Shown here: one piece after another, positions 1 through 64,000 of the stretch
Layout of the letters: the number at the start of each line of letters is the position of its first letter
How positions within the stretch are numbered: the first letter of the stretch is position 1
Virus record (IMG/VR): IMGVR_UViG_3300049044_000033
Location: 222,796 to 286,795 of that record
Strand: one strand, 5' to 3'
Source of the DNA: a virus
Lineage: Duplodnaviria; Heunggongvirae; Uroviricota; Caudoviricetes
DNA: 64,000 bases
Notes under the pieces: generated by a model
Seen by the model: the letters and a program-made list of their open reading frames with translations, nothing else
The model's database searches: none
Told to the model about the DNA's origin: nothing
Translations under genes and position numbers: made by a program

Positions 1-138
1 TTGAATATGGAGGAACAGGAATGAACTTCTTATTCTTTACATCACGCAACTGATACTCGCCGGTCTCGGTGTCCATGATGACCACAACACCGAGAACCTT
101 GCGAGCAATTTCTGCATCAAGATCAGGACCAGGAAGCA
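1..138 (-). CDS. partial CDS (5' part only, runs off the window start), hypothetical
   Basis: Minus-strand ATG at 138-136 overlaps the rpsU stop as TAATG. Open frame MLPGPDLDAEIARKVLGVVVIMDTETGEYQLRDVKNKKFIPVPPYS reaches position 1 without a stop. Confidence 0.3.
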
Positions 139-402
139 TTAGGCAGGCTGCTGACGCAGACGCTTCTTCTGGCGACGAATCGCTTCCTGCTTCTTCTTGC
201 GACGAATCTGACCTTTCGTCTCAACATACTCCTTACGACGCATGTCGCGAATCAGACCTTCCTGAACGACACGACGCTTCAGCGTCCTCATTGCCTGATC
301 CAGGTTCTTCAGTGCCTGTTCTGGGGTATGTGCTGGCTTGACTTCAACAGCCAATCCACGCTTGTGGATTTCACGGCCGTTGCCATTGTAATGACTTCCC
401 AC
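139..402 (-). CDS. rpsU: ribosomal protein bS21 homolog
   Basis: 87 aa, basic and Arg/Lys-rich C-terminus. VEVKPxxxxEQALKxLxxxxxxxGLIRDMRRKEYVE pattern matches the bacterial S21 family. GTG start with AAGGAG 8 nt upstream. Confidence 0.75.
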   Translation of the reverse strand: MGSHYNGNGREIHKRGLAVEVKPAHTPEQALKNLDQAMRTLKRRVVQEGLIRDMRRKEYVETKGQIRRKKKQEAIRRQKKRLRQQPA

Positions 403-520
403 TGTGGGATCTCCTTGTTAGGTTTACTCTACTTGTTTAGCAAAAATGGATAGTAGATTTCAATATTCTGGTTGACGTTCTTGCACTAAGAAACTACGGC
501 ATTCCCGAAAGGAGATTCCA

Positions 521-886
521 ATGTATGCTATTGGCGATATTATCTTTGGTATAAATCTCACCACTGATAGCGATGTCGCAAAGGTCTTTCCGGGATTCGA
601 AGGCGATGAACTTGATGAATTCCTCGAGAGCGGCGAAATCGAAACAAGCTATTCCGGCAACGGTGACCAACCTCGCTATTTCGGCATTGACATGAGTCAG
701 ATTGACGAATGCGATAATGAAAGAGGTTCTGATATTATCGCAAGGTTTCAGGTCACCACACAAGTGAAAGCTGACTGGGACAAAAAGCTTGCAGACTTCC
801 TCGCTAATGAGGAATGGAGTCAGGAACTTCGGGATAAAATCAAAGCTTGTGAGCCAGACGTCTGGCTCCTTTGGGGTTCGAGTTAA
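521..886 (+). CDS. hypothetical acidic protein
   Basis: 121 aa ORF, ATG start preceded by AGGAG-like site, no recognisable motifs. Confidence 0.4.
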   Translation: MYAIGDIIFGINLTTDSDVAKVFPGFEGDELDEFLESGEIETSYSGNGDQPRYFGIDMSQIDECDNERGSDIIARFQVTTQVKADWDKKLADFLANEEWSQELRDKIKACEPDVWLLWGSS

Positions 887-899
887 GAGGGAGAATGAA

Positions 900-1241
900 A
901 TGAAAATCGTAAAGAGTATCGGCGTGGCTCTCGCACTAGCGAGTCTTGGAGCATGTAGCTTCCCTAAGAAGTATGACGAGCAAGTCCGCCAGGTCGAAGT
1001 GGGTGAGACTACTGTGGACGACTACGTGGAACCCGCAGATCTTCACGTAAGCATCACTGACGTTGAATCGGGCAAGAGCTGGGACGTAAATCTCGGCGAC
1101 GAATGTCGTCAGTATCCTCTACCCAAGGGCGAACGCTTTATGACTCGGTTTGACCTGAGCCGTTATGAGCAGCCCAATGAGGACAAGAATACCTATATTG
1201 AGCCGCAGACGACTCCGATCTGGAAATATTTGTGCGGCTAA
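900..1241 (+). CDS. putative lipoprotein
   Basis: ATG at 900 follows AGAGGGAG RBS. N-terminus MKIVKSIGVALALASLGAC has a signal peptide plus lipobox Cys. Confidence 0.5.
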   Translation: MKIVKSIGVALALASLGACSFPKKYDEQVRQVEVGETTVDDYVEPADLHVSITDVESGKSWDVNLGDECRQYPLPKGERFMTRFDLSRYEQPNEDKNTYIEPQTTPIWKYLCG

Positions 1242-1546
1242 TCGTCGGCCTGGCCGCACTCACATTGTTATCAGCATGTGATAACCCATGGGAACCATTG
1301 CCTGATATTCAGAAGGATGTCAAGGTAGTAGCTGTGAATCCTCCAAAGCGTCTATACGTCACGCTAAGGGATGAATCAAATGGTCAGGAGACTAAGGTAT
1401 ATGTGGCGAAACGATGTAACGGCTACGAGAGAGTTCCAGTAGGTTCTCGCTTTAAGATGCCGTTCATTGTATCTAGGCATAAAGAAACCAAAGAGGTCGT
1501 TGTCGAACCTAATAGGAATTTCCTCTACCAAAAGTTCTGTGGGTGA
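1232..1546 (+). CDS. putative lipoprotein
   Basis: GTG start overlaps the upstream stop. N-terminus LIVGLAALTLLSAC has a lipobox. Confidence 0.45.
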   Translation: MRLIVGLAALTLLSACDNPWEPLPDIQKDVKVVAVNPPKRLYVTLRDESNGQETKVYVAKRCNGYERVPVGSRFKMPFIVSRHKETKEVVVEPNRNFLYQKFCG

Positions 1547-1581
1547 TTACTAACTAAGTTCTCCACGAACTAAGGCAGTTA

Positions 1582-1631
1582 TATCCTCCTCGATTTTCTC
1601 CACGGAGATTATTGGGGAGGATATTATTTTG
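1582..1631 (+). terminator. rho-independent terminator
   Basis: Stem ATATCCTCC/GGAGGATAT with an inner TCTCC/GGAGA hairpin, followed by TATTATTTTGG, directly after the CDS ending at 1546. Confidence 0.5.
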
Positions 1632-2198
1632 GAATGGCGAAGCGACAAGTGAACGACAAGTGAGCGCGTTAGTGACTTGCAGTAGGCAAGAAAGACACAC
1701 CTTTATCCCCCGTTACAAAGAAACAGACAAAGAATCTGCTTCCTCATAACGAGGGACTCAGTATCTTGCAGTTAGAGGCTGTCAGATCACTTTGAAGCTA
1801 ACGCTGAATTACTTCAGCACCGGGGTCACATTGTCGGTCTTGCGGTTAGGAATCCTGGGATTGTGGCGGCGTCCTATTAGTAACACTTCAAATTGCTACT
1901 AACAGGCAGAGAGGTAGTTGCGGACGAACTAGAGCTCTCTTCCTACGAAGAGCCAGAGCTGAGGGGAAAGCATATTTGCACCCACAGTTGCCTCTCGGAC
2001 TACCATCCACGTTTTCCCCGTGGACTCTGTTTATACTGGTGCGTCACCCCCGAAGGGATCTCTAATGAGAATGCCAGTTCGCGCCTAGCCGCTACCATTC
2101 CGTCTTCTTCCGGACAAGGTTCAGGTAAAACTAGGATGTCGTGCCTATTTAAAGGCTAATAGAACTGAATAACGCATTAGACATCCCAATGTCAATTA

Positions 2199-2957
2199 TC
2201 AGTTTTGAACCCTACCTCTGCTTTCGATAAGGTCCCCATACATATCAACAAATTCAATCCAGGCCGGACAATCTTTGCCCTTAAGTGGTAATCTGTGAGT
2301 CATAATCACTGAACGCATAGCTAGGATTGCTAACTCAGGTTGAAGAGTCATCGTCCAAGTAATCAGACGGTTCATCTGCTCCCAGAAGAGGATATTGGGT
2401 TTGCCGTATTTCTCGATAAGAGCCTTCAAAGCAGTCGCTGCTTCTCCCACCACTCGGACATTCTCTTCAAAGGTTTCCGCAGGGCCCCTAGCTTGCCCGC
2501 TGAGAACAAGATCCCCTGTGAGCTGCTCGCTATCGAGATCAGTATCAATCTCTTCGAGCAGGGCTTCTAAGCGCTCCTCTTGGGTGCTGCCATCGAGGAA
2601 GACCTTTGGCCAGTGGTACTTGGTAATATTCTTATAGTTCAGAGCCTTGTAGGACTTGCCTTGGAAGACCTTTTCTTCCAGAGGTGCAAGACGAACGGTT
2701 GTTTTGTCATCGGCCAAGATTTCAACATCGTACCGACGACGAATCAATTGCCAGGCATAAACTTGGAAGTTAGGATGGATGCCGCCTAGCCAGAGGGCAA
2801 AGTTGTTAGCCCAGTTGCTATATTCTTCGCCGTTGCGACTTGCGATTGTGATCTTGTCGGCTGCTTCGTTTATAATCTCAAGCTGTACCTGAGGCTCGAT
2901 AGAACCTTCAGGCCATTTGCCTTCAAAAATCTGATCAACTGTTGAGCTAATATCCAT
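2199..2957 (-). CDS. hypothetical protein (252 aa)
   Basis: Long minus-strand ORF, no motif recognised. Confidence 0.5.
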   Translation of the reverse strand: MDISSTVDQIFEGKWPEGSIEPQVQLEIINEAADKITIASRNGEEYSNWANNFALWLGGIHPNFQVYAWQLIRRRYDVEILADDKTTVRLAPLEEKVFQGKSYKALNYKNITKYHWPKVFLDGSTQEERLEALLEEIDTDLDSEQLTGDLVLSGQARGPAETFEENVRVVGEAATALKALIEKYGKPNILFWEQMNRLITWTMTLQPELAILAMRSVIMTHRLPLKGKDCPAWIEFVDMYGDLIESRGRVQN

Positions 2958-3145
2958 AAGAAACCTCCTGTATCACATCACTGTAACACAGGAGGCTCTT
3001 TTGTCAACCCATTGTAGTGAATTCCATACCGTTTCTCGATCCCACATAAGGCTTTCGAGTATCGGTTCTATTGAGATTCAAAACAATGTCGGTTCCCTGC
3101 AATGCGACCCGCAGGCTTTTATCACTTCGCTTGAGAATGTCTGCC

Positions 3146-3541
3146 TTAACTGATCGGCCCGATTCCGTCGAGCTGACCAAGCAGGTCTCCAAAAAGTTCG
3201 TCCGTGTCGTCATGCTTTACTGGCTCCCCATAGCCGAGAGTGAGACGCAGCATATCAACAAATACGCTCCGATCCGATTTCTCTCCAGCGGATCGATCTA
3301 GCATACCTTGGACGACATAAGAGACGATCTTGTAGTCGTTGCGGACATTTTCACATTCAAAATCTACCCCATGGATAGCAAGAACGGTATGAATCTGCGC
3401 ATGAATTCCGGCCGATTTATCTACCGGCTTGCGGAACGAGCTAATCTGAACAACATTGTCCGATGCTACGTTTCCGTTAGCAGCCTCTCCTTTTGTGTCG
3501 TCGCTTTCCATTTTGCGACTTTCTAGATAAACAACAGTCAT
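3146..3541 (-). CDS. hypothetical protein
   Basis: 131 aa ORF. 5' end uncertain. Confidence 0.35.
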   Translation of the reverse strand: MTVVYLESRKMESDDTKGEAANGNVASDNVVQISSFRKPVDKSAGIHAQIHTVLAIHGVDFECENVRNDYKIVSYVVQGMLDRSAGEKSDRSVFVDMLRLTLGYGEPVKHDDTDELFGDLLGQLDGIGPIS

Positions 3542-3741
3542 AAGACACAGCGTCCCCCTTTAGGCTATTCATGTATGGATTTGAAAGGAGCGACCCTCTT
3601 CTCATCCCACAACACAAATCACACCCTCAATTGCGTCTGTGCTGTAAAGGGCAGACTATGCGCTGACCCCTTGGGAGTCAAGCAATTTTAACACAAATGA
3701 AGTGGAAAATTAGAACTTAGGAAAGCTATTAACCCTGTAAG

Positions 3742-3776
3742 AAGCTGAAATCTAAGCGTTTCGCAGCTTTTTTGTA
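3742..3776 (+). terminator. orphan rho-independent terminator (possible sRNA 3' end)
   Basis: AAGCTG...CAGCTT stem followed by TTTTTTG. No plus-strand CDS upstream. Confidence 0.4.
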
Positions 3777-3872
3777 GGTTAATGAAACTGTATTTTTAGA
3801 GTTAACAGGTAACTGGTGAGGTCCCTGTTAACTCTAATGATTAACTAAGGCGTTTCCTAGCTTATCAAGGCG

Positions 3873-4409
3873 TTAGTTTTGCGCACTTTTCTTGCCCGTG
3901 GGAGCAATAATCGCAAACAACTGCCGTTCGCTGCGTGCCACTGGGCGTTCAAACTTGAAATCCTCGAGATAGCTGAGGAATTCTTGCATTACAGATGCAC
4001 CAACATCCAAATGTGTAATCTCACGACCCTTGAACTTGATAACAACCTTGACTTTGTCACCTTCTTCTAGGAAGCCCTGAGCACGCTTTGCCTTGACCTT
4101 GAGGTCATTATTGTCTGTGGTAGGTCTCAGCTGAATTTCCTTCAGCTCAACTCTCGATTCCCTAGACTTCTTAGCAGCTTCCTTGGCACGACGACTCTCG
4201 TCATACTTGAACTTGCCATAGTCCAGAATCTTGCAGACCGGCATACCATTTGCCATGTTGATGGCAACTAGATCCAGTCCTACCTGACGGGCTCGGTTAC
4301 GAGCTTCAATCAGTGAGATAACACCAATCTGCTCGCCGGTGTCACCAATGAGACGTACTTCTTTAGCGCGGATCTGGTCGTTCACCGCATACTTAAAATT
4401 CACAGACAA
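3873..4409 (-). CDS. infC: translation initiation factor IF-3
   Basis: 178 aa. IRAKEVRLIGDTGEQIGVISLIEARNRARQVGLDLVAI...PVCKILDYGKFKYD and the C-domain KVVIKFKGREITH align along the whole length with bacterial IF3. Confidence 0.9.
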   Translation of the reverse strand: MSVNFKYAVNDQIRAKEVRLIGDTGEQIGVISLIEARNRARQVGLDLVAINMANGMPVCKILDYGKFKYDESRRAKEAAKKSRESRVELKEIQLRPTTDNNDLKVKAKRAQGFLEEGDKVKVVIKFKGREITHLDVGASVMQEFLSYLEDFKFERPVARSERQLFAIIAPTGKKSAQN

Positions 4410-4468
4410 TCGTTTCCTTTCATAATGGTAGAGTGGTCAATATATTCCAACCACTCTACCTGTCAATA

Positions 4469-5719
4469 TCATGCTACGTTGGGATTATCATACAGAACAA
4501 CAGGTTCTGCGTTACCCTCAATAACATCCTTTGTGACCTTAACAGTCACAGCACCCTGATCCTTAAGATCAGGAAGTTCGTATTGTACCTTGATGAGACG
4601 CTTTTCAATGACGCTCCTCAAGCCACGCGCACCAGTCTTTCGGGTGATGGCATCAACTGCCACTGCACGGAGAGCGTCTTCGTCAAACTCAAGAGCAATG
4701 TTCTCAAGCTGGAACATTTTGTTGAACTGCTTCACAAGAGCATTCTTAGGTTCAGTGAGAACCTTAATAAGCTGATCCTGGTCTAGCTCTTCCAAGCTAG
4801 TGATGACTGGTAGACGTCCGACTAGTTCAGGGATCAAACCGAACTTCTGAAGGTCTTCTGGTTCAACGCTACCTAGCAGCTTGCTAGACACCTTGTCCAA
4901 ATCATCCTTCACTGAAGCACCGAAACCAATGCTACCCTTGTTCTTGTTCATGCGCTTGGCAATGATTTCATCCAAGCCCACAAAAGCCCCGCCAACAATG
5001 AACAAGATGTTCTTTGTATTCACAACAGCCATTTCGGCGTTTGGATGCTTGCGGTTACCCTGTAGGGGAACTCGAACTTCACTACCTTCGATGATCTTCA
5101 GCAAAGCCTGCTGGACGCCTTCACCCGATACGTCGCGTGAGATGCTAGCCGAGTCGCCCCTGCGAGCCTTCTTATCAACTTCGTCCAAGTAAATGATGCC
5201 ACGCTCGGCCTTTGCAACATCATTGTCACAGACCTGTAGCAAGCGAGAGATAATCGTCTCAACGTCGTCACCCACGTAACCTGCTTCAGTAAGCGAAGTA
5301 GCGTCAGCGATTGTGAAGGGAACATCAAGCAACTTTGCGATGCTCTTTGCCATTAGGGTCTTACCCGAACCCGTTGGACCGAGGAGCAAGATGTTGCTCT
5401 TCTCAAGTTCAACGTCATCAACCACTGGGTTGGCAAGACGCTTATAGTGATTGTGGACAGCCACAGCCATGACCATTTTGGCATCATTTTGACCGATGAC
5501 ATACTGATCTAGGAATTCACGAATCTGACGAGGGCTTGGGATGGTGCCATCCTTAATAGCCATCTTAGTAGAAGATGAATCATCTTCTTTCAAGATATCA
5601 GCGCAGAGCTGAACGCAGTCATTACAGATGAAGACGTCAGGTCCAGCAATAAGCTTCTGGACATGCTCCTGCTTCTTTCCGCAGAAGCTGCAGGTTAGTG
5701 ATTTCTTATTCTCGCTCAT
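4469..5719 (-). CDS. clpX: ATP-dependent Clp protease ATP-binding subunit ClpX
   Basis: 416 aa. N-terminal C4 zinc finger (CSFCGK...CNDC), Walker A GPTGSGKT, ClpX-type AAA+ body including the LDEVDK Walker B region. Confidence 0.9.
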
Positions 5720-5830
5720 TACCGACCTCGAGTATTCAGTTTTACCTGATATTTAGTTTTTGTCGATCAAGGGACCCGAGGGCGTTTCCGAAGGGCACCT
5801 TTACTTTATGCCCTTCGGAACTAGATATCA

Positions 5831-7105
5831 TTATAATCCTGGTCGATTCTGTCGCATACTTTCTACGACCTGCACGATGTCATTGACGATGTCTGGATTG
5901 AGCTCCAGTAGCTCAATGATCAATTCCTTCGGCGTCCTGGGATCATCCTCAAAGGACGGTGTGTTGGATTCTGGTTTCCATGCGTTGATAGCATTCTGCT
6001 GCTGCGTCAGCTGGGCTTCCCACTGCTGTAGGAGTTCACGCTCGTCATTCAAACGAGCTTCCATGTCGAGCAGCTCTTGGTGCGCCTTTGAGAGACTCTG
6101 CTGATCAGACTGAATAGAGGCAGATACCGAAGCGTATTCTTGTGCAAATTCCTGACGCTCTTTGTCAAACGCCGCACGAGCTTCCGCGAGGTCGTTCTTG
6201 AGCTCATCATACTTTGTATCTTGCTCAATTAGGTCCTCAAGCTTCTCCTCAAGCTTCTCCTCAAAAGTCTCAGCTTCTTCCTCAACAGCTTCAATAGGAT
6301 GATCTAGAAGATCAGATACTGGAACCATTTCGACCGGAGGTATGACAGCTTCGACCTTAGTCGCTTTAGCTTTCTCCTCCCTGAGCTTTTGAAGAGATAT
6401 GCTACCCATGATAAACATAGAGATAGCAAGGGGATCAAACGCAGCCATGATAAGGGAAATGATAATCCTGATTGCTTTCTCACCGTCCATACCAAGAGCT
6501 TCGGCAATGAACTTTGCCACACCGAGTTCGCCCTCTACATTACCAGTTTTGATCTTTAGCGGAACAAGCTTCTGAGTAATGTCATTGATCACAGTATTGT
6601 TGGCGTCAATGGACTTCTGAATCTCTGCGGCTTCTTTCTTCGACTGGTTAGAAGCACGAAGACCTGCACGAGCATTGCCCTCTAGAACCTTATCGGTGAT
6701 CTTGCTAATTTGACCCAAGCGAGCTTCTAAGCGAACGTTCTCATCTTGCTTTTGCTTCAACTGGGTTTCCAACTGTGCGACCTGAATACCAAGACCTGCG
6801 AGGGGAGCCTGTTGCTCAAGGTGTCCCTTACTCAAATAGCCGTAGATACCAAGGCTCGTTATAGCCATGAGACACGCGACAAAAAAGCAAAGAAGACCTC
6901 GGAAGTACCAAGGTGCTGAAGGATTTCTCCAGTTAGTGTGAATCCACTTAGCAGTCACGATCTTGCCGACCTCAAGGGCGGCGCCCATAATGACTACGCC
7001 CCAGAAGGTAGCCGCAAAGATGCTACCTAGACCTACTAGGGAGAAATAAGCCGCTACACCACTGATGATTGCTGCTACGAAAAAGATGAATAAGATGAAT
7101 GCCAT
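5831..7105 (-). CDS. membrane protein with long coiled-coil region
   Basis: 424 aa. About four N-terminal TM helices, then Glu/Lys/Gln-rich heptad-like segments. Confidence 0.5.
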   Translation of the reverse strand: MAFILFIFFVAAIISGVAAYFSLVGLGSIFAATFWGVVIMGAALEVGKIVTAKWIHTNWRNPSAPWYFRGLLCFFVACLMAITSLGIYGYLSKGHLEQQAPLAGLGIQVAQLETQLKQKQDENVRLEARLGQISKITDKVLEGNARAGLRASNQSKKEAAEIQKSIDANNTVINDITQKLVPLKIKTGNVEGELGVAKFIAEALGMDGEKAIRIIISLIMAAFDPLAISMFIMGSISLQKLREEKAKATKVEAVIPPVEMVPVSDLLDHPIEAVEEEAETFEEKLEEKLEDLIEQDTKYDELKNDLAEARAAFDKERQEFAQEYASVSASIQSDQQSLSKAHQELLDMEARLNDERELLQQWEAQLTQQQNAINAWKPESNTPSFEDDPRTPKELIIELLELNPDIVNDIVQVVESMRQNRPGL

Positions 7106-7183
7106 AAATGCCTCTAGGGTTCTGAAAAGGGTATATAGACTACCGGAGTAGACTGTCTACTTATCTCTTCAGAACCCAGAGGT

Positions 7184-7606
7184 TCAGGCGAATAAAGCCT
7201 TTAGCTTCTGCCAGAAAGAAAGCTTTGGCTTAGGAGTGAGGTCCGTAAGACCATTATAGCGGTCAAGGAACTTCCATGAGATGTTCTTAGCGCCGAAGAC
7301 TTCCAGGGCCTTGAATGCCATCTGGGGATCGAGATCGCTACAGGTGTAGATATCGAACTCGATAAATGGCTGCTCACATTCGTCCCAAGTGTGAAGAATC
7401 ATGTGCGAAGTTGTGATGTAAACACCAGCGGTCATGCCGCGATTGCCTACCTGCTCACAATATTCCGCAGATGCTTCCTTGAGGACTTCCATGTCCATAG
7501 CGTGAACGATATCGGTGAGCCATTGCTCGACGAATCGCTCATCCTTCTTCAATGGTGGATTGTCCACGTGAGCGTGGACGATAAGGTGCTTGTGAAGCTT
7601 TGCCAT
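7184..7606 (-). CDS. speD: S-adenosylmethionine decarboxylase proenzyme (small pyruvoyl-dependent class)
   Basis: 140 aa. ITTSHMILHTWDE resembles the ESHIxIHTWPE self-cleavage/active-site motif of class 1 AdoMetDC. Confidence 0.7.
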   Translation of the reverse strand: MAKLHKHLIVHAHVDNPPLKKDERFVEQWLTDIVHAMDMEVLKEASAEYCEQVGNRGMTAGVYITTSHMILHTWDECEQPFIEFDIYTCSDLDPQMAFKALEVFGAKNISWKFLDRYNGLTDLTPKPKLSFWQKLKALFA

Positions 7607-7693
7607 TATAGACTCCTAATCAAAAGATCGCGCTGTGCGAATAAGCGTGTCTCAGGAAGATTAGGAGATCCGCTTCTTCCTTCGTTTCACCTT

Positions 7694-8161
7694 TCAGAAA
7701 AACTTTGCCGTAGCGGTGATATTTATCGGATTAGGAATTTTATCCCAACCATCCCGCAACAGGTCATTAGAATTCACTGGCTTGAAGCCAGCTTCGCGAT
7801 CTAACGACCAGGTACAATGATAGGTGCCCCCGTCCGGACGAACGGTAGAACCATCGACTTCTACGACTAAGCACTCGATGCCTGCGTCATTACAAGCATA
7901 GCCCACGACTCGAAAGTTGCTGGCTTCGGGCAGAGGTTGATCAGACTTTGCACCACGCTTGAACGTGATGTGATGTCCAACAAACTCCTCAAACTTGGGA
8001 GGGAAAATAGCTGCCAATTGAGAACGACTCGACGCGCTCAATTCGAAGGCCTGGTAACCTCCCTTTGGCTTGCCAATGATCTCATTTGCTTTCAATTCTT
8101 CCTCCAAAGTAGAGCATTGTCTATGCGAATTTTTCCAACCTGTGTCAACATCAATCTTCAA
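7694..8161 (-). CDS. hypothetical protein with two HxTx motifs (2H phosphoesterase-like?)
   Basis: 155 aa. GHHITFK and YHCTWSL, about 60 aa apart, resemble the duplicated H-x-T/S-x catalytic motifs of the LigT/2H (and Acb1-like) fold. Weak call. Confidence 0.3.
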   Translation of the reverse strand: MKIDVDTGWKNSHRQCSTLEEELKANEIIGKPKGGYQAFELSASSRSQLAAIFPPKFEEFVGHHITFKRGAKSDQPLPEASNFRVVGYACNDAGIECLVVEVDGSTVRPDGGTYHCTWSLDREAGFKPVNSNDLLRDGWDKIPNPINITATAKFF

Positions 8162-8246
8162 ACCGATAAATTAACCTGTATCCAATGTGAAAATTGACAC
8201 GTTGGGTTCTAAATCCATAACGTAAAACAAAGATCAAGGGTTAACC

Positions 8247-10118
8247 ATGTCCAACAATATTAAGAAACTTACAGATTACCAACATGCGCGTCTCAGGACA
8301 GAAATGTACCTGGGTAGTCGTGCGCCACATACACAGACGATTCTTCAGATTGTAGATGGCAATCCTCAACCTGTTGAAATGACCTGGGTGCCTGCACTAT
8401 ATACGGCTTTTCGTGAGGTTCTCGATAACGCACTCGACGAAGTGATTGGCCATGGACATGGTAGCACTGTTAGAGTTAGCTACAATCCTTTGAATCGTGA
8501 AATGTCTATCGAGGATGACGGTCGCGGTATTCCGATTGCATATGATGAAGCACATAAGATGCACCTAGCAACTCTTGTTATGACCGAAGCTCGTGCGGGT
8601 CGTAACTTTGAGGAACGTGGCGAAGTAGCAGGTACTAATGGTATCGGTGCTAGCGTGGTGAACTTCTGCTCCGAGTTTTTCCGCCTTGACATCCAAAAGG
8701 ACGGCGAACGTTTCCAGCAAGAGTTCACTCAGGGCAATGCAGTCTTTGGTGACGAGTTACAGTTTGGCAAGGCAAAGCTGTCCAAGAAGACAGGCACAAA
8801 TGGCACTAAGGTAACCTTCAAACTGAGTAGCGAAGTATTCCCTGATCTAACGCTGCCGGAAGAGTTCATTCAGAGTCGTGTTGTTGAAGTTGCAATCTGT
8901 AACCCACTGGTCAAGATCTTCTACAATGGCAAGCAGATCAAGGTTAAGCCACGAGCTGAGCAGACCCTCTTCCCCGGTAGGAAGCCAATATCCATTGAGA
9001 TCAAGGAAGGTAGCTTCCGTAGCCGTTTTTGGATTGTGCCTAACTGGACAACTGGCGGCGATCATGTTCACACCATCGTGAATAACATTCCGGCTTTCAA
9101 CGGCGGTGTCCACATCGACACTTTCCGTCGACTCTTCTATGGTAATTTGCTAACTGCGCTTGAGCGCGAAAGCAAGCGTCGTAAGCTCAGCCCGAACCGT
9201 AGTGATGTTACCGAAGGTGTTCTGATCTACAACATCACAAATATGCACGGTCCTAACTTTGATAGTCAGTCCAAGACACGACTAATCAATGAAGAAGTCG
9301 GTAAGACGATCAGGACCTATCTAGAAGATCCAGAACTCTACAAGGACTTCATCAAGAAGAACAAGGACTGGATTGAGGAAATCTATAAGCGTTGTGCTGA
9401 ACGCACGATGAAGAAGGATGCCGGTGATCTCGCTAGAGCGGCCAAGAAGAACCTGCGCAACAAGGTTCCCAAGCTTATGGACGCAAGTGGCAAGGATCGC
9501 TCTAAGTGTATTCTCTTCCTAGCTGAGGGTGACTCGGCTATTGCGGGCATGGGCAGCGTTCGTGATCCTGACTATCATGGCGGGCTTGGCATGAGGGGTA
9601 AGGTTCTCAACGTCAATGGCGAATCTCCTAAGAAGGTTGTCGATAACAAGGAACTTGCAGACATTATGAGCTGCTTGGGTCTGATTATCGGTCAGAAGGC
9701 AGACCGCAAGGAACTTCGCTACGGCAAGGTTTATGTGGCTCATGATATGGATCCAGACGGACTTAATATTGGCGCTCTCTTGATCAATTTCTTCCACACT
9801 TATTGGCCTGAGTTGTTTGAAGATCAGGATAATCCGTTCGTCCACATTTTCCGCACTCCCTTTATCATCGCAGAGAAGGGTAAGTCGCGCAAATACTGGT
9901 ATGCTCATAACTACCAGGACTTTAAGCCAGAAGACTACAGCGGATGGACGATCACTCGCGCAAAGGGTCTCGGCACTCTTACTCGTGAGGACTGGGAATA
10001 CTCTCTCAAGAATCCGGAAGTCTACCCAGTTGTGGATGATGGCAAGATGGGTGAGACACTGGACCTGATCTTTAACGGTAAGCGGTCAGACGATAGAAAA
10101 ACCTGGATTGGCCTTTGA
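8247..10118 (+). CDS. DNA topoisomerase II large subunit (T4 gp39-like, GyrB-type ATPase + TOPRIM)
   Basis: 623 aa. GHKL ATPase motifs (EVLDNALDE, GTNGIG) and TOPRIM LFLAEGDSAIAG. The TOPRIM region is contiguous with gene 39, so the T4 gp60 equivalent appears fused. Confidence 0.85.
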   Translation: MSNNIKKLTDYQHARLRTEMYLGSRAPHTQTILQIVDGNPQPVEMTWVPALYTAFREVLDNALDEVIGHGHGSTVRVSYNPLNREMSIEDDGRGIPIAYDEAHKMHLATLVMTEARAGRNFEERGEVAGTNGIGASVVNFCSEFFRLDIQKDGERFQQEFTQGNAVFGDELQFGKAKLSKKTGTNGTKVTFKLSSEVFPDLTLPEEFIQSRVVEVAICNPLVKIFYNGKQIKVKPRAEQTLFPGRKPISIEIKEGSFRSRFWIVPNWTTGGDHVHTIVNNIPAFNGGVHIDTFRRLFYGNLLTALERESKRRKLSPNRSDVTEGVLIYNITNMHGPNFDSQSKTRLINEEVGKTIRTYLEDPELYKDFIKKNKDWIEEIYKRCAERTMKKDAGDLARAAKKNLRNKVPKLMDASGKDRSKCILFLAEGDSAIAGMGSVRDPDYHGGLGMRGKVLNVNGESPKKVVDNKELADIMSCLGLIIGQKADRKELRYGKVYVAHDMDPDGLNIGALLINFFHTYWPELFEDQDNPFVHIFRTPFIIAEKGKSRKYWYAHNYQDFKPEDYSGWTITRAKGLGTLTREDWEYSLKNPEVYPVVDDGKMGETLDLIFNGKRSDDRKTWIGL

Positions 10119-10390
10119 TAAACGATCTTGGACCTAATTATGTTTATGTGAGCTTTAAAGGGGAGGATGAGGATTCCCTTGAAAGCCAGATATACCATTG
10201 GTTTAAGCCAACTGGTCACTGGATTCCATATCAGAAACTGATTTGGTCAGATGCACCTCGTGGCATAGACCGAAAACTCCTTGGCAAATGGTATAGCGTT
10301 GTACGCAATACAAAAGGTTTTATTTGGGACTACGAAGATTACGATCCCGATGTGGTTCTCATGTTCAAACTAACTTGGGGCGGGGCCTGA
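10115..10390 (+). CDS. FKLxWGG-family small protein, array member 1
   Basis: TTG start overlaps the topo II stop. C-terminus VLMFKLTWGGA. Confidence 0.55.
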   Translation: MINDLGPNYVYVSFKGEDEDSLESQIYHWFKPTGHWIPYQKLIWSDAPRGIDRKLLGKWYSVVRNTKGFIWDYEDYDPDVVLMFKLTWGGA

Positions 10391-10644
10391 TGGAAGTTTC
10401 TCTATGGTCCTTTGGAATTCATCCAACTACAAATGAATCCCTCGGGTGTGTGACTACTGACTCACCTGAGGTGTTTAAACTCTGGTTAAACTCTGCCTGT
10501 CCTAATCACCAGGTGATACTAGAATATGAACGCTCAGAAGGTGCCATTCGAGAAGAGGGTGGCCACCTTTGGAGATTGAATGTTAAGATGTTTTCTCGAA
10601 AAGAGGCAGTTCTATTCAAATTAAGATGGCATGATAACAAATGA
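10390..10644 (+). CDS. FKLxWGG-family small protein, array member 2
   Basis: ATG in TGATG overlap with member 1. C-terminus AVLFKLRWHDNK. Confidence 0.55.
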   Translation: MEVSLWSFGIHPTTNESLGCVTTDSPEVFKLWLNSACPNHQVILEYERSEGAIREEGGHLWRLNVKMFSRKEAVLFKLRWHDNK

Positions 10645-10895
10645 CCGAATGGTTTTCATCTGGACGTCTAGAAGTATCAGGCTTCTACCTTAATGAATCT
10701 GGTTGGCTTGTTAATCTCACGACAACTGATCCACTTGAAATTGAAGACTGGTGTTGTGATAACATTAGAGATGACTGGGAAATAAGAAAGATGCAAATGA
10801 GGAGCAGGTCTAAAGATCAGGAATGGTATGTCACCATCAAATTAGATTCTGACCGAGATTATATGCTTCTCAAACTTCGCTGGCAAAACGTATGA
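10641..10895 (+). CDS. FKLxWGG-family small protein, array member 3
   Basis: ATGA overlap. C-terminus YMLLKLRWQNV. Confidence 0.55.
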   Translation: MTEWFSSGRLEVSGFYLNESGWLVNLTTTDPLEIEDWCCDNIRDDWEIRKMQMRSRSKDQEWYVTIKLDSDRDYMLLKLRWQNV

Positions 10896-11161
10896 ACAAT
10901 CTTGATGAAACTTGGTATGAACCTTCGCCGGATGATCATATCGCGTATATCACTAGGCAGAGGATCATAGAGATCGGGAACAACCCTTCTGGTGATTTCC
11001 TCTTAATGGGAATCGCATATCGTCAAGGTTTCAGCATTTTATCCCGATGGTGTAGAGTTAATTGTAAGGACCCCGGCAAACCTGTTAATGTGCGCGGTGA
11101 GACAGGTTGGGCGTTTAACAACAAGGATGATGCCCTTCTCTTTAAGCTAACTTGGGGTTGA
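10892..11161 (+). CDS. FKLxWGG-family small protein, array member 4
   Basis: ATGA overlap. C-terminus DALLFKLTWG. Confidence 0.55.
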   Translation: MNNLDETWYEPSPDDHIAYITRQRIIEIGNNPSGDFLLMGIAYRQGFSILSRWCRVNCKDPGKPVNVRGETGWAFNNKDDALLFKLTWG

Positions 11162-11163
11162 GA

Positions 11164-11547
11164 ATGAAACGCACAAATACCCTCTATGATCTAGAAACCA
11201 CTGCCAAGTTCTGGTTGCTCCAACTGCGCGGTACAAAGATCCAAATTAACCGAGATAATGTTTCTTCTGCTTATGAGTGGTGTAGCTCTAATGTGAAGAA
11301 GCAATGGGCATGGCATCACAAGCCTGATCTAATTGATGATAAGACTCTAGTTCAAAATCTCAGATACCATTTCACCAGAGAATATACTGAAGATCAAGCT
11401 CTTAGTCGAATGGCTGAGGAAATAAGCGAAGATCTAGATCATGAGATCCTTTTCAACTTAGGAGTGGTTGCTTACAAGCAGGCATTTTTCTGGTTTGAAG
11501 ATGATAATGAGGCTATGCGGTTTAAGCTGTCGTGGGGTGAAAGGTGA
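11164..11547 (+). CDS. FKLxWGG-family small protein, array member 5
   Basis: ATG 3 nt after the previous stop. C-terminus EAMRFKLSWGER. Confidence 0.55.
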   Translation: MKRTNTLYDLETTAKFWLLQLRGTKIQINRDNVSSAYEWCSSNVKKQWAWHHKPDLIDDKTLVQNLRYHFTREYTEDQALSRMAEEISEDLDHEILFNLGVVAYKQAFFWFEDDNEAMRFKLSWGER

Positions 11548-11834
11548 AAGACTACGATTTCGTTACAGTCTATGTGCCTTACGCCGGTAGGACTGGTCGA
11601 ACTGAATTTAGCCATTTGATCTCTGAGGAAGTCATTGCTTGGCTAGATGAAAACATAGGTAAGGGAACAATCTCCTATCGTCACTGGCTCCTCGAGCACG
11701 ACAATGATACCTATGCTTGGACCTATAAGGGAACTTCCTACGACCCCTCGACCAACTATACCAAGATAGTTCGCGAGTTCTGTTTCCGTAACATGGATGA
11801 TGCTACTCGGTTCAAATTAGTCTGGGGCGGCTAA
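11544..11834 (+). CDS. FKLxWGG-family small protein, array member 6
   Basis: GTGA overlap. N-terminus DYDFVTVYVPYAG resembles member 7. C-terminus DATRFKLVWGG. Confidence 0.55.
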   Translation: MKDYDFVTVYVPYAGRTGRTEFSHLISEEVIAWLDENIGKGTISYRHWLLEHDNDTYAWTYKGTSYDPSTNYTKIVREFCFRNMDDATRFKLVWGG

Positions 11835-11841
11835 TTAATAG

Positions 11842-12141
11842 ATGAAAGCAGTAAATTACGAAGTCGTCACAGTCTACGTTCCTAATTCACCTAAAATTGG
11901 TAAGATGAATGGTAAGGATTCTTTCCTTTGTGCTGAGCTAATCGAATGGCTTACTATGATGTATGGCTATCAGGCTCCAAACAGCTATCATTTCATTGCC
12001 AACTTAGATAATAATGCCTATGGTTGGGCTTGGGGTCGTTCCTCAGAACCAATGTTCGTTCAATCCGATCCTTGCTGGACTTTCATGTTCAAGAAAGAGT
12101 CAGATGCCCTCATGTTCAAGCTAACTTGGGGTGGACATTGA
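11842..12141 (+). CDS. FKLxWGG-family small protein, array member 7
   Basis: N-terminus NYEVVTVYVPNSP. C-terminus DALMFKLTWGGH. Confidence 0.55.
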   Translation: MKAVNYEVVTVYVPNSPKIGKMNGKDSFLCAELIEWLTMMYGYQAPNSYHFIANLDNNAYGWAWGRSSEPMFVQSDPCWTFMFKKESDALMFKLTWGGH

Positions 12142-12146
12142 ATCAG

Positions 12147-12407
12147 ATGAGGTTCGACGCATTTGAGATTACTCGTGTTATGCGAGAGCTACAGTTACCT
12201 TGGGATCATGACTATAAATCTTGGGAACAAGAATGGACTGCTAATCTCACCAGAGTTATTGACGTTCTGACTCAATGGTGTAAGGATAGTGGCATAACGG
12301 GTCACTATAGCTTTGGCTTCACTCAGATCGAACTTTGCGTAACCTTTCAAGAGAAGAAGGACGCAATGTTGTTCAAGCTGAGGTGGCACAATGGAGCGAG
12401 AGCCTGA
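12147..12407 (+). CDS. FKLxWGG-family small protein, array member 8
   Basis: ATG 6 nt after the previous stop (the six-frame ORF 12024.. is an upstream read-through). C-terminus DAMLFKLRWHNGARA. Confidence 0.5.
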   Translation: MRFDAFEITRVMRELQLPWDHDYKSWEQEWTANLTRVIDVLTQWCKDSGITGHYSFGFTQIELCVTFQEKKDAMLFKLRWHNGARA

Positions 12408-12594
12408 ATCGGGTTATGTGAGATTTACCCCTCCTGTGGAAAACAGGAGTGATCGTTATTTCCGTGTCTGGGAAATACTAGACGAAATGAATCTCCGAAG
12501 ACTAGTAGCGTTCTGCTACGAGGGAAATATGAAATTGGTAGGTCTTTGCTTTCCCACTAAGCAGGAAGCAATGACTTTTAGGTTGAAACTCTAA
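12391..12594 (+). CDS. FKLxWGG-family small protein, array member 9 (divergent)
   Basis: 67 aa. C-terminus EAMTFRLKL. Confidence 0.45.
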   Translation: MEREPESGYVRFTPPVENRSDRYFRVWEILDEMNLRRLVAFCYEGNMKLVGLCFPTKQEAMTFRLKL

Positions 12595-12845
12595 TGGCTA
12601 CAGTTCACAGAAACGGTATTCCTCCTAAGCGTCTACTTCACAAGAAGATAGAGACCTTCTCCGATATGGAATTCAAAGAAGATCAGATTGTTGATTGGTT
12701 GAAAGAGAACATCGATCACCGTGTCCAATATGACTACACAGTATTCAACGGATCTAAGGGTAAGCTCAACCGAACAATTGAATTCACAGTTTGGTTCCAG
12801 ACCAAGCAGGATGCTGAAAAGTTCTCCGAGGTATGGAAGAAGTGA
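12594..12845 (+). CDS. array member 10 (divergent C-terminus)
   Basis: 83 aa, ATG in TAATG overlap. C-terminus QDAEKFSEVWKK keeps the D-A-x-x-F...W spacing. Confidence 0.45.
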   Translation: MATVHRNGIPPKRLLHKKIETFSDMEFKEDQIVDWLKENIDHRVQYDYTVFNGSKGKLNRTIEFTVWFQTKQDAEKFSEVWKK

Positions 12846-13138
12846 ATACTAGGATTTATATCGTTGATCGTGTTGATCAAGTAAAGTGGTATGTGGATGA
12901 AAGCCAAGCTACCACCTTCACACTTCAGCTTGAAGACAATCACAAAGCCATCAGGGAGTGGCTTGAGCTCATGACGCAAGATATTGTGGTTATCAGCGGC
13001 CAAGGCGTTATGCCTCGCGTGGGCACGGCTGATCATCCCACAAACGTCTATGCTGCTATCCAGCGCAACCAGTATCGTCTATATTTCGCCAACCCCGACG
13101 ACGCGATGCTATTCAAACTCAGATGGGGTGGTGAATAA
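12833..13138 (+). CDS. FKLxWGG-family small protein, array member 11
   Basis: C-terminus DDAMLFKLRWGGE. Stop overlaps the next ATG (TAATG). Confidence 0.55.
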   Translation: MEEVNTRIYIVDRVDQVKWYVDESQATTFTLQLEDNHKAIREWLELMTQDIVVISGQGVMPRVGTADHPTNVYAAIQRNQYRLYFANPDDAMLFKLRWGGE

Positions 13139-13320
13139 TGCCTAGTTGTAATCTCTATAAAGTAGCCCTACTGAGTGATAGAGTCGAGGGTCCTAATGTG
13201 CTGGTATTCTACGCCTATCACATGAGCGAAGCCAAAGCCAAAGCCGCAGCAATTCGTTGGGGACAAGCTCAACATCCTGGCGCTAATATCAGTGTGGATA
13301 GGATTGACAAAGCCACATAA
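13138..13320 (+). CDS. array member 12 (divergent, C-terminal extension)
   Basis: 60 aa. AKAAAIRWGQ resembles the family motif, followed by a 20 aa tail. Confidence 0.4.
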   Translation: MPSCNLYKVALLSDRVEGPNVLVFYAYHMSEAKAKAAAIRWGQAQHPGANISVDRIDKAT

Positions 13321-13356
13321 GACATTAATGTAGGCACATGAGCTTAAGAAGCTCTA

Positions 13357-13743
13357 ATGTTTAATCTTTGGCGGCCAGTGAAACTCAGCTATCATCCTTT
13401 CCTCAGTCCCTTCCGCCCTTATAAGGTTGTGTGGCGTCTTCCATATGACCTTGTAAGTTCGCACGAACGTGGATCTCCCTATGGGGAAAGGAATATTCAA
13501 GGTCATCGTTGGGTGATTCGGCGAGATGCTCAGGATTGGCTAATGGCTAGGGCTCCAGCAAAGTGGCTCAAGATCTTCAACATTGCATCTGTGAAATTCT
13601 ACATCAGAAGTGGCTTGATTCCTTTCACCCTCAAAGCTAATAATGGGCGATTGGAAATGGGAGGGAAGCCTCCTGCGATATGGTTTGCTCGAAAGGCAGA
13701 TGCTTTGATTTTTAAGTTGACCTATGGTGTTAGGGATGAATGA
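13357..13743 (+). CDS. FKLxWGG-family small protein, array member 13
   Basis: C-terminus DALIFKLTYGVRDE. Confidence 0.5.
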   Translation: MFNLWRPVKLSYHPFLSPFRPYKVVWRLPYDLVSSHERGSPYGERNIQGHRWVIRRDAQDWLMARAPAKWLKIFNIASVKFYIRSGLIPFTLKANNGRLEMGGKPPAIWFARKADALIFKLTYGVRDE

Positions 13744-14092
13744 AGATCCTGAGATTGAAGAGGTCTCAAAGGTATTCTGCCCCGCTGGATTGAAGTTCAC
13801 TCGTGGGTATCGTCTTCGGCTTCCAGTTGGGCCTGTTCCAATTAATCACAAGCAAAATGGCTACTTCAGACATGGCTTCAAAAATGAAGTCCGCCATTGG
13901 CTAAAAGCCAACGTGGGAGAGACGGTTAGTCACGCGGAGTGGGAACTTGAGGGTAAAGGCGACTGGTTGTTTGTAGGTAGTCAACAAGCCAGCTTTGAGA
14001 GTCAGTATGCTAGGCAAACTCTAGTCAACTTCTTATTTGCTGACAAGAGCAAAGCTATGATGTTTAAGCTGGTTTGGATGGGCAGGCTGTGA
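13736..14092 (+). CDS. FKLxWGG-family small protein, array member 14
   Basis: ATG in ATGAATGA overlap with member 13. C-terminus KAMMFKLVWMGRL. Confidence 0.5.
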   Translation: MNEDPEIEEVSKVFCPAGLKFTRGYRLRLPVGPVPINHKQNGYFRHGFKNEVRHWLKANVGETVSHAEWELEGKGDWLFVGSQQASFESQYARQTLVNFLFADKSKAMMFKLVWMGRL

Positions 14093-14337
14093 CAGTCTAC
14101 TGTGCTAAAACGGGCCAGGAGCTCATAGAAATCTCCGTAAACTTATGGGATAAGGGCTTCAAGTTTAAGGCTGATGAATTCTTCGACTTAGTAGATAGTT
14201 GGGCCATTAAACAAGGTTGGTCTATTCCTCGAGATTGTCACCATATTAGTTCAACCCATGGTTACCAACTCCGCTTGCAAACCTTCTGCTTCAGAGACCC
14301 TAACAAGGCTATGATGTTTAAACTAGCCTGGGCTTAA
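14074..14337 (+). CDS. FKLxWGG-family small protein, array member 15
   Basis: N-terminus MDGQAVTVYCAK. C-terminus KAMMFKLAWA. Confidence 0.5.
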   Translation: MDGQAVTVYCAKTGQELIEISVNLWDKGFKFKADEFFDLVDSWAIKQGWSIPRDCHHISSTHGYQLRLQTFCFRDPNKAMMFKLAWA

Positions 14338-14345
14338 CCAGTTTA

Positions 14346-14375
14346 TTGACATGCCTCCTGTGCGCTAAGTAAAAT
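14346..14375 (+). promoter_or_regulatory. sigma70-like promoter candidate upstream of topo II medium subunit
   Basis: TTGACA, then an 18 nt spacer, then TAAAAT. Located between the array end and the 14400 start. Confidence 0.3.
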
Positions 14376-14399
14376 ACGCACAGAAACAAAGGCATCTCA

Positions 14400-15749
14400 A
14401 TGACTCAAAATAGCTCTGATTATATCCTAGATACTTCACGTGAATATTCTATCTACGTCTGCGAATCTCGCGCCATCCCTAAAGTGACCGATGGTCTTAA
14501 GGATGCCCAACGCAAAGCACTCTGGCTTGTAAAGGGCAAAGCTGATAAGATCAAGACTGTTTCCCTTGCTGGTGAAATGATCTCAAGCGGTCTTTACCTA
14601 CATGGCGACGCATCGGCAGCATCTTCGATCTCTATGTTGGCAGCACCCTATGTGAACAATATTCCTTTGCTAGATGGCATTGGATCGTTCGGTACTCGTG
14701 TTGCGCCCGTAGATGGCATTGGTGCACCTCGTTACACCTACGTAAAGCGCGGTAAAGCAGCTCAGGAACTCATGTTTCCTGATATGGATATTGTCCCAGT
14801 TAAGGAGAACTATGATGGATCTACCATCGAGCCTCAGCACTTTCTTCCTCTTATTCCCACGGTTCTTCTCAACGGAGTCAGTGGCATCGCTGTCGGTTGG
14901 AGCACTGAAATTCTACCCCGCAGCTTTAAGAGTCTCCTCGACGCTACTCTAATGATCTTGGATGGGAAGAAGATCAAGCGTATCCCTCCTTCCTACGAAC
15001 TCTACAAAGTCGGTGTAAAGCACCTTGAGGAAAACTCTTGGGAGTTTACAGGTAAACTCAACATCGTTGATACCTCAACGATCAAGATCACTGAGTTACC
15101 GCCTGAACTGACTTTAGAGAAGTTCAAAGAGCGTTTGAATACGTTTGAGGATGAGAACAAGATTTCCTCCTATACTGATCGCTCTACTGACACCATCGAT
15201 ATTACGATCAAGATGGCACGAGGCGCCTGTAAGGGTTGGCACGAAACTAGAGCTATTGAGTATTTCAAGCTCAAGCAAAAGAAGTCAGAGCGTATCGTTG
15301 TCATCGACTGGAATGGCACTTCTATTCGCCAATATGAGAACGCTGAGAAGCTCATTGAAGATTTCGTGGCTTGGCGTTTGAACTGGTATGTTGTTCGTTA
15401 TGAGAACAAGGTAGCCAAAGATGATTATGAACTTGGCTTCTGGAAGGGTGTGAAGCTTTGCTTTGATAGCAAGCTGCCTGCTCGTTTGGGCACAATTAAG
15501 AGTCGAGCCGAACTAGATGCTGATGTTCAGACCACTACTGGAAAGCTTAACTTAGATTCAAAGCGTATTGACCGCATCGTAAATCTACCTGCTCATCGCT
15601 GGACCAAGGATGCGTATGGTGATGTGTTGGCTAAGATCAAGGAACTTGAAGCCAATATTAAGGAATACAAAGCCATCCTCAAGGATCCTGAACGTCGCAA
15701 GGCAATCTACCGTGAAGAGCTCGAAGCTCTGAAGAAAGTTAGGTTTTGA
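14400..15749 (+). CDS. DNA topoisomerase II medium subunit (T4 gp52-like, GyrA-type cleavage/religation domain)
   Basis: 449 aa. N-terminus ESRAIPKVTDGLKDAQRKALW is typical of GyrA/ParC/gp52 with the winged-helix and active-site Tyr region. Confidence 0.8.
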   Translation: MTQNSSDYILDTSREYSIYVCESRAIPKVTDGLKDAQRKALWLVKGKADKIKTVSLAGEMISSGLYLHGDASAASSISMLAAPYVNNIPLLDGIGSFGTRVAPVDGIGAPRYTYVKRGKAAQELMFPDMDIVPVKENYDGSTIEPQHFLPLIPTVLLNGVSGIAVGWSTEILPRSFKSLLDATLMILDGKKIKRIPPSYELYKVGVKHLEENSWEFTGKLNIVDTSTIKITELPPELTLEKFKERLNTFEDENKISSYTDRSTDTIDITIKMARGACKGWHETRAIEYFKLKQKKSERIVVIDWNGTSIRQYENAEKLIEDFVAWRLNWYVVRYENKVAKDDYELGFWKGVKLCFDSKLPARLGTIKSRAELDADVQTTTGKLNLDSKRIDRIVNLPAHRWTKDAYGDVLAKIKELEANIKEYKAILKDPERRKAIYREELEALKKVRF

Positions 15750-16414
15750 TGGCGTCTAACCCTCTTGGTGAAACTAGGGCCTTGTTTGAGATTGCCCACT
15801 TGAGTCTCAACATGCCTGCTCTTTTGAGAGATGCACCAAAGGGTGACGGTCATCCTGTTATTGTGCTGCCTGGTTTCTGCGCTGGGCAGCACAGCACATT
15901 AGTCCTCCGCTACCTACTCAACGAGTTAGGTTATAAACCGATCGACTGGGGACAAGGCGTCAACTTAGGTCCGAGTGATTCACAAGATGCTGCCTTAGAT
16001 GCACTCTTGGCTAAATCTTCTGAGCACCAGCAAGTCAGTTTGATTGGGTGGAGTCTCGGCGGAATGTATGCTAGAGCTCTAGCAAATGAGTTTCCCGATA
16101 AGGTGCGCAGAGTCTTTACCCTAGGAACCCCGCACAAGAGCGATCCAACATCTAGCAACCTACGTGCTATCTTTGAGCTAGTTAGTTCTAAGAAGCTCTC
16201 AGATTTGGATTTAGAAGAGGTTCTCAGGATGATCAAAGATCCCCCAGTCCCGCTAGTGAGCCTCTATACCAAAAGTGACGGCGTGGTAAACTGGAAGGAT
16301 TGTATCGCGGATGGTCCTTTGACAGAAAACGTCGAGGTCACAGGAAGCCACTTAGGACTTACCCACAACCTCGACGTCCTTAACGCCCTGTTGGAGCGGC
16401 TACCTCAACGGTAG
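15746..16414 (+). CDS. alpha/beta-hydrolase fold protein (lipase/esterase-like)
   Basis: 222 aa. GWSLGG nucleophile elbow (GxSxG). ATGA overlap with the upstream stop. Confidence 0.6.
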   Translation: MMASNPLGETRALFEIAHLSLNMPALLRDAPKGDGHPVIVLPGFCAGQHSTLVLRYLLNELGYKPIDWGQGVNLGPSDSQDAALDALLAKSSEHQQVSLIGWSLGGMYARALANEFPDKVRRVFTLGTPHKSDPTSSNLRAIFELVSSKKLSDLDLEEVLRMIKDPPVPLVSLYTKSDGVVNWKDCIADGPLTENVEVTGSHLGLTHNLDVLNALLERLPQR

Positions 16415-17709
16415 TAGGTAAACTCCAAACCGCTCGCAGTCTTAATCGTCCGCTTGAATCGGTGCATGTCGTTGGGCAGATCCTCAACTGAGGTATCAAT
16501 ATCCGTGCCTACTGTCTCGGTATAGTTCTGAGCGTAGTAGCCGCTACCACGAGAAGCACTTCTAGTTTCAGCTAGGATGTCACCGGTGTCTTTGAATACA
16601 TCTTCCAGGATATGAGTGTATCGTGTGGTCCAGTTGCCCTTGAGATAGTGGGGATGGTGATTCGAACCACCTGGCGCATATTGCTTCTTATACATGTAGT
16701 CGCCTACATCAACAAGAACCATCTGGCCATTGTAGTTCGAGAAGAAAGAACCTTGAACTAGATAGCGCCAGAAATACGTAGGGTTGGTCTTCAAATATAC
16801 TTCATTCTCTTTGCTGAGATTTGAGGTAATATCATCCAAGGTTGTGAGCTCAACTTCTTCCTCGAAGTTGTTCATATCCAGCAGTTCGATGGAGACCCCG
16901 ATAACACCAGCATAATGCTGCCCGGCTTCGTCAAAGCTAACGCCTTCCTTGATCTGGCGGTTAACTTCAGCTTCGGCTTCCTCATGGGTGAGTTCCTTCT
17001 CACCGGAGAATAGTTCAGAAAGCTTTGCCGAACTAGTGGCTTTGAAGAACTTATGAGACGAAATCCCATCTCTACCGGGAGTCTGCATCAAGAATACATG
17101 ACGCTTCTTACCAGTCGTAGAAGCCTGTTTCGTTAGACCGTTGCCATACTTCTCATAAGAAGTAACATAGAACGCACCATAGTAGATGCCTTCGTCGCCG
17201 TTCTGAAGAATCGCAGTATCACCCCGCTTGATATCCTTCATGCTAGCAGACTTGCTAATCCGTTCGGTATTTCGAGCAGCATTGCGATAAACGTCACTGT
17301 CTACGGGAACGAGAATGTTTTCATTGCCCAAACGAGCCCAAATACATTCTTCGAGAATCTCGCCCTTTTCGAGGGTGCAGAAGCTAATGATCTGCGCAAA
17401 ATTGGGAGAGGAAATCTCCAGCTCAAACCCACGAGGGTCTTCAATGCGCCACTTCACATTGCCCTGTCCCCAGCCGTAACCGTGACGAACGCTGCGACCC
17501 ATCTTAAAGCCGATCATAGGCGTGTTGTCATAGGTCTGCGCTTCTTTGGTCTTTGAAGCCCAACCATCTACAGTAGACTTGCGCTTCTCGAAAGCTTTGT
17601 CTGTACCATGTGGTGTCATAAAGCCAAGTGGAACCGAATCCTGGCCCTCTCGACTCTGGAACCCAACATAATGCTTTGCGGGAAACTTGATACTCTTGTT
17701 GTCAGACAA
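16405..17709 (-). CDS. hypothetical protein (434 aa)
   Basis: Long ORF, no motif recognised. Confidence 0.5.
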   Translation of the reverse strand: MSDNKSIKFPAKHYVGFQSREGQDSVPLGFMTPHGTDKAFEKRKSTVDGWASKTKEAQTYDNTPMIGFKMGRSVRHGYGWGQGNVKWRIEDPRGFELEISSPNFAQIISFCTLEKGEILEECIWARLGNENILVPVDSDVYRNAARNTERISKSASMKDIKRGDTAILQNGDEGIYYGAFYVTSYEKYGNGLTKQASTTGKKRHVFLMQTPGRDGISSHKFFKATSSAKLSELFSGEKELTHEEAEAEVNRQIKEGVSFDEAGQHYAGVIGVSIELLDMNNFEEEVELTTLDDITSNLSKENEVYLKTNPTYFWRYLVQGSFFSNYNGQMVLVDVGDYMYKKQYAPGGSNHHPHYLKGNWTTRYTHILEDVFKDTGDILAETRSASRGSGYYAQNYTETVGTDIDTSVEDLPNDMHRFKRTIKTASGLEFTYYR

Positions 17710-17835
17710 ATCTTTTCTCCGGATAACTTCAAGTTCAGTAGCGACGAATTGATAACATTGCTGTTACCTTGCTGGCGCCGCGTTTCCAGCCGATCTAATC
17801 TGAACCTTTAGTCACTCCGGTACTGGTAATCCTTT

Positions 17836-18075
17836 CTAACTTGTCAACTTGATGACTATCGCATAGCGACGTTCAATCTTCTCGATTGCTTCCAAGTAAG
17901 GCTTAGCTGCCTCGTCTGCGGCTTCCTTTTTGGCTTGATTCATCTCGCGCTTGAGATCCTGAATCTGACTCCAAAGAAGACGAGCCGCCCCTTCTTCCGC
18001 TAACGCACCTGCTTCGCCCGTAGAAGACGACATCAATTCCTTACGGACCTTTTCTAGAACCGAACCTGTCTTCAT
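17836..18075 (-). CDS. hypothetical small protein
   Basis: 79 aa, coiled-coil-like. Start overlaps the upstream stop. Confidence 0.4.
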   Translation of the reverse strand: MKTGSVLEKVRKELMSSSTGEAGALAEEGAARLLWSQIQDLKREMNQAKKEAADEAAKPYLEAIEKIERRYAIVIKLTS

Positions 18076-18650
18076 ACAAACTCTGCGTTAACTCCGCATT
18101 GACGGAGGTAGTTGACGCTTGACATGATCTTAGTCTGCCAAGACGATTGCTCAGTGCCTTCTGGCTTCACGGGTAGCGTGATATCTACCCAGTTACCTAC
18201 TGCGCTCTCAACCGCGTGTTTGGCATCAACCAATCCCATACCAGTCACAGCGCGAAGTTCCTTGATCGCATTAATCTTCTGGTACGAGTTATTGTGTGGA
18301 TCAATGCGGATCCGCAGATGACGAACGTTTGGGTATTTGTTGGACACAATGCCGAGAATCAAACGAGCCTTCCAGTCCTTACCCAAGACAGGAACCAGTG
18401 CCTCCATAGCATCAACCGCAGTATCGCGAGTGTAATGCTGCTTGATAGCCCGTAAGAACGCCGCAGAAGCCTCATCGAGGAATGCGAAACCGTCATCGGG
18501 TGTATCTGGATCAATCAGTGGCACAAAAACTCCTTTACCTGCACTCTCATTAGCACCTAGACTACCTGTGTCAACCCTTTCATATAAGTATTGTGCTGGA
18601 AAGAATAGCTTGTTAATATGAAGTATGGTTTGGACGTTTAAACAACGCAT
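18072..18650 (-). CDS. protein with ribosomal bL12 (L7/L12) C-terminal domain
   Basis: C-terminal about 70 aa, KINAIKELRAVTGMGLVDAKHAVESAVG...VKPEGTEQSS, matches the bL12 CTD signature ([25 protein letters not shown]). The N-terminal about 120 aa are unrelated. 5' end uncertain. Confidence 0.6.
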   Translation of the reverse strand: MRCLNVQTILHINKLFFPAQYLYERVDTGSLGANESAGKGVFVPLIDPDTPDDGFAFLDEASAAFLRAIKQHYTRDTAVDAMEALVPVLGKDWKARLILGIVSNKYPNVRHLRIRIDPHNNSYQKINAIKELRAVTGMGLVDAKHAVESAVGNWVDITLPVKPEGTEQSSWQTKIMSSVNYLRQCGVNAEFV

Positions 18651-19218
18651 CCATAGGGCATGCCAAGCCCTAATAGATCGGAGTGCTATTGAGGAGTCTC
18701 AAGTCGAGACACTCAAGCGACCGCTCTACTTTGGCAGATATGCCTATGGCGTAGGGCTTTCTCTCGATCTTAAGAAATGGGGAGATTGGTTCGAAGTCAA
18801 GGATCAAGTTCACGCTTTACTGTCTGATCTTGATTGTGCGATACAGAGCAACCGAAAAACCTACCAATTCAATGTATTCTCCAGCGATCCAAAGGTGCTG
18901 CGTTGTTTGATGAAGTCTAAGGATTTCACAATCAACCACGTTCGCATTGTGGATCAAACTTGTTGGCATCTCAAACTCCCGAAGCCAAAGCCCAAGGGCA
19001 AATTCTACGGAGAGTTCGGATGGCGGTTCGCTTTCAAGGACCGCCATTGGGGAGATAAGCCTGAAAATTTAGAAGTGCTGGAGACACTCTCGGGAAGCTA
19101 TAAACTCGTAGTTCAACCACGATCGTTTCTCTATCTTTCTAATATCTCAGACGTCCTGCTTTTCAAACTCGTCGCGAGCGAGCAACTGTTGAGCTTGGAT
19201 GATAGGCACACCTTGTAG
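18625..19218 (+). CDS. hypothetical protein, distant FKL-motif relative
   Basis: 197 aa. SDVLLFKLVASEQ near the C-terminus. Confidence 0.4.
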   Translation: MVWTFKQRIHRACQALIDRSAIEESQVETLKRPLYFGRYAYGVGLSLDLKKWGDWFEVKDQVHALLSDLDCAIQSNRKTYQFNVFSSDPKVLRCLMKSKDFTINHVRIVDQTCWHLKLPKPKPKGKFYGEFGWRFAFKDRHWGDKPENLEVLETLSGSYKLVVQPRSFLYLSNISDVLLFKLVASEQLLSLDDRHTL

Positions 19219-19286
19219 CCTAGGTTGACAACCTAATGTCCACCAAGTATAAAGAAAGATAGTATCAACAATTCATGAGGTGATGG

Positions 19287-19832
19287 TTGAAATTTTTAGG
19301 AGTGATAGTGCTCCTCTTGTTCTGTATGCTGACGCCAAAACCAGCCGAAGCCGGAACACTATATAGGTACCAAAATCTGCATACTGCGGTTCGTTCGATG
19401 GACACACTCATCCCAGAGGTCCGTCAAGCCAATCGAACCGATCAAGACCAAATGTTGTGCCTTGCGCTCAACATATATCATGAGATTCGTGGGGGGACAC
19501 CGCGTGATCAGTGGGCAGTTGCTTTCGTTACAGTAAATCGCACCAAGCGTAGCGCCTTCAATGCGCGCAATGTTTGTGATGTAGTTTGGGCACGAGGGCA
19601 ATTTAGTTGGACTGTATGGGCAATGAGAGCACAGTTGCCACGCGAGAAGGGTTCATGGATGGAAAGTCAAAGAAAAGCTGTCCTCGTTCTCGCTGGTGAG
19701 AAGATGAATGACCCTACGAACGGCTCAACGCATTTCTACCAGGCAAAGTTGAATCCTGGTTGGGCCCGGCGCTTAGTAGATAAGGTTCGTATCGGAGCAC
19801 ATATGTTTGCGAGACTTCCTGGCAGAAGTTAG
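19287..19832 (+). CDS. secreted SleB-like cell-wall hydrolase (lysis enzyme candidate)
   Basis: Signal peptide MKFLGVIVLLLFCMLTPKPAEA. LCLALNIYHEIRGG...AVAFVTVNR...QFSW...THFY pattern of the Hydrolase_2/SleB domain. Confidence 0.6.
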   Translation: MKFLGVIVLLLFCMLTPKPAEAGTLYRYQNLHTAVRSMDTLIPEVRQANRTDQDQMLCLALNIYHEIRGGTPRDQWAVAFVTVNRTKRSAFNARNVCDVVWARGQFSWTVWAMRAQLPREKGSWMESQRKAVLVLAGEKMNDPTNGSTHFYQAKLNPGWARRLVDKVRIGAHMFARLPGRS

Positions 19833-19862
19833 GGTATGCCCATTAACTCAAAAGAGAAAGGT

Positions 19863-19895
19863 AGAGCCCGCCGTTTCCGGCGGGCTCTTTGTTTC
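19863..19895. terminator. bidirectional rho-independent terminator
   Basis: 10 bp GC stem GAGCCCGCCG/CGGCGGGCTC with loop TTTC, followed by TTTGTTTCT. Separates convergent genes. Confidence 0.6.
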
Positions 19896-19912
19896 TGCAA
19901 AGCTGAGAAAGC

Positions 19913-20632
19913 TTACTTCTTAAAGTTCTCAATACAAGCTTTAATCTTGTCTATTGACAAGTTTCCAACATCAACGCTGAATACCTTACGGATACTATCA
20001 GCTGCTTGGGCAAAGAAGAGATCTTCCGTCATCGTCATTGGGTTAGTTTCTACTGGATCAACATCGCCGTAGTAGACGGCAGAATTAGCGCCATGTTCGA
20101 AGCATTCAACGCTCACTAGACGAACGTCAGGATTGACCGCATAACGACCGAGCTCGCCACTCTTCATCTTCTCAAGAAGCTCAACCGACTTCTCGTAAAC
20201 CAGCTTGGCGGTCAATTCACAGCCAACACCAGGAACAATTCGGAGAGCACAGAGACGACCGCGTTCGTAGGGCTTGGCAATCGTGCTATTGCCAACCTGG
20301 TCAGTTTCAACGCTAGACGGCTTCACACCATCATAGTCATCAATCGTAGATGCACGAGCAAGGGTCTTAAAGGTATCAAGAGCCGGATCATCCTCAGCAA
20401 CCAAGATCGTATGATCGAACATATAGTCCAGGTATTCCTTAATAGGCTTCATTCCGCCGAAATCAAAACACCAGTTCTTTTCATCAAGCGTCTCAGATTC
20501 CCAGACGAACTTGAAGCCTAGGCTGTAGCCGTGAAGGGTAGAGCAGTGTGAGTGATTAGCTTTCCATTGACGGAAGCAGCAAGATAGTCCACGGTCGTTG
20601 CCGTAGGTTTTAGTAGATTGAAACTTTGCCAT
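19913..20632 (-). CDS. T-fold protein, QueD/6-pyruvoyl-tetrahydropterin-synthase-like
   Basis: 239 aa. HSHCSTLHGYS resembles the CxxxHGH zinc motif of PTPS/QueD. Confidence 0.45.
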   Translation of the reverse strand: MAKFQSTKTYGNDRGLSCCFRQWKANHSHCSTLHGYSLGFKFVWESETLDEKNWCFDFGGMKPIKEYLDYMFDHTILVAEDDPALDTFKTLARASTIDDYDGVKPSSVETDQVGNSTIAKPYERGRLCALRIVPGVGCELTAKLVYEKSVELLEKMKSGELGRYAVNPDVRLVSVECFEHGANSAVYYGDVDPVETNPMTMTEDLFFAQAADSIRKVFSVDVGNLSIDKIKACIENFKK

Positions 20633-20764
20633 TTTTGTTCTCTTTATCTGGCAACCAGAATCTTTAGAGAGGGTTGAGTAAATGTCCTCTATACCTCTTT
20701 ATAACAAAACAGGTGATTAAGGTCAAATATTGAACTCCAGAGTAGACGGCGTTATAGAAGTCTT

Positions 20765-21142
20765 ATGAGCAAGGGTTTGTCAAAGGATGATCTAGAGGCT
20801 TGGAAGCAGGTGACCAAGGATGTGACACCCCTTGGTAGTGCCCCTGTGAGCCCCGTAGAAGGCCTGCCCTGTGTTAGGGTGTCAGCGCCTCGCTCAGTAG
20901 AGTATCACCCCCGTATGGACTTACACGGGGCAACAATCCATAATGCTTACGCGATGGTACAAGAGCATGTGCTTAAAGGTGCTATGCTGGGTTATAGAAC
21001 TCTGACCGTTATCAGTGGGAGGTCTGGTCAGATCAACATTGAGATGCCCCGGTGGCTTGAAAGAAATCCGCACGTTAGATCGGTCAACCCTAAAAACGGC
21101 GGCGGAGCCTGGGAAATATGTCTCAAGAGAAAAGATACGTAG
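20765..21142 (+). CDS. Smr (small MutS-related) domain protein
   Basis: MDLHGATIHNAYAMV...LTVISGRSG fits the Smr LDLHG...HGKG core. Confidence 0.6.
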   Translation: MSKGLSKDDLEAWKQVTKDVTPLGSAPVSPVEGLPCVRVSAPRSVEYHPRMDLHGATIHNAYAMVQEHVLKGAMLGYRTLTVISGRSGQINIEMPRWLERNPHVRSVNPKNGGGAWEICLKRKDT

Positions 21143-21393
21143 ACGTCAATAAGCTGAAGAATGCCCTATTGGGTATGTATCCTGCGGTTAGTTCAGGTTC
21201 ATATTCTAGTGGCCAGTTGGATCAACAGGTCCAGCAACTTATTTCGTCGGCCCTGATATCAACCCTTAACGATTTCAAGATGCAGCTCGCCAGGGCTATT
21301 GAAGAGGCTGCAGAGCCCTATAGTCAATGTATGCTTTGCACCCGCAAGTCACATGACTTTGTTCCCGAGCACCCTTTGGGCGAAAATCGCTAA
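21118..21393 (+). CDS. hypothetical protein
   Basis: 91 aa ORF overlapping the upstream stop. Confidence 0.35.
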   Translation: MSQEKRYVDVNKLKNALLGMYPAVSSGSYSSGQLDQQVQQLISSALISTLNDFKMQLARAIEEAAEPYSQCMLCTRKSHDFVPEHPLGENR

Positions 21394-21749
21394 CTGATTA
21401 AGATCTCAATATCACCGCCGACTTCCTTAAGGTCTTTCATAATTTCAAGACCGAAGTCGGTGAAGTGATAGGTACTCTTATAGAAACTATCATTGACAGG
21501 TCGCTTGTCTTGCCAAAAGTGCCGGTACTCGATAAGGCCAATGCTTATCAAACGGTTCAAACTCTCGATCTTAAAACCCTTACAAAGAGGGGCTACTTCC
21601 TGGACGGTGAGGAAAATCTCCTCACCTGGCTCGCTAGAAAGCTTCTTCATTAGAAGCTTTGAGTTCATGGCCTTTAGGAAGCGATGGGCAGATGAGTCTT
21701 CACAGATGATTGCGTAATTGCGACCGTCAATTACTTCAATGTCGTACAT
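21390..21749 (-). CDS. hypothetical protein
   Basis: 119 aa ORF. Confidence 0.4.
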   Translation of the reverse strand: MYDIEVIDGRNYAIICEDSSAHRFLKAMNSKLLMKKLSSEPGEEIFLTVQEVAPLCKGFKIESLNRLISIGLIEYRHFWQDKRPVNDSFYKSTYHFTDFGLEIMKDLKEVGGDIEILIS

Positions 21750-21752
21750 TAC

Positions 21753-22061
21753 TCAACCTTCAAAAGGCGGGCATGTTAAATCGCCGCTATGAGTGAGCTT
21801 AAACAGCACAGCATCGTTGGCTACCTCGAAGCTCACATTGCGTTGAGTCAAGCTGATCTTATCAACTGAATACTTTCCAGTCGTGTTGTCATTGAGCCAT
21901 ACTATATCAACAAAGCTGAGGTTTCGCTTAATCCCTACTCGATATGTGAACTTAGCGTTGATTCTGCGATGAGGATGACGAAAGGTATTGATCTTCTTTT
22001 GATCAGCCTTTGTCATCTTCTTAAGGATAGATGTGATCGATCCCTTCACTTGCCACCCCAT
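21753..22061 (-). CDS. FKLxWGG-family small protein (second cluster)
   Basis: C-terminal region DAVLFKLTHSGD. Confidence 0.5.
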   Translation of the reverse strand: MGWQVKGSITSILKKMTKADQKKINTFRHPHRRINAKFTYRVGIKRNLSFVDIVWLNDNTTGKYSVDKISLTQRNVSFEVANDAVLFKLTHSGDLTCPPFEG

Positions 22062-22411
22062 GCTAATTTGAATAACAGGGCATCACTAGCAGATTCAAAC
22101 TGGATGTAAAGCTCAAAGTGGGAGACAACTGGGAAATTAAAGATCGAATCCTTTGCTTCTGCCTTAGCAGGTTCAAAGATAGCAATCCAGGTTGACAAAT
22201 AGGCCATTTTAGTCTGGTTGCTAGCTAACCAATCAATCAAGAGTTGAGTTGGGCAGACTTGCTTCTCAACTTCATCCCAGAAGGTAAGAGGACCGAAGTT
22301 GTCAAGCATGACCTTATGGAGAGTTTTATCCTTAAACTCATCAGTCTTAAAGTCGCCATCCAGGCAGCCAACCCGCAAGCGGGGCAAGTTGTCTATTTTT
22401 CTCACTAGCAA
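22046..22411 (-). CDS. FKLxWGG-family small protein (second cluster)
   Basis: C-terminus DALLFKLAWGGK. Confidence 0.5.
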   Translation of the reverse strand: MLVRKIDNLPRLRVGCLDGDFKTDEFKDKTLHKVMLDNFGPLTFWDEVEKQVCPTQLLIDWLASNQTKMAYLSTWIAIFEPAKAEAKDSIFNFPVVSHFELYIQFESASDALLFKLAWGGK

Positions 22412-22755
22412 TACCTAAGCTTAAACAACATCGCATCCCGCTTCCTCACAAACGCAAACCGAAGGTGGCTCGCGATGTAGGGGAGAATGAAGATCTTATT
22501 ATCAAAGAGATTGATCTGAAGATATGCCCAACGAGCATATCTATAATCCGTGTGACCATTCCAGGCCTTCTGACCTGTCATAGTCTCACAGAACGAGGCC
22601 AACTCTGGATTAATCAAGTCAATGTTTTCTTCATGATCATCTGCGATATATCGGGTAATAATCTCAGGACCAATAGGAACGTCAAAGAAAAACCGATACC
22701 TCTTTGAATCGAAGATCTGTGAGTTCGGCGTTGAAGCCGGAAGCATTGAGCTCAT
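22405..22755 (-). CDS. FKLxWGG-family small protein (second cluster)
   Basis: C-terminus DAMLFKLRYC. Confidence 0.5.
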   Translation of the reverse strand: MSSMLPASTPNSQIFDSKRYRFFFDVPIGPEIITRYIADDHEENIDLINPELASFCETMTGQKAWNGHTDYRYARWAYLQINLFDNKIFILPYIASHLRFAFVRKRDAMLFKLRYC

Positions 22756-23087
22756 TTGCCACCGAACGTGAGCTTAAACATCGCTGCGATATCCCCTTTA
22801 GACTTGGGAAAAAGGAAGAAGGTGAAATCCCGATAAGAGCTATCAAGCATCATGAGAACTGGCAGATTATGCTGTTCATAAAACTCAGTAGCCTCTGGTC
22901 CACAAATCCTATCGGCCGTATCCGGATAGTCCGTTCTCGGTCGAAGGACAGTGAGTTCGTATCCCTTAATTGGAACGACATGGAATTGTTGCTCCATAGT
23001 GGATACGAACTCAGTATAATCGCAATGGTCAGTCATTCGACCTCCAACAGTTCTTCCTTCGACTTGGACCAGCGCGAGAAGGTCCAA
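22752..23087 (-). CDS. FKLxWGG-family small protein (second cluster)
   Basis: C-terminus AAMFKLTFGGK. Confidence 0.5.
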   Translation of the reverse strand: MDLLALVQVEGRTVGGRMTDHCDYTEFVSTMEQQFHVVPIKGYELTVLRPRTDYPDTADRICGPEATEFYEQHNLPVLMMLDSSYRDFTFFLFPKSKGDIAAMFKLTFGGK

Positions 23088-24187
23088 GCCTGCTTCATGC
23101 GATTCAGCCTCTGACCCATTGCCGGACCAGGCTTCATACCAGTTTCCAGCAGGTCCTTGCCCGAAACCGGGAAGGTCGGGATCACGAAGTTCCTCGCATA
23201 GTCGGCCAGGATAGTTTCACCCTGAACTTCAGCAAAGCTTACAACATGATCCCGAGGAAATTCGTCCCGAGTCAGCAGCACTTCAATCTTCTGCTCATCC
23301 AGGAAGACACCCCGATTGCGGATCATATTCCGAACCTTGGCTTCCTCGTGCGAGCTCATCTTCCAGAACTTGAAGAACTTCTCTTCGTCAGAGCTGGCAA
23401 CCAGTGTCGACAGAGCAGCCAGGGCATCATCGGCGCGAGACAGTTCAGCAGGATTGAAGCGGAACAGACCCAGTGCCCGATTAACCCGAGTCTTGAAGAT
23501 TGCATCAACAATGCGAGTCCGACCCGGCATCTTGGGATCCAGCAGCTTCTGCATTTCCAGCCAGAACCGCTCGACACTAACGACGTTCAGCTTATCCAGC
23601 ACCTCACCCTCGGCGAAGATATCCAGCGTCTCCTGATCCATCTTAGCATCGAAACGGGCTGCGAACCGGAAGAAGCGCAGAATACGCAGGTAGTCCTCTT
23701 CGACCCGCTTGCGCGCATCGCCTACGAATCGAACCACACGATTCTTCAGATCTTCCTGGCCCTTGAAGTAGTCGAATACGTTACCTTCAAAGTCCATCGA
23801 CATTGCGTTGAAGGTCAGGTCACGTCGCTCTGCATCCTCTTCAAACGACCTCGTGAATTCAACCTCAGCATGACGACCGTCAGTCTCGACGTCGATCCGC
23901 AGCGTCGTAACTTCGAAGGGTTCTTTGTCCACAACCAGCGTAGCCGTGCCGTGCTGGATACCAGTGGGAATAAAGCCGAACTTGTTGGTATCGGCGATCA
24001 CCTTCATCTCATCCGGCGTTGCGTCGGTGCAGAAGTCCACATCCTTAGCTTCGACGCCCAGCATGGCATCGCGGACACAACCGCCCACAAAACGAATCTG
24101 GAAGCCTGCTGCTTCAAAAGCAGCACCCAGCTTGTTCGTTTCCGGGGTCATCAGTTTGTCCAGCACGTCGATCTCCTTGTTGTTCAT
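23033..24187 (-). CDS. tRNA nucleotidyltransferase (CCA-adding enzyme) / poly(A) polymerase family
   Basis: 384 aa. GGCVRDAMLG...DVDF head-domain motif of class II nucleotidyltransferases. The plus-strand 322 aa ORF opposite is a shadow. Confidence 0.8.
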   Translation of the reverse strand: MNNKEIDVLDKLMTPETNKLGAAFEAAGFQIRFVGGCVRDAMLGVEAKDVDFCTDATPDEMKVIADTNKFGFIPTGIQHGTATLVVDKEPFEVTTLRIDVETDGRHAEVEFTRSFEEDAERRDLTFNAMSMDFEGNVFDYFKGQEDLKNRVVRFVGDARKRVEEDYLRILRFFRFAARFDAKMDQETLDIFAEGEVLDKLNVVSVERFWLEMQKLLDPKMPGRTRIVDAIFKTRVNRALGLFRFNPAELSRADDALAALSTLVASSDEEKFFKFWKMSSHEEAKVRNMIRNRGVFLDEQKIEVLLTRDEFPRDHVVSFAEVQGETILADYARNFVIPTFPVSGKDLLETGMKPGPAMGQRLNRMKQAWTFSRWSKSKEELLEVE

Positions 24188-24210
24188 GCTTTGCTTCTAG
24201 CACAAACAGG

Positions 24211-24465
24211 TTAGGAGTCAACCGCTTTGTGGCACCAAGTATCCCAAGAGAGTCTAGCCAACATAGCGGCTTTTGGATCTAAGAAGAGATGCCAAGACAT
24301 TATGCCATCCTCCTCTGCCATTGATTTATACCACCTCAGGTTCACATCACGCTTGCCACTATAATGGAAGTCCCACGTAGGGTCGTTAGCTTCAAGCCAG
24401 TCGCAGAATGAATCAAATTCGTCCGAGGGGACGTTGACTGTGATGTGAACCTTGTTAGCTGACAT
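24211..24465 (-). CDS. small protein, distant FKL-family relative
   Basis: Internal ATG (MSANK...) avoids overlap with the HNH gene. C-terminus AAMLARLSWDTW. Confidence 0.35.
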   Translation of the reverse strand: MSANKVHITVNVPSDEFDSFCDWLEANDPTWDFHYSGKRDVNLRWYKSMAEEDGIMSWHLFLDPKAAMLARLSWDTWCHKAVDS

Positions 24466-25219
24466 CGACGAGATCCACAGGACTATTGCGGACCTTCTTT
24501 TCCCAATTGTCTCGTCGAACTTGATCCCTACGGGCAATCTCAGCCAAGACTTCATCCACGGCAGACTTCCACTCGGGTTTCACGTAGAGCAAGACCGCAA
24601 TCTTCCACGTGAGGAGTTCCCTCTTCGTGACCTTCTTCTCGTCTGTCTTAACTTTGCGTTCCTTGAGCTTGGCAGCTTTCATCTTACAATAGATGCGCCA
24701 TGCCTCTGGATTCTGTCGTAGCTTGAGGAACTTATTGAATTTCATTTCGCCGCGCAGGTTATTACAACCCGAACAGGTCATAACCACATTGCTCATGTGG
24801 TCAGTGCCACCTCGACTCTGGCACACAATATGCTCAAGAGTAGCACGTCGATTATTCGAAAGAGGAGTTTGACCCGGAAGCCAAGTCTGCTGACCACAGA
24901 AGTAACAGAGCCCACTTTGCTTTTCGAAAAGCTTGCTGGTCTTGTTCCGCCGGGCAATGGTGAACTTAGCGTACCACCACTCCTTATCCTCAGGCGTATG
25001 CCACTTTCTGCGGACTGCTCTGCCTACGACTTTACCGTAACTCTGTCCATCAGGCCGTTTAGCAGGTGCGCTGTTTGAAACTCGAGCAAAGCTGAACGGG
25101 TAGCTTAATGAGGTCGACGAGACCGATAACGGTGTTGACGACAACGGAACCGATGACAGATCCGGCCACGATACCGAGGAAGAGGACGAGCCTTCCAAAA
25201 CCGATCCGCTTACGTCCAA
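24455..25219 (-). CDS. HNH endonuclease (homing-endonuclease-like)
   Basis: CYFCGQQ...ATLEHIVCQSRGGTDHMSNVVMTCSGCNNLRG is an HNH/zinc-finger core. The Ser-rich N-terminus suggests the true start is downstream of 25219. Confidence 0.65.
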   Translation of the reverse strand: MDVSGSVLEGSSSSSVSWPDLSSVPLSSTPLSVSSTSLSYPFSFARVSNSAPAKRPDGQSYGKVVGRAVRRKWHTPEDKEWWYAKFTIARRNKTSKLFEKQSGLCYFCGQQTWLPGQTPLSNNRRATLEHIVCQSRGGTDHMSNVVMTCSGCNNLRGEMKFNKFLKLRQNPEAWRIYCKMKAAKLKERKVKTDEKKVTKRELLTWKIAVLLYVKPEWKSAVDEVLAEIARRDQVRRDNWEKKVRNSPVDLVDVS

Positions 25220-25247
25220 GATTTTCTACTCCCATAAGTACCTCCAT
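25059..25247 (-). CDS. small hydrophobic protein (possible)
   Basis: 62 aa with one TM helix. Overlaps the annotated 5' end of the HNH ORF, so only one of the two is likely real there. Confidence 0.25.
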   Translation of the reverse strand: MEVLMGVENLGRKRIGFGRLVLFLGIVAGSVIGSVVVNTVIGLVDLIKLPVQLCSSFKQRTC

Positions 25248-25264
25248 TTCACCTACCCTTTAAG

Positions 25265-25468
25265 CTATTCTCCACCCCATGTCAACTTGAACATGAGTGC
25301 ATCCTCAGGTTTGGTAAAACTGAAGATTTCCTTATTATCCTTATGTCCTGCGTAGGTATAATCATCAGGTGACTTAAGGTTCTTCTCATTAAGCCAGATG
25401 ACAACTAGACCAATTCGGTGACTGTCTAGGATCTCAACCACATGCCCTGGAAGCCCTTTAATCAGCAT
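25265..25468 (-). CDS. FKLxWGG-family small protein
   Basis: 67 aa. C-terminus DALMFKLTWGGE. Confidence 0.5.
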   Translation of the reverse strand: MLIKGLPGHVVEILDSHRIGLVVIWLNEKNLKSPDDYTYAGHKDNKEIFSFTKPEDALMFKLTWGGE

Positions 25469-26096
25469 GGTTGTGGTCCTCTCTTATGAGGGTGTCAATC
25501 CATTTGTCGTCGTCTTCGTCAATTTCAACTTGCCAACGAGGATCATTAGCGTCGGTCATTTGAAAATCACGTTCTAAGATGGAACATGAAAATACATAAG
25601 CTGGCGAGCCGTCATGGTAGGTATAAATTGAGGAGTCAGCGTATATACCTAGACTACAAAGACCTGCCTTCATGGTCTTATAGTTAAAGCCTGTATCAAC
25701 TAACGCAATAAGGTCAAAGGTCCAACCTCGCCCCTCGACTACTTCTTCCAAGCCTTCATACATTACGATATCAATATCTACATCAGAGCAGACATTGCTA
25801 ATCGTCACTTTCTGAAAAGATGAGTAGAGACGCTTGGAATCAATGATACTAGCCGGATTAGCCTGAGTCTCAAACCGATGCTCACACATCCAACGCTCGA
25901 GAGCCTCGAAAGTAGTGAGAGACTGAACGTGGTCTCTGATTGCAACATATTGTTTCGTAGCTAGTCGAAGCCTACGATACTGGTCAGCATCCCTGCCCCA
26001 ATCGCCAAGTTCTCTGAATTCCCAGAACCAGTCTCGATAATATCGGACTAGATCTTCGCGATCTTCTACTCGGACGTTTGAGAGAACGTTCCTCAC
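25458..26096 (-). CDS. hypothetical protein (212 aa)
   Basis: ORF with ATGA-type coupling to its neighbours. Confidence 0.5.
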   Translation of the reverse strand: MRNVLSNVRVEDREDLVRYYRDWFWEFRELGDWGRDADQYRRLRLATKQYVAIRDHVQSLTTFEALERWMCEHRFETQANPASIIDSKRLYSSFQKVTISNVCSDVDIDIVMYEGLEEVVEGRGWTFDLIALVDTGFNYKTMKAGLCSLGIYADSSIYTYHDGSPAYVFSCSILERDFQMTDANDPRWQVEIDEDDDKWIDTLIREDHNHAD

Positions 26097-27274
26097 TTGA
26101 CTTCCTTCACACGGGTGAGAAGAGTTGACTTCTTGTCCTTGTAGACTTCGTGCTTCTTGACCGTGCCCTTGATCCTAACGCTCTTGCCAATCTTGTCTCC
26201 AAAGACCCGCTTAGTTGCGAACCACTTGTAGGCATTACCATGTGCGTCATGGAACATATGGAGGTAGCTGTTGTCAAGGGTGCGAATCTGATCGACCATA
26301 ACTTCAACTTCTATCTTCTGTCCCTGAACGCCTTGGAAATGACTTTCCAACTTTGCGGGACGATTGCGAGAATAATACACGCCTACGATAGAAGCCGCAA
26401 TGCCAATGCTCCGTTCTTCCAGGGATTCACTATTTGCGACCACATAGCAGTTGTGCTCATACTCGGAAAGTTCACCCTCGAGTCCCCGTGCCCAGTCAAG
26501 AGCCGCATGAGCGAGGTTCTGAGCTGCGTTACTCACGATGGGAAGCTGATAGCTCATTGATCCCCATACGTCATCTGCGGTGCTAGGCCGGCCAGTTTCC
26601 TTGCTGGACTTCTTGCTCGTAAATCCATGCTGGAGAATAGACTCAGCACAGAGCATCATAAAGTCCTCGGTATCGATCCAGCGGTAATCCCGAAGATCTC
26701 CTTGAACTCCGGTGTTGCGACTACCACGCACAAACTCGCCAATGCTAGCGACGACCTCGGCCATCTTGGCCCATTTCTCTGCATCGCCGTGACCCAGGAA
26801 GTCCTTGAGGCATGAACTGCCAACTTGCTTGAAGCCCTGCTCTTCATGGAAGACCACGAAAGTATCACGACGACGGCGCTTGTGATTACAATGATCGCAA
26901 GAGGGATCAGAATGTCTGTAGTGTTCGGGAAGGTCACGAAGACCAGTGGTGCGCACAATATTGCCTGCTTCACTGGCATGATCGATTCGAGCCACAAACT
27001 CCCAGCCGTCAAGCTTGGGTTCAGGGAAGGCCACGAATACTTCGTTGATGCGCTGATTATAGAATTTGGAAGTTTTATCCTCTTCCTTGTGGAAGCCCAC
27101 AACAGTGAGGAACAGGCGTTCGCCCGTAAGACGCTTGGCGCGCTTTGCGAGAGTCTCGAGCTTGGTCTTGAACCATTCAAAACCAGCAGCGGGAATTTCG
27201 TAAGTTTTGCCTTCGGCCACGTTCGATCTCCTGTTGTTATGCTTATAACATAACGCCAGTTTGGCAAACGTCAA
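26093..27274 (-). CDS. hypothetical protein (393 aa)
   Basis: Long ORF, Cys/His cluster CDHCNHK, no confident domain. Confidence 0.5.
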   Translation of the reverse strand: MTFAKLALCYKHNNRRSNVAEGKTYEIPAAGFEWFKTKLETLAKRAKRLTGERLFLTVVGFHKEEDKTSKFYNQRINEVFVAFPEPKLDGWEFVARIDHASEAGNIVRTTGLRDLPEHYRHSDPSCDHCNHKRRRRDTFVVFHEEQGFKQVGSSCLKDFLGHGDAEKWAKMAEVVASIGEFVRGSRNTGVQGDLRDYRWIDTEDFMMLCAESILQHGFTSKKSSKETGRPSTADDVWGSMSYQLPIVSNAAQNLAHAALDWARGLEGELSEYEHNCYVVANSESLEERSIGIAASIVGVYYSRNRPAKLESHFQGVQGQKIEVEVMVDQIRTLDNSYLHMFHDAHGNAYKWFATKRVFGDKIGKSVRIKGTVKKHEVYKDKKSTLLTRVKEVK

Positions 27275-27321
27275 CCAGATAAGGTGAACCCCCGCTATGG
27301 ACTAGCAGGGGTTCTAAAGGA

Positions 27322-27705
27322 TTAGACTTCTTCTTCTGGAGTGAAGTCGTCAGTGTCGACTTCTTCAGCTTCCATTACGCCTTCCGATGCGGCTGCGAAG
27401 GACCATGCCGAAGCAGTACCGTCGCCGAAAGTAGCCATGTGAGCCTTGATCTTTACAGCGTTCTTGACGTTGTCATCTGCATCCTTGAGCGCGATGGTCA
27501 TATCGCCAGCAGCGAGGGTGCCTTCTACCTTGTCAACTAGATAGCAAACGCCGGTATCAGAACCGACCTTAACAACAAAACGCTTCGAACCAGTCTGCTT
27601 TACGATGAAACCATCGCCTTCAGCAGCAGAACCGATCTTAGCGCGAACCTTGAACTGATTGCCAGCACCAGTACCGAAAAGCGACTTCTTAAGTGGACGT
27701 CCCAT
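27322..27705 (-). CDS. hypothetical protein (127 aa, acidic C-terminus)
   Basis: ORF with clean start context. Confidence 0.45.
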   Translation of the reverse strand: MGRPLKKSLFGTGAGNQFKVRAKIGSAAEGDGFIVKQTGSKRFVVKVGSDTGVCYLVDKVEGTLAAGDMTIALKDADDNVKNAVKIKAHMATFGDGTASAWSFAAASEGVMEAEEVDTDDFTPEEEV

Positions 27706-27764
27706 GATAATCTCCTAAATAGGCGTGGGTTTAACCTATTTAGTGGATTTTCGGAGTAGAATGT

Positions 27765-28208
27765 CTATATGGTTAAGCGAAACAAGACCATATGCTTCGG
27801 GGTATCGGACAATGGGGAATCAATCATCTGAACAATCAAAGGGGTGACCTTAATAGCTCGTTCGCTACAAACTTCATTGCTTCTCTTTAGGTCATTGCTG
27901 ACCATACCCAAATCAATCCAGCGACAATAACCCATATCTGTAAAGCTACTAGGTGATACCTTTATAGCATAGAGGTAAGCGTGAAGATACGCAGCAACTT
28001 TAGATTGCCCATGCTTCTCGTGAAGTTCCCAGAGGTTCCTACCCAATCGAGTGCAGGTCTTCTTCAATCGACCTTTCTCGTAAGGCGTGATACCTAGAGT
28101 GTTTACAGATACCTCTTCACATTCCATCTTGTCCTTGATATCAAGAGCTAGGTTACGGATAAGACGGAGGTCTTTGATAATAGTCTTATAGAGCTCTGCA
28201 ATATCCAT
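27765..28208 (-). CDS. hypothetical protein (147 aa)
   Basis: ORF. Its stop overlaps the upstream gene's start. Confidence 0.45.
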   Translation of the reverse strand: MDIAELYKTIIKDLRLIRNLALDIKDKMECEEVSVNTLGITPYEKGRLKKTCTRLGRNLWELHEKHGQSKVAAYLHAYLYAIKVSPSSFTDMGYCRWIDLGMVSNDLKRSNEVCSERAIKVTPLIVQMIDSPLSDTPKHMVLFRLTI

Positions 28209-28699
28209 TACCGGTATCCCAATTCCTTGATATCATTGCGCACCTGAGTCTCAATCTCGCCTAAGTCGTTAGAACCTTGCCAAGTGGATCGGCTCAAAGC
28301 CCGAGGATCATTGGCCGCCAAGCCAATACCCCAAACTCTGTCCCATGGGGACGCTTCCACTAGAGTCGTGCCATCCGTAGCCAGTAGCCAATTCAGGCAA
28401 TTGGTATCCTGAGTGAACTTGGCAAAGTTGGCTCGATATACGATCAGCTTCCGGTTAGCCTCCCATTTGGACGACACAAAACCTCGTACCAAGCGACCAG
28501 TGGCTTTCTGAACCTTGGGATTGTCACTTTTCATAATGATGTCAAGGGCGTCATCATCACCAAACAGTCGGGCTTTCTCAGCCATCATGAACTGTTCCGC
28601 GCAGTTGTATTCCACACCCTCTATGGTAAACCAGCTAGGATACCACTGGCTTCCAGGTCCACCATAGAAGAATGTGAATTGCTCGCTCACTGGCACCAA
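28208..28699 (-). CDS. NADAR / YbiA-like (DUF1768) domain protein
   Basis: FFYGGPGSQWYPSWF...CAEQFMMAEKARLFGD...LVEASPWDRVWGIG matches the NADAR family signature. Confidence 0.75.
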   Translation of the reverse strand: MVPVSEQFTFFYGGPGSQWYPSWFTIEGVEYNCAEQFMMAEKARLFGDDDALDIIMKSDNPKVQKATGRLVRGFVSSKWEANRKLIVYRANFAKFTQDTNCLNWLLATDGTTLVEASPWDRVWGIGLAANDPRALSRSTWQGSNDLGEIETQVRNDIKELGYR

Positions 28700-29130
28700 C
28701 CTGCCCGCTTGCCGCCAATATAGGGACGAGCATAACCACGAGCAATCAACATATTAGTGAGGCTCTCTCCGCCCACGAACACATCAGCATCAACGCGCCC
28801 GCCATACTTGTCCCACTTGAGGTTGGTCAGCGTAACCTTGCGACCAGCAGTGAGGATCACGCGAGTTGTAAATGCCTTGGCCGCTTGTGCGTTATACTTT
28901 TCTGAAGGGCACTTGCCGCGCATCTCAGGGGTATCAACACCACGAACCCGGACGCCAATCCGGCTCAGTTCAGGCGGCAGACCAGTCATCTTAATGTAAA
29001 AGGTATCTCCGTCATAGATACCCACAACATCGTAGGTATAGGTCGGAGCAGCGATTGCTGGGGTTGCGACAAAAGCCGCAAGAGCAAAAAGGGCGTTACG
29101 AATAATCTTCATAACACCCTTTTTACACAT
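28687..29130 (-). CDS. secreted staphylococcal-nuclease-like (SNase/thermonuclease) protein
   Basis: Signal peptide, then VVGIYDGDTFYIK...RVRGVDTPEMRGKC...YGGRVDADV...LIARGYA, the SNase GDT...R.GIDTPE pattern. Confidence 0.65.
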   Translation of the reverse strand: MCKKGVMKIIRNALFALAAFVATPAIAAPTYTYDVVGIYDGDTFYIKMTGLPPELSRIGVRVRGVDTPEMRGKCPSEKYNAQAAKAFTTRVILTAGRKVTLTNLKWDKYGGRVDADVFVGGESLTNMLIARGYARPYIGGKRAGWCQ

Positions 29131-29152
29131 TTAGGTTAGGCTGTCAATACCC

Positions 29153-30352
29153 TTAGCGGGCATTAAGCTGTGCCTGTCGCTGTGCTGCCGAGGCCAGCGA
29201 TTCCTTGAGCTTCTGCTCTGCTGCGATCAAACGCTGCTCAGCATCGGCGCGCTTGGCCTTACCTTGCTCTGCGAGATCGATGGACTCATTGATCGTAGCG
29301 ATCAAGAGTTCATTAGCCTGTTCCGCTGCCTCAACATCGAAGATGCCGCGCTCGATTTCCTTGCGGGCAACTGCGTTGCTAGTATTGAGCTGCTTCGCGG
29401 ACTGAACGATCAGCTCGTTGGTGAAATCAGTAGCCGTCTTAGTGGCCTTGCCGGCTTCTTCTGCGCGCCATGCTGCAATGGAAACAGCCATAGTGCGCTT
29501 CCAGAGGGGCAAAGTATTGAGCAGCTGACTCTGGATCTTCTCTGCGAGACCCTTATCATTTGCCTGGACGATGCGGATGCTAGGTAGCGCCTGGATGGTC
29601 AGGTTACGCGTCAGCAAGAGATCAGCCCGCTTGCGTTCCAGAGAATCACGAGCTTCGGTCAAGTCCCGCAGATCCTGCACATCTGCCATATCACCGCTGG
29701 CATCGGACTTAGCCTTGGCGGCCGGGATCATATTCGTGTTAACGTCCTCGAGCAGGTAGTCCATAGCGGCAATCTGCTCATCGAGCGAATCCAGCAGACC
29801 CAACGTGGCTTCGTATTGCTTGTCGAGTGCCACAATATCCTTGAGCATCTGGACGCGATGCCCTTCAAGAACGTTGTAGGTCTTGAGAATCTGACCTTCG
29901 ACCGTCTGGTAGCGATCCAGGAACTTCTGCAGGACGCTGGCCTTACCTAGCAGCTTTTGGAAGAAGCCAGGCTTCTGACCAGTAGCAAGAGCCGCAAAAT
30001 CCAGCCCCTTCATTTCGCGGACCATCTGGTTCATCGCGTCGCCGACTGGACCAGTATCCTTGGTACGAACGCCCTGGAGCATTTGTTCGGAAACTTGCGT
30101 AGTTGCCTTCTGTGCTTCAACGCCGAAGGTGATAATCGACTGACTATCCTTGAGGTTGATCTTGCTTGCGAGCTCCTTGGCACGTTCGCGCGACACCTTG
30201 TTGGGAATACGTCCGGCCTGACCATTGAGGCTGACAATATCCTGAGATCCGATCTCAGGCACGGTCAGAGCATTTTCAGCCGTCGGTGTGGGGAGAAGTT
30301 CACCGGTCAACGACGGGGTCGCCGTACCGATCTTTGTAGGATCACTTGCCAT
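29153..30352 (-). CDS. TelA-like (toxic anion resistance family) protein
   Basis: 399 aa alpha-helical protein. Family-level resemblance only. Confidence 0.4.
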   Translation of the reverse strand: MASDPTKIGTATPSLTGELLPTPTAENALTVPEIGSQDIVSLNGQAGRIPNKVSRERAKELASKINLKDSQSIITFGVEAQKATTQVSEQMLQGVRTKDTGPVGDAMNQMVREMKGLDFAALATGQKPGFFQKLLGKASVLQKFLDRYQTVEGQILKTYNVLEGHRVQMLKDIVALDKQYEATLGLLDSLDEQIAAMDYLLEDVNTNMIPAAKAKSDASGDMADVQDLRDLTEARDSLERKRADLLLTRNLTIQALPSIRIVQANDKGLAEKIQSQLLNTLPLWKRTMAVSIAAWRAEEAGKATKTATDFTNELIVQSAKQLNTSNAVARKEIERGIFDVEAAEQANELLIATINESIDLAEQGKAKRADAEQRLIAAEQKLKESLASAAQRQAQLNAR

Positions 30353-30354
30353 TT

Positions 30355-31071
30355 TTAGATTCCCTCGTTGTTGAGTCGGTTCTTCATAACAGTCATGTTG
30401 ACATCAAAGTCCATGACATCATTTGCCAAAAGCTTGTCGAGCAGCTTTTGGAAATTATCATCGATGGTGTCGAGCATTTCGTCGAACTGTGCCATCTGCT
30501 TCTGTGCTTCGAGATTGCGAGCACCGGTCCGGCTCAGCTGAGCATAGCCCTTGACTAGTGTGATCGTTTCATCCAAGTAACTGTTGAGCCAGCTTTGAGC
30601 CAGCAAAACGTCCTTGGGATCAACGCGGAAATCCTCGATGATCTTACGACCAATAGCATCAATATGCTTGATGCGTCGGATTGTGTTGGGGCTCTTGATC
30701 TGGGTAGCTTCCATGAGGATCCGGTCCAGCTTGTCACTGCCCATCTTGATCGCTTCCACGACCAGCTTCGTATCCACGCCCGAAGTACCTGCTGCGATAT
30801 CGTCAATATGCCGGTAGAGATCCTTAATGTCTTGTGCGGTTGCCGGGCGCCGACCAGGGAAGAAGTACCAAATCCCTAATCCAGTTGCTGCGCTCAACGG
30901 GCCAGCTAGTGCGAGATCACCGATAAAGGAAAGTGGGAAAGCAGCCATGCCGCTTACAAAGACACACGTTGCGCCTCCAAATGCTGCTAACTTACTCACT
31001 AGATCTTTGTTCATCGGTTCCTCGCTTAACACTGGCTCCTTTATAGCAAGGTTTACCAATGTGTCTACCAC
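30355..31071 (-). CDS. hypothetical membrane-associated protein (238 aa)
   Basis: ORF with hydrophobic N-terminal segments, coupled to its neighbours. Confidence 0.45.
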   Translation of the reverse strand: MVDTLVNLAIKEPVLSEEPMNKDLVSKLAAFGGATCVFVSGMAAFPLSFIGDLALAGPLSAATGLGIWYFFPGRRPATAQDIKDLYRHIDDIAAGTSGVDTKLVVEAIKMGSDKLDRILMEATQIKSPNTIRRIKHIDAIGRKIIEDFRVDPKDVLLAQSWLNSYLDETITLVKGYAQLSRTGARNLEAQKQMAQFDEMLDTIDDNFQKLLDKLLANDVMDFDVNMTVMKNRLNNEGI

Positions 31072-31129
31072 TGATTAGAAAAGAAAGGGCGACATTGCTG
31101 CCGCCCCTTCTCCTATAGGTTAGTCCAAC

Positions 31130-32869
31130 TTAGTCTTCTGGGTTAATACCAGCAAGCTTCTGGATCTCAGCCTTCTCGCTAGGAGCAAGAGGAGCCTCGA
31201 TTACCGTCTTAGCTACGCGACGTGCTGCTGGCTTTGCAACCTGCGGAGCACCCACGACTGCCAGACCTTCATCATCCAGAGGAGCAGCAACCGATTCGAC
31301 CAGACCATTAAGGCCACGGCTCAGGTCAACGCCAAGCTCGCGAGCCAGTTCGTCAACAACCGGAACCTGCAGTCGGTAGCCCAGCATCGAGTTGGTCAGG
31401 TCAGTAGCGAGGTTTCCTGTAGGAGCCGACTGACCGCCGAAACCTTCGCCATTGGAATGACCGCCCAGGCCACCCATCTGAACTACGCGGATGCTGTCGA
31501 CCTTCTCCATCGGCTTGGTCATCTTTTCCATGATGGCCGGCAGAGCTTCAATCAGAGCCTTGCGCATGTTGTATGCCATCTGGGCAGAGCTTGTCACGTT
31601 AGCAGCTTCGTTGAGGGCGCGCTGACCTTCCGATTCAACTTCGTAACGCTTTGCGTCAGCGTCGATGAGGCGTTCCTTGGCCTGTGCGCTTGCGTCAGCA
31701 GCAGCCAGTTCAGCTTCAGCACGGATACGAATACCCGCAGCTTCTTCCTGAGCCTTAGTCTCAGCCGCAATAACAGCAACCTTCTGGCTACGTTCTGCCT
31801 GTGCCTGTGCCTCAACAGTCTTCACCGCTTCAGCAGCCTTAACAGCTTCCGCGCGAGCAGCATCAGCAGCCGCACGGGCCTTGGATTCCTGCTCCGACTT
31901 CTCAGCAACCGCAATACGTGACTGCTGGCTAGCAATCTCGAGAGCCTGCGCTGCTTCAGTTTCGGCTACCTGGATAGCGCGCTTCTGTTCGACGCGAGCC
32001 TGCTCAGTAGCACGAGCAGCTTCAATTTCTGCCAGATCAGATTCACGCTTACGGTCGGCGCGGGTCTGGGCCAGTTCAGCTTCCTGCTGGGCACGACGGG
32101 TTTCAACTTCGCGCTCCTGCTCCAGGGTAGCGAATTCGTCCTGCTGCTTAATATCCAGCGAGCGCTTGTTGGCTTCGAAGTTCTTCTGCTCAATCGCAAC
32201 GCGGTTGTCAGCTTCGATGTCGTTACGCTCCTTCTTGCGAGTCTCAGTAACCTGAGTCAGCTTCGCAAGACCTTCAGCGTCGAAGGCGTTGTTGGGGTTG
32301 AAGAATTCAACCGAAGTCTGGTCCAGACCAGTTAGCGACACCGATTCAAGTTCCAGACCGTTCTTGCGCAGGTCTTCAGCAACAGTTGCCTGAACCTTCT
32401 GAACAAACTCAGCGCGCTTTTCGTGAAGGTCCTGCATATCCATACCAGCTGCCGCAGCACGGAGAGCGTCGATGAACTTGCCTTCAATTAGCGAAGCCAG
32501 CTGATCAGGAGCCAAGGTGCGGCGACCAAGCGTCTGTGCCGCAGCCGCAATGCTCTGCTCATCTGGAGCAACACGAACATAGAACTCTGCCTTCACGTCA
32601 ACGCGCAGACGGTCCTTAGTGATCAGCGAATCACGACCCTTACGTTCGACACCGAGACGCAGCGTCTGCATGTTGATGGGGATGGTTTCGTGGAACACTG
32701 GCAGAATAACAGCGCCACCGTCCTTAACGACCTTCTGTCCACCCATACCAGTACGGACAAAAGACTGTTCCTTGCTTGCGCGATGGAACATTTTGGTCAT
32801 GATCAAACCGATGACCATGAAACCTACTAGGAAGACGCCTAGCAGAATACCTGCAAATTGAAGAGTCAC
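31130..32869 (-). CDS. SPFH/band-7 flotillin-like protein (YqiK-like)
   Basis: 579 aa. N-terminal TM, SPFH core (VRTGMGGQKVV...), then a long Ala/Glu-rich repetitive coiled coil (AEAELAAADASAQAKE). Confidence 0.75.
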   Translation of the reverse strand: MTLQFAGILLGVFLVGFMVIGLIMTKMFHRASKEQSFVRTGMGGQKVVKDGGAVILPVFHETIPINMQTLRLGVERKGRDSLITKDRLRVDVKAEFYVRVAPDEQSIAAAAQTLGRRTLAPDQLASLIEGKFIDALRAAAAGMDMQDLHEKRAEFVQKVQATVAEDLRKNGLELESVSLTGLDQTSVEFFNPNNAFDAEGLAKLTQVTETRKKERNDIEADNRVAIEQKNFEANKRSLDIKQQDEFATLEQEREVETRRAQQEAELAQTRADRKRESDLAEIEAARATEQARVEQKRAIQVAETEAAQALEIASQQSRIAVAEKSEQESKARAAADAARAEAVKAAEAVKTVEAQAQAERSQKVAVIAAETKAQEEAAGIRIRAEAELAAADASAQAKERLIDADAKRYEVESEGQRALNEAANVTSSAQMAYNMRKALIEALPAIMEKMTKPMEKVDSIRVVQMGGLGGHSNGEGFGGQSAPTGNLATDLTNSMLGYRLQVPVVDELARELGVDLSRGLNGLVESVAAPLDDEGLAVVGAPQVAKPAARRVAKTVIEAPLAPSEKAEIQKLAGINPED

Positions 32870-32885
32870 TTAATTCTCCTATGAA

Positions 32886-33530
32886 TTAGATCTTACGCAC
32901 CATGTGGGCGTGATTAATTGACCTATGTGGACCGGTTAGCACCGCAGTTTCACCCACATCAATATTTTCTTCACCATCGGCAAAGACATAAACGTAATGA
33001 TCAGTACCATACTGATCGGTTACCCGGATTGAACCACTCTGGGTATTTGAGACTGGTCCGACAACAATAGGACCGGATAGATTAGATAAACTTTCCAGAG
33101 ATACCGCGGATGTAATATCTCTAGGCATTAATTGTGCAGCCACAATCGACCCCCAACGAACAAAGGGGAGCGTCAATGAGAACACAATAGGACAACTGAG
33201 CAACATAGGAGCATAGGCACCTGTCAGGCCTTCATAGACCCACTGTGCGCTATATCCAAGGATTGTGAACACTGTGCTGAAGATCACAAGGAAGATCATC
33301 ACTGGAACACTTCCAGGATTAAACCAACCTAAGATGTGAGAGTCTACTTCTAAGTAGTCGGGAATGCCGTTCCCGTTCAGATCCGCAGAGAAATCTATAT
33401 CATGATGGAATGAGCTAAAGCCCAAAATCAATCCGATGATTTCAAGAACCAAAATAGCACCGAGGAGACACGCACTCACAAGGAATGGTGTGTTGGCTTG
33501 TGCTAGTAAGAAAGTAGAAATGTTGTCCAT
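32886..33530 (-). CDS. NfeD-like membrane protein (YqiJ-like partner of flotillin)
   Basis: 214 aa. Multiple TM helices plus a C-terminal beta-rich segment, immediately upstream of the SPFH gene in the same orientation, as in yqiJK operons. Confidence 0.5.
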   Translation of the reverse strand: MDNISTFLLAQANTPFLVSACLLGAILVLEIIGLILGFSSFHHDIDFSADLNGNGIPDYLEVDSHILGWFNPGSVPVMIFLVIFSTVFTILGYSAQWVYEGLTGAYAPMLLSCPIVFSLTLPFVRWGSIVAAQLMPRDITSAVSLESLSNLSGPIVVGPVSNTQSGSIRVTDQYGTDHYVYVFADGEENIDVGETAVLTGPHRSINHAHMVRKI

Positions 33531-33565
33531 ATACCGGCCATAACGAACCGATATCTAAACTGTCA

Positions 33566-33865
33566 TTATTCTTTTGGTGGGAGAGAGTCAGCTAATCGTG
33601 CGAGGACGTTACCGTGACAAGGAGAGGGTGAACACCAGCAACCTAACTTTTTGCCTTTGAGTTCATAGAGGGCATCCATAAGAGCTTTTTGCTCTACTAC
33701 CCACTCAGCATATTGCTGGATACATTCTTCTCGGGTGCCGTCACGCCCGACCACGAAGGGATTGCCCCACTTTGTCTTCCGGTCGATACGAACGTCGTAG
33801 TGATCTTCTTTGAGATTAACTACCGAGGTTCCGGGCGGGGGCCATGAAAAGAGATCGTCTGCCAT
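33566..33865 (-). CDS. DUF4326-like small protein
   Basis: 99 aa. WGNPF...LGCWCSPSPCHG motif. Confidence 0.5.
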   Translation of the reverse strand: MADDLFSWPPPGTSVVNLKEDHYDVRIDRKTKWGNPFVVGRDGTREECIQQYAEWVVEQKALMDALYELKGKKLGCWCSPSPCHGNVLARLADSLPPKE

Positions 33866-34052
33866 CCTAATACTTATAAGGTGACCCAGAAGTTTTTCAA
33901 CCCCTGGGTCTGCTTCCGCAGTGCTTGAGGGTAACTGCTCGGCAGGTCAAATATGTATTACTACGGAAGTATTAGCAAGGGCAGATTGTGCTTTAGGTGC
34001 GTTAAAACGCATATCATAAGAAAAGGTAGACCTAGGTCTACCTTTTCTTACT

Positions 34053-34124
<72 letters not shown>

Positions 34125-34170
34125 CATGTTGTGTGCTCTCTTTGTAGCACCTACATACCTATTTAGCAAT

Positions 34171-34530
34171 TTAAACTTTGAACTCTTTCTTCAAAGCTTC
34201 TTCCATTTGAGAAAAGGAGAGTGGCTTTTCTAAGACTGTGAAGCCATGGAAGGCTTCCGGAAGCTTATGGGGATCACCGGTGCAAACAATCACAGGGGTG
34301 AGGCTATGCCGGAGGTGCTCTGCTACTTCTTCAGTAGTGCCATCTGTGAGCGTCACATCAAGGACCACCCCGGCGAATCTGCTATTTTCCACAAGCTTTA
34401 TGGCTTCAGGAACTGTTGAGGCAAATCCCGCTACTGTGAGACCGACCTCATCGCATACTTCTTCCCAGTAGATTTGAAGATATGCTTCATCTTCAATAAT
34501 CAGGACTTGTTTGCGATTTATTCCAAACAT
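34171..34530 (-). CDS. stand-alone response-regulator receiver (CheY-like REC) domain protein
   Basis: VLIIEDE acidic pocket, VVLDVTLTDG phospho-acceptor Asp region, PVIVCTG, LEKP Lys. 119 aa with no output domain. Confidence 0.7.
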   Translation of the reverse strand: MFGINRKQVLIIEDEAYLQIYWEEVCDEVGLTVAGFASTVPEAIKLVENSRFAGVVLDVTLTDGTTEEVAEHLRHSLTPVIVCTGDPHKLPEAFHGFTVLEKPLSFSQMEEALKKEFKV

Positions 34531-34538
34531 ATGAACCC

Positions 34539-35063
34539 CTAGAACATACTCAGCTTTGCTAACATGACTTGGTTAACTGTGCCGCCGTCTAGGATCATCG
34601 CGCTAGTTGGCTTACCAACACGAACAAGATCGCCGGCTTTGTTTCCCTGGGCGCTCTTAAAGAGCTTGGCGTAAATTGCTCCCTTGTCAGAGATCTTCTT
34701 CACCGTGCCCATAACCATATCAACTCGGGCGCCTTCTGTGCCGCGAGGGAAAAGGATAGTATGACCAATCTCAATAGTGCGTCCCATGAGATCATTGAAG
34801 CGCGGAGTGGTTTCGCGATCTTCTACAAAATGCGTCCCGCCCTTCCAATCGGCCAGATGCTCGAGCTCACTGCCCTTCATCCAAAAGCTGCGGCGGCCAT
34901 TCACAGATAGCTGATAATCATGAGCGCTGTAATATTTGGAGCGGACGCTAACGACTCGTCCAACAGTGCCTTCCCGGACGCCTGAAATGATCCGCACAAA
35001 CTGTGGACCATCTTCCATGCTTTTAATCAAAGACGTTGCTGCGTGATAGTTATTGAGATTCAT
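34539..35063 (-). CDS. hypothetical protein (174 aa)
   Basis: ORF, no motif recognised. Confidence 0.45.
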   Translation of the reverse strand: MNLNNYHAATSLIKSMEDGPQFVRIISGVREGTVGRVVSVRSKYYSAHDYQLSVNGRRSFWMKGSELEHLADWKGGTHFVEDRETTPRFNDLMGRTIEIGHTILFPRGTEGARVDMVMGTVKKISDKGAIYAKLFKSAQGNKAGDLVRVGKPTSAMILDGGTVNQVMLAKLSMF

Positions 35064-35270
35064 GCGAAACCCCTCGTAGTCCGATCTAGCAACGATCTTT
35101 GGGAAGGACCCTAGGAACGCTTATTTTTATTCGCAACAAAAACAACGCTTTGTGCGTTATTTGCGTTGTGCAGCAAGTTACGATAACTCTCCACGCCAGT
35201 CTAGTCTACACCTATAAAAAATCTAGACTTATCAAGTCTTTCCATATTTGTTGGACTTATAGTCACAAAG

Positions 35271-35303
35271 AAACGTGAATTGCGCCAGCAATCCACGTTT
35301 TTC
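35271..35303. terminator. hairpin terminator candidate
   Basis: AACGTG...CACGTT stem followed by TTTTCT. Sits between convergent or adjacent transcription units. Confidence 0.35.
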
Positions 35304-35314
35304 TGTTAACCCTT

Positions 35315-35506
35315 TTATTTGATTAGGGCTTCGTCAAACTGTAGTCGAAAACGGAAAGCGTCACTGATTTCAGAGAAGATCAATTCAACTGACTCATCGT
35401 CAACATCAACAATGGCCTCAAGATCGCCCTGCTCTTCAACGAGCCATTCTTCGACTTCATTTTTAGATGCGGCATCAACCCGCAATGTCCATGTGCTTGC
35501 GACCAT
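35315..35506 (-). CDS. small acidic protein, possible distant FKL-family relative
   Basis: 63 aa. C-terminus SDAFRFRLQFDEALIK echoes DALRFKLSF of the 62941 member. Confidence 0.3.
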   Translation of the reverse strand: MVASTWTLRVDAASKNEVEEWLVEEQGDLEAIVDVDDESVELIFSEISDAFRFRLQFDEALIK

Positions 35507-35604
35507 TTGTCCCTCGTCTGTGTTGCTAATAAGTCTTAATTAGCGTCCTACAGCCCTTTTTATCAATATATAGTTTACCAATAAAATTAGGGATAGGTGA
35601 TCAA

Positions 35605-35975
35605 GCCAAAAGAAAATGCCCCGTTTCCGTTGATCAGTCGGGGCCACACTGCACCTAGAGAGTTGATCCTCTAGGGATTGTGAGGCATAGGAGTCTACCG
35701 AAGCTTCTTCCTAACCTCGCCGCAATCAAGCAGCGAGCGCCTCGACAACATTGTTGTCATTTGCATTTACATGCTTGGTCTTTTAGAGGAACCACCCTCG
35801 TCATCTCTCGCAGCCGTTTGCTCCCACGTCGATCCTAAGCTCAGGCCCATCATAACCGCTCTTTGCAGAGCCAAGCCACTCCTTAGGTAAAGTGACTCTC
35901 AGTTATGGTGGACCTGCCGGGTACCGCCCCCGGGTCCGCTAGTCGCTATTAAGCTTTGGTCATCAATAACATCAC
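35605..35975 (-). ncRNA. ssrA: tmRNA (ssrA), circularly permuted two-piece type
   Basis: On the minus strand, an acceptor segment GGAC-CCGGG-GGCGGTA-CCCGG-CAGGTCC-ACCA (T-arm plus 3' acceptor strand plus CCA, ending at plus 35906) lies upstream of a coding segment. That segment starts GGGCCTGAGCTTAGGATCGACGTGGG at plus 35848 (compare E. coli GGGGCUGAUUCUGGAUUCGACGGG) and gives a G3-U wobble with the 3' strand. A PK1-like CGAGGGTGGTTCCTCTAAAAGACC follows, then tag ORF GCA AAT GAC AAC AAT GTT GTC GAG GCG CTC GCT GCT TGA = ANDNNVVEALAA-stop (plus 35765-35727). The terminator hairpin GCCCCG...CGGGGC plus TTTTCTTTT lies at about 35606-35644. The 5' limit of the acceptor piece is not defined. Confidence 0.75.
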
Positions 35976-36009
35976 TCTTATAACATTGGTTTGCCAATGC
36001 GTCAAGAGC

Positions 36010-36306
36010 TTATTCAGCTACTGCCTGCCTATATTGCTCAGCAGCATCTTCCCTTGCGATTGCGGCGCCAACAATGTGTTGTTCGCGGATATCAATTTTA
36101 CCCTTGTTCGCAGCAACCATCCAGGGTGTAAACATTACTCGAGTCTGTGCCGGATTCTCAGGGTTCTCTGCCATGACCATAGCGAGTGGGTTCTTGACCT
36201 CAATAAAGCCCTGAAGCACATCTACTTGCTCGGCAATGATTTCCTCACCGGTGATCAGCTTATAGGCCATAATGAGTGGCGTAGCCGGTGCCTTTTCCTT
36301 CAACAT
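36010..36306 (-). CDS. hypothetical protein (98 aa)
   Basis: ORF. Confidence 0.4.
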   Translation of the reverse strand: MLKEKAPATPLIMAYKLITGEEIIAEQVDVLQGFIEVKNPLAMVMAENPENPAQTRVMFTPWMVAANKGKIDIREQHIVGAAIAREDAAEQYRQAVAE

Positions 36307-36315
36307 ATCTTTTCC

Positions 36316-36831
36316 TTATATTTTGTGTTTCTGGTTCAGCAGGGCACGGTGGAACCCCTTGTAGAGATCAAGAGTCATATAGCCTACGAACTTGCTATTC
36401 TGCATCAAAGGGTAACGATCAAATGCACCAACGACGACTACACTGTCACCGAAACGCACATAGTCGTCATCTACAATGAGAAAGCTATCTTGAGGTTCGA
36501 CTAGGATTTTCCAATCTTTGTCGCCGCGATTGCTGCCGAGGTAAGCTTCTCCGCAATCCCAGATCCGAACTTCATAAGTTGCTGGGGGGATTGACTTTGC
36601 GACTTGATCAGCTCTATCGCATTCTTCCAAGATATCATTTAATCTTTCCTTTTGACCCTTACCGCCCGAGGCTTTGAGGATTTTTAGTGCCTCTCGCACC
36701 CATAGGGGCTCACTCAGAACATCTATCTCTTCTTGCGACATTTGCCCCACTGAATCAACCAGAGCTTGTAACCGTGGCTTTTTCTTTGCCACGGCTAACA
36801 ACATCTCATCTTTTGAGTAGTAGGATCTCAT
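36316..36831 (-). CDS. hypothetical protein (171 aa)
   Basis: ORF coupled to the glutaredoxin gene. Confidence 0.45.
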   Translation of the reverse strand: MRSYYSKDEMLLAVAKKKPRLQALVDSVGQMSQEEIDVLSEPLWVREALKILKASGGKGQKERLNDILEECDRADQVAKSIPPATYEVRIWDCGEAYLGSNRGDKDWKILVEPQDSFLIVDDDYVRFGDSVVVVGAFDRYPLMQNSKFVGYMTLDLYKGFHRALLNQKHKI

Positions 36832-37187
36832 GCGTTCTTAAAGTGAGCATCCAGTTCAGTAAAGCCACCGATATATTGCTCACCTAGCCAAATCTGAGGG
36901 ACTGTGCGAGGGGCTGCGCCAGTAGCAGCAGTGACCTTTTCAATCAATTCTTCGCGCAAGTCAACTGCGCTTAGTTCAACATATTCGATACCCTTGCTCT
37001 CAAGCAAATTCTTAGCGCGAACGCAGAATGGGCAATTGGGCTTGCTATAAACTGTTGCTGACATAATATCTTTCCTTGAGTTTTCTTCATACCAGACGAA
37101 TGTCTTACGTTTGGTTAGATCAACCGGGCCAGCTTCCAAGAGTGCTTTCTTGGTTGCTGCCCAGTCTGATTCAAATAGTTTGCTCAT
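36828..37187 (-). CDS. glutaredoxin (NrdC/NrdH-like redoxin for RNR)
   Basis: CPFC active site in YSKPNCPFCVRAKNLL, Grx fold. Immediately downstream of nrdB. Confidence 0.7.
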   Translation of the reverse strand: MSKLFESDWAATKKALLEAGPVDLTKRKTFVWYEENSRKDIMSATVYSKPNCPFCVRAKNLLESKGIEYVELSAVDLREELIEKVTAATGAAPRTVPQIWLGEQYIGGFTELDAHFKNA

Positions 37188-38317
37188 CAGAGCTTGAAAG
37201 TGCTGAAATCGTCGTCACTGGCATCCTGCTTGACGCCGCCAACCACATAGCTCGAAATCTCAGTTTCCTGAGGAGCCACCTGAACCGACTTGCTGGCGAT
37301 CCAGCTAGAAGTCCATGGCAGAGGATTACGAGCAGGAACACTGAACGGAGCCTTGAGACCAACACCGCGCATACGAGTGCCTGCGATATAGTCCACATAC
37401 TCATTCAGCAGAGCTTCGTTGAGACCGATGATGCTACCATCCTTAAACAGGTACTTGGCCCAAGTCTTTTCCTGATCAATAGCAGACAGATACATCTGAA
37501 CCGCTTGTTCCTCAGTTTCCTGAGCAATCTTGATGTAGTCAGCATCATCTGACTTCAAGATGTTACGAAGCAGGTTCTGAGTGGCTGCTAAGTGGAGGTT
37601 TTCGTCACGCGCAATGAACTTGATGATCTTTGCGTTACCTTCCATTCGCTTGTTTTCCGCGAACGCCCACGAGCAAGCAAAGGAAACATAGAAGCGAACA
37701 CCCTCAAGAATGTTGACGCTCATCAGGGTCAACCAAAGCTTCTTCTTCAGTTCATAGGTATCAACCTTAACTGTTTCGCCGTTGACCGTGTGAGTACCTT
37801 CACCTAAGAGTTGATACCACTTAGAAGCCTCAATCAAGTCATCATAGTTGGCAGAGATATCTTTAGCGCAATCTACAATTTCCTGGATTTCCTTCATTGT
37901 GTCGAAGACTTCGCCGGGATTGCTGTAGACGTTACGAATAATGTGGGTATAGGAACGACTGTGGATCGTTTCAAAGAACGCCCAAGTCTGTGCCCAAGTT
38001 TCCATTTCAGGCAAGCTCGTGATACCGCCGAACGCTTGAGTGGGCGAACGACCCTGAACCGAGTCAAGCAGAATCTGACGCTTGAGGTTCGAGGTAAAGA
38101 TGTGCTTCTCATGATCAGTCAGCTTCGCGAAGTCACCACGATCAGTGTTGAGATCGACTTCTTCAGGACGCCAGAAGAAGCCCAGCTGCTGACTGGTCAG
38201 ATGTTCCAGTTCAGGATACTTGACCTGATCGAATCGCTGAATGTCTACAGGACCCGAGGGATCGAAGAACATTCTAGCCGTTAAGTGATCGACCTTATTT
38301 AGGTTAAAGACGCTCAT
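37187..38317 (-). CDS. nrdB: ribonucleoside-diphosphate reductase beta subunit (class Ia)
   Basis: 376 aa. Diiron/tyrosyl ferritin-like motifs EGVRFYVSFA...ARDENLH. Confidence 0.9.
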   Translation of the reverse strand: MSVFNLNKVDHLTARMFFDPSGPVDIQRFDQVKYPELEHLTSQQLGFFWRPEEVDLNTDRGDFAKLTDHEKHIFTSNLKRQILLDSVQGRSPTQAFGGITSLPEMETWAQTWAFFETIHSRSYTHIIRNVYSNPGEVFDTMKEIQEIVDCAKDISANYDDLIEASKWYQLLGEGTHTVNGETVKVDTYELKKKLWLTLMSVNILEGVRFYVSFACSWAFAENKRMEGNAKIIKFIARDENLHLAATQNLLRNILKSDDADYIKIAQETEEQAVQMYLSAIDQEKTWAKYLFKDGSIIGLNEALLNEYVDYIAGTRMRGVGLKAPFSVPARNPLPWTSSWIASKSVQVAPQETEISSYVVGGVKQDASDDDFSTFKL

Positions 38318-38544
38318 TTGGCCCCTTTCAGTTTGTTGATTTCATATTCGATTGTGCGGAGACGAACAGAGATATAGATTGCCAGACTTCCTGCTAGGCA
38401 TTCACGACCATTGGCCAAAATGTCATTGGGAACCTTCTGGTTATCAATGGCTACCATGAAGGGTAAATCTGGTTGACCCACTTTGTAGATCATCTGTTTC
38501 AAATATTCTCGCTCTTCTTCGAGAGCTTTTATCTGGGCGTTCAT
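38314..38544 (-). CDS. hypothetical small protein between nrdA and nrdB
   Basis: 76 aa ORF overlapping the nrdB start. Confidence 0.4.
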   Translation of the reverse strand: MNAQIKALEEEREYLKQMIYKVGQPDLPFMVAIDNQKVPNDILANGRECLAGSLAIYISVRLRTIEYEINKLKGAK

Positions 38545-38641
38545 CGCCTTCTCCTTTTCACCAGAATACTAGAAACTGGTGGGAAAGTCTATCTTTGACA
38601 GACAAGCCCGCGAGCGAAAATCACCCGCGGGCTCATTGACC

Positions 38642-40954
38642 TCAAAGCTTACAAGAGTCGCAGTCGTCGTCTTCAAGAAGTTCCAACTGACCTTCCTCAG
38701 TTTCAACCTCAGGAGTATCCTTCAAAAGAGTGATATCTTCCTGACCATCATAGGTGTTGAAGTAGTAGAGGTTCTTACCGCCATACTTGTAGAAAGTTAG
38801 CAAGTCAGTGATCATATCCTTCATCGAGATCTCACGATCAGGATAATGCTCTGGATTGTAGGAAGTGTTGATGCTCGCACTCTGATCCAGGTACTTATTC
38901 AACACACAAGCAATCTTCAGATAACCACGCGGGCTCTTCTGATCCCAAAGGAGTTCATACTTGTTCTTCAGCTTGCCAATCTCAGGAACAACCTGCTTCA
39001 AAACACCGTGCTTGCTAACCTTCTCACTAACTAGCGCACGAACTGGCTCAATGCCGTTTGTGGAGTTCGAGAGCTGTGCAGAAGTCTCAGCTGGCATGAG
39101 TGCCATCAGTGTGGTGTTGCGAATGCTAGTGTTGAGCAACTGAGTGCGAAGCTCTTCCCATGGCATACGGAACTCGGGAGCAACTAGCTCGTTGACTTCT
39201 TCCTTGTAGGTGTCGATAGGCAGAATACCCTTGGAGTATTTGCTCATGTCAGCCCTTGGAGCAGCACCTTTTTCTACTGCCAAATCAGCCGAAGCCTTGA
39301 TCAGATAGTAGGACATGCCTTCCATGTATTCATCAACTAGAGGCAACGCACCGTCATCATACTTCAAGCCATTCTTAGCCAAGAAGTAAGCTAGGTTAAT
39401 GATGCCCACGCCTAAGGGACGAAGTTCCTTGGTCGCAAGTTCAGCTGCCTTAACGGGGTAGTTCTGATAGCTGAGGATCTCATCGAGGAATCGAACAACC
39501 AGCTTGGCTGGCTTTTCGAAATCGTGAGGTGTCTTAACTCGACCCCAATTGAGAGCACTTAAGGTGCAAAGGCTGATACGACCATTAGGGTCATCAAAGC
39601 TCTGCATTGGCACTGTGGGAAGAGTGATTTCCTGACACAGGTTGGACTGTGTGATTGGCGCTAGTTCAGGAATATAAGAGCCATGCGAGTTGGCATGGTC
39701 AATATTCATGAGGTAGATACGACCAGTTTCCTTACGCTCGGTCATGAACGTAACGAACACATCCAAAGCCTTCATGGACTTCTTACGGATCGTTGGATCG
39801 TTCTCATACTGAACGTAGAGTTCGTCGAACTTGTCCTGATCAGCGTAGAAAGCATCTAGGAGACCTGGCACATCCTTAGGGCTGAAGAATGTGATGTTAC
39901 CACCTTCAACGAGACGCTTATACATCATGCGGTTGAAGAGGAAGCTGTAGTCCAACTGACGGATACGATTGAATTCAGTACCCTTGTTGTTCTTCAGAAC
40001 GACCAGATCCTCAAACTCGTAATGCCATAGCGGGAAGTGAACCGTAGCAGCACCACCACGAACGCCACCCTGCGAACAGCTCTTAACTGCTGCTTGCATC
40101 CAGCGCACGAAAGGCAGAAGACCAGTATGCTCTGCATCACCGTTCCTGATCTTGCTACCAAGAGCACGAACACGACCCATGTCAATACCTAGGCCGGCCT
40201 TCTGGCTGATATACTTGATCACGCTGCTATTCGTGGCAACCAGAGAATCCAAGGAGTCATCAGTCGCGATAGTAACGCAAGAGCTGAACTGCTTCTGGGG
40301 AGTCCTCAGTCCTGCCATAATGGGCGTAGGCAAGCTGATGTCAAACTGGCTAACTGCGTCGTAGAAGTCCTTAACATAATCCATACGAGTTTCGCGTGGA
40401 TAAGCCATGAACCCGATTGCGCTGATGAGAACCAGAGCAATCTGTGGAGTCTCGAAGAACTGACCAGAAACGCGATCCTTGACAAGGTATTTGCCGCGCC
40501 ACTGTTCCATGCCCGCATAGGCGATCAAGTCATCGCGCTGATGCTTGACAATCTTCTCAATCTTCTTCCAATCATCTTCGGAATAGTTGTCGAGCAGTTC
40601 CTGGGTATAATGACCCAGCGAAACGTTCTTCTCAACAACCTGCTTGACTGTCCATGGTTCATAGCGGCCATAGACTTCCTTACGAAGCTGATAAGATGCG
40701 AGACGACTCGCAACATACTGATAGTTTGGAGTATCTTCACTGATCAGTTCACTAGCACTCTTAACGAGCAGCTCGTGAATCTTAGTGCTCAAAACACCGT
40801 CTTCCAACTGTAGCTTGGCGCGGAGTTCAATCTCCGAAGGCGAAACGCCTGCAAGTTCTTCACAAGCCCAGAAGACAACCTTATGGATTTTCTCGAGGTC
40901 CAATGCCTCTTTTCGGCCGTCCCGCTTGACGACCATAATTGGTGTGTTGCCCAT
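38642..40954 (-). CDS. nrdA: ribonucleoside-diphosphate reductase alpha subunit (class Ia, with ATP-cone)
   Basis: 770 aa. N-terminal ATP-cone (VVKRDGRKE), catalytic Cys/Asn/Glu region, C-terminal CxxC tail (CDSCKL). Confidence 0.9.
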   Translation of the reverse strand: MGNTPIMVVKRDGRKEALDLEKIHKVVFWACEELAGVSPSEIELRAKLQLEDGVLSTKIHELLVKSASELISEDTPNYQYVASRLASYQLRKEVYGRYEPWTVKQVVEKNVSLGHYTQELLDNYSEDDWKKIEKIVKHQRDDLIAYAGMEQWRGKYLVKDRVSGQFFETPQIALVLISAIGFMAYPRETRMDYVKDFYDAVSQFDISLPTPIMAGLRTPQKQFSSCVTIATDDSLDSLVATNSSVIKYISQKAGLGIDMGRVRALGSKIRNGDAEHTGLLPFVRWMQAAVKSCSQGGVRGGAATVHFPLWHYEFEDLVVLKNNKGTEFNRIRQLDYSFLFNRMMYKRLVEGGNITFFSPKDVPGLLDAFYADQDKFDELYVQYENDPTIRKKSMKALDVFVTFMTERKETGRIYLMNIDHANSHGSYIPELAPITQSNLCQEITLPTVPMQSFDDPNGRISLCTLSALNWGRVKTPHDFEKPAKLVVRFLDEILSYQNYPVKAAELATKELRPLGVGIINLAYFLAKNGLKYDDGALPLVDEYMEGMSYYLIKASADLAVEKGAAPRADMSKYSKGILPIDTYKEEVNELVAPEFRMPWEELRTQLLNTSIRNTTLMALMPAETSAQLSNSTNGIEPVRALVSEKVSKHGVLKQVVPEIGKLKNKYELLWDQKSPRGYLKIACVLNKYLDQSASINTSYNPEHYPDREISMKDMITDLLTFYKYGGKNLYYFNTYDGQEDITLLKDTPEVETEEGQLELLEDDDCDSCKL

Positions 40955-41046
40955 ACTTTTCCTTGTTCTCTTTTATCTTAGGGCAGATATTTAGTGAACC
41001 CAATTTCTCATTCTGTAGCAGGTTAAAGTGCTTATAGAACTGCTAA

Positions 41047-41499
41047 TTAGACTTCTTCGTGGCCGCCCTCAGGGTTAACACGATAGCTTACCAAATATGC
41101 ACAATCCAGGCGCTCGTTGTCAAAATTGATAACGCGAGCATGGAGATAATTTAGCGCCCACTTGTTATCGACCAGGAGAACCATAGTTTGGAATGACTCT
41201 TTGGAATTACGAACATAATGTAGGCGCAAACGCTCAGGTGCCCATCCGGCTAGGACGAGGGTCTGCTCCATCAGATATGCCTTGGCAGTATCATCGAAAT
41301 CACCTTGGTTCAAAAGTTCCCAAGGAGTTGGCCATGCGGCCGGTTGATCATAATCTAGAACGTACACAGACGTCGGTGCTTGGGATACCCATTCCGTAAC
41401 CGCTTTTAGCTGGTCAGCTTCTTCTAAGTTGGTTAGACTTTGACGGAATTCTCTCCAAGCAGTGAGTCGCTCACTAGGAGACTGTAGAAAGGGATTCAT
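41047..41499 (-). CDS. hypothetical protein (150 aa)
   Basis: ORF. Confidence 0.45.
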   Translation of the reverse strand: MNPFLQSPSERLTAWREFRQSLTNLEEADQLKAVTEWVSQAPTSVYVLDYDQPAAWPTPWELLNQGDFDDTAKAYLMEQTLVLAGWAPERLRLHYVRNSKESFQTMVLLVDNKWALNYLHARVINFDNERLDCAYLVSYRVNPEGGHEEV

Positions 41500-41524
41500 G
41501 ATAATTCTCCTGGGAGAAAGACGT

Positions 41525-42160
41525 TTAGACTATAGGGGTGGACCATTCTCGACCACTCAGCGAAAGCGTTAGTTGAACACCGAAGTTGTTCCTAAACGCA
41601 AGCCAAGTTGTTCCAGTGTCACTACCTGTTAGATCATTACGGGTGAGCTGGAAATGTGCCGACGAACTTGTTGGTAGATTGGCAGTACCGCCTGGCCAAT
41701 TCATTGCGCACATCGATCCAGGGGTAAGATTGACCACGGATGCATCTGGGTTACTGGGATGGACACATACTGTCATAATACCCATTAGCTTCACAGTGCC
41801 ATTAGCATCAGAGAGACTAAAATCATAGGTAGCAAAGTCTCGTTCATGGTGAGTGAATAGAGGAATAACACTCGTCATCTGATTATTAGCTAGACACTTA
41901 ACAGCAACCAGCGGTCCGTGATAATAAACATCACCACCAATACTACGCTGAACATCTAGTTCAGTCAGAAGCTTAATATTTTGGTAAGGATATGATTTCC
42001 TACCAGAGACGCTTGGGTGATTTTGCGCACCAATGAATACCTCTCCGGTATCCGTTGTCATGCCAATCTCACCATCAGCTAGAGCAGTAGGGAGTTCCCC
42101 ACTTGTTCCTCGCCTATGCTGAACCCTCGAGATTTGGTAAACAGCCATGTTATCCTCCAA
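41525..42160 (-). CDS. hypothetical protein (211 aa)
   Basis: ORF. Confidence 0.45.
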   Translation of the reverse strand: MEDNMAVYQISRVQHRRGTSGELPTALADGEIGMTTDTGEVFIGAQNHPSVSGRKSYPYQNIKLLTELDVQRSIGGDVYYHGPLVAVKCLANNQMTSVIPLFTHHERDFATYDFSLSDANGTVKLMGIMTVCVHPSNPDASVVNLTPGSMCAMNWPGGTANLPTSSSAHFQLTRNDLTGSDTGTTWLAFRNNFGVQLTLSLSGREWSTPIV

Positions 42161-42219
42161 TTTACCCTATATTTATTCACTTGGCTTGACTTCTATCCAA
42201 AACTTGCTACAAAGTTCAT

Positions 42220-42621
42220 ATGAGCAATTTTGTTGTGCCAGCGATCGGAACCCGAGTCGAAGTTCTTTCAAGGTATCGGCTACCTTGGATGAATGAATAC
42301 CGTAAGCCAACTATTGGCACAGTAGCCCATAGTAACAAGTGGGATGCACCCGGGACGTTCAGACTCATCAATGTCCAACATGGCCCCTTCGAAGTTACTA
42401 TTTCACTTGACCGAATAGAATACATCAAGGTTGTGAATACATCCAAGACTTCCGACAAGCCACTAGTCTCGGATGTTGCTTCCTTTGAAATCGAGGGAAG
42501 CAAAGGAGACATCTATATTGTGACGCTCGACGGAGACAAGTCCAAATGTACCTGCCCCGCCGGGACACATGGGCGGGAATGTAAGCATGTCAAGAAGGCG
42601 CGGGAAGAGCTCCATTCTTAA
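42220..42621 (+). CDS. SWIM zinc-finger protein
   Basis: C-terminal CTCPAGTHGRECKH fits the CxCxnCxH SWIM signature. Confidence 0.5.
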   Translation: MSNFVVPAIGTRVEVLSRYRLPWMNEYRKPTIGTVAHSNKWDAPGTFRLINVQHGPFEVTISLDRIEYIKVVNTSKTSDKPLVSDVASFEIEGSKGDIYIVTLDGDKSKCTCPAGTHGRECKHVKKAREELHS

Positions 42622-43285
42622 AGAATATGTCTAGGCGGTCTAGCCATTCCTTAACAGCCGCTTCAAACTCGTCACCTTCAAAGACATATTCCTGATAGCT
42701 TAGATCTCTAGCTACCATGAAGATCACGCCACGCTTGATTTCGGTGTCGAATAGCTCATTATGGGCTAAAGCATAGGCGGCGAGCTGACAAGCATAGTTG
42801 TTGATCTTGTCCTTGCTCTTCATCTTATTGGTTGTCTTGTAGTCCATAATGGCAGGTTGACCATCATGGATGCCAATTAAGTCAGCGGTGCCTGCATACA
42901 ATCCTGGGAAGTAGAGCATCTCTTCCATAGCCCATACTTCAGACACTTGGGTTAAGCCTTGGGCAATAATGACATCGGCCATATTACTAGCCATTTGCCT
43001 TACTACATTTGAACCACGTGGGCGTTCTTCACCCATCATGTAATTTTCCAAATGTGTATGCATCAAGGAGCCTAGACCAGCAGCTTCGTCACGAATCTGA
43101 TCAGCTTTCTTGTCACCAACCCAAGCCCGCCATTCCATGAGACCCTTCTTATCCTCAGTAGCACCAAGGATTGTGGTCACACTCGCATGTGGGATTTGTT
43201 GGTCACAAATATAATGACGGGTGCCATTTTCCTGCGTGACTCGTTCAAGGGTGGGATATTTGTAAAGTTTGTTTAAAGGTATCAT
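42590..43285 (-). CDS. PD-(D/E)XK family nuclease (RecB/Cas4-like exonuclease fold)
   Basis: GTADLIGIHDGQPAIMDYKT carries the D...(D/E)xK catalytic triad. C-terminal Q-L-A-Y-A motif. Confidence 0.55.
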   Translation of the reverse strand: MIPLNKLYKYPTLERVTQENGTRHYICDQQIPHASVTTILGATEDKKGLMEWRAWVGDKKADQIRDEAAGLGSLMHTHLENYMMGEERPRGSNVVRQMASNMADVIIAQGLTQVSEVWAMEEMLYFPGLYAGTADLIGIHDGQPAIMDYKTTNKMKSKDKINNYACQLAAYALAHNELFDTEIKRGVIFMVARDLSYQEYVFEGDEFEAAVKEWLDRLDIFFKNGALPAPS

Positions 43286-43388
43286 GTCTTTTCTCTTTAG
43301 CTTACGGATTTTGGGTGTTTCTTGTCTATATCCGATCTAGCCCAGACATGGTAGGGGCGGGGAATTGCCTCCCCGCTCCCTATTTACC

Positions 43389-45011
43389 TTAACGATCGTA
43401 GGACGTCTTGGTGATCTTCTTGGATTTACCAAATTCCTGACGAGCAGCCTTCTTGAGCTCATCCAAGCTGCCATATTCTAGCTCAGCTTGCTTGATGATT
43501 GCTTCGTGGATTGTTTCGTTATCCTGAAAGTGCTTTTGACATACTGCCCTAATGGCCTGGTAGACACTCGCGTGTGGATTTGCCTTGATGGTTTCACGGA
43601 CAATACGTAGAGCTTGGGCCAACTGTCCTTGGGTCAAATTATGACCAGCAGCTTCCTCTAGTTCTGCCTCTTCCTCTTCAAGTGCTTCAACGAGCCCCTT
43701 AGACAGGGCCTCAAGACGGGCACGAGTTTCATGGACGCTAGGTGTACCCTGGTTCTGATAGGACCCTTGCTGAACGCCTGCGAGCTTCTGAACCTCTTGG
43801 ATCTGCTGAGAGAAGAATACATCATCAGTCGTATCTTCTTCGACCTTTTCTTCCTCTTCGACTTCCTCGTGGAACTGACGGTATTCACTAGTTGGCATAA
43901 CATCAATACCTAGGACGTAAGCGCCTTCCTTAATGTCGACTTCTACTTCTCCAGCAGCAACCTTGGCCGCGATAGAACGAGCAGCGCCATAATCAGCGAA
44001 GCCTTCCTGGATTAGCTGAACCTTAGTACCAGCAGTAGCCCAGCTTGGATTCTCAGCCGTGCCAATGTTTTCCATCATCTGGGTGTGGACCACCACAACA
44101 AAATTATTGGCCTCCATTACAGGCTCCTCCTCTGTTTCTTCTAGTGATTCCTCGATATCAGCCAATGGCATGTTATCGTTGTCGTAATCATCACGGATCT
44201 CTTCATTAAGACTCTCGTGGATTTCATCTTCAATATCAGTTGCGAGCGCATCTTGTTCCATCACATAGTTGAGAACTAACTGATGAAACTCTGCTTCGCC
44301 GAGTATGCCATTTTCCTGCATATATGGCGTATTGACATAATGTCCATAAGCACGGGAGAGCACGGTCTCAATTGGAAAGCCCTCATTATACCCTGACCAA
44401 TCCAAGCATTCTACCAAGTCACCCTTGTAGATTACATCACCGATAGACTGAAGACCTTCTGAAAGACTCTCGCTGATCTTCTTAGCAATCATAATTGGAC
44501 TCTTGATCCCAGTAGTGATCAGACCCTTCTTCTTGAATTCGCTGTAGGTCTTTTCGTCAGTCAACATCGCGCTGCTATTCGAGGCAGAGAATGCAATGAC
44601 CTGAAAGTGTTCCATATCGAACTCAGTGCAGCCACCATACATGACATTTGGCTTAAAGGTAACTTCCTTGAATGCCTTGATAGCTTCTCCTTTGCTCGAA
44701 TAACCAAGCATGACTTTGTCTTCGTCAAACTTGCTTCCATCAACAGTCAGCTGATGCATCACATAAACCCTAGCATCTTTCTTGGGGTTCTTCCTCAGAT
44801 AACAATCGAGGTGTTCTCCGTCAGGGCTATGAGTGCCTTTGATATAGCCATAGTGGGCTGGGATCTTTATAGCCCATTCCTCACCGGTCTTTTTGTTTTT
44901 GCCGCGGCGATAACCGTCGGCGGGCACCTCAACTGAGATATCTAGGCCTTCAAAATGTTGACGGCTGTGAAGTTTTGCCTCATTGAGGCTCTTGAAAAAT
45001 TCCATGCTCAC
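43389..45011 (-). CDS. protein with N-terminal inorganic-pyrophosphatase-like domain and long acidic C-terminal extension
   Basis: IPAHYGYIKGTHSPDGEHLDCYL and VYVMHQLTVDGSKFDEDKVMLGY parallel the family I PPase NYGYI..T...DGDPLDVLV and V..M.D..G.D.K motifs. Total 540 aa. Confidence 0.4.
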   Translation of the reverse strand: MSMEFFKSLNEAKLHSRQHFEGLDISVEVPADGYRRGKNKKTGEEWAIKIPAHYGYIKGTHSPDGEHLDCYLRKNPKKDARVYVMHQLTVDGSKFDEDKVMLGYSSKGEAIKAFKEVTFKPNVMYGGCTEFDMEHFQVIAFSASNSSAMLTDEKTYSEFKKKGLITTGIKSPIMIAKKISESLSEGLQSIGDVIYKGDLVECLDWSGYNEGFPIETVLSRAYGHYVNTPYMQENGILGEAEFHQLVLNYVMEQDALATDIEDEIHESLNEEIRDDYDNDNMPLADIEESLEETEEEPVMEANNFVVVVHTQMMENIGTAENPSWATAGTKVQLIQEGFADYGAARSIAAKVAAGEVEVDIKEGAYVLGIDVMPTSEYRQFHEEVEEEEKVEEDTTDDVFFSQQIQEVQKLAGVQQGSYQNQGTPSVHETRARLEALSKGLVEALEEEEAELEEAAGHNLTQGQLAQALRIVRETIKANPHASVYQAIRAVCQKHFQDNETIHEAIIKQAELEYGSLDELKKAARQEFGKSKKITKTSYDR

Positions 45012-45370
45012 CAGAGGATCCTCCAGAAGAATGTGTTACCCGTGCTAGTGTTCTTTAGCGGAGTGACCTGGTAGCCGAGATCAACAAAGTTTTTCTGCAC
45101 AATGTCAATCTGCTCTTTGAGGCTGCGGTTATCAACTTCGGCGAATAGAACGCCATAATAGTCACGGGCGTCGGTTTTGGCTTCATTGGAGGGATCGTAG
45201 CTCTGTGGATCAGTCATCGGGCTGACTACAGTTTTACCAACATCGACGGATAGTTCACCTTCCTCAATGGCTTGGTAGATTGCCTGTTCAATGGCACGGA
45301 TCTCCGCATGAACCGCAAGGTTGTTGCGCGATCCAGCTCTAGCTTCGGAAGCCGTAGGGAAAGTCCTCAT
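45008..45370 (-). CDS. hypothetical protein (120 aa)
   Basis: ORF coupled to its neighbours. Confidence 0.4.
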   Translation of the reverse strand: MRTFPTASEARAGSRNNLAVHAEIRAIEQAIYQAIEEGELSVDVGKTVVSPMTDPQSYDPSNEAKTDARDYYGVLFAEVDNRSLKEQIDIVQKNFVDLGYQVTPLKNTSTGNTFFWRILW

Positions 45371-45735
45371 AGTTCATCACCCTTCCTGTCAATCGAACGG
45401 AGAGCAGCGCTCTTGATCGCTTTATCATCTTTCTCAGCTTGCTTTTGATCTACTTGACGACCAGCAGCTGGATTGTCGATAAAGATGCTCATCTGACCAG
45501 TCTCTGGATCGGGGGTAACATTAATACCCTGGACTCCATCTAGAGCTTGATTAACTAGCTCAGGGGAGGCAGCTGTTCCTTCGAGTTCTGGATTAACCGA
45601 AAGCTGATCTACGACTTGTTGAACCGTGATAGTTTTGGCACCCTGAGCCTTTAGAGAAGCCATAATATCAAGGATGAGGTTTTTAGCAAGCTCTACCACT
45701 CCTATATCTTCGGCAAGAATCTCATTCCAACGCAT
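45367..45735 (-). CDS. hypothetical protein (122 aa)
   Basis: ORF. Confidence 0.4.
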   Translation of the reverse strand: MRWNEILAEDIGVVELAKNLILDIMASLKAQGAKTITVQQVVDQLSVNPELEGTAASPELVNQALDGVQGINVTPDPETGQMSIFIDNPAAGRQVDQKQAEKDDKAIKSAALRSIDRKGDEL

Positions 45736-45809
45736 AGCGCCCTCCTAATTTATCCACTATTTACTATAGTCATGGTAAAGCCCCAGCGTTTCCACCGGGG
45801 CTCCACTTC

Positions 45810-48002
45810 TTACTTGTTCAGCTTAGGATTAATCGAAACTTTCTTCGAAGGTGTAGGGTTAATTGAAACCTTCTTCGAAGCAGTTGGATTAATTGAGACC
45901 TTCTCAGAACCCTTTGGATCAATACGGACTTTTTCAGAACCAGTTGGATTGATCGAGACCTTATGCGAAGGGGTCGGGTTGATTCTAGTTGCAGCACCTG
46001 CTGAAGCACCGGCCATAGCAGCGGCAGCGCCCATGCCAAGAGCTGCCTTCTTCAGCTTGTCCTTCAGACCTTCTTCGAGATCTTCAGACTCTTCGACCTT
46101 CTCTTCCTTTGGCTCTTCGGCCTTTGGCTCTTCCTTCTTTTCCCAAGGCTTACCACCTTCTGGAGCCGAAGAGCCCTTGACTTCTTCAGCCTTTGGTTCA
46201 GCAGCTTTTTCGCCACCTTCGGTCTTAGCAGAACCTGCTGGGTTAGACTTTAGCTTCTGGTAATCAGTTGAGAATGGCTCACCCTTATACTGACCCATAG
46301 TATCTACTGGCCAGTGAGCAGCATTGATGTTCTCTTCCAAGGACTCGTTAGTTTCATCATCAACCATAGCTGAACCGTTAGTCGCGAAGTCACCAACGTT
46401 CTTTGGGTTCTGACCGTCCTTCTTCATGTTGTTGATCATCTTCTGAGCAACACTACGTTCTTGACCATCGAGACCCTGCATTGCAGTAGAGATGCCCTTG
46501 TTTGCTGCGCTCTTGTCCTTAGACATGTTAGCAGCAACCTTGCCCATCACGCCAGCAGCGACTTTCTTGTCCTGGCTAGATAGAGCGTTGAACTCACGAA
46601 GCTTGCTTACGCTGTAGGATGCTGGGCTCATACCGTATTCGGCCATGAAGGACTCAACAACCCAAGTGTGGCAGTTTTCAGCGCCTTCCATCAGACCGCC
46701 GGCACTTGCCATCTTATTAGCAAATTCGGTGACAGTCTTGCTTGCCATGCCCTTACCGAACTTCTTGAGGTTACCCTCAATCAAGCCAGCGAGAGTGCGA
46801 GCAACTAGAGCGCCTTCAGAAACAGCGTCATCACCCTTCTGCTTCTCGCGACGTGCCGACTTGCGAGCCTTGAACTTTTCTTCCTTGTCGGAATCTTCAT
46901 CATCAGAATGACGGAAGGTCTTACCTTCTTCTAGTTCATCATCGCCCTTCTGCTTTTCCTTACGGGCAGATTTGCGAGCTGCGAAACGATCAGCCTTGTC
47001 TTCGTCTTCGTCGTCACCCTTGCGGAAAGTCTTGCCTTCCTCGAGTTCGTCTTCGCCCTTACCCTTTTCCTTGCGAGCAGACTTACGAGCCTTGAAGCGA
47101 TCTTCCTTATCGGAATCCTCATCATCGTTCTTCTTGAAGGTCTTACCTTCAACTAGGTCAAGGTCAGCAGACTGGGTGAAGGTTGGCTCAGCGAGCTGTG
47201 CCATTGCGGCCATACCGTGCTTCTTCTTACCAATCCAACCAGCAAGCTTAACTGGATCCTGAGCAGCCTTCTTGGCAACGCTCGAAGCAAAGCTCTTGAA
47301 GTGATCTTCTGGCATACCGAGAGCAGCTTCATTGAGAACCCAATCAATCAGTGCGTCAAGACCTTCGGTCTCAATCAGCTTCTGACCAGCAGCTTCAAGG
47401 ATGATGGACTCGTTGAGAGCCTTGCCGCCTTCAACGCTTTCCTTCTTAGCACGACCCAGTGGCTCTTCAACTGGACCAGCAGCCGCATCAGCAGCACCAA
47501 AATCGTCCATTGCGCCATCGATGTCAGCTTCGCCGCCCATGTCATCACCGGCTGGTTCAGCAAATGGTTCAGCAGCAGGTTCTGCGCCAACATCAGCAGC
47601 CATGTCGTTAGCTGGCAGCTTGCCCTCTAGACGCATAATTGCGTTGCCCATTTCGTCCTTAGCGGAACGAACGCTATTCATAGCAGCAGTGATAACACCC
47701 TGAGCTGATTCCTCAAACTGGTGGGCACCGTCCTGGCCGAAAGTTGCCTTCATCTTGTCCACTAGTGGGAAAAGATCCTGTGCGTTCATCTTAGCGAGAT
47801 CTTCAGCCATGTTCTGCAACTTGTGCATCATGTCCTGTGCTGCTAGGATGAGTTCTGCCTGGTCTAGGTCATTTTCAAGAAGGGTTGCCATGCCGGTTGG
47901 CTGAGCAGCTTCTTCCAGCTTACGAGCAGCGACGAGACGAGCCTGCACGGTTGCAACCTCCTCCTTGATCGCCTGAAGCCTGTCAATCTTGTTCTTGTTC
48001 AT
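45810..48002 (-). CDS. large repeat-containing protein (coiled coil plus tandem repeats)
   Basis: 730 aa. Three tandem 36-aa repeats (EGKTF[KR]K.DDED.DKE[DE][KR]F[KA]ARKSAR[KR]EK.KG.DEL). A C-terminal run of 9-aa repeats (S.KVSINPT) is repeated six times. Confidence 0.55.
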   Translation of the reverse strand: MNKNKIDRLQAIKEEVATVQARLVAARKLEEAAQPTGMATLLENDLDQAELILAAQDMMHKLQNMAEDLAKMNAQDLFPLVDKMKATFGQDGAHQFEESAQGVITAAMNSVRSAKDEMGNAIMRLEGKLPANDMAADVGAEPAAEPFAEPAGDDMGGEADIDGAMDDFGAADAAAGPVEEPLGRAKKESVEGGKALNESIILEAAGQKLIETEGLDALIDWVLNEAALGMPEDHFKSFASSVAKKAAQDPVKLAGWIGKKKHGMAAMAQLAEPTFTQSADLDLVEGKTFKKNDDEDSDKEDRFKARKSARKEKGKGEDELEEGKTFRKGDDEDEDKADRFAARKSARKEKQKGDDELEEGKTFRHSDDEDSDKEEKFKARKSARREKQKGDDAVSEGALVARTLAGLIEGNLKKFGKGMASKTVTEFANKMASAGGLMEGAENCHTWVVESFMAEYGMSPASYSVSKLREFNALSSQDKKVAAGVMGKVAANMSKDKSAANKGISTAMQGLDGQERSVAQKMINNMKKDGQNPKNVGDFATNGSAMVDDETNESLEENINAAHWPVDTMGQYKGEPFSTDYQKLKSNPAGSAKTEGGEKAAEPKAEEVKGSSAPEGGKPWEKKEEPKAEEPKEEKVEESEDLEEGLKDKLKKAALGMGAAAAMAGASAGAATRINPTPSHKVSINPTGSEKVRIDPKGSEKVSINPTASKKVSINPTPSKKVSINPKLNK

Positions 48003-48014
48003 ACGATTTGCTCC

Positions 48015-48317
48015 TTAAGCGGAAGTCTTTGTTCGCTTGATACGCTTTGGCGCTACTTCACTGAGAAAAATGGAAATGGCTCCCTGGATCAAAACAGCCT
48101 CACTATAGTGGGGATTGTCATTGTAGGAATTAAAAGCAGACTCAGAAATGATACTGCTACGCTTTTGACCATATGCCTCATAGACACTCTGGAGTTCAGC
48201 CAAGCTATTAGCTGCTTCAAAGTCAATCGTTACCCCATGGGTAGATTCTAGGATATTTAGAATCCTAGACAAACGATAACTTGAGCTAGTGTTGAGGTCA
48301 TCGATGACCATAAGCAT
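48015..48317 (-). CDS. hypothetical protein (100 aa)
   Basis: ORF. Confidence 0.4.
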   Translation of the reverse strand: MLMVIDDLNTSSSYRLSRILNILESTHGVTIDFEAANSLAELQSVYEAYGQKRSSIISESAFNSYNDNPHYSEAVLIQGAISIFLSEVAPKRIKRTKTSA

Positions 48318-48413
48318 CCTTCCAGTTAGCGCGCTGCGTTAGTTCACATATTTAGCGCGGATGCCGTTCAGTCAGCAGGAAACAGCTAACATTATGCTAG
48401 CCGTTCCTTTCTA

Positions 48414-49142
48414 TTAGCGGAGGGATTCGTTAATGGACTTGATAGTATCCTGAGCCACTAGCGCATTTGCTTTAGCGGCATTGAATCGGTCCTTGAACAC
48501 GTTAGCGGCAGCCGTTTCACCTAGTTCCATAGAACGCTGGTAACGAGCTTTGTGCCTACCAGTTTCGATGCGATTACGGTTGAAGTCCTCTTCTAGTTCC
48601 AGGACTTCCTGAACCTTGGATGAAGAGAGGTCATGACCCTTGTTCATCAGCTTCATGATCGCAGTAGCAGATTCCTTAATAACTAGGTCACCTACTACGT
48701 CCTGACGAGAAGCATCAACAACAGAATAACGGTTTACTTCTTTGCCATTGCTTTCCTGGATGGTTGCAAGAACCGTGAAAGGTCCATTACCCTTAGGTGC
48801 TGAGGTAAACTGAGAAGATTCAATCAATGGCTGCGTCTGGCGAGGAGCCGAAACTTCATCACCGCCTAGAGCATTCATCTTCTCTAGCAGGTTCTTCATT
48901 GCATCTACTTCTTCACGACTAGTTCCGTAGCTTGGCATATATGGCTGCGCCGGAGGTGCCTGACGAGATTCGTGGAGAGGACGCTGAGTTCCTGCGTATC
49001 CACCGCTGTATTGGCCCTGCTGTGGTTGCTGAACTGCAGGAACATTTGTACCGCCGCCATTGCCACCATTCATGATTTGTAGAAGACGAGCCATCTCTGC
49101 CTTATCAGCGTTACTAGGGCCCATAGGAATTAGGTTTGACAT
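48414..49142 (-). CDS. hypothetical protein (242 aa, Gly/Gln-rich N-terminus)
   Basis: ORF. Confidence 0.45.
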   Translation of the reverse strand: MSNLIPMGPSNADKAEMARLLQIMNGGNGGGTNVPAVQQPQQGQYSGGYAGTQRPLHESRQAPPAQPYMPSYGTSREEVDAMKNLLEKMNALGGDEVSAPRQTQPLIESSQFTSAPKGNGPFTVLATIQESNGKEVNRYSVVDASRQDVVGDLVIKESATAIMKLMNKGHDLSSSKVQEVLELEEDFNRNRIETGRHKARYQRSMELGETAAANVFKDRFNAAKANALVAQDTIKSINESLR

Positions 49143-49143
49143 G

Positions 49144-49374
49144 TTATCTCCAAAGATCGTCGAGTCGACTCACTATATAGAAGAGAGCACCATCACGCTG
49201 GGTTCTTTCCAAAACACCACGGCTGACCATCTTTCTGGCAACCTCACGTTGACGTTCATCCAACTCACTACGTTGGATAAAGCCTCCTTCTTGAGATTCA
49301 ATCAAGTCAATCAGTCCCTGTTCCTCAGAGGAAACAGGGATCTGAATCCCGCCACGAATCTCTCGGAATCGCAT
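49144..49374 (-). CDS. hypothetical small protein
   Basis: 76 aa ORF tightly packed between neighbours. Confidence 0.4.
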   Translation of the reverse strand: MRFREIRGGIQIPVSSEEQGLIDLIESQEGGFIQRSELDERQREVARKMVSRGVLERTQRDGALFYIVSRLDDLWR

Positions 49375-49377
49375 AGT

Positions 49378-50718
49378 TTACTTCTTACGGCGTTCGCCGA
49401 GGTAGTCACGACCCATCATCTGCACCTGATTAGTCAGATCCTGCAGCTTCTGGATCAAGCTTTTGTATTCGGAAAGGCGAATGTCTGCCAGCATGGTCTG
49501 AATGTTATTCAAGCCATCTTCAATCTGCGACATTGCTTCACTCTGAGTTGGAGCCATTGGCATCTCACCTGGCATACCAACTGGTTCAATTGGGTCAGTA
49601 CCAATAGCGCCTGGAATACCGGCATCGTCTGGAAGATCTGAACCTAGTTCAGCATCAAGATCGCCACCCATATCTACTGGTTCTTCGCCCGCCGGCGCCA
49701 TCTCAGGAGCATCAAGGTCACCAAGGTCGTCAGCTACATCACCAACCGGACCAGCAGCTAGAATACCCTCTGGATCAATCTCAGGGGCATCTGCAACTTC
49801 AATACCTGCGATGTCATCGTCCATGAGAGGAAGACCTGCGAGTTCGCGCAGGCGGAAGAGTGGATTTACTTTGTTCATACCAATTACTCCTTCGTCTAGG
49901 CGGCTCACTTCAGTCTCAGCTACCATTTCAAGCTGGCCGTTCATAATAACGCCGATGGTTCCGTTTGGTCCGTGAGGGATCTTGACCTGGCCAGAAACTT
50001 CACCGACCATTACATCCTCACCAATTGCGAATTCGATCTCCTCGTCAAAACGACGACCCTTGTGCTTTACGCCACGGCCATATTTGTCAGACTTACGAGG
50101 GTCCTTACCATCAGCATGGGCGCCTGAACGACCAGCTACTGGCATTGCTGCTAGAGGGTTACGTGGCTTCATATCAGCCATCTTTGCCTTAGCGTCATTG
50201 ACACGCTTATTAGAATTCTTGCTCATCTTTTCCTCAATTTCCACGGAATCACGCACCGTTGGCTTACGGAGGATCTCCGATAGAGCGCGACCAGTGCGAT
50301 ACGCTGCCTCGCGATCCATACACTCAATGTTGTAGGAAAGCGGGCTAGTAGCCTGATACTCTACTTGGTTTTCATCCAACCAGTCAAGAACTCGGTCGCG
50401 GGTCTGTTCGGAAACTTCAACAGCATAGCTGAAGCCTTCATCCACTCGGGTCATCACACCAAAGGTCTCGTCTAACGCTTTACCTTCGCGGATGCTTTCC
50501 CATTGTGCGTTCAGAAGATCGTCGCTCATTGCTGCCTCACTCATAATCTTGATACCATATTTACCTAGTCGTGAATTGACTCGAGCAGTTCGACCAGACT
50601 TTATGTCATCGACAAGACCCATTAGTTCATTGCCGTCAATCTGAGCCTTAACTTCGGTTGCCTTCTTCTCGTCAACACCCTTGCTCACAAGATAATCAGC
50701 TAAGTCGAACTTATCCAT
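49378..50718 (-). CDS. hypothetical protein (446 aa, acidic C-terminal region)
   Basis: ORF. It is the last minus-strand gene before the divergent intergenic region 50719-51025. Confidence 0.5.
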   Translation of the reverse strand: MDKFDLADYLVSKGVDEKKATEVKAQIDGNELMGLVDDIKSGRTARVNSRLGKYGIKIMSEAAMSDDLLNAQWESIREGKALDETFGVMTRVDEGFSYAVEVSEQTRDRVLDWLDENQVEYQATSPLSYNIECMDREAAYRTGRALSEILRKPTVRDSVEIEEKMSKNSNKRVNDAKAKMADMKPRNPLAAMPVAGRSGAHADGKDPRKSDKYGRGVKHKGRRFDEEIEFAIGEDVMVGEVSGQVKIPHGPNGTIGVIMNGQLEMVAETEVSRLDEGVIGMNKVNPLFRLRELAGLPLMDDDIAGIEVADAPEIDPEGILAAGPVGDVADDLGDLDAPEMAPAGEEPVDMGGDLDAELGSDLPDDAGIPGAIGTDPIEPVGMPGEMPMAPTQSEAMSQIEDGLNNIQTMLADIRLSEYKSLIQKLQDLTNQVQMMGRDYLGERRKK

Positions 50719-51025
50719 TCTTCTTGCCCTTTCTTACGTGGATGCGGGTTTTGATCTTTGGACCACGGCTTTCCTGAATGATCAGCTCAAACTGGTGAGC
50801 CCAAAGACTTTTAGCCTGCTCAAATGTAGCGGCAGACAATTTTAAAGGCTCATCGCCAAATAGCTCAGAAAGAGTCATCTAATACTCACTCAGTTCATGT
50901 TGGATCTAGTGGTATTTAGCTTATTGCCTACTCTTCGGAGCAAACTTGCTAGTTAAAGCAACACACCCGAAATCAACACTTTACGGTAAATAATCGTAAC
51001 AGCTCGCGAACTAAGGAGACTACAA

Positions 51026-51271
51026 ATGGGCGATCTATTTAAAAGTGTAGTCGAAATGATCGCGAAGGGCGAAGCAGGTTCACTGACGGCTATCCTTCTA
51101 GCTATCATCGGGGTTCTGGGATGGTATTGCTACCGTCTTATGAAGCAGGTGGAAAAGAAGGACGAGAAGATCTACAAGATCATCGACGAATATTCCAAGA
51201 ACAACATTACCATCACTGATGCGTTGAATGGTCTAAAGACTGTGTTGATCGAGATTAAGGCAAAGCTCTAA
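51026..51271 (+). CDS. small membrane protein
   Basis: 81 aa, one TM helix (SLTAILLAIIGVLGWYCY). AAGGAG RBS 8 nt upstream. Confidence 0.45.
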   Translation: MGDLFKSVVEMIAKGEAGSLTAILLAIIGVLGWYCYRLMKQVEKKDEKIYKIIDEYSKNNITITDALNGLKTVLIEIKAKL

Positions 51272-52938
51272 TGTGGTTCAATAAGGATAAAAAGGCTAAG
51301 AAGCAGCAAAGGGAAGCAGTTCTAAAAGCTGCGATGGAATCTAGCGAAGCTTTGGAAAAGGCCGCTAAGGGGACCATGAATCTAGCCGAAGATGTTACTA
51401 AGACTCTTCAGAGCCGAATTGATGATTATGCCCAGCAGATTGACCAAACAGCCCGCCTCCTAAGTGATGCCCTCATGCTTGTTGATGATCACGGAATCAT
51501 TGAAAGCTTCAACCAAGCAGCTGAAAGCATGTTTGGTCATGCTCGTCGTTCAATTAGAGGCAAGAATCTTTCTACCCTTTTTGAATTCCAACAAGACACA
51601 AAGATCACCCCAGACTTCATGGAAGAGCTGATGAACAAGGTGAGCGAGAATGATCTCTCTGCTACTGTTCATTATGAAGACTTTATGGGAGTCCGCAAGG
51701 ATGACACGAAGTTCTATGTTGATGTAGGCGTAAGCAAAATCATCCGTAGCAATTCAAAAGTCAAGTATATCATCCTGGTTCGTGACGTAAGCCAAAAGGT
51801 CATGAATAGCAAGATGCTAGAAGAATTAGCTCAGAGGAACCAAGAACTCCTAGCAACTATCGATGCTTCAAATACTGGGTTCATCATTATTAGTCCTGAT
51901 GGTAGTGACTTCAAGATCAACTTCGTGAATGAAGGCTTTAGTCGCCTAACTGGTTATTCGAGAACTCAAATACGTAACATGAGTCTAATGGACCTTCTTG
52001 GCATAGAGCAGACATTCTGGTCAGTGCGCCGCAGTCTATTGGAGCACGTAGAAGCACGTCATGAAGTTCAGCTAGAAATCGGCAACTGTCAGACTATTTG
52101 GTTCGACGTTCAGATTACACCGGTCTTTCAGAATGGTGTGTTGAACCAGTGGATTCTAGTATTCTATGATACTACCGCACTCAAGAAGGCCTATCACGAC
52201 CTACGCAAAAGCGAGTCGCACTTTAAGGCATTCAGTGACGCTAGCTCTGAAAGTATGTTGATTCACAACTTTGGCCAGGTGATTGATTGGAATGATCGAC
52301 TCAATAAGCTGACCGGCTACTCTGACGAAGAGATCGAGCAACTCGGTCCACTAGATTTGGTTCATCCTTTAGAGCGTGAAAAGATTCGTGACGAAGTTCA
52401 TCTTCTAGGTAGTAACAGCTACGAAACCCTCTTCATGACCAAGCAGGGAGACGTTCGAGAAGTAGCAGTGAATAGTCGTTCAATTGAATGGGAAAATGCT
52501 GACGCTCGTATTGCTATCGTGCGTGATGTAACTGAATACAAGGATATCGAGACTCAGCTAAAAACAGCTAGAGAGCGTTACCGCACTGTCATTGATAACA
52601 CAATCGACATGGTGATCTGCTTTAATGCCAATTTCGAGATCACTTTTAGCAACCAGACCTTCCGAGACTACTATGATGTAGAACTCGAAGATATTAATGG
52701 ATTCTCCCTCCTAGAGATTATCCCAGAGCCTGATCACCGCAAGTTCATGGAGTATATGTTGAGCATTACTCCTGATATGCAAGTTCGTCGTGGAATTCAT
52801 CGCGTTCAGCGTCACGATGAGGTTAGAATGCAGGATTGGATCGATCGTGGTATCTTTGATGAAGATGGCACCTTGATCGAAATCCAAAGCATTGCTCGAG
52901 ATGTAACGAGTCTACTTCCTCCCCCAAATCAGACTTGA
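51271..52938 (+). CDS. multi-PAS domain protein without recognisable output domain
   Basis: 555 aa. About four PAS-like modules (for example LMLVDDHGIIESFNQAAESMFGH, FIIISPDGSDFKINFVNEGFSRLTGYS, MLIHNFGQVIDWNDRLNKLTGYS, MVICFNANFEITFSNQTFRDYY). ATG overlaps the upstream stop. Confidence 0.65.
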   Translation: MWFNKDKKAKKQQREAVLKAAMESSEALEKAAKGTMNLAEDVTKTLQSRIDDYAQQIDQTARLLSDALMLVDDHGIIESFNQAAESMFGHARRSIRGKNLSTLFEFQQDTKITPDFMEELMNKVSENDLSATVHYEDFMGVRKDDTKFYVDVGVSKIIRSNSKVKYIILVRDVSQKVMNSKMLEELAQRNQELLATIDASNTGFIIISPDGSDFKINFVNEGFSRLTGYSRTQIRNMSLMDLLGIEQTFWSVRRSLLEHVEARHEVQLEIGNCQTIWFDVQITPVFQNGVLNQWILVFYDTTALKKAYHDLRKSESHFKAFSDASSESMLIHNFGQVIDWNDRLNKLTGYSDEEIEQLGPLDLVHPLEREKIRDEVHLLGSNSYETLFMTKQGDVREVAVNSRSIEWENADARIAIVRDVTEYKDIETQLKTARERYRTVIDNTIDMVICFNANFEITFSNQTFRDYYDVELEDINGFSLLEIIPEPDHRKFMEYMLSITPDMQVRRGIHRVQRHDEVRMQDWIDRGIFDEDGTLIEIQSIARDVTSLLPPPNQT

Positions 52939-52989
52939 CGTTCTGGAAATTGGTGCTATTCCTATCTTATAGACAGATAGGAGGCAACT

Positions 52990-53187
52990 TTGGACGACGA
53001 CAAGATTATCGAAGATACGTTCGACGATGCATTCGAGATCATTCGGGACGGCAAGTTCCGAGTGCGGAAGAATAATGCGCTTCTAGCTGATATAGCTCGA
53101 GAACGCCGACTGAACCAGCTAAAGCAAGAAAGCCGATACCGGCATGATGTAAATCGTTTTGCCGACCAGGTCAGGAAGGTCGCTTAA
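52990..53187 (+). CDS. hypothetical small protein
   Basis: 65 aa ORF followed by a terminator. Confidence 0.35.
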   Translation: MDDDKIIEDTFDDAFEIIRDGKFRVRKNNALLADIARERRLNQLKQESRYRHDVNRFADQVRKVA

Positions 53188-53196
53188 AGACAAGAA

Positions 53197-53235
53197 ACCC
53201 CGGTAGTTGCCTACCGGGGTTCTTTGTTTCGTTTC
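53197..53235 (+). terminator. rho-independent terminator
   Basis: AACCCCGGTAG/CTACCGGGGTT stem followed by CTTTGTTTCGTTTC. Confidence 0.55.
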
Positions 53236-53245
53236 TAAGTAGAAC

Positions 53246-53578
53246 TTAGAAAGTGAAAGCTGCTACCACAACAGTGAAGCCGCAAGCGTTCGAAACTTCA
53301 GTGCTGAACGCAGTCAGGTCACCGAAAACTTCGTTGTGCTCAACAGCAAAACGCAGGGTGCCAGTGGTGGTGTTACCAGCTGGGGTGCCCATGATCACTG
53401 GCTGTGCGCGGATCGAAAGTGCTTCGATCAGCTTGTCCAGCTTAACGTTGTGACCTGCAGTTGCGGTCAGGATGTCACCAGTTACGGTGGCAGTGAACAT
53501 CTTCATTGCGCCCGAAAGGAACTGGTCTGGGGTAGCAACGAAGCCGTTTACCTTATCAGTCATTGTAAATCTCCTCAA
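53246..53578 (-). CDS. hypothetical protein (110 aa)
   Basis: ORF, Thr/Ala/Gly-rich. Confidence 0.4.
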   Translation of the reverse strand: MRRFTMTDKVNGFVATPDQFLSGAMKMFTATVTGDILTATAGHNVKLDKLIEALSIRAQPVIMGTPAGNTTTGTLRFAVEHNEVFGDLTAFSTEVSNACGFTVVVAAFTF

Positions 53579-53616
53579 AGAGAGTTTCTATTTCTCTTAT
53601 TTATACAAGAGCGGAT

Positions 53617-53802
53617 TTAACGACGGATAATTACGGTCTCATTCTTAGCTTTACGCTTCTTTTTGCGCTCAGCTGCGTCGTAGATTCCTTTGTGCCCATT
53701 TGGATCAAATCCAGCACCGATGCCACCGATACTAGTGGCCACGCTACCTGCTGCTGAGGCGCCCGCAGACGCTGTCTCGTTTATAATTTCTGCCCAACGC
53801 AT
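53617..53802 (-). CDS. hypothetical small protein
   Basis: 61 aa ORF. Confidence 0.3.
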   Translation of the reverse strand: MRWAEIINETASAGASAAGSVATSIGGIGAGFDPNGHKGIYDAAERKKKRKAKNETVIIRR

Positions 53803-53803
53803 A

Positions 53804-54709
53804 TCACACCCTCAAGCCCATCTTTCTAAACTTATCGACAGGGATTTCTGCCTTCAGACTATTTAAGCGCTCAAGATAGATTTTCTTAATTGTTGCTACT
53901 TCTTGGACTGAGAAGCAGCGAGTGACTGAATACCAGATCGCTTCAAGAGAATCTAGGTCAGAGTTACGGAAATAGTTTCCACGAAAGATGAACTCTTCAA
54001 CTTCCTTGGGGTTATCAATGACGGTCGCCGAAGCTGTCAAGGCCGAGGGGTAGATAGCCAAGAAGTCATCCTTAGCTAGTTCAGCAAAGTCCTTCACTCG
54101 ACCCTTTCCATCTTTCCTCATAGGGCGGTGACGATAACGCCAAACTATACCACGATCATGGAAGAAGGTCGGACCCACTCGGGCAATGACTTCTTCATTC
54201 TCTTCCAAAACCCAGTCACTATTGAAGGCAACTAGAGCCTTGATTAATTCTGTTCGATAAAGACCCTTAAAGTTAGACTCGCCAGATCCCAAATGCCACC
54301 AGTGGGCAGGCTTAATAGGCATACTAGGAGAATAATAGGAAAACGCTTGCCAGGCATAGTTTCCAAACATGAAGTCTACTTGAACGTAACCATGCTTCTC
54401 ATTGCCTCTAATGGGCACCGCAGTGAAGATCTGATTATTACCAGGGCGAGGCTTAACATGATCTTCTCCCAAGAGCGTAGTCAATGCGTTAGCTACCTCT
54501 TCTTGGTTATAGAGTTCAATATTCATGTTGAGGTCCAGGTCACCAGAATCGATGTTCTTACCCGCACTGCCTAGGAGGTGATCAATATAGTCACCGCCTT
54601 GAATCTTAGACCCAGACCAGTTAGCTGTTAGCCAATTAAGAGTCGGCTTGATCTCTTCCTTTAGGATGCGACGGGTAATCCCCTCAAATGCCTTACCGCC
54701 CATTTTCAA
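53804..54709 (-). CDS. Pol-beta-superfamily nucleotidyltransferase
   Basis: LGSAGKNIDSGDLDLNM fits the [GS]-x(7-13)-D-h-D-h NTase signature. 301 aa. Start overlaps the stop of the ligase gene. Confidence 0.5.
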   Translation of the reverse strand: MKMGGKAFEGITRRILKEEIKPTLNWLTANWSGSKIQGGDYIDHLLGSAGKNIDSGDLDLNMNIELYNQEEVANALTTLLGEDHVKPRPGNNQIFTAVPIRGNEKHGYVQVDFMFGNYAWQAFSYYSPSMPIKPAHWWHLGSGESNFKGLYRTELIKALVAFNSDWVLEENEEVIARVGPTFFHDRGIVWRYRHRPMRKDGKGRVKDFAELAKDDFLAIYPSALTASATVIDNPKEVEEFIFRGNYFRNSDLDSLEAIWYSVTRCFSVQEVATIKKIYLERLNSLKAEIPVDKFRKMGLRV

Positions 54710-55859
54710 TTCTCTTTCTTGTATCGTAAAACATACCTAGGGTTCGTAGATGTAGAGACCCGTCATACCTAATAGACCACTTCTTTCTAAGGAGATGAAT
54801 TTCCTTAGTCAGTTTTGTGTGATGCTTCAAATACCGCTCTAATAGCATATCTAAGCGGGCTAGTCGCTCTGCTTTTGGCCAATCCTTTGTTCGACTCAGA
54901 AAGCTTGATCGAGCAGGACGGCGACCTCCAACAATCCAGTATTTTACCCTGTGGGTAAACAGATTCAGGTCCGGAAAGACCTCACGATTGACGATCTTAA
55001 AAGTCACGTCGTCAGCTTGAACCACAAAGCCTTCCTGGAGGCCAGTAGTGCTCTTGACCGAACCTATCCCCTGTCGAGTAAAGGATTCAAAAACACTTCG
55101 TATGAAATCATATAAGATATCATCATATGACTCTTTTAGGAGAGCCTTCTCAGTTTTGATCTCTTCTTTTAGTTCGGCCCACTTTCGGTCACCTGTCATA
55201 GGATGCTTTTTAGCCAAACTAGCTTCCATAACATCGAGAGCTGTTAAGCCAGTTATGTTACTTTTCCGAAAGAGGAACTGCTTTAAATTAGATTCCAACA
55301 CAGATATCGGATGGAAGAGGTTAGCGTTATATTCACTGAACTTGCTAAGGATTGAGAACTTCCAGTTCCACTCAAGGCAGTAGGTTTGCGGGTTTCTTCC
55401 ATCAAGGGTAAACAATGCCCCTGGAGGGGACATAACGCTGAATGACCGTAATATGATCTCCACATCAGTAGAGATTTCAACATTAGAGCCAATGATAACA
55501 ATCCGCGCAGATTCACCCGCCCCTAGTGTGTAGGGGATGGTGTTGGGCATAGTTCCATGGATAATTTCAGCCTGGAACTTGTGACCTTTGTCTATCAGGT
55601 CCTGGCTAATCAGTTCAGCTATTAAAGAGCCTGCACAATGGTGAGCCATCCGATAGGTAGAAGCCCAACACTCAAGAGGCCATTCATCAATTGAATAACA
55701 TGCAGGAGCGCCTTTGCGCTTGGAGAAGAAACGACCGTCATCGTCGAGACCGAACTCGAAAGAGGATCCGTCAAGCTTTTCACTGATAGTCCAGCTACCA
55801 TGAACTAGCCTCAAAAGCGTTCGAGGAGGAAGATCACCTATGTGCGGTATGCTGGTCAT
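54693..55859 (-). CDS. ATP-dependent polynucleotide ligase (DNA/RNA ligase nucleotidyltransferase family)
   Basis: Motif I EKLDGSS (KxDG), motif Ia-like FSKRKG, motif IV-like EGFVVQ. 388 aa. Confidence 0.55.
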   Translation of the reverse strand: MTSIPHIGDLPPRTLLRLVHGSWTISEKLDGSSFEFGLDDDGRFFSKRKGAPACYSIDEWPLECWASTYRMAHHCAGSLIAELISQDLIDKGHKFQAEIIHGTMPNTIPYTLGAGESARIVIIGSNVEISTDVEIILRSFSVMSPPGALFTLDGRNPQTYCLEWNWKFSILSKFSEYNANLFHPISVLESNLKQFLFRKSNITGLTALDVMEASLAKKHPMTGDRKWAELKEEIKTEKALLKESYDDILYDFIRSVFESFTRQGIGSVKSTTGLQEGFVVQADDVTFKIVNREVFPDLNLFTHRVKYWIVGGRRPARSSFLSRTKDWPKAERLARLDMLLERYLKHHTKLTKEIHLLRKKWSIRYDGSLHLRTLGMFYDTRKRIENGR

Positions 55860-55895
55860 GCCTGGCTAATAGCACAAGCATGACCAAAGATCAAA

Positions 55896-56831
55896 TTAGG
55901 TTCGGCTGCGAAGGAGTGCAAAGCCGATCATTGCCAAGGTTTTCTTTTCCTTGTCGGTGAATTCGCTAGGCTTGTTGGTCATACTGGCCTTGCGCAACAT
56001 AGCAGAAACAGTTTGTGGTTTGATGCCCATAGCATCAAGAGCGCGCATCATTTCCTTAGTGTCATACTGTCCGCTTGGCTTCTTACCGCCTTCGTTCGGA
56101 CCTAGATCAGGATCTCGACTCGAACCAAAAGTTTTTGCCTTGCCGGCAAGACCCATCTTAGTAGCCTGAGCAATTGCATCAGCCTGGTCGTTTTCTGGAC
56201 CATTATAGAGATACTGGTCATTGATACGAGCTGCAGAAAAGTTCATGATAGCATCAACGACGTTGCTGGACAGAACATCGCCATCACCAACAGCAACCTT
56301 TTCTTCAAGATCAATTGACTCTTTGGCAGGTTGACCGACCTTACCGTAGTCACTCAACTTAGTATTGAGATCCTTGGGAATTGGACGACCATCTTCCTTG
56401 TCAGCAGTGCTAGAAGGAGTCTTAGGAGAGGGTGCGGGTTTCTTTTCATCTGCTGAATCATTAGAAGCCTCGGGAGAAATCTCTGCCTTATGCATCACAA
56501 AATCAATGTCTTCATCATCGAAGCCAATCCTGTGAGTCATGAAACGATCCATGTCATCTAGAGTTCCTTGACGATCAGTCTGACCCAACCAAGTCGTCCA
56601 CTGTTGCTTCAGATTCTTAGCAAGTTCCTTGCGCTCTTTGTCGCCGAGATTACGATGAATCTTGTTCTTGAGGTTGTCTACCCAACCTTCAAGCAAAGTC
56701 TCTTCTCGAGTTTCGAGGAGGTCTAGAACTCGACGCATGTCTTGACTGTCATTTGCCATTCTTTTTCTCCTCTTTTCTGAACTCGCGAATCTTCCTATTA
56801 AATTTGTCAGGATCTCGGTTCTTGATTGCAC
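55896..56831 (-). CDS. hypothetical protein (311 aa)
   Basis: ORF with acidic segments. Confidence 0.45.
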   Translation of the reverse strand: MQSRTEILTNLIGRFASSEKRRKRMANDSQDMRRVLDLLETREETLLEGWVDNLKNKIHRNLGDKERKELAKNLKQQWTTWLGQTDRQGTLDDMDRFMTHRIGFDDEDIDFVMHKAEISPEASNDSADEKKPAPSPKTPSSTADKEDGRPIPKDLNTKLSDYGKVGQPAKESIDLEEKVAVGDGDVLSSNVVDAIMNFSAARINDQYLYNGPENDQADAIAQATKMGLAGKAKTFGSSRDPDLGPNEGGKKPSGQYDTKEMMRALDAMGIKPQTVSAMLRKASMTNKPSEFTDKEKKTLAMIGFALLRSRT

Positions 56832-57015
56832 CTAAGAGACGACGCTGAAGTTCGTCTGCTTCCTCTTCACTGAAGCTTTCAGCAATAAGGTTCATTAGGT
56901 TGACCGCACTAGCGATGACATTGCTCGCTCGGGCCTCTAGAATTTGGTGCTTATCCCTCTGGGGGACGAAGAGATCAAGCTCTTCAATTAAGCTTTTGAC
57001 TCGAGCGTCTTTCAT
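56749..57015 (-). CDS. hypothetical small protein
   Basis: 88 aa ORF. 3' end overlaps the 5' end of the downstream ORF, so boundaries are uncertain. Confidence 0.35.
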   Translation of the reverse strand: MKDARVKSLIEELDLFVPQRDKHQILEARASNVIASAVNLMNLIAESFSEEEADELQRRLLGAIKNRDPDKFNRKIREFRKEEKKNGK

Positions 57016-57020
57016 AGCTC

Positions 57021-57341
57021 TTACTCCTTGGAGAATCCAGAATAGCGTTCCAATAACCTTTCCAGCATATTGGCAGCGAGTGCTAAACCCTCTTCGACGC
57101 CGCGAGCATAGTCCAGATTACCATCGGGTTCACTGTAACTGCGGAGTTTAAAAATCATATCATTTACATCTTCAACTAGGTATGGAGTACCATCGAGGTC
57201 AGGGACCTCGATGCTCTCTAGAATCATGTCATCCTCAAGAGACATGGAAGTGCTTTCAGTTAATCTGAAATACCTCCTAATGTCATCTGGTTGGCTGTCC
57301 ATCCATGACTCTCCTAACTGGCGCGCAACCCTATTTAGCAA
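57021..57341 (-). CDS. hypothetical protein (106 aa)
   Basis: ORF immediately downstream of the helicase gene. Confidence 0.4.
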   Translation of the reverse strand: MLNRVARQLGESWMDSQPDDIRRYFRLTESTSMSLEDDMILESIEVPDLDGTPYLVEDVNDMIFKLRSYSEPDGNLDYARGVEEGLALAANMLERLLERYSGFSKE

Positions 57342-58865
57342 TTACCTACGGAGGTTCTTTGCAAGATTCCGTAGATTAGCGCCATCTGCTTGAGCCTTAC
57401 CTACATCACCTGCTGCTACTGGAGCAGAATGTTTCTGTAATATGGGATTATTAGCCGCTGGTCCCTTGAGGGCAGTTGGATCTTTCTCTTGATTATACGA
57501 GGTGCCGATATTCTTAGGCACTACCGTTGAGATGTTTGCCTTCAGACCTTGTGTAATTGCCGAAACCCCTGAGCTGCGCCCTTCTGCCATTTCAGCAGGT
57601 GCGTCAGTGATCCTAAGGGTGTTGGGATCAATCTTCAAGAAGATCTTCTGACCTACACCAGAGGATGAACGCGTCTTGAGGAACTGAATCTGGTACTCAC
57701 CACGTTCCTTCATAGCAGCCGTAGTCAAGATGGCCATCACGTTATCTGCCGTGTTGATCTTCGAAATACCACCTGCAATGTGACTTGCGTCAAAGTCTTG
57801 TTCCTGAATAGAAGCACGATTAAGCTGAGAAGCTGTCGCGCACAAGATGTTCCATTCAACTGCTAGGGCTCGTAGTTCTTCAGAGGTGAACTTATCCTTG
57901 ATGAACTGATCCGAAACGTTGATCTTACCACTATTGGGATGCATCAAGTCCAAGTAGTCGACCACGATTGCGTCGGGACGAGCACCGGTCTGGATCTCAA
58001 ATTCCTGCAAGTAGGCTCGGATATCATTAGCAGTCGTACCAGCCATGGGCAGCTTCTTAATCTGAAGCTTGCCCCACTTATGAGCCTTACCACCTTGCTT
58101 GCGCATCATACCGAGGCGCATCGCAACTTCATCAATGTCTTTGAAGATCTGCTTAGTGGGCATCTCAGTGATCATTGCGTCATAACGCAAGCCCACCAGT
58201 TCTTCAGAAAGTTCCATTGTGATGTAGATAACGCTAAGACCCATCTGAACCCAGTTGAGTGCTAGGTTCTGAAGGAAGAGCGATTTACCCGTACCAGGTC
58301 CACCACAGAAGAAGCTGATTTCACCGCGGTTAAAACCACCATACAGCTTGGAGTCAATATCCTTCCAACCCGTCGGAGTAGTGTCAGTCTTATCCCTCAT
58401 GCGCTCAAGGCGCTCCTTGGGATCCATGAAGTAATCCGTACCGAGTTCAGTCTGTAGACTGATCAGCATGTTCTCTTTGGACCGGCGTTCAAGCTCTGCG
58501 TAGTCACCCTTGGAGATCAACTGTGGACCTTCAAAGACAAGGGCTTCCATGGCTTTGTGTCGACAAAAATCCGCAATTGTGTTTAGGAACCATTCAACGT
58601 GATTCGATTGAACATTGGGGATCGTAGGAGTATCAACACCTGTCTCTGCCTTTACCTGTTCAGGTGTGGGAAGAGCACGGTATTCGTTTGTGAACTTCTG
58701 GATATAACGAACAACCGGGCGAAGGCGCTCATTCCAGTAATCGGGCTTTACAATATTCTGACAGCGAACGTATGCGCTGTTATCGGTAAGCATGAACTGA
58801 ATGAGGACCTTCTGGACCTCTTCGCTATATTCCTTGAGCTCTGTTTCTTCTTTTCTTTGGCTCAC
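57342..58865 (-). CDS. DnaB-family replicative DNA helicase (T4 gp41-like)
   Basis: 507 aa. Walker A FFCGGPGTGKS, RecA-like DnaB C-terminal domain motifs. Confidence 0.85.
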   Translation of the reverse strand: MSQRKEETELKEYSEEVQKVLIQFMLTDNSAYVRCQNIVKPDYWNERLRPVVRYIQKFTNEYRALPTPEQVKAETGVDTPTIPNVQSNHVEWFLNTIADFCRHKAMEALVFEGPQLISKGDYAELERRSKENMLISLQTELGTDYFMDPKERLERMRDKTDTTPTGWKDIDSKLYGGFNRGEISFFCGGPGTGKSLFLQNLALNWVQMGLSVIYITMELSEELVGLRYDAMITEMPTKQIFKDIDEVAMRLGMMRKQGGKAHKWGKLQIKKLPMAGTTANDIRAYLQEFEIQTGARPDAIVVDYLDLMHPNSGKINVSDQFIKDKFTSEELRALAVEWNILCATASQLNRASIQEQDFDASHIAGGISKINTADNVMAILTTAAMKERGEYQIQFLKTRSSSGVGQKIFLKIDPNTLRITDAPAEMAEGRSSGVSAITQGLKANISTVVPKNIGTSYNQEKDPTALKGPAANNPILQKHSAPVAAGDVGKAQADGANLRNLAKNLRR

Positions 58866-58881
58866 AGGACCTCCTGGTCTC

Positions 58882-59913
58882 TTATATTAGACGTTGCCGC
58901 CTTACACCTATTTCTAGCTTATTCTTTGTCATGGCATCAATAATTGACCACACCGTGTAGAGTTTTCCGTAAGCTTTTACGGCATCCGCAGCGTCCTTGA
59001 TGCCCTGGTCCCAGCGAGGGAAGCTAACGTGCCAGCCTTCACTGAGCGCAACATCAACAAGCTTACCGCCTTGTTCTACGCGATCGGGAACAACGATGAT
59101 CTTTTTGCCAGTTTGATTAAGCCAGCGTGCCTGGTCAGGCATGACTTTGTCACCTAGCATCGCTATACCATTTATCGCAATACCGTCGAAGGGACCTTCA
59201 CAGATGAAGATATATTCCCAGTCATTCTTGATTGCGTCGGTATTGAATAGATAGCGAGGCTGAACCTCACTGAAGTACCGCATAGGTGACGAATTGTCGA
59301 TCACACGAGCAGTCCAACCTACGACTTCGTTTTCCCAGTAGAAGGGAATAATGATTCGTCGGTTGAGACTGTTCGCTTTGTTTGGTGTCCAGTAGAAATC
59401 CCCACCTAAGAGGATGTCATCTCCTCGACTAGACAAATAGGTCAGTGCGTCTTGGAAATCCGGATCTTCCAGTCCATGCTCTAACCAATACGAGATCGGC
59501 TTGGCATCCTTAGGCAAAGCTACTGACTTGAACGTCAGTTTCTCTAGGAGCTCACGAGGGGCTAACGAGATAGCTTCGCCCTTGTTGAGCATATCCTTTC
59601 GGAGTTCATCAACATAGAAGCCCAGCCAGTCGAGTTCCTCCTTGGGCATTCCCAGCCACTGAAAATAGCTGCGCCATTTAGAAGTTAATCGACTGCCCGG
59701 AGACCAAGACGTCTTAAATCCACAGTTGAAGCAGGAGATTGTTGTTCGACCATCAAAGTCAAACATCAAGCCTCCACGCTTCTTAGTATCAGGACGAGAC
59801 TGACCGTTGTGAATACAGCATGGTCCATTAAACCTCATCCACCTACTAGGGGTGACTTGCGCCCTAGATATGTGTTTGATCAACGCATCGTAGACAAGGG
59901 TTAAATGGGACAT
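58882..59913 (-). CDS. DNA primase (zinc-binding plus TOPRIM, gp61/DnaG-like)
   Basis: N-terminal Cys cluster CCIHNGQ...CFNCGFK and TOPRIM IFICEGPFDGIAI. Adjacent to and coupled with the helicase gene. Confidence 0.8.
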   Translation of the reverse strand: MSHLTLVYDALIKHISRAQVTPSRWMRFNGPCCIHNGQSRPDTKKRGGLMFDFDGRTTISCFNCGFKTSWSPGSRLTSKWRSYFQWLGMPKEELDWLGFYVDELRKDMLNKGEAISLAPRELLEKLTFKSVALPKDAKPISYWLEHGLEDPDFQDALTYLSSRGDDILLGGDFYWTPNKANSLNRRIIIPFYWENEVVGWTARVIDNSSPMRYFSEVQPRYLFNTDAIKNDWEYIFICEGPFDGIAINGIAMLGDKVMPDQARWLNQTGKKIIVVPDRVEQGGKLVDVALSEGWHVSFPRWDQGIKDAADAVKAYGKLYTVWSIIDAMTKNKLEIGVRRQRLI

Positions 59914-61616
59914 TAGAAATCAAACAATCCATTGTTGACAATCTGAGCTTCTTCCTTTTCCTTAGGATTAGCCAAAATAGTCATCTTCTCTTCAGTTTTA
60001 ATAGCCTTAACGACATTTCGGTGAACCTTAATGTCAGGCATATCGAAGTCCACTAGAACCTGCGTTCCCTTTTCAGCATTGTCGCTTGCTAGGTAATTAA
60101 GGACCTTACGATTCCTTTCCAGGTAATCGTAATAGTTCTCAACCTGAAAGGCATCTTCCACTACACCCTTAAGCTCTAGCAATTGAGCTGGAACTTTAGC
60201 AGGATCACCTTCGTCGTAGAGATCCTGAGACTCATAAACCCCTTCCAAGTGAACTTGGACGTTGTGATTCATGAGCATCGCGTAGGTCACAACGTCCCAT
60301 GTCGATGTGAACTTAGGATCCACATTAACACAGATGTCACCCATTGTCAGCTTTTCGCCGATTGCGGTGCGAACAAAACGTGAACCTTCCACACCATCTA
60401 GACGTGCATGAAACATCTCTTCCAAGACATTAAGGAAAGGACGATCAGCCTCTGGCCCACGTGGAGGAAGAGGAATCTTCTCACCATTTGCATCAAGCTT
60501 GTATTTGACTCGACCTTTACCCGTACCTAGCATCTCATGACCAATGAGCTCAACTTCGTGCTCATCATCTTCATTGATCTTACCCATGTAGGTATTAGTT
60601 GGCAAGTAATGACGTCCGTCTAACTTCTCGCCCTGAATACTCCAGCTTTCCTTATTCAAGTTGTAGCCGAGGAAGACTTTTCCATAAGCTGCTAGAGTGA
60701 ATGGAGAGCTCACATCATAGGAGATAGTGAAGTTTGGATTTATGCTCTCACGTACCTTGCGCTGGATAGTTGTGTAGACACAACCATGCTGGAACTTACC
60801 AACACCTAAGAAGTGCATCCAATCCTTGTCCTGGAGAAGACCATCTTCCCGCATATCCAAAATACGTCCAAGAGCCATCTCAAAGTTTTCCTTGTGATGA
60901 CTTGCTAGCGACCAACCCTCAAAGGGATAGTGCTTGACATTTTCATACCAGTTCTTGGATTCGTGCTTGTTACGACCCTGCACAACATTCAAAAACTTTG
61001 TAGCCCCCGGAACCCGGTTAGCCACAAAATAATCATTGTTGATCAAAGTCTGTAACATACAGGTGTAGAAGAGACGATCGTTAATATCGTTGATATCTCC
61101 ACCGTTCTTAATGATCAGAGCATCAAGTGCGTCTTTGTTTCCAGAATCAACAACTGCTGGATCCAAAGGATGTTCTAGACGCTTCAAGTGCTGGTCAATA
61201 TTACCAAGACCGATACCACCAGTAGGAAAGTCGAGAACCATTGACCAATCACAGTTGGCTTCCATCCAGCGCATCATCTTCTCGCGGGTCTTATCACCCT
61301 CGAACTTGATTGCACCAGTCTGGATCTGGAAGCCTCCCGAGTCACCCAACACTGTGGTCGGAGCGCGATCTCGTCCAGTAACCATATCCTTGCGATGCGT
61401 CACAGCATTGCCCTTAGCTGCCTGTCCTGCAGAATACAGAGCACAAGGTAGGTAGAACAAAGAAGTGGTTGGATCAAAGAAGTTTAGTTCTTTGCGAGGG
61501 ATAGGTGGTTCCCTCTTAGGGTTTTCCGCATTCACATAGCGGACATACATTTCCGATATGGCCGGAGTGAATCGCGCATAATCGCGATAACGCTTGGAAT
61601 AATCAATTCCGGACAT
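59913..61616 (-). CDS. tRNA-guanine-transglycosylase (TGT) superfamily protein, DpdA-like DNA transglycosylase candidate
   Basis: 567 aa. VLGDSGGFQIQ matches the TGT catalytic DSGGFQ and HFLGVGKFQHG matches LxGVGxP. Sits beside the replication genes. Confidence 0.55.
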   Translation of the reverse strand: MSGIDYSKRYRDYARFTPAISEMYVRYVNAENPKREPPIPRKELNFFDPTTSLFYLPCALYSAGQAAKGNAVTHRKDMVTGRDRAPTTVLGDSGGFQIQTGAIKFEGDKTREKMMRWMEANCDWSMVLDFPTGGIGLGNIDQHLKRLEHPLDPAVVDSGNKDALDALIIKNGGDINDINDRLFYTCMLQTLINNDYFVANRVPGATKFLNVVQGRNKHESKNWYENVKHYPFEGWSLASHHKENFEMALGRILDMREDGLLQDKDWMHFLGVGKFQHGCVYTTIQRKVRESINPNFTISYDVSSPFTLAAYGKVFLGYNLNKESWSIQGEKLDGRHYLPTNTYMGKINEDDEHEVELIGHEMLGTGKGRVKYKLDANGEKIPLPPRGPEADRPFLNVLEEMFHARLDGVEGSRFVRTAIGEKLTMGDICVNVDPKFTSTWDVVTYAMLMNHNVQVHLEGVYESQDLYDEGDPAKVPAQLLELKGVVEDAFQVENYYDYLERNRKVLNYLASDNAEKGTQVLVDFDMPDIKVHRNVVKAIKTEEKMTILANPKEKEEAQIVNNGLFDF

Positions 61617-61672
61617 TAACTGCCTCTCTCTTTATAGGGTTAACCACACTATAGGCTAACCCTACTGGACAG

Positions 61673-62593
61673 TCAATTTCTAAACGCTATTTTGGTGATT
61701 TTACCTAGGTCAGCAGGAAGGGGCTGAGGCATTTCATCTAACTGTTCAAAGCGGTTATAAACCCAGACACGAACCCACATTAAGTTTGCTTCAAAGGTAA
61801 AAGCTTCAGTAGAGGTTTGATGGTCATATTCTTTGATCTCAATATCAAACCAGTTCGATTCAGTAGGAGTGCTTGGTTCCAAACTACCTTGAATTCTGAT
61901 CTTACCAGAGAAGTTATCTAAGGTGGCTACTAAGGTGTGAACCCCGGAGGTGTTATTCCTCTGGAGAGAACCCTGTAGAGCAGACGAAACACGAATAGAT
62001 GTATCTACACCGTCGATCTCTTCACTTGTTTGCGACAGAGCTTCGTAGGGAATCTCAATGCTAGGTTGGGGATCAAAGATCGGCCCTTGTGCTAACTCGA
62101 AGAAGCCAGTCTGACTCTCGAAGGTATCCATATAGAGCAAGTGAGTGCTGCCATCAACATTGGTGACTTGAACGCTATAGGAATAGGTCTGTAGAAACCA
62201 GTCGGCCGTAACATCAGGTAGAAGCACTAGCTTACAGATACCCTTAGCTTCGTTAATGACTTTAAGGTCTTGCTGATGCAAGAGGGTATTGGTCTTCTGA
62301 TCAAATAGATTGATCTTAGCCGATCTACCCATCATATTAACAGGCTTGCGATCTGCATTCCTAACCACAAACTCGACGTCATTTTGGACGTCCTTGAAGA
62401 CACGGAAATCGTTGCTATTCATAGGGAGGTTCCAATTCACGACACCGCTGGGAAATTCCCTCAGGGTCAGTTCAACTCGTCGCTTTTTATCGTAGAGAAA
62501 AACTGTCATATGGTCCCCTAGGAAGCCCAAACTAGGATAGGCTAAATACCCCGTATTTATAGCAATATGTAGGTCGTTATAGTGTTGCCTCAA
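61673..62593 (-). CDS. hypothetical protein (306 aa)
   Basis: ORF. Confidence 0.45.
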   Translation of the reverse strand: MRQHYNDLHIAINTGYLAYPSLGFLGDHMTVFLYDKKRRVELTLREFPSGVVNWNLPMNSNDFRVFKDVQNDVEFVVRNADRKPVNMMGRSAKINLFDQKTNTLLHQQDLKVINEAKGICKLVLLPDVTADWFLQTYSYSVQVTNVDGSTHLLYMDTFESQTGFFELAQGPIFDPQPSIEIPYEALSQTSEEIDGVDTSIRVSSALQGSLQRNNTSGVHTLVATLDNFSGKIRIQGSLEPSTPTESNWFDIEIKEYDHQTSTEAFTFEANLMWVRVWVYNRFEQLDEMPQPLPADLGKITKIAFRN

Positions 62594-62944
62594 TTAGAGA
62601 AATTTCCATTTTTGACCCTAGGTCGATACCTTGATCAAGAATACCTTGGTATCGTGGGCAACAGTGATAACCAAATCACATCAATGTATATCTACAACAT
62701 GTTGCCAGACGAAGAGCACAAGAAGCTCTTTCTTCAGCTAGGTGACGAATGGTGGTGGGAAACGAATAGAGAAATGCCTATCAACGTTACCTTAAAGGAT
62801 CGTTGGACTGTATTTCGCCCATACTTGAAAACATTCATAACAAGCGACTTTCAGATCATCCAGGGGCCTTGTGTGAGCCTGGATACCGTTATGGTCAAGC
62901 GAGTTCGCCGTCGTCAGATTCAGCTTGTTCGTAAGCAGGACTAA
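62582..62944 (+). CDS. hypothetical protein (120 aa)
   Basis: ORF on the opposite strand in a divergent intergenic context. Confidence 0.35.
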   Translation: MLPQLEKFPFLTLGRYLDQEYLGIVGNSDNQITSMYIYNMLPDEEHKKLFLQLGDEWWWETNREMPINVTLKDRWTVFRPYLKTFITSDFQIIQGPCVSLDTVMVKRVRRRQIQLVRKQD

Positions 62945-63357
62945 AAGGACAGTTTGAACCTCAAGGCATCTGAAGAATCTTCAAACGTCCAATAAATTTT
63001 CAGATCATGAAGATGTTCCATTGTTATCGTGAAACTCCAACCACTGTTCGTATTGGCTGCTATCCAATTCACTCGCTCTTCAAAGAGCGAGTAAAGTTGA
63101 CGAACAGTATCGAGGTGATCAAAGTTAACAGTCGTGATCACTAAATTGTCTTGAGCCTCTTCCCTGAAATGAATGAAACGATTACAATTTAGACTACGTT
63201 CGTCTTCCTTCAGCTTCAGCATCTTTACGCTGTAGAGCGTCTGAGAATGTGGATAGAGTGTTGAAATAACATCGACCGCTAGCCAGGGTCCTTCTGGCCA
63301 CTGAGTGCTTATTACCTTCTCATACCGTCGGTTCTGAACCATTGGCCTTTTCCACAA
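62941..63357 (-). CDS. FKL-family related protein (dispersed copy)
   Basis: 138 aa. C-terminus SDALRFKLSF. Confidence 0.4.
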   Translation of the reverse strand: MWKRPMVQNRRYEKVISTQWPEGPWLAVDVISTLYPHSQTLYSVKMLKLKEDERSLNCNRFIHFREEAQDNLVITTVNFDHLDTVRQLYSLFEERVNWIAANTNSGWSFTITMEHLHDLKIYWTFEDSSDALRFKLSF

Positions 63358-63934
63358 GAAGGTTTAGCTGAACCACAATCACAAGCGCATAACTCAGGGC
63401 ATGAGCTCTCTTAAAGCCATAGAGACTATCGTCACCGGCTTGCCAGATCTCTGCTTTGATCTCGTCCCACTCTCTACCTATAAGGTGCTTCTTACGCGGG
63501 CGGAGAAGTGCTAGGAAGATTGCTAGGTCATCTAGAGTTTGTGGCTTATAGGCTTCGATGAGATCATAGGTAGGGATACCGTCGATCGTACCACCTAGCT
63601 GGAAGAGCTGCTCACAAATATCTTTGTCATAGAGCAAATCCCACAAGGGTGGCCTAGCGACTAGTTGATTAAGATGCTCTTCATCCCTGACATCTTTGTA
63701 GACGTTTAGGTTTAGGAAATCCAGCTTGAAATAGCCTCGCTCCTCAGCTTCCTCGTAGGGAAGGCTAGAAAACCCCGTAAGAGGATCCTGAGGGATGGCT
63801 TGGAAATATACACCCACGTTATGTCGGCGTAGCTCTCCGTTCTGTATCATGCTCGCAGGGATAGATAGAAGCCCCTTAAGAGCTTCTTCTCGATTAGCAA
63901 AATCGATGTCAACGTCAGGGACAAACTTGCCCAT
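63320..63934 (-). CDS. compact protein carrying DnaE (Pol III alpha)-like palm/finger motifs
   Basis: VPDVDIDF (compare DnaE PDIDIDF), GYFKLDFLNL (compare GLLKMDFLGL) and YGFKRAHALSYALV (compare YGFNKSHAAAYAL), in the same order but within 204 aa. The upstream end may extend beyond the window. Confidence 0.45.
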   Translation of the reverse strand: MGKFVPDVDIDFANREEALKGLLSIPASMIQNGELRRHNVGVYFQAIPQDPLTGFSSLPYEEAEERGYFKLDFLNLNVYKDVRDEEHLNQLVARPPLWDLLYDKDICEQLFQLGGTIDGIPTYDLIEAYKPQTLDDLAIFLALLRPRKKHLIGREWDEIKAEIWQAGDDSLYGFKRAHALSYALVIVVQLNLLVEKANGSEPTV

Positions 63935-64000
63935 TAGATAAACCTTAGCTTGAATAGAGCCGCGAGGGCGGGCATAGTCTGAAAATCGAGAACGACAATG

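Follow-up and report, generated by a model that had tools for sequence, protein, structure and literature searches.

Why does a phage carry genes for ribosomal protein bS21, initiation factor IF3 and the unfoldase ClpX near one another, and are these genes its own? The window, by which we mean the whole 64-kb stretch of DNA analyzed here, comes from a 462,455-bp metagenome contig and has a gene layout identical to the contig's own; a second contig considered here is 465,259 bp long. That the DNA is phage-derived is confirmed by the phage genes found around the locus on the 462-kb contig, which within the window include a split T4-type topoisomerase II, ribonucleotide reductase, DnaB helicase and virion structural proteins, as identified with PHROGs. 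The features at issue are listed by position.

139-402, minus strand: rpsU-like gene encoding bS21, 87 aa, GTG start (Pfam and TIGR00030)
1640-2160, minus strand: structured RNA of ~520 nt, no annotation, ends approximate (covariation)
2199-2957, minus strand: orf252, weakly conserved cargo lying between the RNA and IF3 (identity of 33-55% to subclade relatives)
3146-3541, minus strand: orf131 (dN/dS 0.24 against the related locus L004)
3873-4403, minus strand: infC encoding IF3, 176 aa, both domains, GTG start (family profiles and alignments)
4439-4466, minus strand: candidate sigma-70-like promoter of infC (TTGACA, 16 nt, TATATT)
4469-5719, minus strand: clpX encoding an AAA+ unfoldase, 416 aa (NF003745 and motifs)
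5831-8161, minus strand: three genes upstream of clpX, namely orf424, a SpeD-like AdoMet decarboxylase gene and orf155 (profiles and synteny)
8247-10118, plus strand: large subunit of topoisomerase II, oriented away from the block (phrog_543, 3e-171)

All three proteins score over curated family cut-offs, in agreement with the identities first assigned to them. The IF3 matches the IF3_N profile (5.8e-27, profile positions 1-70 of 70) and the IF3_C profile (2.9e-26, positions 1-85 of 86), with the two domains joined by the basic linker KYDESRRAKEAAKKSRESR, and it scores 178 bits against TIGR00168 infC (cut-off 60) and 133 bits to E. coli IF3, to which it was aligned residue by residue using 8jsg_A. 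Full coverage of both profiles supports the claim of a full-length, two-domain factor, and the protein is 100% identical to P0001, encoded on a 462-kb contig. The bS21 is a small, very basic protein that matches Pfam Ribosomal_S21 (PF01165; E=3e-11, 43.2 bits, cut-off 27) and TIGR00030 (45.1 bits, cut-off 28.95), and its best PDB matches are bS21 chains (E=7e-7); relative to E. coli bS21, it carries an N-terminal extension of ~16 aa, conserved like the core (0.87 and 0.84, respectively), and a short insertion. The ClpX scores 602 bits against NF003745 (cut-off 359), 567 bits against TIGR00382 (cut-off 371) and 506 bits to E. coli ClpX (8e91_A), and alignment to the latter reveals the cysteines of an N-terminal C4 zinc finger, Walker A, a DE Walker B, the GYVG pore loop, GARGLR, the sensor-II arginine, and both the RKH loop and the IGF ClpP-docking loop. 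Judging by their sequences, the phage carries genuine, intact copies of all three genes.

All three lie on the minus strand where the original prediction had placed them, apart from the start of IF3. They do not make up a tight operon, the bS21 gene being 3.5 kb from the IF3 gene with two genes lacking a family match, three opposite-strand genes and one RNA gene in between. Neither orf252 nor orf131 has a match in Pfam, NCBIfam or PHROG. Upstream of clpX, orf424 encodes a membrane and coiled-coil protein, the SpeD-like gene spans 7184-7606, and orf155 belongs to phrog_36523 and is present also in the phages Phosso and Atu_ph07, with which the window shares the topoisomerase II large subunit as a synteny anchor.

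A TTG at 4409 was considered as the IF3 start and rejected, as it is not conserved among the seven phages aligned. The GTG at 4403 is invariant across the same seven phages in the start-region alignment, which sets infC at 3873-4403 with 176 codons' worth of protein, and a conserved SD-like AAAGGA lies 11 nt upstream of it. A candidate promoter, TTGACA-16 nt-TATATT, begins 3 nt past the clpX stop codon; with 11 of 12 matches it is the best site in 8.3 kb, and a TTGAC box with a TAnnnT hexamer recurs there in seven of seven aligned phages, while the region as a whole has no more sigma-70-like sites than expected by chance. The clpX and infC genes therefore appear to have separate promoters, so that their adjacency is no proof of a common function. 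In E. coli, the infC-rpmI-rplT operon is autoregulated via the AUU start of infC. The phage gene differs from bacterial infC in that its conserved start is GUG, outside the AUU class, and no rpmI or rplT (the L35 and L20 genes) lies downstream; the GUG start leaves infC without the AUU-type start needed for autoregulation, so that IF3 could exceed the host set point. The original prediction had also tied the GTG and TTG starts of this genome to a role for IF3, and starts other than ATG are in fact common here, at 4 of the 11 called genes, but the argument is weak because AUG, GUG and UUG are all tolerated by IF3, which selects against codons such as AUU, AUC and CUG.

Could the genes instead be recent host-derived passengers, or products of assembly contamination, with no phage role? 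Among the IF3 or ClpX matches in the phage collection are some short contigs, lacking annotation, that could stem from bacterial contamination. At this locus, the idea is scarcely credible and already contradicted: infC, rpsU and clpX are flanked by phage genes on contigs of 435-470 kb recovered from many samples, in conserved synteny, and the nearest IF3s of cellular origin share 40-48% identity and belong to a mixture of phyla. In an IF3 tree (neighbor-joining, distance-based, with a cellular sample of the 32+3 sequences closest to the query), the IF3s of the window's subclade, the Phosso subclade and Atu_ph07 formed a clade without any named cellular IF3 in 100 of 100 bootstraps; our hand-drawn IF3 subgroups were not recovered as exact splits. 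Similarly, a word-based search with bS21 matched only clade members and Atu_ph07 gp713, yielding 57 close homologues on large metagenome contigs plus gp713. Estimates of dN/dS, approximate because dS is near saturation, are 0.04-0.09 across the three genes (0.07-0.09 for infC and for rpsU, 0.04-0.05 for clpX), all <0.1 and similar to the topoisomerase. These values indicate strong purifying selection on infC, rpsU and clpX, and the IF3 and bS21 lineages appear to be old and phage-specific.

The closest described relatives are Agrobacterium phage Atu_ph07 (Polybotosvirus) and the Sinorhizobium phages Phosso and AP-J-162, which share the order of topoisomerase II subunits, a divergent small gene homologous to orf155, ClpX and IF3, with bS21 downstream and ClpS beyond. 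With a genome of ~462 kb, compared to 469-490 kb for these three, and the order TopoII / ClpX / IF3 / bS21 / ClpS, the window phage fits an Atu_ph07-like profile (genome of ~450-500 kb). By nucleotide identity it does not fall in the same genus: megablast of the first 12 kb found no nucleotide-level match to any deposited phage, and protein identities to the Atu_ph07-like phages are 44-69% (IF3 44-49%, ClpX 55-64%, bS21 48-51%, topoisomerase II large subunit 60-69%). Unlike these relatives, the window's subclade has the SpeD-like gene and orf424 inserted upstream of ClpX and different cargo between IF3 and bS21. The gene order also holds in eight uncultured phages of the clade, the most distant with 58% IF3 identity, and ClpX-IF3 adjacency itself is kept down to 44% IF3 identity. 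On five further contigs from huge phages, IF3 lacks a neighboring ClpX, which marks the linkage as a trait of this particular lineage.

The claim that IF3 is much rarer in phages is fair, given that tblastn found it in 102 of 50,697 phage records, of which some short ones may be contaminants, though it is not new, since a PHROGs family (phrog_9787) and published cases exist. Phage bS21 has reportedly been treated by Mizuno and colleagues in 2019 and by Chen and colleagues in 2022. Huge phages were described with IF1 and IF3 alongside S21, the latter with an N-terminal extension, and interception of host translation was proposed for the IF3, S21 and L7/L12 of phages >200 kb (Al-Shayeb 2020); the Atu_ph07 IF3 and ClpX were given by accession (Iyer 2021), and the AP-J-162 paper noted that clpX adjoins IF-3 and proposed redirection of translation by S21, L7/L12 and IF-3. 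Our literature search turned up no experimental study of a phage-encoded IF3. The protein arrangement is thus already published for related giant phages, and the window represents a new uncultured relative. A feature known from Atu_ph07-like jumbo phages is thereby extended to a large clade of uncultured ones, and the protein block itself adds little new.

We consider it well supported, at a probability of roughly 80%, that the window belongs to an uncultured jumbo phage related to Atu_ph07, Phosso and AP-J-162 in which infC, rpsU and clpX, acquired long ago, are working genes supplying phage IF3, bS21 and ClpX. An ancestor would have gained the three genes, and the lineage would have kept the neighborhood TopoII / ClpX / IF3 / variable cargo / bS21 / ClpS, its members being functional genes and not recent host passengers. 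Expressed from a promoter of its own and started at GUG, the phage IF3 may escape infC autoregulation. Together with bS21 and its conserved N-terminal extension, it would bind the host 30S platform, keep subunits free and initiation-competent through a long infection with host gene expression shut down, and possibly bias them toward phage messages. The stronger form of the original prediction, that IF3 and bS21 reprogram initiation toward phage transcripts, is speculation.

The residues of IF3 bear on how much of this is replacement and how much is change. Eight positions of E. coli IF3, R99, R112, R116, R129, R131, R133, R147 and R168, are C-domain positions reportedly involved in 30S binding and fidelity (Petrelli et al. 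2003). Six of the eight are basic in the phage IF3 (R99, R133 and R168 identical; R112, R129 and R131 replaced by Lys), and D106, K110, H137 and Y75 are also kept. Like bacterial IF3, then, the phage protein has two domains and retains R99, K110, R133 and R168, and neither a reduction to one domain nor clearly inactivating substitutions among the 30S-binding residues, the two findings named at the outset as refuting the prediction, were seen. The remaining two positions are non-basic clade-wide in a protein under purifying selection, R116 being Gly and R147 being Glu in the window and Asp or Ser elsewhere, and 30S binding by the phage IF3 could therefore be altered; an Arg at position 113 might compensate for the R116 change. 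The phage copies may simply maintain function, replacing host IF3, bS21 and ClpX after host shut-off with no change of initiation specificity and no advantage to phage mRNAs. Retention of most canonical functional residues in IF3 and a nearly canonical ClpX are consistent with this, as are other replacement-type genes in the same phages (a CCA-adding enzyme and an L7/L12-like protein, and also tRNA synthetases, seryl- in one relative and threonyl- in Atu_ph07), whereas the conserved bS21 extension and the clade-specific departures from bacterial IF3 at 113, 116 and 147 suggest modified function; on balance we give pure maintenance somewhat less than even odds. It overlaps with our preferred reading, which takes in both maintenance and bias.

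For ClpX, the predicted lack of an adjacent clpP was borne out, with no clpP in the 64-kb window, nor was one found in ~305 kb comprising the window and the clade loci. A true ClpP is encoded elsewhere in Atu_ph07 and Phosso and also in Phosso-like contigs, and a ClpS adaptor gene lies on the source contig ~5 kb past the window's left edge and occurs in the relatives too. One possibility is that ClpX stands outside any translation or proteolysis program and works without ClpP, chaperoning or remodelling proteins in the replication of phage DNA or the assembly of virions, and that it came to lie beside infC by historical accident. It adjoins topoisomerase II genes in all relatives and is separated from infC by the promoter-like site, and such roles have been proposed, in replication by analogy with lambda O by the AP-J-162 authors and in virion assembly or translocation by Iyer et al. 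2021. We nevertheless regard this as rather unlikely: a role in degradation is favored by the strictly kept IGF and RKH loops, the nearby ClpS and the ClpP of the relatives, and persistence of the ClpX-IF3 adjacency to such divergence speaks against accident. Under the preferred account of a working phage ClpX, the retained IGF loop means that it should dock on ClpP, either that of the host or, as in the relatives, one encoded at another place in the phage genome, and together with phage ClpS it would put regulated proteolysis under the phage's own control. Useful entry points for experiments are the old, phage-specific IF3 and bS21, the GUG start, the ClpP-docking loop and the changes on the IF3 C-domain surface, and because Atu_ph07, Phosso and AP-J-162 are cultured, the long-standing idea of ribosome redirection by phage IF3 and bS21 is directly testable.

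The structured RNA in a conserved position inside the block may matter more than the protein genes. It comprises a 5' domain with an invariant 25-mer at 2095-2119, a variable middle, and a 3' domain (1671-1921) supported by a covariance model; it has no consistent ORF, and the source contig has no gene call there. Nucleotide identity is 70-83% at distances where synonymous sites are saturated. With 10 sequences compared, pairs form in 93.9% of pair cells, against 37-43% in slid controls, and double changes occur in 27 pairs compared to 5-11; none of 500 shuffles reached the observed values, and held-out sequences kept 53 of 56 and 50 of 56 pairs. This is a well-supported structured RNA and a candidate new class of phage RNA. 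A more ambitious view, which we hold to be quite improbable, is that ClpX, IF3, the ~520-nt RNA, bS21 and ClpS form one functional module in which the RNA cooperates with the phage-encoded IF3 and bS21 at the small subunit of the host ribosome, where it might imitate the platform, scaffold assembly or regulate how IF3 and bS21 are delivered; if so, phage takeover of translation initiation would use an RNA component besides proteins. ARAGORN detected no tmRNA, and none of the 4227 families of Rfam 15 matched positions 1-9000 at E<=1; at E<=10, positions 1500-2300 gave only hairpin-type chance matches (14-24 bits against thresholds of 39-142). Membership in GOLLD, ROOL or another Rfam family is thus not supported, since its sequence and fold differ from those of GOLLD and ROOL, but, like these two, it is non-coding, encoded by phages, large (450-520 nt) and built of multiple helices.

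The first 8 kb of the window hold a minus-strand block transcribed in the order orf155, a SpeD-like AdoMet decarboxylase, orf424, ClpX, IF3, orf131, orf252, an ORF-free stretch and bS21, with three small genes of opposite orientation lying between the ORF-free stretch and bS21:

4469-5719, minus strand: ClpX
3873-4403, minus strand: IF3 (infC)
521-1546, plus strand: three small genes
139-402, minus strand: bS21 (rpsU)

All three assignments made in the original prediction are borne out, with each protein scoring above its curated family threshold (bS21, 45.1 bits against a cut-off of 28.95; IF3, 178 against 60; ClpX, 602 against 359, zinc finger included), and IF3 is full length as claimed, both of its Pfam domains being covered from end to end. 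The remainder of the window is plainly phage DNA, encoding a split T4-type topoisomerase II, ribonucleotide reductase, DnaB helicase and virion structural proteins as classified by PHROGs, a collection in which phage IF3 (phrog_9787) and phage S21 also have families of their own.

A protein on a 462,455-bp JGI contig matches the window IF3 at 100% identity, and the gene calls of a contig with this IF3 agree with the window gene for gene. Megablast of positions 1-12000 against deposited phages returned no match at the nucleotide level, and relatives were therefore found through their proteins, the best matches for both IF3 and ClpX being Sinorhizobium phage Phosso (469 kb; IF3 48.6% and ClpX 63.9% identical) and Agrobacterium phage Atu_ph07 (490 kb; 44% and 55%). 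As in the window, ClpX adjoins IF3 in both phages, beside divergent topoisomerase II genes and with bS21 further downstream; the Atu_ph07 bS21 homologue is gp713, annotated merely as hypothetical. This order is kept in eight uncultured members of the same phage IF3 clade, down to 58% IF3 identity, whereas five other huge-phage contigs with IF3 have no ClpX nearby, so that the ClpX-IF3 linkage marks the lineage of the window. In Atu_ph07, five relatives and the source contig, a ClpS adaptor gene comes 2.5-5.5 kb after bS21, and Clp-related genes thus bracket the translation genes. In the source contig, this gene lies beyond the left edge of the window; in two of the uncultured relatives, it is found at 19842-20099 (L004) and 14272-14574 (L184), and a NUDIX hydrolase often comes next. 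In L185, a clade member, a seryl-tRNA synthetase gene (9680-10951) sits between IF3 and bS21, and for this reason the interval seems to be a slot for varying translation-related cargo.

The observation of a three-gene block was right and the finding is real; its interpretation repeats a hypothesis already in print. The AP-J-162 paper places clpX directly adjacent to the IF-3 and topoisomerase genes of that Sinorhizobium phage and proposes that S21, L7/L12 and IF-3 may intercept host translation; Iyer et al. cite the IF3, ClpX and ClpA of Atu_ph07 by accession; and Al-Shayeb et al. report huge phages that encode IF1, IF3 and N-terminally extended S21. The protein block is thus another uncultured example of a documented arrangement. 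No experimental test of any phage IF3 was found in the literature, and the proposed redirection of translation remains published speculation, now with sharper, testable details.

The original prediction left open whether IF3 was host-derived or belonged to a divergent phage clade, and the comparison favors the latter. Among 185,579 species genomes, the nearest cellular IF3s are 40-48% identical and come most frequently from Alphaproteobacteria, with others in Bacillota, Chloroflexota and Acidobacteriota. In a neighbor-joining tree, no named cellular IF3 falls inside the joint clade of the window's subclade, the Phosso subclade and Atu_ph07 (100/100 bootstraps); the method is a simple one whose robust result is limited to this exclusion of cellular sequences, and finer IF3 subgroups drawn by hand were not recovered as exact bootstrap splits. 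A word-based search with bS21 returned 57 relatives, all of them clade members, Atu_ph07 gp713 or metagenome proteins and none cellular, and the N-terminal extension of bS21 is conserved as much as its core. Against two or three relatives, dN/dS is 0.07-0.09 for bS21, 0.07-0.09 for IF3 and 0.04-0.05 for ClpX, values comparable to that of the topoisomerase and approximate because dS is near saturation. The three are long-held, maintained phage genes.

An alignment with E. coli IF3 (8jsg_A) shows that the phage protein retains Y75, R99, D106, K110, R133, H137 and R168 (E. coli numbering) and has lysine at the positions of R112, R129 and R131. Across the clade, R116 is replaced by glycine, with an arginine at position 113 instead, and R147 by a non-basic residue. 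These arginines reportedly carry functional weight (Petrelli et al. 2003).

The infC start is the GTG at 4403, invariant across seven phages and preceded by 9-11 nt by the Shine-Dalgarno-like sequence AAAGGA; a TTG at 4409 is not conserved and was ruled out. The possibility that a 7-codon mini-ORF (ATG at 4423), whose stop overlaps this GTG, acts as a coupling device was weighed; because most aligned relatives lack its ATG, the mini-ORF is taken as chance. Classic bacterial infC is autoregulated; this probably does not apply to the phage gene, which has neither an AUU-class start nor a downstream rpmI-rplT. The best promoter-like match in 8.3 kb, TTGACA-16-TATATT, begins three bases past the clpX stop and recurs in 7/7 phages; promoter-like sites are no more numerous in the region than chance would give. 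An inverted repeat at 4431-4456 on the minus strand overlaps this site and has equivalents in L004, in L005 (another uncultured relative) and in Phosso; by eye from the alignment, the phages differ in its sequence yet preserve the pairing, in stems of 7-13 bp. A clpX terminator or attenuator is one possible role, an operator another.

ClpX has its four zinc cysteines, Walker A and B, GYVG, RKH, the IGF ClpP-docking loop and the sensor-II arginine. The claim that it lacks an adjacent ClpP holds, as no clpP lies within the 64-kb window, nor did tblastn find one in the available DNA of the clade loci and the window. Both Atu_ph07 and Phosso have a ClpP of their own, encoded at a distance from clpX and sharing about 64% identity with the E. 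coli protein, and Phosso-like metagenome contigs carry ClpP and IF3 together. A wide protein search with Phosso ClpP was dominated by bacterial ClpPs about 75% identical, and in a ClpP scan of viral contigs the window's subclade was absent among the matches listed.

The item most worth following up is a candidate new structured RNA between infC and rpsU, for which no prior report was found in the literature:

about 1640-2160 (about 520 nt), minus strand: candidate structured RNA
2095-2119, minus strand: invariant 25-mer
1671-1921, minus strand: model-supported 3' domain

The gap that holds it (about 1547-2198) has no gene call on the source contig and no consistent ORF, which rules out coding potential, and its nucleotide identity is 70-83% between relatives whose synonymous sites are saturated. 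Invariant blocks, the 25-mer among them, alternate with hairpins showing compensating changes, and exact-word scans of viral and metagenome collections yielded further members. A resemblance by eye to RNase P RNA, SRP RNA or tmRNA was rejected because the motif order is unfit and neither Rfam nor ARAGORN finds a match; Rfam gave none even when the isolated region was searched at E<=10.

In eight sequences of the 3' domain, 91.5% of pair cells form pairs (39-43% in slid controls) and 26 pairs show double changes (4-11 in slid controls), values that 0/500 shuffles reach; the 5' domain is too invariant for a covariation test. When these eight were used to build a covariance model, it picked up two divergent clade members that had escaped the word scans; both matches are full-length, lie in the same gene-free gap and on the same strand, and preserve 53/56 and 50/56 pairs with sequence identity of about 65%. 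With these, ten sequences have 93.9% of cells paired against 37-43% in slid controls, a figure that leans toward structure because the alignment was fitted to the model. The RNA, whose covariation is strong, occurs in 12 sequences of the clade, of which one is cut by a contig end and 11 are full-length; with the model, L185 gives a weak match and L186, a further uncultured relative, gives none. For the short variants, folding at full length predicts about 117 pairs, with a long-range helix closing the structure. Homology in Atu_ph07 and Phosso is tentative, resting on a single matching hairpin in syntenic unannotated gaps that also scores on the opposite strand and may be a terminator there. 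Its position is the one hint of a possible link between the RNA and translation.

In another relative, L187, both copies of a CUGCAAG-type motif (1765-1778 and 1675-1686) have changed in concert, a hint that they may share a partner. A strong hairpin with a T-run at 1576-1629 on the plus strand, probably the terminator of the convergent small genes at 521-1546, sets the outer boundary of the RNA gene.

The window also encodes further translation-related and auxiliary metabolic genes:

34053-34125, minus strand: tRNA-Thr, the sole tRNA gene in 64 kb
29153-30352, minus strand: tellurite-resistance-like protein (phrog_5890)
23033-24187, minus strand: CCA-adding tRNA nucleotidyltransferase (PolyA_pol head domain, 1e-33)
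19913-20632, minus strand: 6-pyruvoyl-tetrahydropterin synthase (QueD-like)
18072-18650, minus strand: ORF of 192 aa with a partial ribosomal protein L7/L12 C-terminal domain (Pfam)
7184-7606, minus strand: SpeD-like S-adenosylmethionine decarboxylase

The L7/L12-like match scores 32 bits against a cut-off of 25.9 and is limited to profile positions 11-37 of 67; the ORF is probably the counterpart of the published AP-J-162 L7/L12 (gp556). A CCA-adding enzyme is likewise found in Atu_ph07. The SpeD-like, QueD-like and tellurite-resistance-like genes are the auxiliary metabolic genes, the first very conserved (dN/dS 0.02-0.05). In the stretches compared, Phosso has a gene for glutathionylspermidine synthase close to its IF3-bS21 region and one for an ornithine/lysine decarboxylase close to its clpP, which points to polyamine metabolism in the lineage.

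Follow-up and report, generated by a model that had tools for sequence, protein, structure and literature searches.

In phage T4, the internal proteins are packaged, and their capsid-targeting sequences are N-terminal and cleaved. At the level of protein architecture, DCoH, the ArgR C-terminal domain (ArgR-C), CutA and PII-like proteins are obligate oligomers. Regarding the amplification of a single small protein, Bacillus phage G harbors a lineage-specific expansion of a zinc-ribbon protein with ~35 copies, for which a role as diversified binder or regulator has been suggested (Iyer et al. 2021, PMC7824862).

Here, we analyzed a window of 64,000 nucleotides (positions 222,796 to 286,795 of IMG/VR record IMGVR_UViG_3300049044_000033), which derives from an Atu_ph07/Phosso-like jumbo phage and not, as a first-pass annotation had assumed, from a T4-type genome. 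The genes encoding the large and the medium subunit of topoisomerase II flank 15 consecutive plus-strand ORFs with a length of 60-128 aa (Table 1). The annotation considered all of them paralogous; the locus and the number of ORFs were confirmed, but only 14 belong to one family, since A12 scores below 0 bits and represents an unrelated small ORF. The same array genes were called independently by JGI on other contigs. Moreover, the strict motif A-x-x-[FL]-[KR]-[LM]-x-[WYF], located at most 8 residues from the stop codon, occurs 17 times in the window as compared to 0.35 (maximum 2) in 200 shuffles. The overlapping junctions described before were likewise found: the topoisomerase stop codon and the start codon of A01 share bases (TTGA), and overlaps occur at 10 of the 14 internal junctions (-1, -4, -4, -4, -17, -1, -13, -1, -8, -4), the others being three gaps of 2-7 nt and one gap of 36 nt. 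In addition, G-runs precede the next start codon by 5-15 nt, and the terminal Trp-Gly-Gly codons (TGGGGNGG) probably double as ribosome-binding site for the following array gene. By our own count, a start codon lies within 17 nt downstream of all nine GG-tailed members and of 8 of 13 others, which is a weak association.

Table 1. Features of the window; all A to E entries except A12 are family members, and identities refer to amino acid sequences of orthologues.
Feature	Positions	Strand	Description	Support	Relatives
Topoisomerase II large subunit gene	8247-10118	+	GyrB-type, 623 aa; upstream boundary of array	ORF; HATPase_c, DNA_gyraseB and Toprim on parent JGI contig	L007, 84%
A01	10115-10390	+	91 aa, TTG start, ends ...VVLMFKLTWGGA	HMM E=4e-10; independent deep HMM 4e-3	missing in L007/L041
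A02	10390-10644	+	84 aa, ends ...EAVLFKLRWHDNK	both HMMs	L007/L041, 64%
A03	10641-10895	+	84 aa, ends ...RDYMLLKLRWQNV; AlphaFold-modelled	HMM E=1e-12	
A04	10892-11161	+	89 aa, ends ...DDALLFKLTWG	HMM E=9e-9, outside HMM seed	L007, L041, L042, 55-59%
A05	11164-11547	+	127 aa, ends ...NEAMRFKLSWGER	HMM E=1e-10	44%
A06	11544-11834	+	96 aa, GTG start in GTGA overlap, ends ...DDATRFKLVWGG	HMM E=1e-16	P0005/G03, 68%, pN/pS 0.28
A07	11842-12141	+	99 aa, ends ...SDALMFKLTWGGH	HMM E=4e-15	
A08	12147-12407	+	86 aa, ends ...KDAMLFKLRWHNGARA	HMM E=4e-14	L041, L042, L034, 41-59%
A09	12391-12594	+	67 aa, ends ...QEAMTFRLKL	family HMM; missed by deep HMM	47-75%; G07 (outside HMM seed), HMM E=2e-6
A10	12594-12845	+	83 aa, degenerate motif DAEKFSEVWKK, ends ...KQDAEKFSEVWKK	HMM E=1e-11	four phages; Phosso Ph2, 32%
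A11	12833-13138	+	101 aa, ends ...DDAMLFKLRWGGE	HMM E=1e-11	62-68%
A12	13138-13320	+	60 aa, not a family member, yet conserved array component	-0.8 and -0.1 bits with the two family HMMs; no match in Pfam	L007, L041, L042, L034, 38-70%
A13	13357-13743	+	128 aa, basic, pI 10.5, ends ...ADALIFKLTYGVRDE	HMM E=2e-8	
A14	13736-14092	+	118 aa, ends ...SKAMMFKLVWMGRL; start per JGI 13724	HMM E=1e-14	
A15	14089-14337	+	82 aa, last member, GTG start in GTGA overlap, ends ...NKAMMFKLAWA	HMM E=6e-9	missing in L007, L041, L042, L034
Candidate sigma-70-like promoter	14346-14375	+	TTGACA-18-TAAAAT, 11/12; in 62-nt gap ahead of medium-subunit gene	consensus match only	
Topoisomerase II medium subunit gene	14400-15749	+	gp52/ParC-like, 449 aa; downstream boundary of array	ORF; DNA_topoisoIV domain on parent contig	L007, 90%
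B01-B04	21753-23087	-	tandem run of four: B01 21753-22061, B02 22046-22411, B03 22405-22755, B04 22752-23087	motif, HMMs (B04: motif and HMM whose seed included B04, nothing else)	
C01	24211-24555	-	114 aa, ...KAAMLARLSWDTW...	HMM E=1e-7	
C02	25265-25468	-	compact, 67 aa, ends ...EDALMFKLTWGGE	HMM E=5e-11	
D01	35315-35506	-	minimal, acidic, 63 aa, pI 4.1, ends ...SDAFRFRLQFDEALIK	HMM E=2e-5	
E01	62941-63357	-	138 aa, ends ...SDALRFKLSF	HMM E=2e-10	
Truncated member	63934-64000	-	C-terminal end, ...LAALFKLRFI*, cut by window edge	motif match	

The motif and the family are not specific to the topoisomerase locus, as the minus strand of the window encodes at least eight further members and one truncated copy outside the array. 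The run B01-B04 adjoins the gene for the CCA-adding enzyme, and a syntenic run of four members adjoins the same gene at the Phosso-like locus L009. E01 is located downstream of a DnaE-like fragment gene; members in Sinorhizobium phage Phosso also adjoin such genes and, in Phosso and L003, lie directly upstream of them. An exhaustive search yielded 422 sequence clusters (50% identity, E<=1e-3), none of which is named, and the family did not match any entry in Pfam, PHROGs, NCBIfam or PDB. In line with the earlier proposal that these small paralogues represent an expanded family not described so far, they constitute a previously undescribed, phage-borne family of single-domain proteins, mostly 60-130 residues in length, for which none of the curated libraries has an entry.

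Members account for roughly a tenth of the genes in some phages of 400-470 kb. Phosso encodes about 55-66 of them (66 ORFs at E<0.01, of which both HMMs support 55), corresponding to 8-10% of its genes, at 37 loci including ten tandem runs; only two are located in the structural region at 200-300 kb. The viral contig L040 contains 25 consecutive members, and arrays are also present in the unrelated contigs L012 and L014. Moreover, the family was found in viral contigs of 36-180 kb and in prophage-like regions of bacteria. The array at the topoisomerase locus is one among many tandem clusters of this family. The family genes show overlapping stop/start packing, share the strand of replication and translation genes, and are nearly absent from the structural module.

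This genomic context raises the question whether the members are small nucleic-acid-binding proteins, such as RNA chaperones, tRNA/mRNA regulators or transcription factors, diversified for different RNAs or DNA sites. Arrays adjoin the CCA-adding enzyme gene in the window and in Phosso, Thg1 in L012, and tRNA genes at 0-20 kb in Phosso, and some members are strongly basic (A13; B01, pI 10.1). However, two thirds are acidic, and the charge of the members is mixed, with pI values from 4.1 to 10.5 and a median of 6.1, which speaks against one common nucleic-acid ligand. A single Lys is the only conserved basic residue, hence there is no conserved basic patch, and the family matches no RNA-binding Pfam family. 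Furthermore, the densest tRNA cluster of Phosso (400-450 kb) contains three members only, so that their density does not track tRNAs. We therefore regard this explanation as unlikely, though it deserves some consideration.

The AlphaFold model of A03 (pLDDT 85, pTM 0.69) comprises two beta strands (10-18 and 21-28), a helix (31-41), two further strands (46-53 and 61-68) and a second helix (71-82). The domain is thereby modelled as a two-layer alpha/beta sandwich of 60-80 residues, a compact hairpin-helix-hairpin-helix of the DCoH-like fold class. The conserved elements follow in the order beta-hairpin, helix 1 (E-x-x-x-W-[LC]-x-x-N), beta-hairpin ending x-F-x-F, and helix 2 (D-A-M-L-F-K-L-T-W-G-G), and alignments likewise recovered the W-[LC]-x-x-N helix upstream of the C-terminal motif. 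The conserved residues are chiefly aromatic or aliphatic (W37 100%, F68 96%, A74 96%, F77 97%, K78 96%, L79 99%, W81 95%; D73 68%) and would form the core of the scaffold. Between paralogues, all other positions and the lengths of both hairpins, which show low occupancy, are hypervariable.

These data bear on the former notion of a shared terminal tag on unrelated N-terminal bodies, that is, a portable C-terminal signal (a capsid-targeting sequence, a ClpXP degron or a docking peptide) that would route all effectors to one machine. The bodies are not unrelated, since they share helix 1 and the strands, and A07 aligns over its full length with its closest paralogue A06 (33% over 95 aa, E=1e-14). 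The motif DA..FKL.W(GG) is predicted with high confidence to be helix 2 of the folded domain and part of its hydrophobic core rather than a detachable signal, and helical-wheel reasoning assigns to this helix two hydrophobic faces (A/F/W and M/L/L), which would suit a helix packed between the sheet on one side and helix 1 on the other. The conserved Trp is followed by 0-15 residues variable in length and composition; thus, there is no conserved extreme C-terminus, which speaks against a C-terminal degron. Likewise, the position of the motif differs from that of the T4 capsid-targeting sequences, and the structural module is almost free of family genes. Conversely, helix 2 with its Gly-Gly cap is conserved throughout its eleven consecutive positions, the polar residues K78 and D73 among them, and ClpX is encoded by these phages, in Phosso together with ClpP and ClpS. 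On balance, a portable signal appears very improbable. As regards the scaffold core, the full conservation of helix 2 could nonetheless reflect a shared partner or an oligomerisation interface beyond core packing.

The latter would be expected if the proteins assembled as subunits into homo- or hetero-oligomers, such as an intracellular shell or scaffold. The obligate oligomers mentioned above are the hits obtained for the predicted fold, and fusions of two or three domains occur naturally (P0011, P0014, P0017, P0082). However, a regular lattice would hardly accommodate some 60 paralogues whose surfaces are hypervariable and whose hairpins differ in length, and no BMC Pfam match was obtained. 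Such assemblies consequently seem improbable.

As for the evolution of the array, the topoisomerase locus contains no member in Atu_ph07, four in Phosso, 13 in L007 and 14 in the window, and about one ORF in AP-J-162, a candidate member with a count inferred from gp numbering. This agrees with the variable gene content ascribed to the locus before. The five array versions are strictly collinear and differ by the presence or absence of whole genes, and the gene order is kept across at least four phages. The array is therefore old and vertically inherited, with gain or loss of whole genes. The fast divergence noted in the first-pass annotation is evident from dN values of 0.18-0.90, those of the topoisomerase genes being 0.08-0.12. 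Any two paralogues are at most about 33% identical, indicating the absence of recent duplicates. Orthologues show pN/pS ratios of 0.20-0.69 at saturated dS, with pN well below pS in most pairs, and at non-core positions their identity amounts to 51% versus 11% between paralogues. These values show that purifying selection maintains the particular sequence of every paralogue, with conservation of paralogue-specific surfaces.

At the DNA level, the reported similarity of the last ~25 nt of the genes does exist. However, the synonymous sites of the motif are randomised, and the patches share exact runs of no more than 15 nt (median 6 nt); hence, the similarity merely reflects the protein motif. 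Together with the collinearity of the arrays, this speaks against the suggested cassette shuffling by a homology patch. It likewise bears on the idea that the genes are selfish or neutral filler ORFs without phage function, spread via recombination of the 3' patch or by homing endonucleases. The array of L007/L041 carries an inserted HNH-like ORF, C01 and C02 in the window are separated by an HNH endonuclease gene, and copy number differs among relatives. Nevertheless, besides the randomised patch, the selection data, the orthologue identity at non-core positions, the conserved order and the lack of recent duplicates largely refute this explanation, which we consider extremely improbable.

Our best reading, to which we assign an even chance, is that these small proteins form a diversified repertoire of intracellular binders. 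The array proteins would be co-translated as cytoplasmic factors during infection, and a fixed scaffold would present variable surfaces, each paralogue having specialised in binding its own target among the macromolecules of the host or the phage. Such binders may function in host takeover, counter-defence or regulation. Stable housekeeping functions during infection would explain the conserved paralogue surfaces no less well than an arms race against host defences, while a candidate arsenal of anti-defence or host-takeover effectors is plausible.

In comparison with known systems, the family resembles clusters of phage anti-CRISPR and anti-restriction genes in that small, tightly packed genes of unknown fold form runs in accessory regions whose content varies between relatives. 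Those clusters, however, mix unrelated families and turn over rapidly, whereas the arrays described here are old and collinear with each member conserved; PADLOC models and the Acb1 Pfam family gave no match above noise. With DCoH-like proteins (PCD/DCoH, the ArgR C-terminal domain, the RNA polymerase alpha N-terminal domain/RPB11-like), the identity is only 5-11%, their Pfam families do not match, and a column of conserved histidines like the catalytic ones of PCD is lacking; the likeness is one of fold class, without evidence of common descent. Similar to the T4 internal-protein locus and accessory clusters, small, fast-evolving, non-essential-looking genes with variable content are located between conserved replication genes. 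In contrast to T4, where the clusters are mixtures of unrelated families and the packaged internal proteins bear a cleaved N-terminal targeting sequence, the array family is a single one, its shared element is a predicted C-terminal structural helix, and its genes avoid the structural module. As in phage G, a jumbo phage genome has accumulated dozens of paralogues of one small domain. Unlike the zinc-ribbon protein, the family is a predicted alpha/beta sandwich without metal ligands, its expansion in Phosso is larger, and its genes, packed translationally, form long tandem arrays with as many as 25 members; it also occurs in smaller viral contigs and bacterial prophage-like regions.

Between the genes for the large (8247-10118) and medium (14400-15749) subunits of topoisomerase II we observed 15 plus-strand ORFs (A01-A15) of 60-128 aa, in line with the first-pass annotation. 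Its further claim that all 15 belong to one family does not hold, as A12 scores below 0 bits with the family HMM, which also rules out a truncated family member and leaves 14 members at this locus. The distances between consecutive ORFs from A01 to A15 are -1, -4, -4, +2, -4, +7, +5, -17, -1, -13, -1, +36, -8, and -4 nt. Independent JGI gene calls for the array, made on contigs of 406,756 bp and, in another sample, 2.2 kb, agree with these genes except for the start of A14, which excludes an assembly artefact. Precomputed Pfam assignments for the parent contig and for L007, a related 389-kb NCBI contig, place a GyrB-type ATPase/Toprim gene upstream and a ParC/GyrA-type DNA_topoisoIV gene downstream. 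The 62-nt gap 5′ of the medium-subunit gene contains a good match to a sigma-70-like consensus (TTGACA-18-TAAAAT). A12 itself yielded no match in Pfam; it is kept at the same array position in four other phages with 38-70% identity. Downstream, a gene with an alpha/beta-hydrolase fold (15746-16414, plus strand; Abhydrolase_1, E=2e-9) overlaps the medium-subunit stop codon by 4 nt and is missing at the matching position in Phosso, Atu_ph07, and L007.

Coordinates of family members, array genes, and other listed genes; all array starts were set from the sequence
Feature	Genome	Position	Strand	Remark
A01 start	window	10115	+	TTG; overlaps topoisomerase stop codon
A02 start	window	10390	+	
A03 start	window	10641	+	
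A04 start	window	10892	+	
A05 start	window	11164	+	
A06 start	window	11544	+	GTG
A07 start	window	11842	+	
A08 start	window	12147	+	
A09 start	window	12391	+	
A10 start	window	12594	+	
A11 start	window	12833	+	
A12	window	13138-13320	+	60 aa; non-family
A13 start	window	13357	+	
A14 start	window	13736	+	JGI calls earlier ATG
A15	window	14089-14337	+	GTG
Four-member run	window	21753-23087	-	family members
Single member	window	24211-24555	-	family member
Single member	window	25265-25468	-	family member
Single member	window	35315-35506	-	family member
Single member	window	62941-63357	-	family member
Member cut by boundary	window	window edge		family member
DnaE-like fragment gene	window	63320-63934	-	
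DnaE-like fragment genes	Phosso	97210-97743, 321328-321903		
DnaE-like fragment gene	L003	1082-1615		
Clp-system genes	Phosso	30200-30814, 380983-382242, 398039-398338, 115020-115697, 125457-127793		

Alignments and column statistics reveal three shared elements: W-[LC]-x-x-N in helix 1, a strand with x-F-x-F, and a terminal helix D-A-x-x-F-K-L-x-W at most about 15 residues from the C-terminus (consensus E-x-x-x-W-[LC]-x-x-N-[IVC]-x-G-x-W ... x-F-x-F-x-x-x-D-A-M-L-F-K-L-T-W-G-G). In A03 numbering, W37 is invariant and F68, A74, F77, K78, L79, and W81 are 95-99% conserved; nearly all remaining columns are near maximal entropy, and the columns of both hairpins have a low occupancy, which corresponds to variable hairpin length. 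The N-terminal bodies, originally taken to be unrelated, thus share the W-[LC]-x-x-N helix, which MAFFT places 40-60 residues upstream of the terminal motif, and certain pairs of paralogues can be aligned from end to end (A06/A07, 33% over 95 aa, E=1e-14; A06/A14, 34% over 77 aa). The strict C-terminal motif was found at 17 ORF ends in the window, at most 8 residues from the stop codon, versus 0.35 in shuffles, and it is not peculiar to the topoisomerase locus, as further members lie elsewhere in the window on the minus strand. Ten window members outside the 113-sequence HMM seed scored with E=4e-3 to 1e-14. The membership of A09 rests on its orthologue G07 in the L007 array (E=2e-6), and that of B04, in the four-member run, solely on the motif and an HMM that had B04 in it. 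The longest B04 ORF (22752-23087) overlaps the 3′ end of the gene for a CCA-adding enzyme (23033-24187, minus strand; PolyA_pol domain) by 55 nt, and the true start may lie further downstream. In Phosso, the same CCA-adding enzyme gene (369506-370678) is likewise followed by a four-member run.

At least 60 members, including canonical metagenomic ones, were compared with Pfam, PHROGs, NCBIfam, PADLOC, and PDB sequences, and every match was noise below the threshold, which upholds the initial impression of an undescribed family. Literature searches on the motif and on Phosso returned nothing relevant, and the family is unmentioned in the Atu_ph07/AP-J-162 paper (PMC11242549) and in a survey of jumbo phages (PMC7824862).

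The structure of A03 was modelled with AlphaFold. With 113 family sequences the model was confident (pLDDT 85, pTM 0.69), whereas with the 27 paralogues only it was poor (pLDDT 61). The confident model comprises strands 10-18 and 21-28, helix 31-41, strands 46-53 and 61-68, and helix 71-82. Because the motif is placed in helix 71-82, the apparent C-terminal tag is, according to the model, the second helix (helix 2) in a sandwich of beta-beta-alpha-beta-beta-alpha topology. Plotted on a helical wheel, its A/F/W residues lie on one face and M/L/L on the other, as would be expected if helix 2 is packed against the sheet and helix 1. A Foldseek search against viral predicted structures yielded no match at E<1e-3. 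The fold-level matches include CutA, PII-like, and ACT domains, and several of the fold-level matches belong to the DCoH-like fold class. This class largely serves protein-protein interaction and oligomerisation. Bacterial microcompartment (BMC) shell proteins, which are recognised by a BMC domain profile and a hexamer-forming fold, were considered as well and rejected, with no BMC match in Pfam.

These results do not support the proposal that the motif serves as a degron or capsid-targeting tag, given that it forms a predicted structural helix, that the extreme C-termini are unconserved, and that the genes avoid the structural module. A ClpXP C-terminal degron in particular was rejected, since the tail after the conserved Trp is 0 to 15 residues long and its final residues are not conserved, and since the motif is modelled as a helix of a folded domain. 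In Phosso, genes for ClpP, ClpX, ClpS, and two additional Clp-family ATPases are annotated, so that the phage carries an almost complete Clp system of its own; our analysis revealed no link between it and the family.

Synonymous sites are saturated in the comparison of the window with L007 (pS 0.66-0.86), and pN ranges from 0.16 to 0.35 in eight orthologue pairs and from 0.42 to 0.52 in the two most divergent ones, corresponding to pN/pS values of 0.20-0.69. In the same comparison, dN is 0.18-0.90 for family orthologues versus 0.08-0.12 for the flanking topoisomerase genes. The array members are thus real coding genes that evolve approximately 1.5- to 11-fold faster than their neighbours. Outside the family core, orthologues are 51% identical and paralogues 11%, and each paralogue therefore possesses its own constrained surface.

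The conserved DNA at the gene ends had been read as a homology patch for cassette shuffling. All four Ala and all six Leu codons are used in the motif, third-position identity at identical motif residues is 0.39, and the 27-nt patch has a mean identity of 58%; for pairs of window patches, the longest exact run in common is 6 nt in the median case and never exceeds 15 nt. Moreover, gene-by-gene comparison of the arrays in the window, L007, L041 (465 kb), L042 (182 kb), and L034 (125 kb) indicated strict collinearity, with a core block A08-A09-A10-A11-A12-(A13)-A14. Taken together, the scrambled codons, the short exact runs, and the collinearity argue against a selected recombination site and against shuffling. 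An integron-like or homologous-recombination cassette array was likewise rejected, as there is neither junction DNA conservation beyond coding constraint nor any reordered cassette. Two of the three mechanistic ideas of the first-pass annotation fail. The Trp-Gly-Gly codons TGGGGNGG of array members, which lie 5-15 nt upstream of the following start at many array junctions, may double as a ribosome-binding site for the next gene. A start follows within 17 nt after all nine GG-tailed window members versus 8 of the 13 others, an association that speaks weakly for a ribosome-binding role of TGGGGNGG.

The five arrays differ in which whole genes they contain, and the variable genes keep to fixed positions: A01, A03, and A15 are confined to the window relative to L007 and L041, G05 and the HNH-like G04 are restricted to L007 and L041, and extra members occur in L042 and L034. 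Within the window, paralogue identity does not exceed approximately 33% in any pair, while orthologues reach 75%. The array is therefore ancient, and the same values rule out a recent 'accordion' amplification. An HNH endonuclease gene (Pfam HNH_5/HNH; 24455-25219, minus strand) lies between the family members C01 and C02 of the window. In the topoisomerase arrays of L007 (10300-10737) and L041 (approximately 3280-3700) there is a 145-aa non-family ORF with an HNH_3-like motif recognised by eye and no Pfam match. Homing endonucleases may use family arrays as insertion sites.

Among sequenced phages, the closest are two jumbo phages, Agrobacterium phage Atu_ph07 (490 kb) and Sinorhizobium phage Phosso (469 kb), the latter with approximately 70% nucleotide identity to the window across the topoisomerase genes. 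As both are nearer than the classical T4-like phages, the T4-type setting initially assumed is not supported. JGI contigs carrying window proteins measure 406-462 kb. The copy number at the topoisomerase locus varies: the two subunit genes adjoin in Atu_ph07 with no intervening gene, Phosso and a 340-kb Logan contig carry four members each, and L007 has 13 members and one inserted non-family ORF. In AP-J-162 there is apparently one ORF between gp551 and gp553 (PMC11242549), counted here as an ORF and not as a family member. For Atu_ph07, we obtained no tblastn match, no HMM match in the first 9.5 kb, and no protein of this phage among the BFVD fold matches, which weakly suggests that the family is absent from this phage.

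The array finding is real and extends further than first noticed. A window-based profile was run exhaustively with HMMER against 1.84 billion cluster representatives and returned 422 proteins at E<=1e-3. Most of them measure 65-120 aa and have the domain at their C-terminal end, and a few have two or three domains; all matches inspected were unnamed metagenomic proteins. The proteins P0011, P0014, P0015, P0017, P0026, P0038, and P0082 are two- or three-domain fusions in one polypeptide (143-256 aa), and P0042 (210 aa) bears an N-terminal extension that is apparently membrane-spanning. Dense arrays occur on a 5-kb contig (8 members), a 35-kb contig (10 domains within 4.5 kb), another contig (8 members within 3 kb), and a 417-kb IMG/VR contig (25 consecutive members in 7.2 kb). 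Searches with degenerate DNA patterns also located the canonical motif in viral contigs of 36-182 kb. The cultured Novosphingobium guangzhouense (NZ_LYMM01000033.1) carries two intact members (2034-2264 and 2939-3295, minus strand) in a prophage-like region, near genes for a collagen-like fibre protein, a lysozyme, and a 486-aa P-loop protein. Damaged copies are present in a Methylobacterium genome (L006) and, frameshifted and adjoining transposase-like ORFs, in a proteobacterial MAG (L004). Insensitive tblastn searches with single sequences and with the family consensus detected Phosso alone among 50,697 phage records, with 4 of its approximately 60 copies, and gave nothing credible in 72,556 plasmids.

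In a whole-genome census of all Phosso ORFs with two family HMMs we observed 66 matches at E<0.01, of which 55 were found by both HMMs and 47 scored at E<1e-4. These genes, all annotated as "hypothetical protein", make up approximately 8-10% of the protein-coding genes and occupy 37 loci, including tandem runs of 6, 5, 4, 4, 4, 4, 4, 3, 3, and 2. The first 50 kb hold 20 of the 66 members, and the 200-300 kb region with the capsid, portal, sheath, and baseplate genes holds two. An association with tRNA genes was ruled out, as family density in Phosso does not track tRNA density. Phosso has many tRNA genes, mostly clustered elsewhere in its genome, versus a single tRNA-Thr (GGT) gene in the window (34053-34125, minus strand). 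Between 28000 and 32000 the GC content of the window rises to 0.52-0.54 versus approximately 0.47 elsewhere. Genes for DnaE-like fragments of DNA polymerase III alpha (approximately 180-200 aa) are flanked by family members in Phosso, at the locus L003, and in the window, and DnaE may be split or fragmentary in these phages.

Taken together, the family consists of a conserved mini-domain whose surfaces are hypervariable yet conserved for each paralogue, encoded in packed, co-oriented arrays in non-structural regions with a copy number that varies between relatives. Since conservation between phages applies to every single paralogue, a specific partner is probable for each of them. We propose that these proteins would be cytoplasmic factors produced during infection, each binding a particular host or phage macromolecule via its own surface, and that the family would constitute a diversified repertoire of binders for host takeover, counter-defence, or regulation. 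One common nucleic-acid ligand would be an alternative; the mixed charge of the family (median pI 6.1, range 4.1-10.5) argues against it, but single members could bind RNA or DNA. In its boldest form, the proposal of a binder repertoire describes a natural mini-scaffold library with a constant 60-residue core and approximately 60 paralogues per genome, each with its own conserved surface and each neutralising or redirecting a different host protein or defence system. We regard this as a tentative and rather improbable version; if true, no larger expansion of a single family would so far have been seen in a phage, and the proteins would form a new counter-defence or host-takeover class.

Most jumbo-phage genes are without assigned function, and in this clade one unrecognised family accounts for approximately 8-10% of them. 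With a domain, a profile, and a confident fold, hundreds of scattered "hypothetical proteins" become a single question that can be addressed. With 55-66 copies in the cultured phage-host pair Phosso and Sinorhizobium meliloti, systematic interaction or deletion screens are therefore feasible. Should the targets be host defences or core machinery of the host, the family would provide a wealth of new inhibitors along with a small binding scaffold shaped by natural evolution; otherwise, it is still a clear example of the growth of very large phage genomes through ancient tandem expansion that is stably passed on, and not through recent amplification.

With regard to known systems, the predicted beta-beta-alpha-beta-beta-alpha fold resembles that of pterin-4a-carbinolamine dehydratase (PCD/DCoH), from which the family differs in that the scanned members, at least 60, lack a sequence-profile match in Pfam and no alignment column is dominated by His, in contrast to the conserved catalytic histidines of PCD. 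T4-type internal proteins share an N-terminal, protease-cleaved targeting peptide, whereas the N-termini of the family are unalignable and its shared element is C-terminal and lies within the predicted fold. The protein family is new, and the phenomenon, a lineage-specific expansion of small accessory proteins in large phages, is known and is seen here at an unusual scale; a 35-copy zinc-ribbon expansion in phage G was called "unprecedented" by Iyer et al. (PMC7824862).

Follow-up and report, generated by a model that had tools for sequence, protein, structure and literature searches.

A NADAR-domain protein of a metagenomic huge phage is a candidate eraser of ADP-ribose marks and is encoded beside a predicted exported nuclease

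Orphan NADAR proteins of phages were shown in 2025 to counter DarTG1 (PMC11825919). In particular, AdfN proteins of the Bas60 type (Bas60-62) neutralise DarT1 and restore plaquing on DarTG1 hosts (Johannesman et al. 2025, PMC11825919). DarG1, the NADAR antitoxin linked to DarT1, has an Asp at the third catalytic position, carries an N-terminal extension and lies adjacent to DarT1 (PMC11543638, PMC11825919). All NADAR subtypes assayed so far, YbiA of E. coli included, remove ADP-ribose from guanine in vitro (PMC11125620). Note that activity in vitro does not always bring protection in vivo, as is the case for YbiA and for gp30.3 of phage T4 (AdfN-T4), which fail to rescue DarT1 toxicity (PMC11125620); YbiA is encoded in a LexA-controlled chromosomal operon (PMC11125620). 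In the NADAR of E. coli C7, residue K115 is required for rescue from DarT1 in vivo (PMC11543638). This residue corresponds to K75 of the NADAR from Phytophthora nicotianae, whose complex with ADP-ribose is available as structure 8BAU (Schuller et al. 2023, PMC11543638).

Here we analysed a 64-kb stretch of DNA (the window) from a phage of ~460 kb that is known only from metagenomes, and within it a NADAR-domain gene, the nuclease gene upstream of it and the small gene that follows (Table 1). A sequence-only reading had set the NADAR and nuclease genes at 28208-29130, and both ORFs are found there on the minus strand, at 28208-28699 (163 aa) and 28687-29130 (147 aa). With moderate confidence, we favour the view that the NADAR is a cytoplasmic guanine-ADP-ribose glycohydrolase that serves counter-defence, and that the nuclease is functionally separate from it.

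Table 1. Coordinates of the features discussed, given as positions in the window
Feature	Position	Strand	Description
ORF147	27765..28208	minus	all-helical, clade-restricted; its ATG overlaps the NADAR stop (TAATG)
NADAR-domain gene	28208..28690	minus	160 aa from GTG 28690; predicted cytoplasmic ADP-ribosyl-nucleobase glycohydrolase
GTGA start/stop overlap, nuclease–NADAR	28687..28690	minus	read from sequence; translational coupling
Staphylococcal-nuclease-fold (thermonuclease) gene	28687..29130	minus	147 aa; predicted exported Ca2+-dependent nuclease
Stretch encoding the predicted signal peptide of the nuclease	29050..29112	minus	MKIIRNALFALAAFVATPAIA then AP; judged by inspection

The length of 163 aa first given for the NADAR holds for the longest ORF, which opens with a TTG, but the real start is most likely the GTG at 28690, so that the protein would be 160 aa long. 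Consistent with this, the public gene call (P0001) has 160 aa and is 100% identical to the NADAR protein, and in five relatives the NADAR starts at the homologous ATGA/GTGA position. An exact-sequence look-up with the 163-aa ORF gave no match because the public gene calls begin at the 160-aa start. The NADAR/YbiA signature that had been read from the sequence was confirmed with Pfam PF08719, which matches with E=3.2e-43 (148.2 bits; cut-off 35.1) and nearly in full, over profile positions 14-162 of 163; the ORF also matches phrog_1017. The protein is a single domain with neither a signal peptide nor a Cys pair.

Both the fold and the active site place the protein in the NADAR superfamily. An AlphaFold (AF2) model has a pLDDT of 97.2, and a Foldseek search of the PDB with this model returned 8BAU first (TM 0.82, E=2e-10) and YbiA (2B3W) second (TM 0.79), with no further PDB match at E<=0.001. 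(The protein is compact, its structure is predicted with very high confidence, and it should be easy to assay.) The catalytic residues, whose loss would have spoken against the sequence-only reading, are all present: E35, K42 and E115 (in the 163-aa numbering, which is used below unless stated otherwise) correspond to E43, K50 and E125 of 8BAU. The ADP-ribose-contacting residues K65, R69, W79, R83, D120 and W123 are retained as well. Among the ligand contacts of 8BAU named in PMC11543638, E43, K50, K75, R79, W89, R93, E125, D130 and W133 are kept, and Y84F and D86S are the only changes. Moreover, E32, K39, E112, D117 and W120 (160-aa numbering) are invariant across 36 aligned homologues. The active site is complete. 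Relative to 8BAU, the best structural match and likewise a minimal stand-alone domain, the phage protein is 30-32% identical; 8BAU differs in being eukaryotic and in having ~16 more residues in the loop after the WGIGL motif.

Among characterised NADARs, an AdfN of the Bas60 type, encoded by phage Bas62, comes nearest, though with an identity of only 30.6% (81.6 bits; AdfN-Bas32 was left out of this comparison). Both are orphan single-domain NADARs of phages with a Glu-type E/K/E triad, both lack an adjacent DarT, and both have two insertions that are missing from the YbiA clade. They also score almost equally against the PADLOC NADAR profile PDC-M42C, with 121.9 bits for the protein described here and 117.5 bits for Bas62 AdfN, as against 56.5 bits for YbiA and no match for T4 gp30.3. 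In addition, K65 aligns with K75 of 8BAU, and hence with K115 of the E. coli C7 NADAR, and with a Lys in the Bas62 protein; in E. coli YbiA this position is an Ala. The two phage proteins differ in that the Bas62 AdfN has two additional insertions of ~10 and ~7 residues and comes from a Justusliebigvirus phage of 145 kb rather than a huge phage. Activity against DarT1 has been demonstrated for Bas60, and the present NADAR is likened to it by sequence.

Other described NADARs stand further away. AdfN-T4 (gp30.3) belongs to the same superfamily and shares the chemistry of guanine de-ADP-ribosylation, but it has a His as its third catalytic residue and gave no BLASTP match to the phage NADAR. DarG1 likewise shares superfamily and chemistry, but its distinguishing traits are absent here: the third catalytic residue is a Glu (E115), the protein has no extension, and its neighbours are the nuclease and ORF147. 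(DarG1 was compared by its published description rather than by structure alignment; searches of the PDB with phmmer, a profile and Foldseek returned no structure of a DarG1 NADAR.)

We considered whether the NADAR might instead be an auxiliary metabolic enzyme, that is, a YbiA-type N-glycosidase acting on riboflavin intermediates or on an ADP-ribose or NAD-derived metabolite, which would support the nucleotide or NAD economy of a huge phage during its long infection without repairing nucleic acids. This we consider unlikely. The protein passes TIGR02464, 'riboflavin biosynthesis intermediates N-glycosidase', with 144.9 bits (cut-off 73.7), so its NCBIfam name would be riboflavin-intermediate N-glycosidase; however, the same model accepts Bas62 AdfN (109.7 bits) and thus does not discriminate. 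Similarly, the Glu at the position of 8BAU E125 is of the YbiA type, and E. coli YbiA (COG3236) has the same fold and a Glu-type active site and is covered by the same TIGR02464 model, but YbiA lacks a 3-residue 'KAR' segment and an 11-residue loop. These two YbiA-specific deletions are absent from the phage NADAR. It is only 24-27% identical (40-53 bits) to nine members of the YbiA clade, and in a neighbour-joining tree that clade is monophyletic with 100% bootstrap support and excludes the phage protein. (The support for the YbiA clade is the sole value cited from this tree, the deep-node bootstraps being unusable owing to a rooting artefact.) These sequence comparisons put the phage NADAR outside the riboflavin clade of YbiA, which removes the housekeeping placement that would have refuted the first reading. 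Also counting against a metabolic role, all assayed subtypes, YbiA among them, remove guanine-ADP-ribose in vitro (see above).

The gene neighbourhoods of NADAR homologues also bear on a metabolic role. The closest cellular homologues are 45-58% identical and are spread over six or more phyla. Their recurrent neighbours encode radical-SAM-NUDIX (18 loci), microbial PARG (12), ARH-phosphatase (11), Macro (6), a second NADAR (5) and PRPP synthetase (4), as well as HIRAN. The PRPP synthetase genes would fit a metabolic enzyme, but PARG, ARH and Macro are erasers of macromolecular ADP-ribose, and no riboflavin genes were found among the ten annotated recurrent neighbour clusters (80 closest cellular loci). 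(We also tested whether these cellular neighbours are the remaining parts of the PADLOC candidate system PDC-M42, and they are not.) A hint of an NAD-metabolic role comes from a 61%-identical NADAR of other phages, which adjoins NAMPT and NUDIX genes; in the window itself, by contrast, no riboflavin, NAMPT or NUDIX genes were found. Large virulent phages often encode a NADAR, the family being present in 714 of 50,697 phage records. The nearest relatives outside the clade of the present phage are those of Pamexvirus/Bosavirus.

We therefore return to counter-defence. We infer here which substrate the enzyme uses, that it opposes a host defence and which system it targets. As a stand-alone and presumably catalytically competent protein, the NADAR would work in the host cytoplasm, where it would cut the N-glycosidic bond that links ADP-ribose to a nucleobase. 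In single-stranded phage DNA this would most likely be at guanine N2, and RNA or cytosine may be substrates too. It would thereby erase ADP-ribose marks that a DarT1-type or other guanine-specific ADP-ribosyltransferase (ART) of the host places on replicating phage DNA, as has been published for AdfN proteins of other phages. The proposal of the sequence-only reading that the protein is a candidate anti-DarTG factor is supported, as a candidate, by the intact catalytic residues, the placement outside the YbiA clade and the ADP-ribose-processing neighbours of its homologues.

The surroundings of the NADAR are those of a huge-phage genome, and it is an orphan gene with no cognate DarT beside it: a scan of 88 of the 95 window ORFs against Pfam, and of five of the other seven against PHROGs only, found no ART, DarT or Macro genes in the window, and no ART adjoins the NADAR at seven related phage loci. 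These results argue against one form of a different ADP-ribose conflict, in which the NADAR would confer self-immunity against the phage's own ART used on host DNA or RNA, but the scan covers 64 kb and ~400 kb of the phage genome lies outside it. Two further forms can be envisaged. The NADAR may reverse the ADP-ribosylation of RNA or cytosine by a non-DarT1 defence; in support of this, NADARs also act on guanosine-ADPr on RNA (PMC11833690) and on cytidine-ADPr (PMC12945103), and YbiA-like NADARs of myxobacteria are antitoxins of a non-DarT ART (PMC11125620). Alternatively, it may bind an ADP-ribosylated defence complex without catalysis, in the manner of the phage NADAR U56, which inhibits Retron-Eco1; a phage NADAR that works without enzymatic activity is cited in PMC11825919 (Carabias 2024). 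The strict conservation of every catalytic residue, however, argues for an enzymatic role over pure binding. Taken together, the three forms amount to an improbable alternative.

The gene next to the NADAR is a real nuclease gene of the staphylococcal nuclease (SNase) fold, as had been proposed. Its ORF matches Pfam PF00565 (E=9.6e-8; 32.9 bits, cut-off 21) and phrog_452 'endonuclease' (4e-15), and in an alignment D21/R35/D40/T41/E43/K84/Y85/R87 of the S. aureus nuclease correspond to D42/R61/D66/T67/E69/K108/Y109/R112, so that the Ca2+ ligands (D42/D66/T67) and the catalytic residues (R61/E69/R112) are intact. As in relatives, the second ATG (29112; MKIIR...) is the probable start codon, which would give 141 aa. 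By inspection, the N-terminus has a basic start, an 11-residue hydrophobic core and an A-I-A cleavage motif, the mean Kyte-Doolittle value of the core being 2.34 as against 0.26 for the NADAR N-terminus; signal-like N-termini were likewise seen by inspection in six of six clade members. The same six members keep a Cys74/Cys146 pair. Such a predicted signal peptide is typical of secreted members of the family, whereas the Cys pair is specific to this phage clade, and in contrast to the S. aureus enzyme the phage version has ~120 mature residues and no C-terminal helix region. Few phages encode an SNase (13 of 50,697 records at E<=1e-5), and the nearest relatives outside the clade are in Sulfurimonas and Rhizobium phages. 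We predict that the protein is a separate exported Ca2+-dependent DNase/RNase that acts in the periplasm or the medium.

The coupling of the two genes that the sequence-only reading reported is real as a translational overlap within one phage clade, but the evidence gives no functional link. Gene order is kept in seven diverged huge-phage genomes, and the start/stop overlaps of nuclease with NADAR and of NADAR with ORF147 are conserved. In four of the relatives the nuclease–NADAR overlap is an equivalent ATGA/GTGA, in another (L021) it is 8 nt, and in L013 a 61-aa ORF, coupled at both ends, lies between the two genes. Identity across the clade is 67-80% for the NADAR, 50-81% for the nuclease and down to 27-40% for ORF147. 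The adjacency of nuclease and NADAR is confined to this clade. In the interval 24-36 kb, scans for promoters and terminators performed no better than on shuffled sequence, and the 10 kb surrounding the locus gave no megablast match among the 50,697 phage records. Of cultured phages, those most closely related are Phosso, which infects Sinorhizobium, and Atu_ph07, which infects Agrobacterium, with protein identities of only 30-44%.

One could take the shared gene order and the conserved overlaps as a sign that the products of the nuclease and NADAR genes, alone or together with that of ORF147, work as a single functional cassette, in which, for example, the NADAR would clear modified DNA of ADP-ribose for degradation by the nuclease, or in which the two would serve as a pair for superinfection exclusion and self-protection. 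We regard such a cassette as extremely unlikely. The predicted signal peptide and the disulfide-type Cys pair are found in the nuclease and not in the NADAR, so the two proteins should work in different compartments. Moreover, outside the clade the genes occurred together at none of 14 further phage loci with a NADAR (11 of them distinct) and at none of four further SNase loci; they are split by the 61-aa ORF in L013-type genomes; Phosso has the upstream TelA module and neither gene at that site; and their outside relatives come from different phages. On present evidence, then, nuclease and NADAR share a putative operon and a start-stop overlap and no function.

A broader version of the same idea treats nuclease, NADAR and ORF147 as one accessory cassette, a combined unit of counter-defence and superinfection exclusion that the huge-phage clade would have added to an envelope module of flotillin, NfeD, XpaC and TelA. 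The helical ORF147, as a partner specific to the clade, would then localise the NADAR or enhance its action, analogous to the T4 factor proposed to assist AdfN-T4. DNA that enters or is released would be destroyed by the exported nuclease, and the target would be an undescribed ADP-ribosylating defence of a possibly alphaproteobacterial host. We consider this very doubtful. (Phage TelA/XpaC/flotillin modules were also looked for in the literature, with no relevant result.)

The annotation of a NADAR in this huge phage is correct and fairly ordinary. That a phage NADAR acts against DarTG1 is no longer a new idea, having been published in 2025 (PMC11825919), and since the family and its chemistry are already published as well, the locus adds little to the concept. 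If the protein is active, however, the 'orphan antitoxin' strategy of AdfN, so far found in T4-like, T5-like and Bas60-62 (phi92-like) coliphages, would reach environmental huge phages of ~460 kb, and the hosts of huge phages related to Phosso and Atu_ph07 would be expected to use guanine ADP-ribosylation in nucleic acids as a defence.

On the minus strand, nucleotides 28208-29130 contain two overlapping ORFs. The sequence-only reading had taken these to encode a NADAR-domain protein and a staphylococcal nuclease (SNase)-like neighbour, and profile searches bear this out: the NADAR ORF matches PF08719 over nearly the whole profile (E=3.2e-43, 148 bits, cut-off 35) and the nuclease ORF matches Pfam SNase above its cut-off (E=9.6e-8). 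Since both matches exceed the cut-offs, both genes are real, far beyond chance. The NADAR ORF also matched NCBIfam TIGR02464 and phrog_1017, a PHROG without an assigned function. Its start is most likely GTG 28690, giving 160 aa, because the homologous ATGA/GTGA position is the NADAR start in five relatives and the identical public protein P0001 is called at 160 aa; from this start, the NADAR gene overlaps the nuclease stop codon in a GTGA. For the nuclease, ATG 29112 (MKIIR...) is the probable start, as in its relatives.

Features of the NADAR locus and of the surrounding window
Feature	Position	Strand	Remarks
CCA-adding enzyme	23033-24187		
127-aa protein starting MGRPLKKSLFG	27322-27705	-	
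ORF147	27765-28208	-	Start overlaps NADAR stop codon (TAATG); translationally coupled
NADAR ORF	28208-28699	-	163 aa from TTG; Pfam NADAR PF08719 match
Nuclease ORF	28687-29130	-	147 aa; Pfam SNase and phrog_452 'endonuclease' matches
TelA	29153-30352	-	Membrane module
XpaC/Halogen_Hydrol	30355-31071	-	Membrane module
Flotillin/SPFH	31130-32869	-	Membrane module
YqiJ/NfeD-like	32886-33530	-	Membrane module
DUF4326	33566-33865	-	
tRNA-Thr(GGT)	34053-34125		
Stand-alone response-regulator receiver	34171-34530	-	

The window carries genes for a ribonucleotide reductase (RNR), topoisomerase II, a DnaB-like helicase and virion proteins. Megablast of 10 kb around the locus against 50,697 phage records found no near-identical cultured relative, and JGI contigs of 406-462 kb carry the identical NADAR protein; the source is thus a huge phage. 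One virion protein matches Sinorhizobium phage Phosso (469 kb; 39% identity, with TelA at 44%) and Agrobacterium phage Atu_ph07 (30%), relatives that hint weakly that the host may be alphaproteobacterial. Translation-related genes within 69-25468, of a sort typical for huge phages, encode IF3, ribosomal L7/L12 and the CCA-adding enzyme, and the window also has ClpX, QueD/PTPS, AdoMet decarboxylase and Smr. The receiver, the DUF4326 protein and a multi-PAS protein with a diguanylate-cyclase-like sensor domain (apparently at 51271-52938, plus strand) are signalling-type genes in a phage. (A batch scan of 32886-63934 also matched an InPase domain, a PD-(D/E)XK nuclease and, at E=1e-10, the major tropism determinant N-terminal domain Mtd_N, which hints at a diversity-generating-retroelement target protein.)

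The nuclease appears equipped for catalysis outside the cytoplasm. When aligned with S. aureus nuclease, it keeps the Ca2+ ligands D21/D40/T41 (as D42/D66/T67), the catalytic R35/E43/R87 (as R61/E69/R112) and K84/Y85 (as K108/Y109). All six clade members share a basic-hydrophobic N-terminus, followed in four of them by a visible AxA-type motif, and the Cys pair C74/C146; this conserved signal-like N-terminus and Cys pair fit predicted export to the oxidising periplasm or the medium. Inspection of the NADAR N-terminus revealed no signal peptide.

We compared seven diverged huge-phage genomes (the window, L003, L013, L016, L020, L021 and L028), which share one gene order: YqiJ/NfeD, flotillin, XpaC, TelA, nuclease, NADAR, (ORF147), orf127 and phrog_2319. 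Nuclease identity ranges over 50-81%, NADAR identity over 67-80% and ORF147 identity over 27-40%. The sequence-only reading had described NADAR as coupled to a signal-peptide-bearing SNase gene. Within the clade this stands, in that the ATGA/GTGA overlap is kept in five of the seven genomes; in L021 the overlap is 8 nt. In L013-type genomes (L013/L014/L015, 5816-6001; a 465-kb relative) a 61-aa ORF lies between the two genes and overlaps each of them at start and stop codons; coupling thus survives the insertion of a gene. Outside the clade the coupling does not extend: the nuclease gene is missing from every one of 14 further NADAR loci in phages (11 of these phages distinct), NADAR is absent from all four other nuclease loci, and in cultured Phosso the four-gene membrane module is followed by neither gene. 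The nuclease is itself rare in phages (13 of the 50,697 records at E<=1e-5, mostly Rhizobium phages). Despite the conserved overlap, it is very unlikely that nuclease and NADAR form a true functional unit; because there is no outside link, the predicted compartments differ and the two proteins have different closest relatives outside the clade, we read their adjacency as clade-specific operon architecture.

The membrane module (29153-33530, minus strand) lies immediately upstream of the nuclease, is kept in at least seven huge-phage contigs and resembles a set of genes, carried by a phage, for envelope stress or membrane organisation; a literature search on phage TelA/XpaC/flotillin modules found nothing relevant. 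On the other side of NADAR lies ORF147, an orphan whose family counts 14 representatives in 1.84 billion proteins; its conserved motif is TPYExGRLxRSCTRLG. Its AlphaFold2 model is an all-helical bundle (pLDDT 93.4), and neither a structure search with this model nor profile searches (including Pfam, PHROGs, PADLOC and NCBIfam) gave a specific fold or family match. ORF147 is absent from two of the seven genomes, and to see it as a partner of NADAR would be speculative. The N-terminal domain of the 127-aa protein recurs in two longer L003 paralogues (7033-8277 and 8356-9327), one of which continues into tandem repeats of ~95 residues; together they may form a modular family of adhesins or virion decorations.

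To map NADAR residues, we used phmmer and profile alignments to 8BAU, the Phytophthora nicotianae NADAR structure with ADP-ribose, read against the contact list of PMC11543638. The catalytic residues are kept: in the 163-aa ORF, the distal-ribose glutamates E43 and E125 are E35 and E115, and K50, which contacts phosphate and adenine, is K42. Further contacts are likewise conserved (K75 as K65, G78 as G68, R79 as R69, W89 as W79, R93 as R83, D130 as D120 and W133 as W123); Phe replaces Y84 and Ser replaces D86, and nothing else on the list differs. In 36 aligned homologues the catalytic Glu/Lys/Glu set does not vary, and neither do D117 and W120 (160-aa numbering). An AlphaFold2 model from that alignment (mean pLDDT 97.2) had two significant PDB matches, 8BAU (TM 0.82) and E. 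coli YbiA 2B3W (TM 0.79).

YbiA is a riboflavin-intermediate N-glycosidase, and the query falls outside this 'housekeeping' clade, placement in which the sequence-only reading had named as a refutation. In BLASTP its best characterised relative is the AdfN-Bas60-type protein of BASEL phage Bas62 (bas62_0106; 81.6 bits, 30.6%), followed by 8BAU (68 bits, 31.6%), with nine YbiA-clade proteins at 40-53 bits (24-27%) and no match to T4 gp30.3. A neighbour-joining tree, which resolves the YbiA-clade node and not deeper ones, gave that clade 100% bootstrap with the query outside. Two stretches that the YbiA clade lacks, 3 residues following the catalytic lysine and a loop of 11 residues, are present in the query, Bas62 AdfN and 8BAU. 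Moreover, K115 of E. coli C7 NADAR (8BAU K75), which is needed for in-vivo DarT1 rescue (PMC11543638), has an equivalent lysine in the query and Bas62 AdfN, whereas E. coli YbiA has Ala. The PADLOC profile PDC-M42C scored the query at 121.9 bits, Bas62 AdfN at 117.5, PaMx28 at 130.6 and YbiA at 56.5, and did not match T4 gp30.3. (Note that the TIGR02464 name is not diagnostic, because the validated Bas62 AdfN passes at 109.7 bits as well as the query at 144.9.)

Among cellular proteins, the 80 nearest homologues (identity 44-58%) come from Planctomycetota, Bacteroidota, Bacillota, Myxococcota, Proteobacteria and archaea; such scatter is typical of a mobile rather than a core gene. Clustering every ORF within 3 kb of NADAR at these loci (L031-L110) revealed a radical-SAM-NUDIX fusion (18 loci), microbial PARG (12), an ADP-ribosylglycohydrolase (ARH)-dual-specificity-phosphatase fusion (11), Macro (6), a second NADAR (5), HIRAN (5) and PRPP synthetase (4); riboflavin genes made up none of the 10 annotated recurrent clusters. 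(One neighbouring PARG is fused to LRRs.) These cross-phylum neighbourhoods look like an uncharacterised ADP-ribose-processing island; their proteins gave no match to the remaining components of PADLOC candidate PDC-M42. On two phage contigs from other samples (L026/L027, 2525-6480), the genes for a NUDIX protein and NAMPT, which make up a NARP2-like pair for NAD+ reconstitution, stand immediately upstream of a NADAR of 61% identity; this suggests that NADAR at times belongs to anti-defence islands centred on NAD. Together, the cellular neighbours and this pair tie the subfamily to ADP-ribose and NAD biology. A metabolic role for the query, as an N-glycosidase or NAD-linked enzyme, would draw on the TIGR02464 match and on the NAMPT neighbour of the 61%-identical phage NADAR; given its placement outside the YbiA clade, we consider such a role unlikely. 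Among 88 of the 95 window ORFs scanned against Pfam, in a window covering 64 kb of a ~460-kb genome, there were no ADP-ribosyltransferase, Macro, NUDIX or NAMPT genes.

NADARs hydrolyse guanine-ADP-ribose and act as DarT1 antitoxins (Schuller et al. 2023, PMC11543638), and four E. coli/phage subtypes are all active in vitro and unequal in vivo (Cihlova et al. 2024, PMC11125620). The orphan phage NADARs AdfN-T4, AdfN-Bas32 and AdfN-Bas60 counter DarTG1 enzymatically (Johannesman et al. 2025, PMC11825919). Most non-T4 phage NADARs group with bacterial NADARs that are neither YbiA nor DarG1 (PMC11825919), a picture with which the placement of the query agrees; 714 of the 50,697 phage records hold a homologue (E<=1e-5). 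RNA guanosine-ADPr (PMC11833690) and cytidine-ADPr (PMC12945103) are also NADAR substrates, and PMC11825919 cites a phage NADAR that inhibits a retron without enzymatic activity. Action in another ADP-ribose conflict, be it self-immunity, activity on RNA or cytosine, or binding to a retron, seems a doubtful alternative. The anti-DarTG idea of the sequence-only reading was right as a candidate assignment, the NADAR being intact and non-YbiA, and is already published, hence no longer novel. The query is an intact, phage-borne, non-YbiA NADAR. We predict its enzymatic activity with some confidence and, with rather less, favour its being a cytoplasmic guanine-ADP-ribose glycohydrolase, which by removing guanine-ADP-ribose in the cytoplasm would counter DarT1-like defence.
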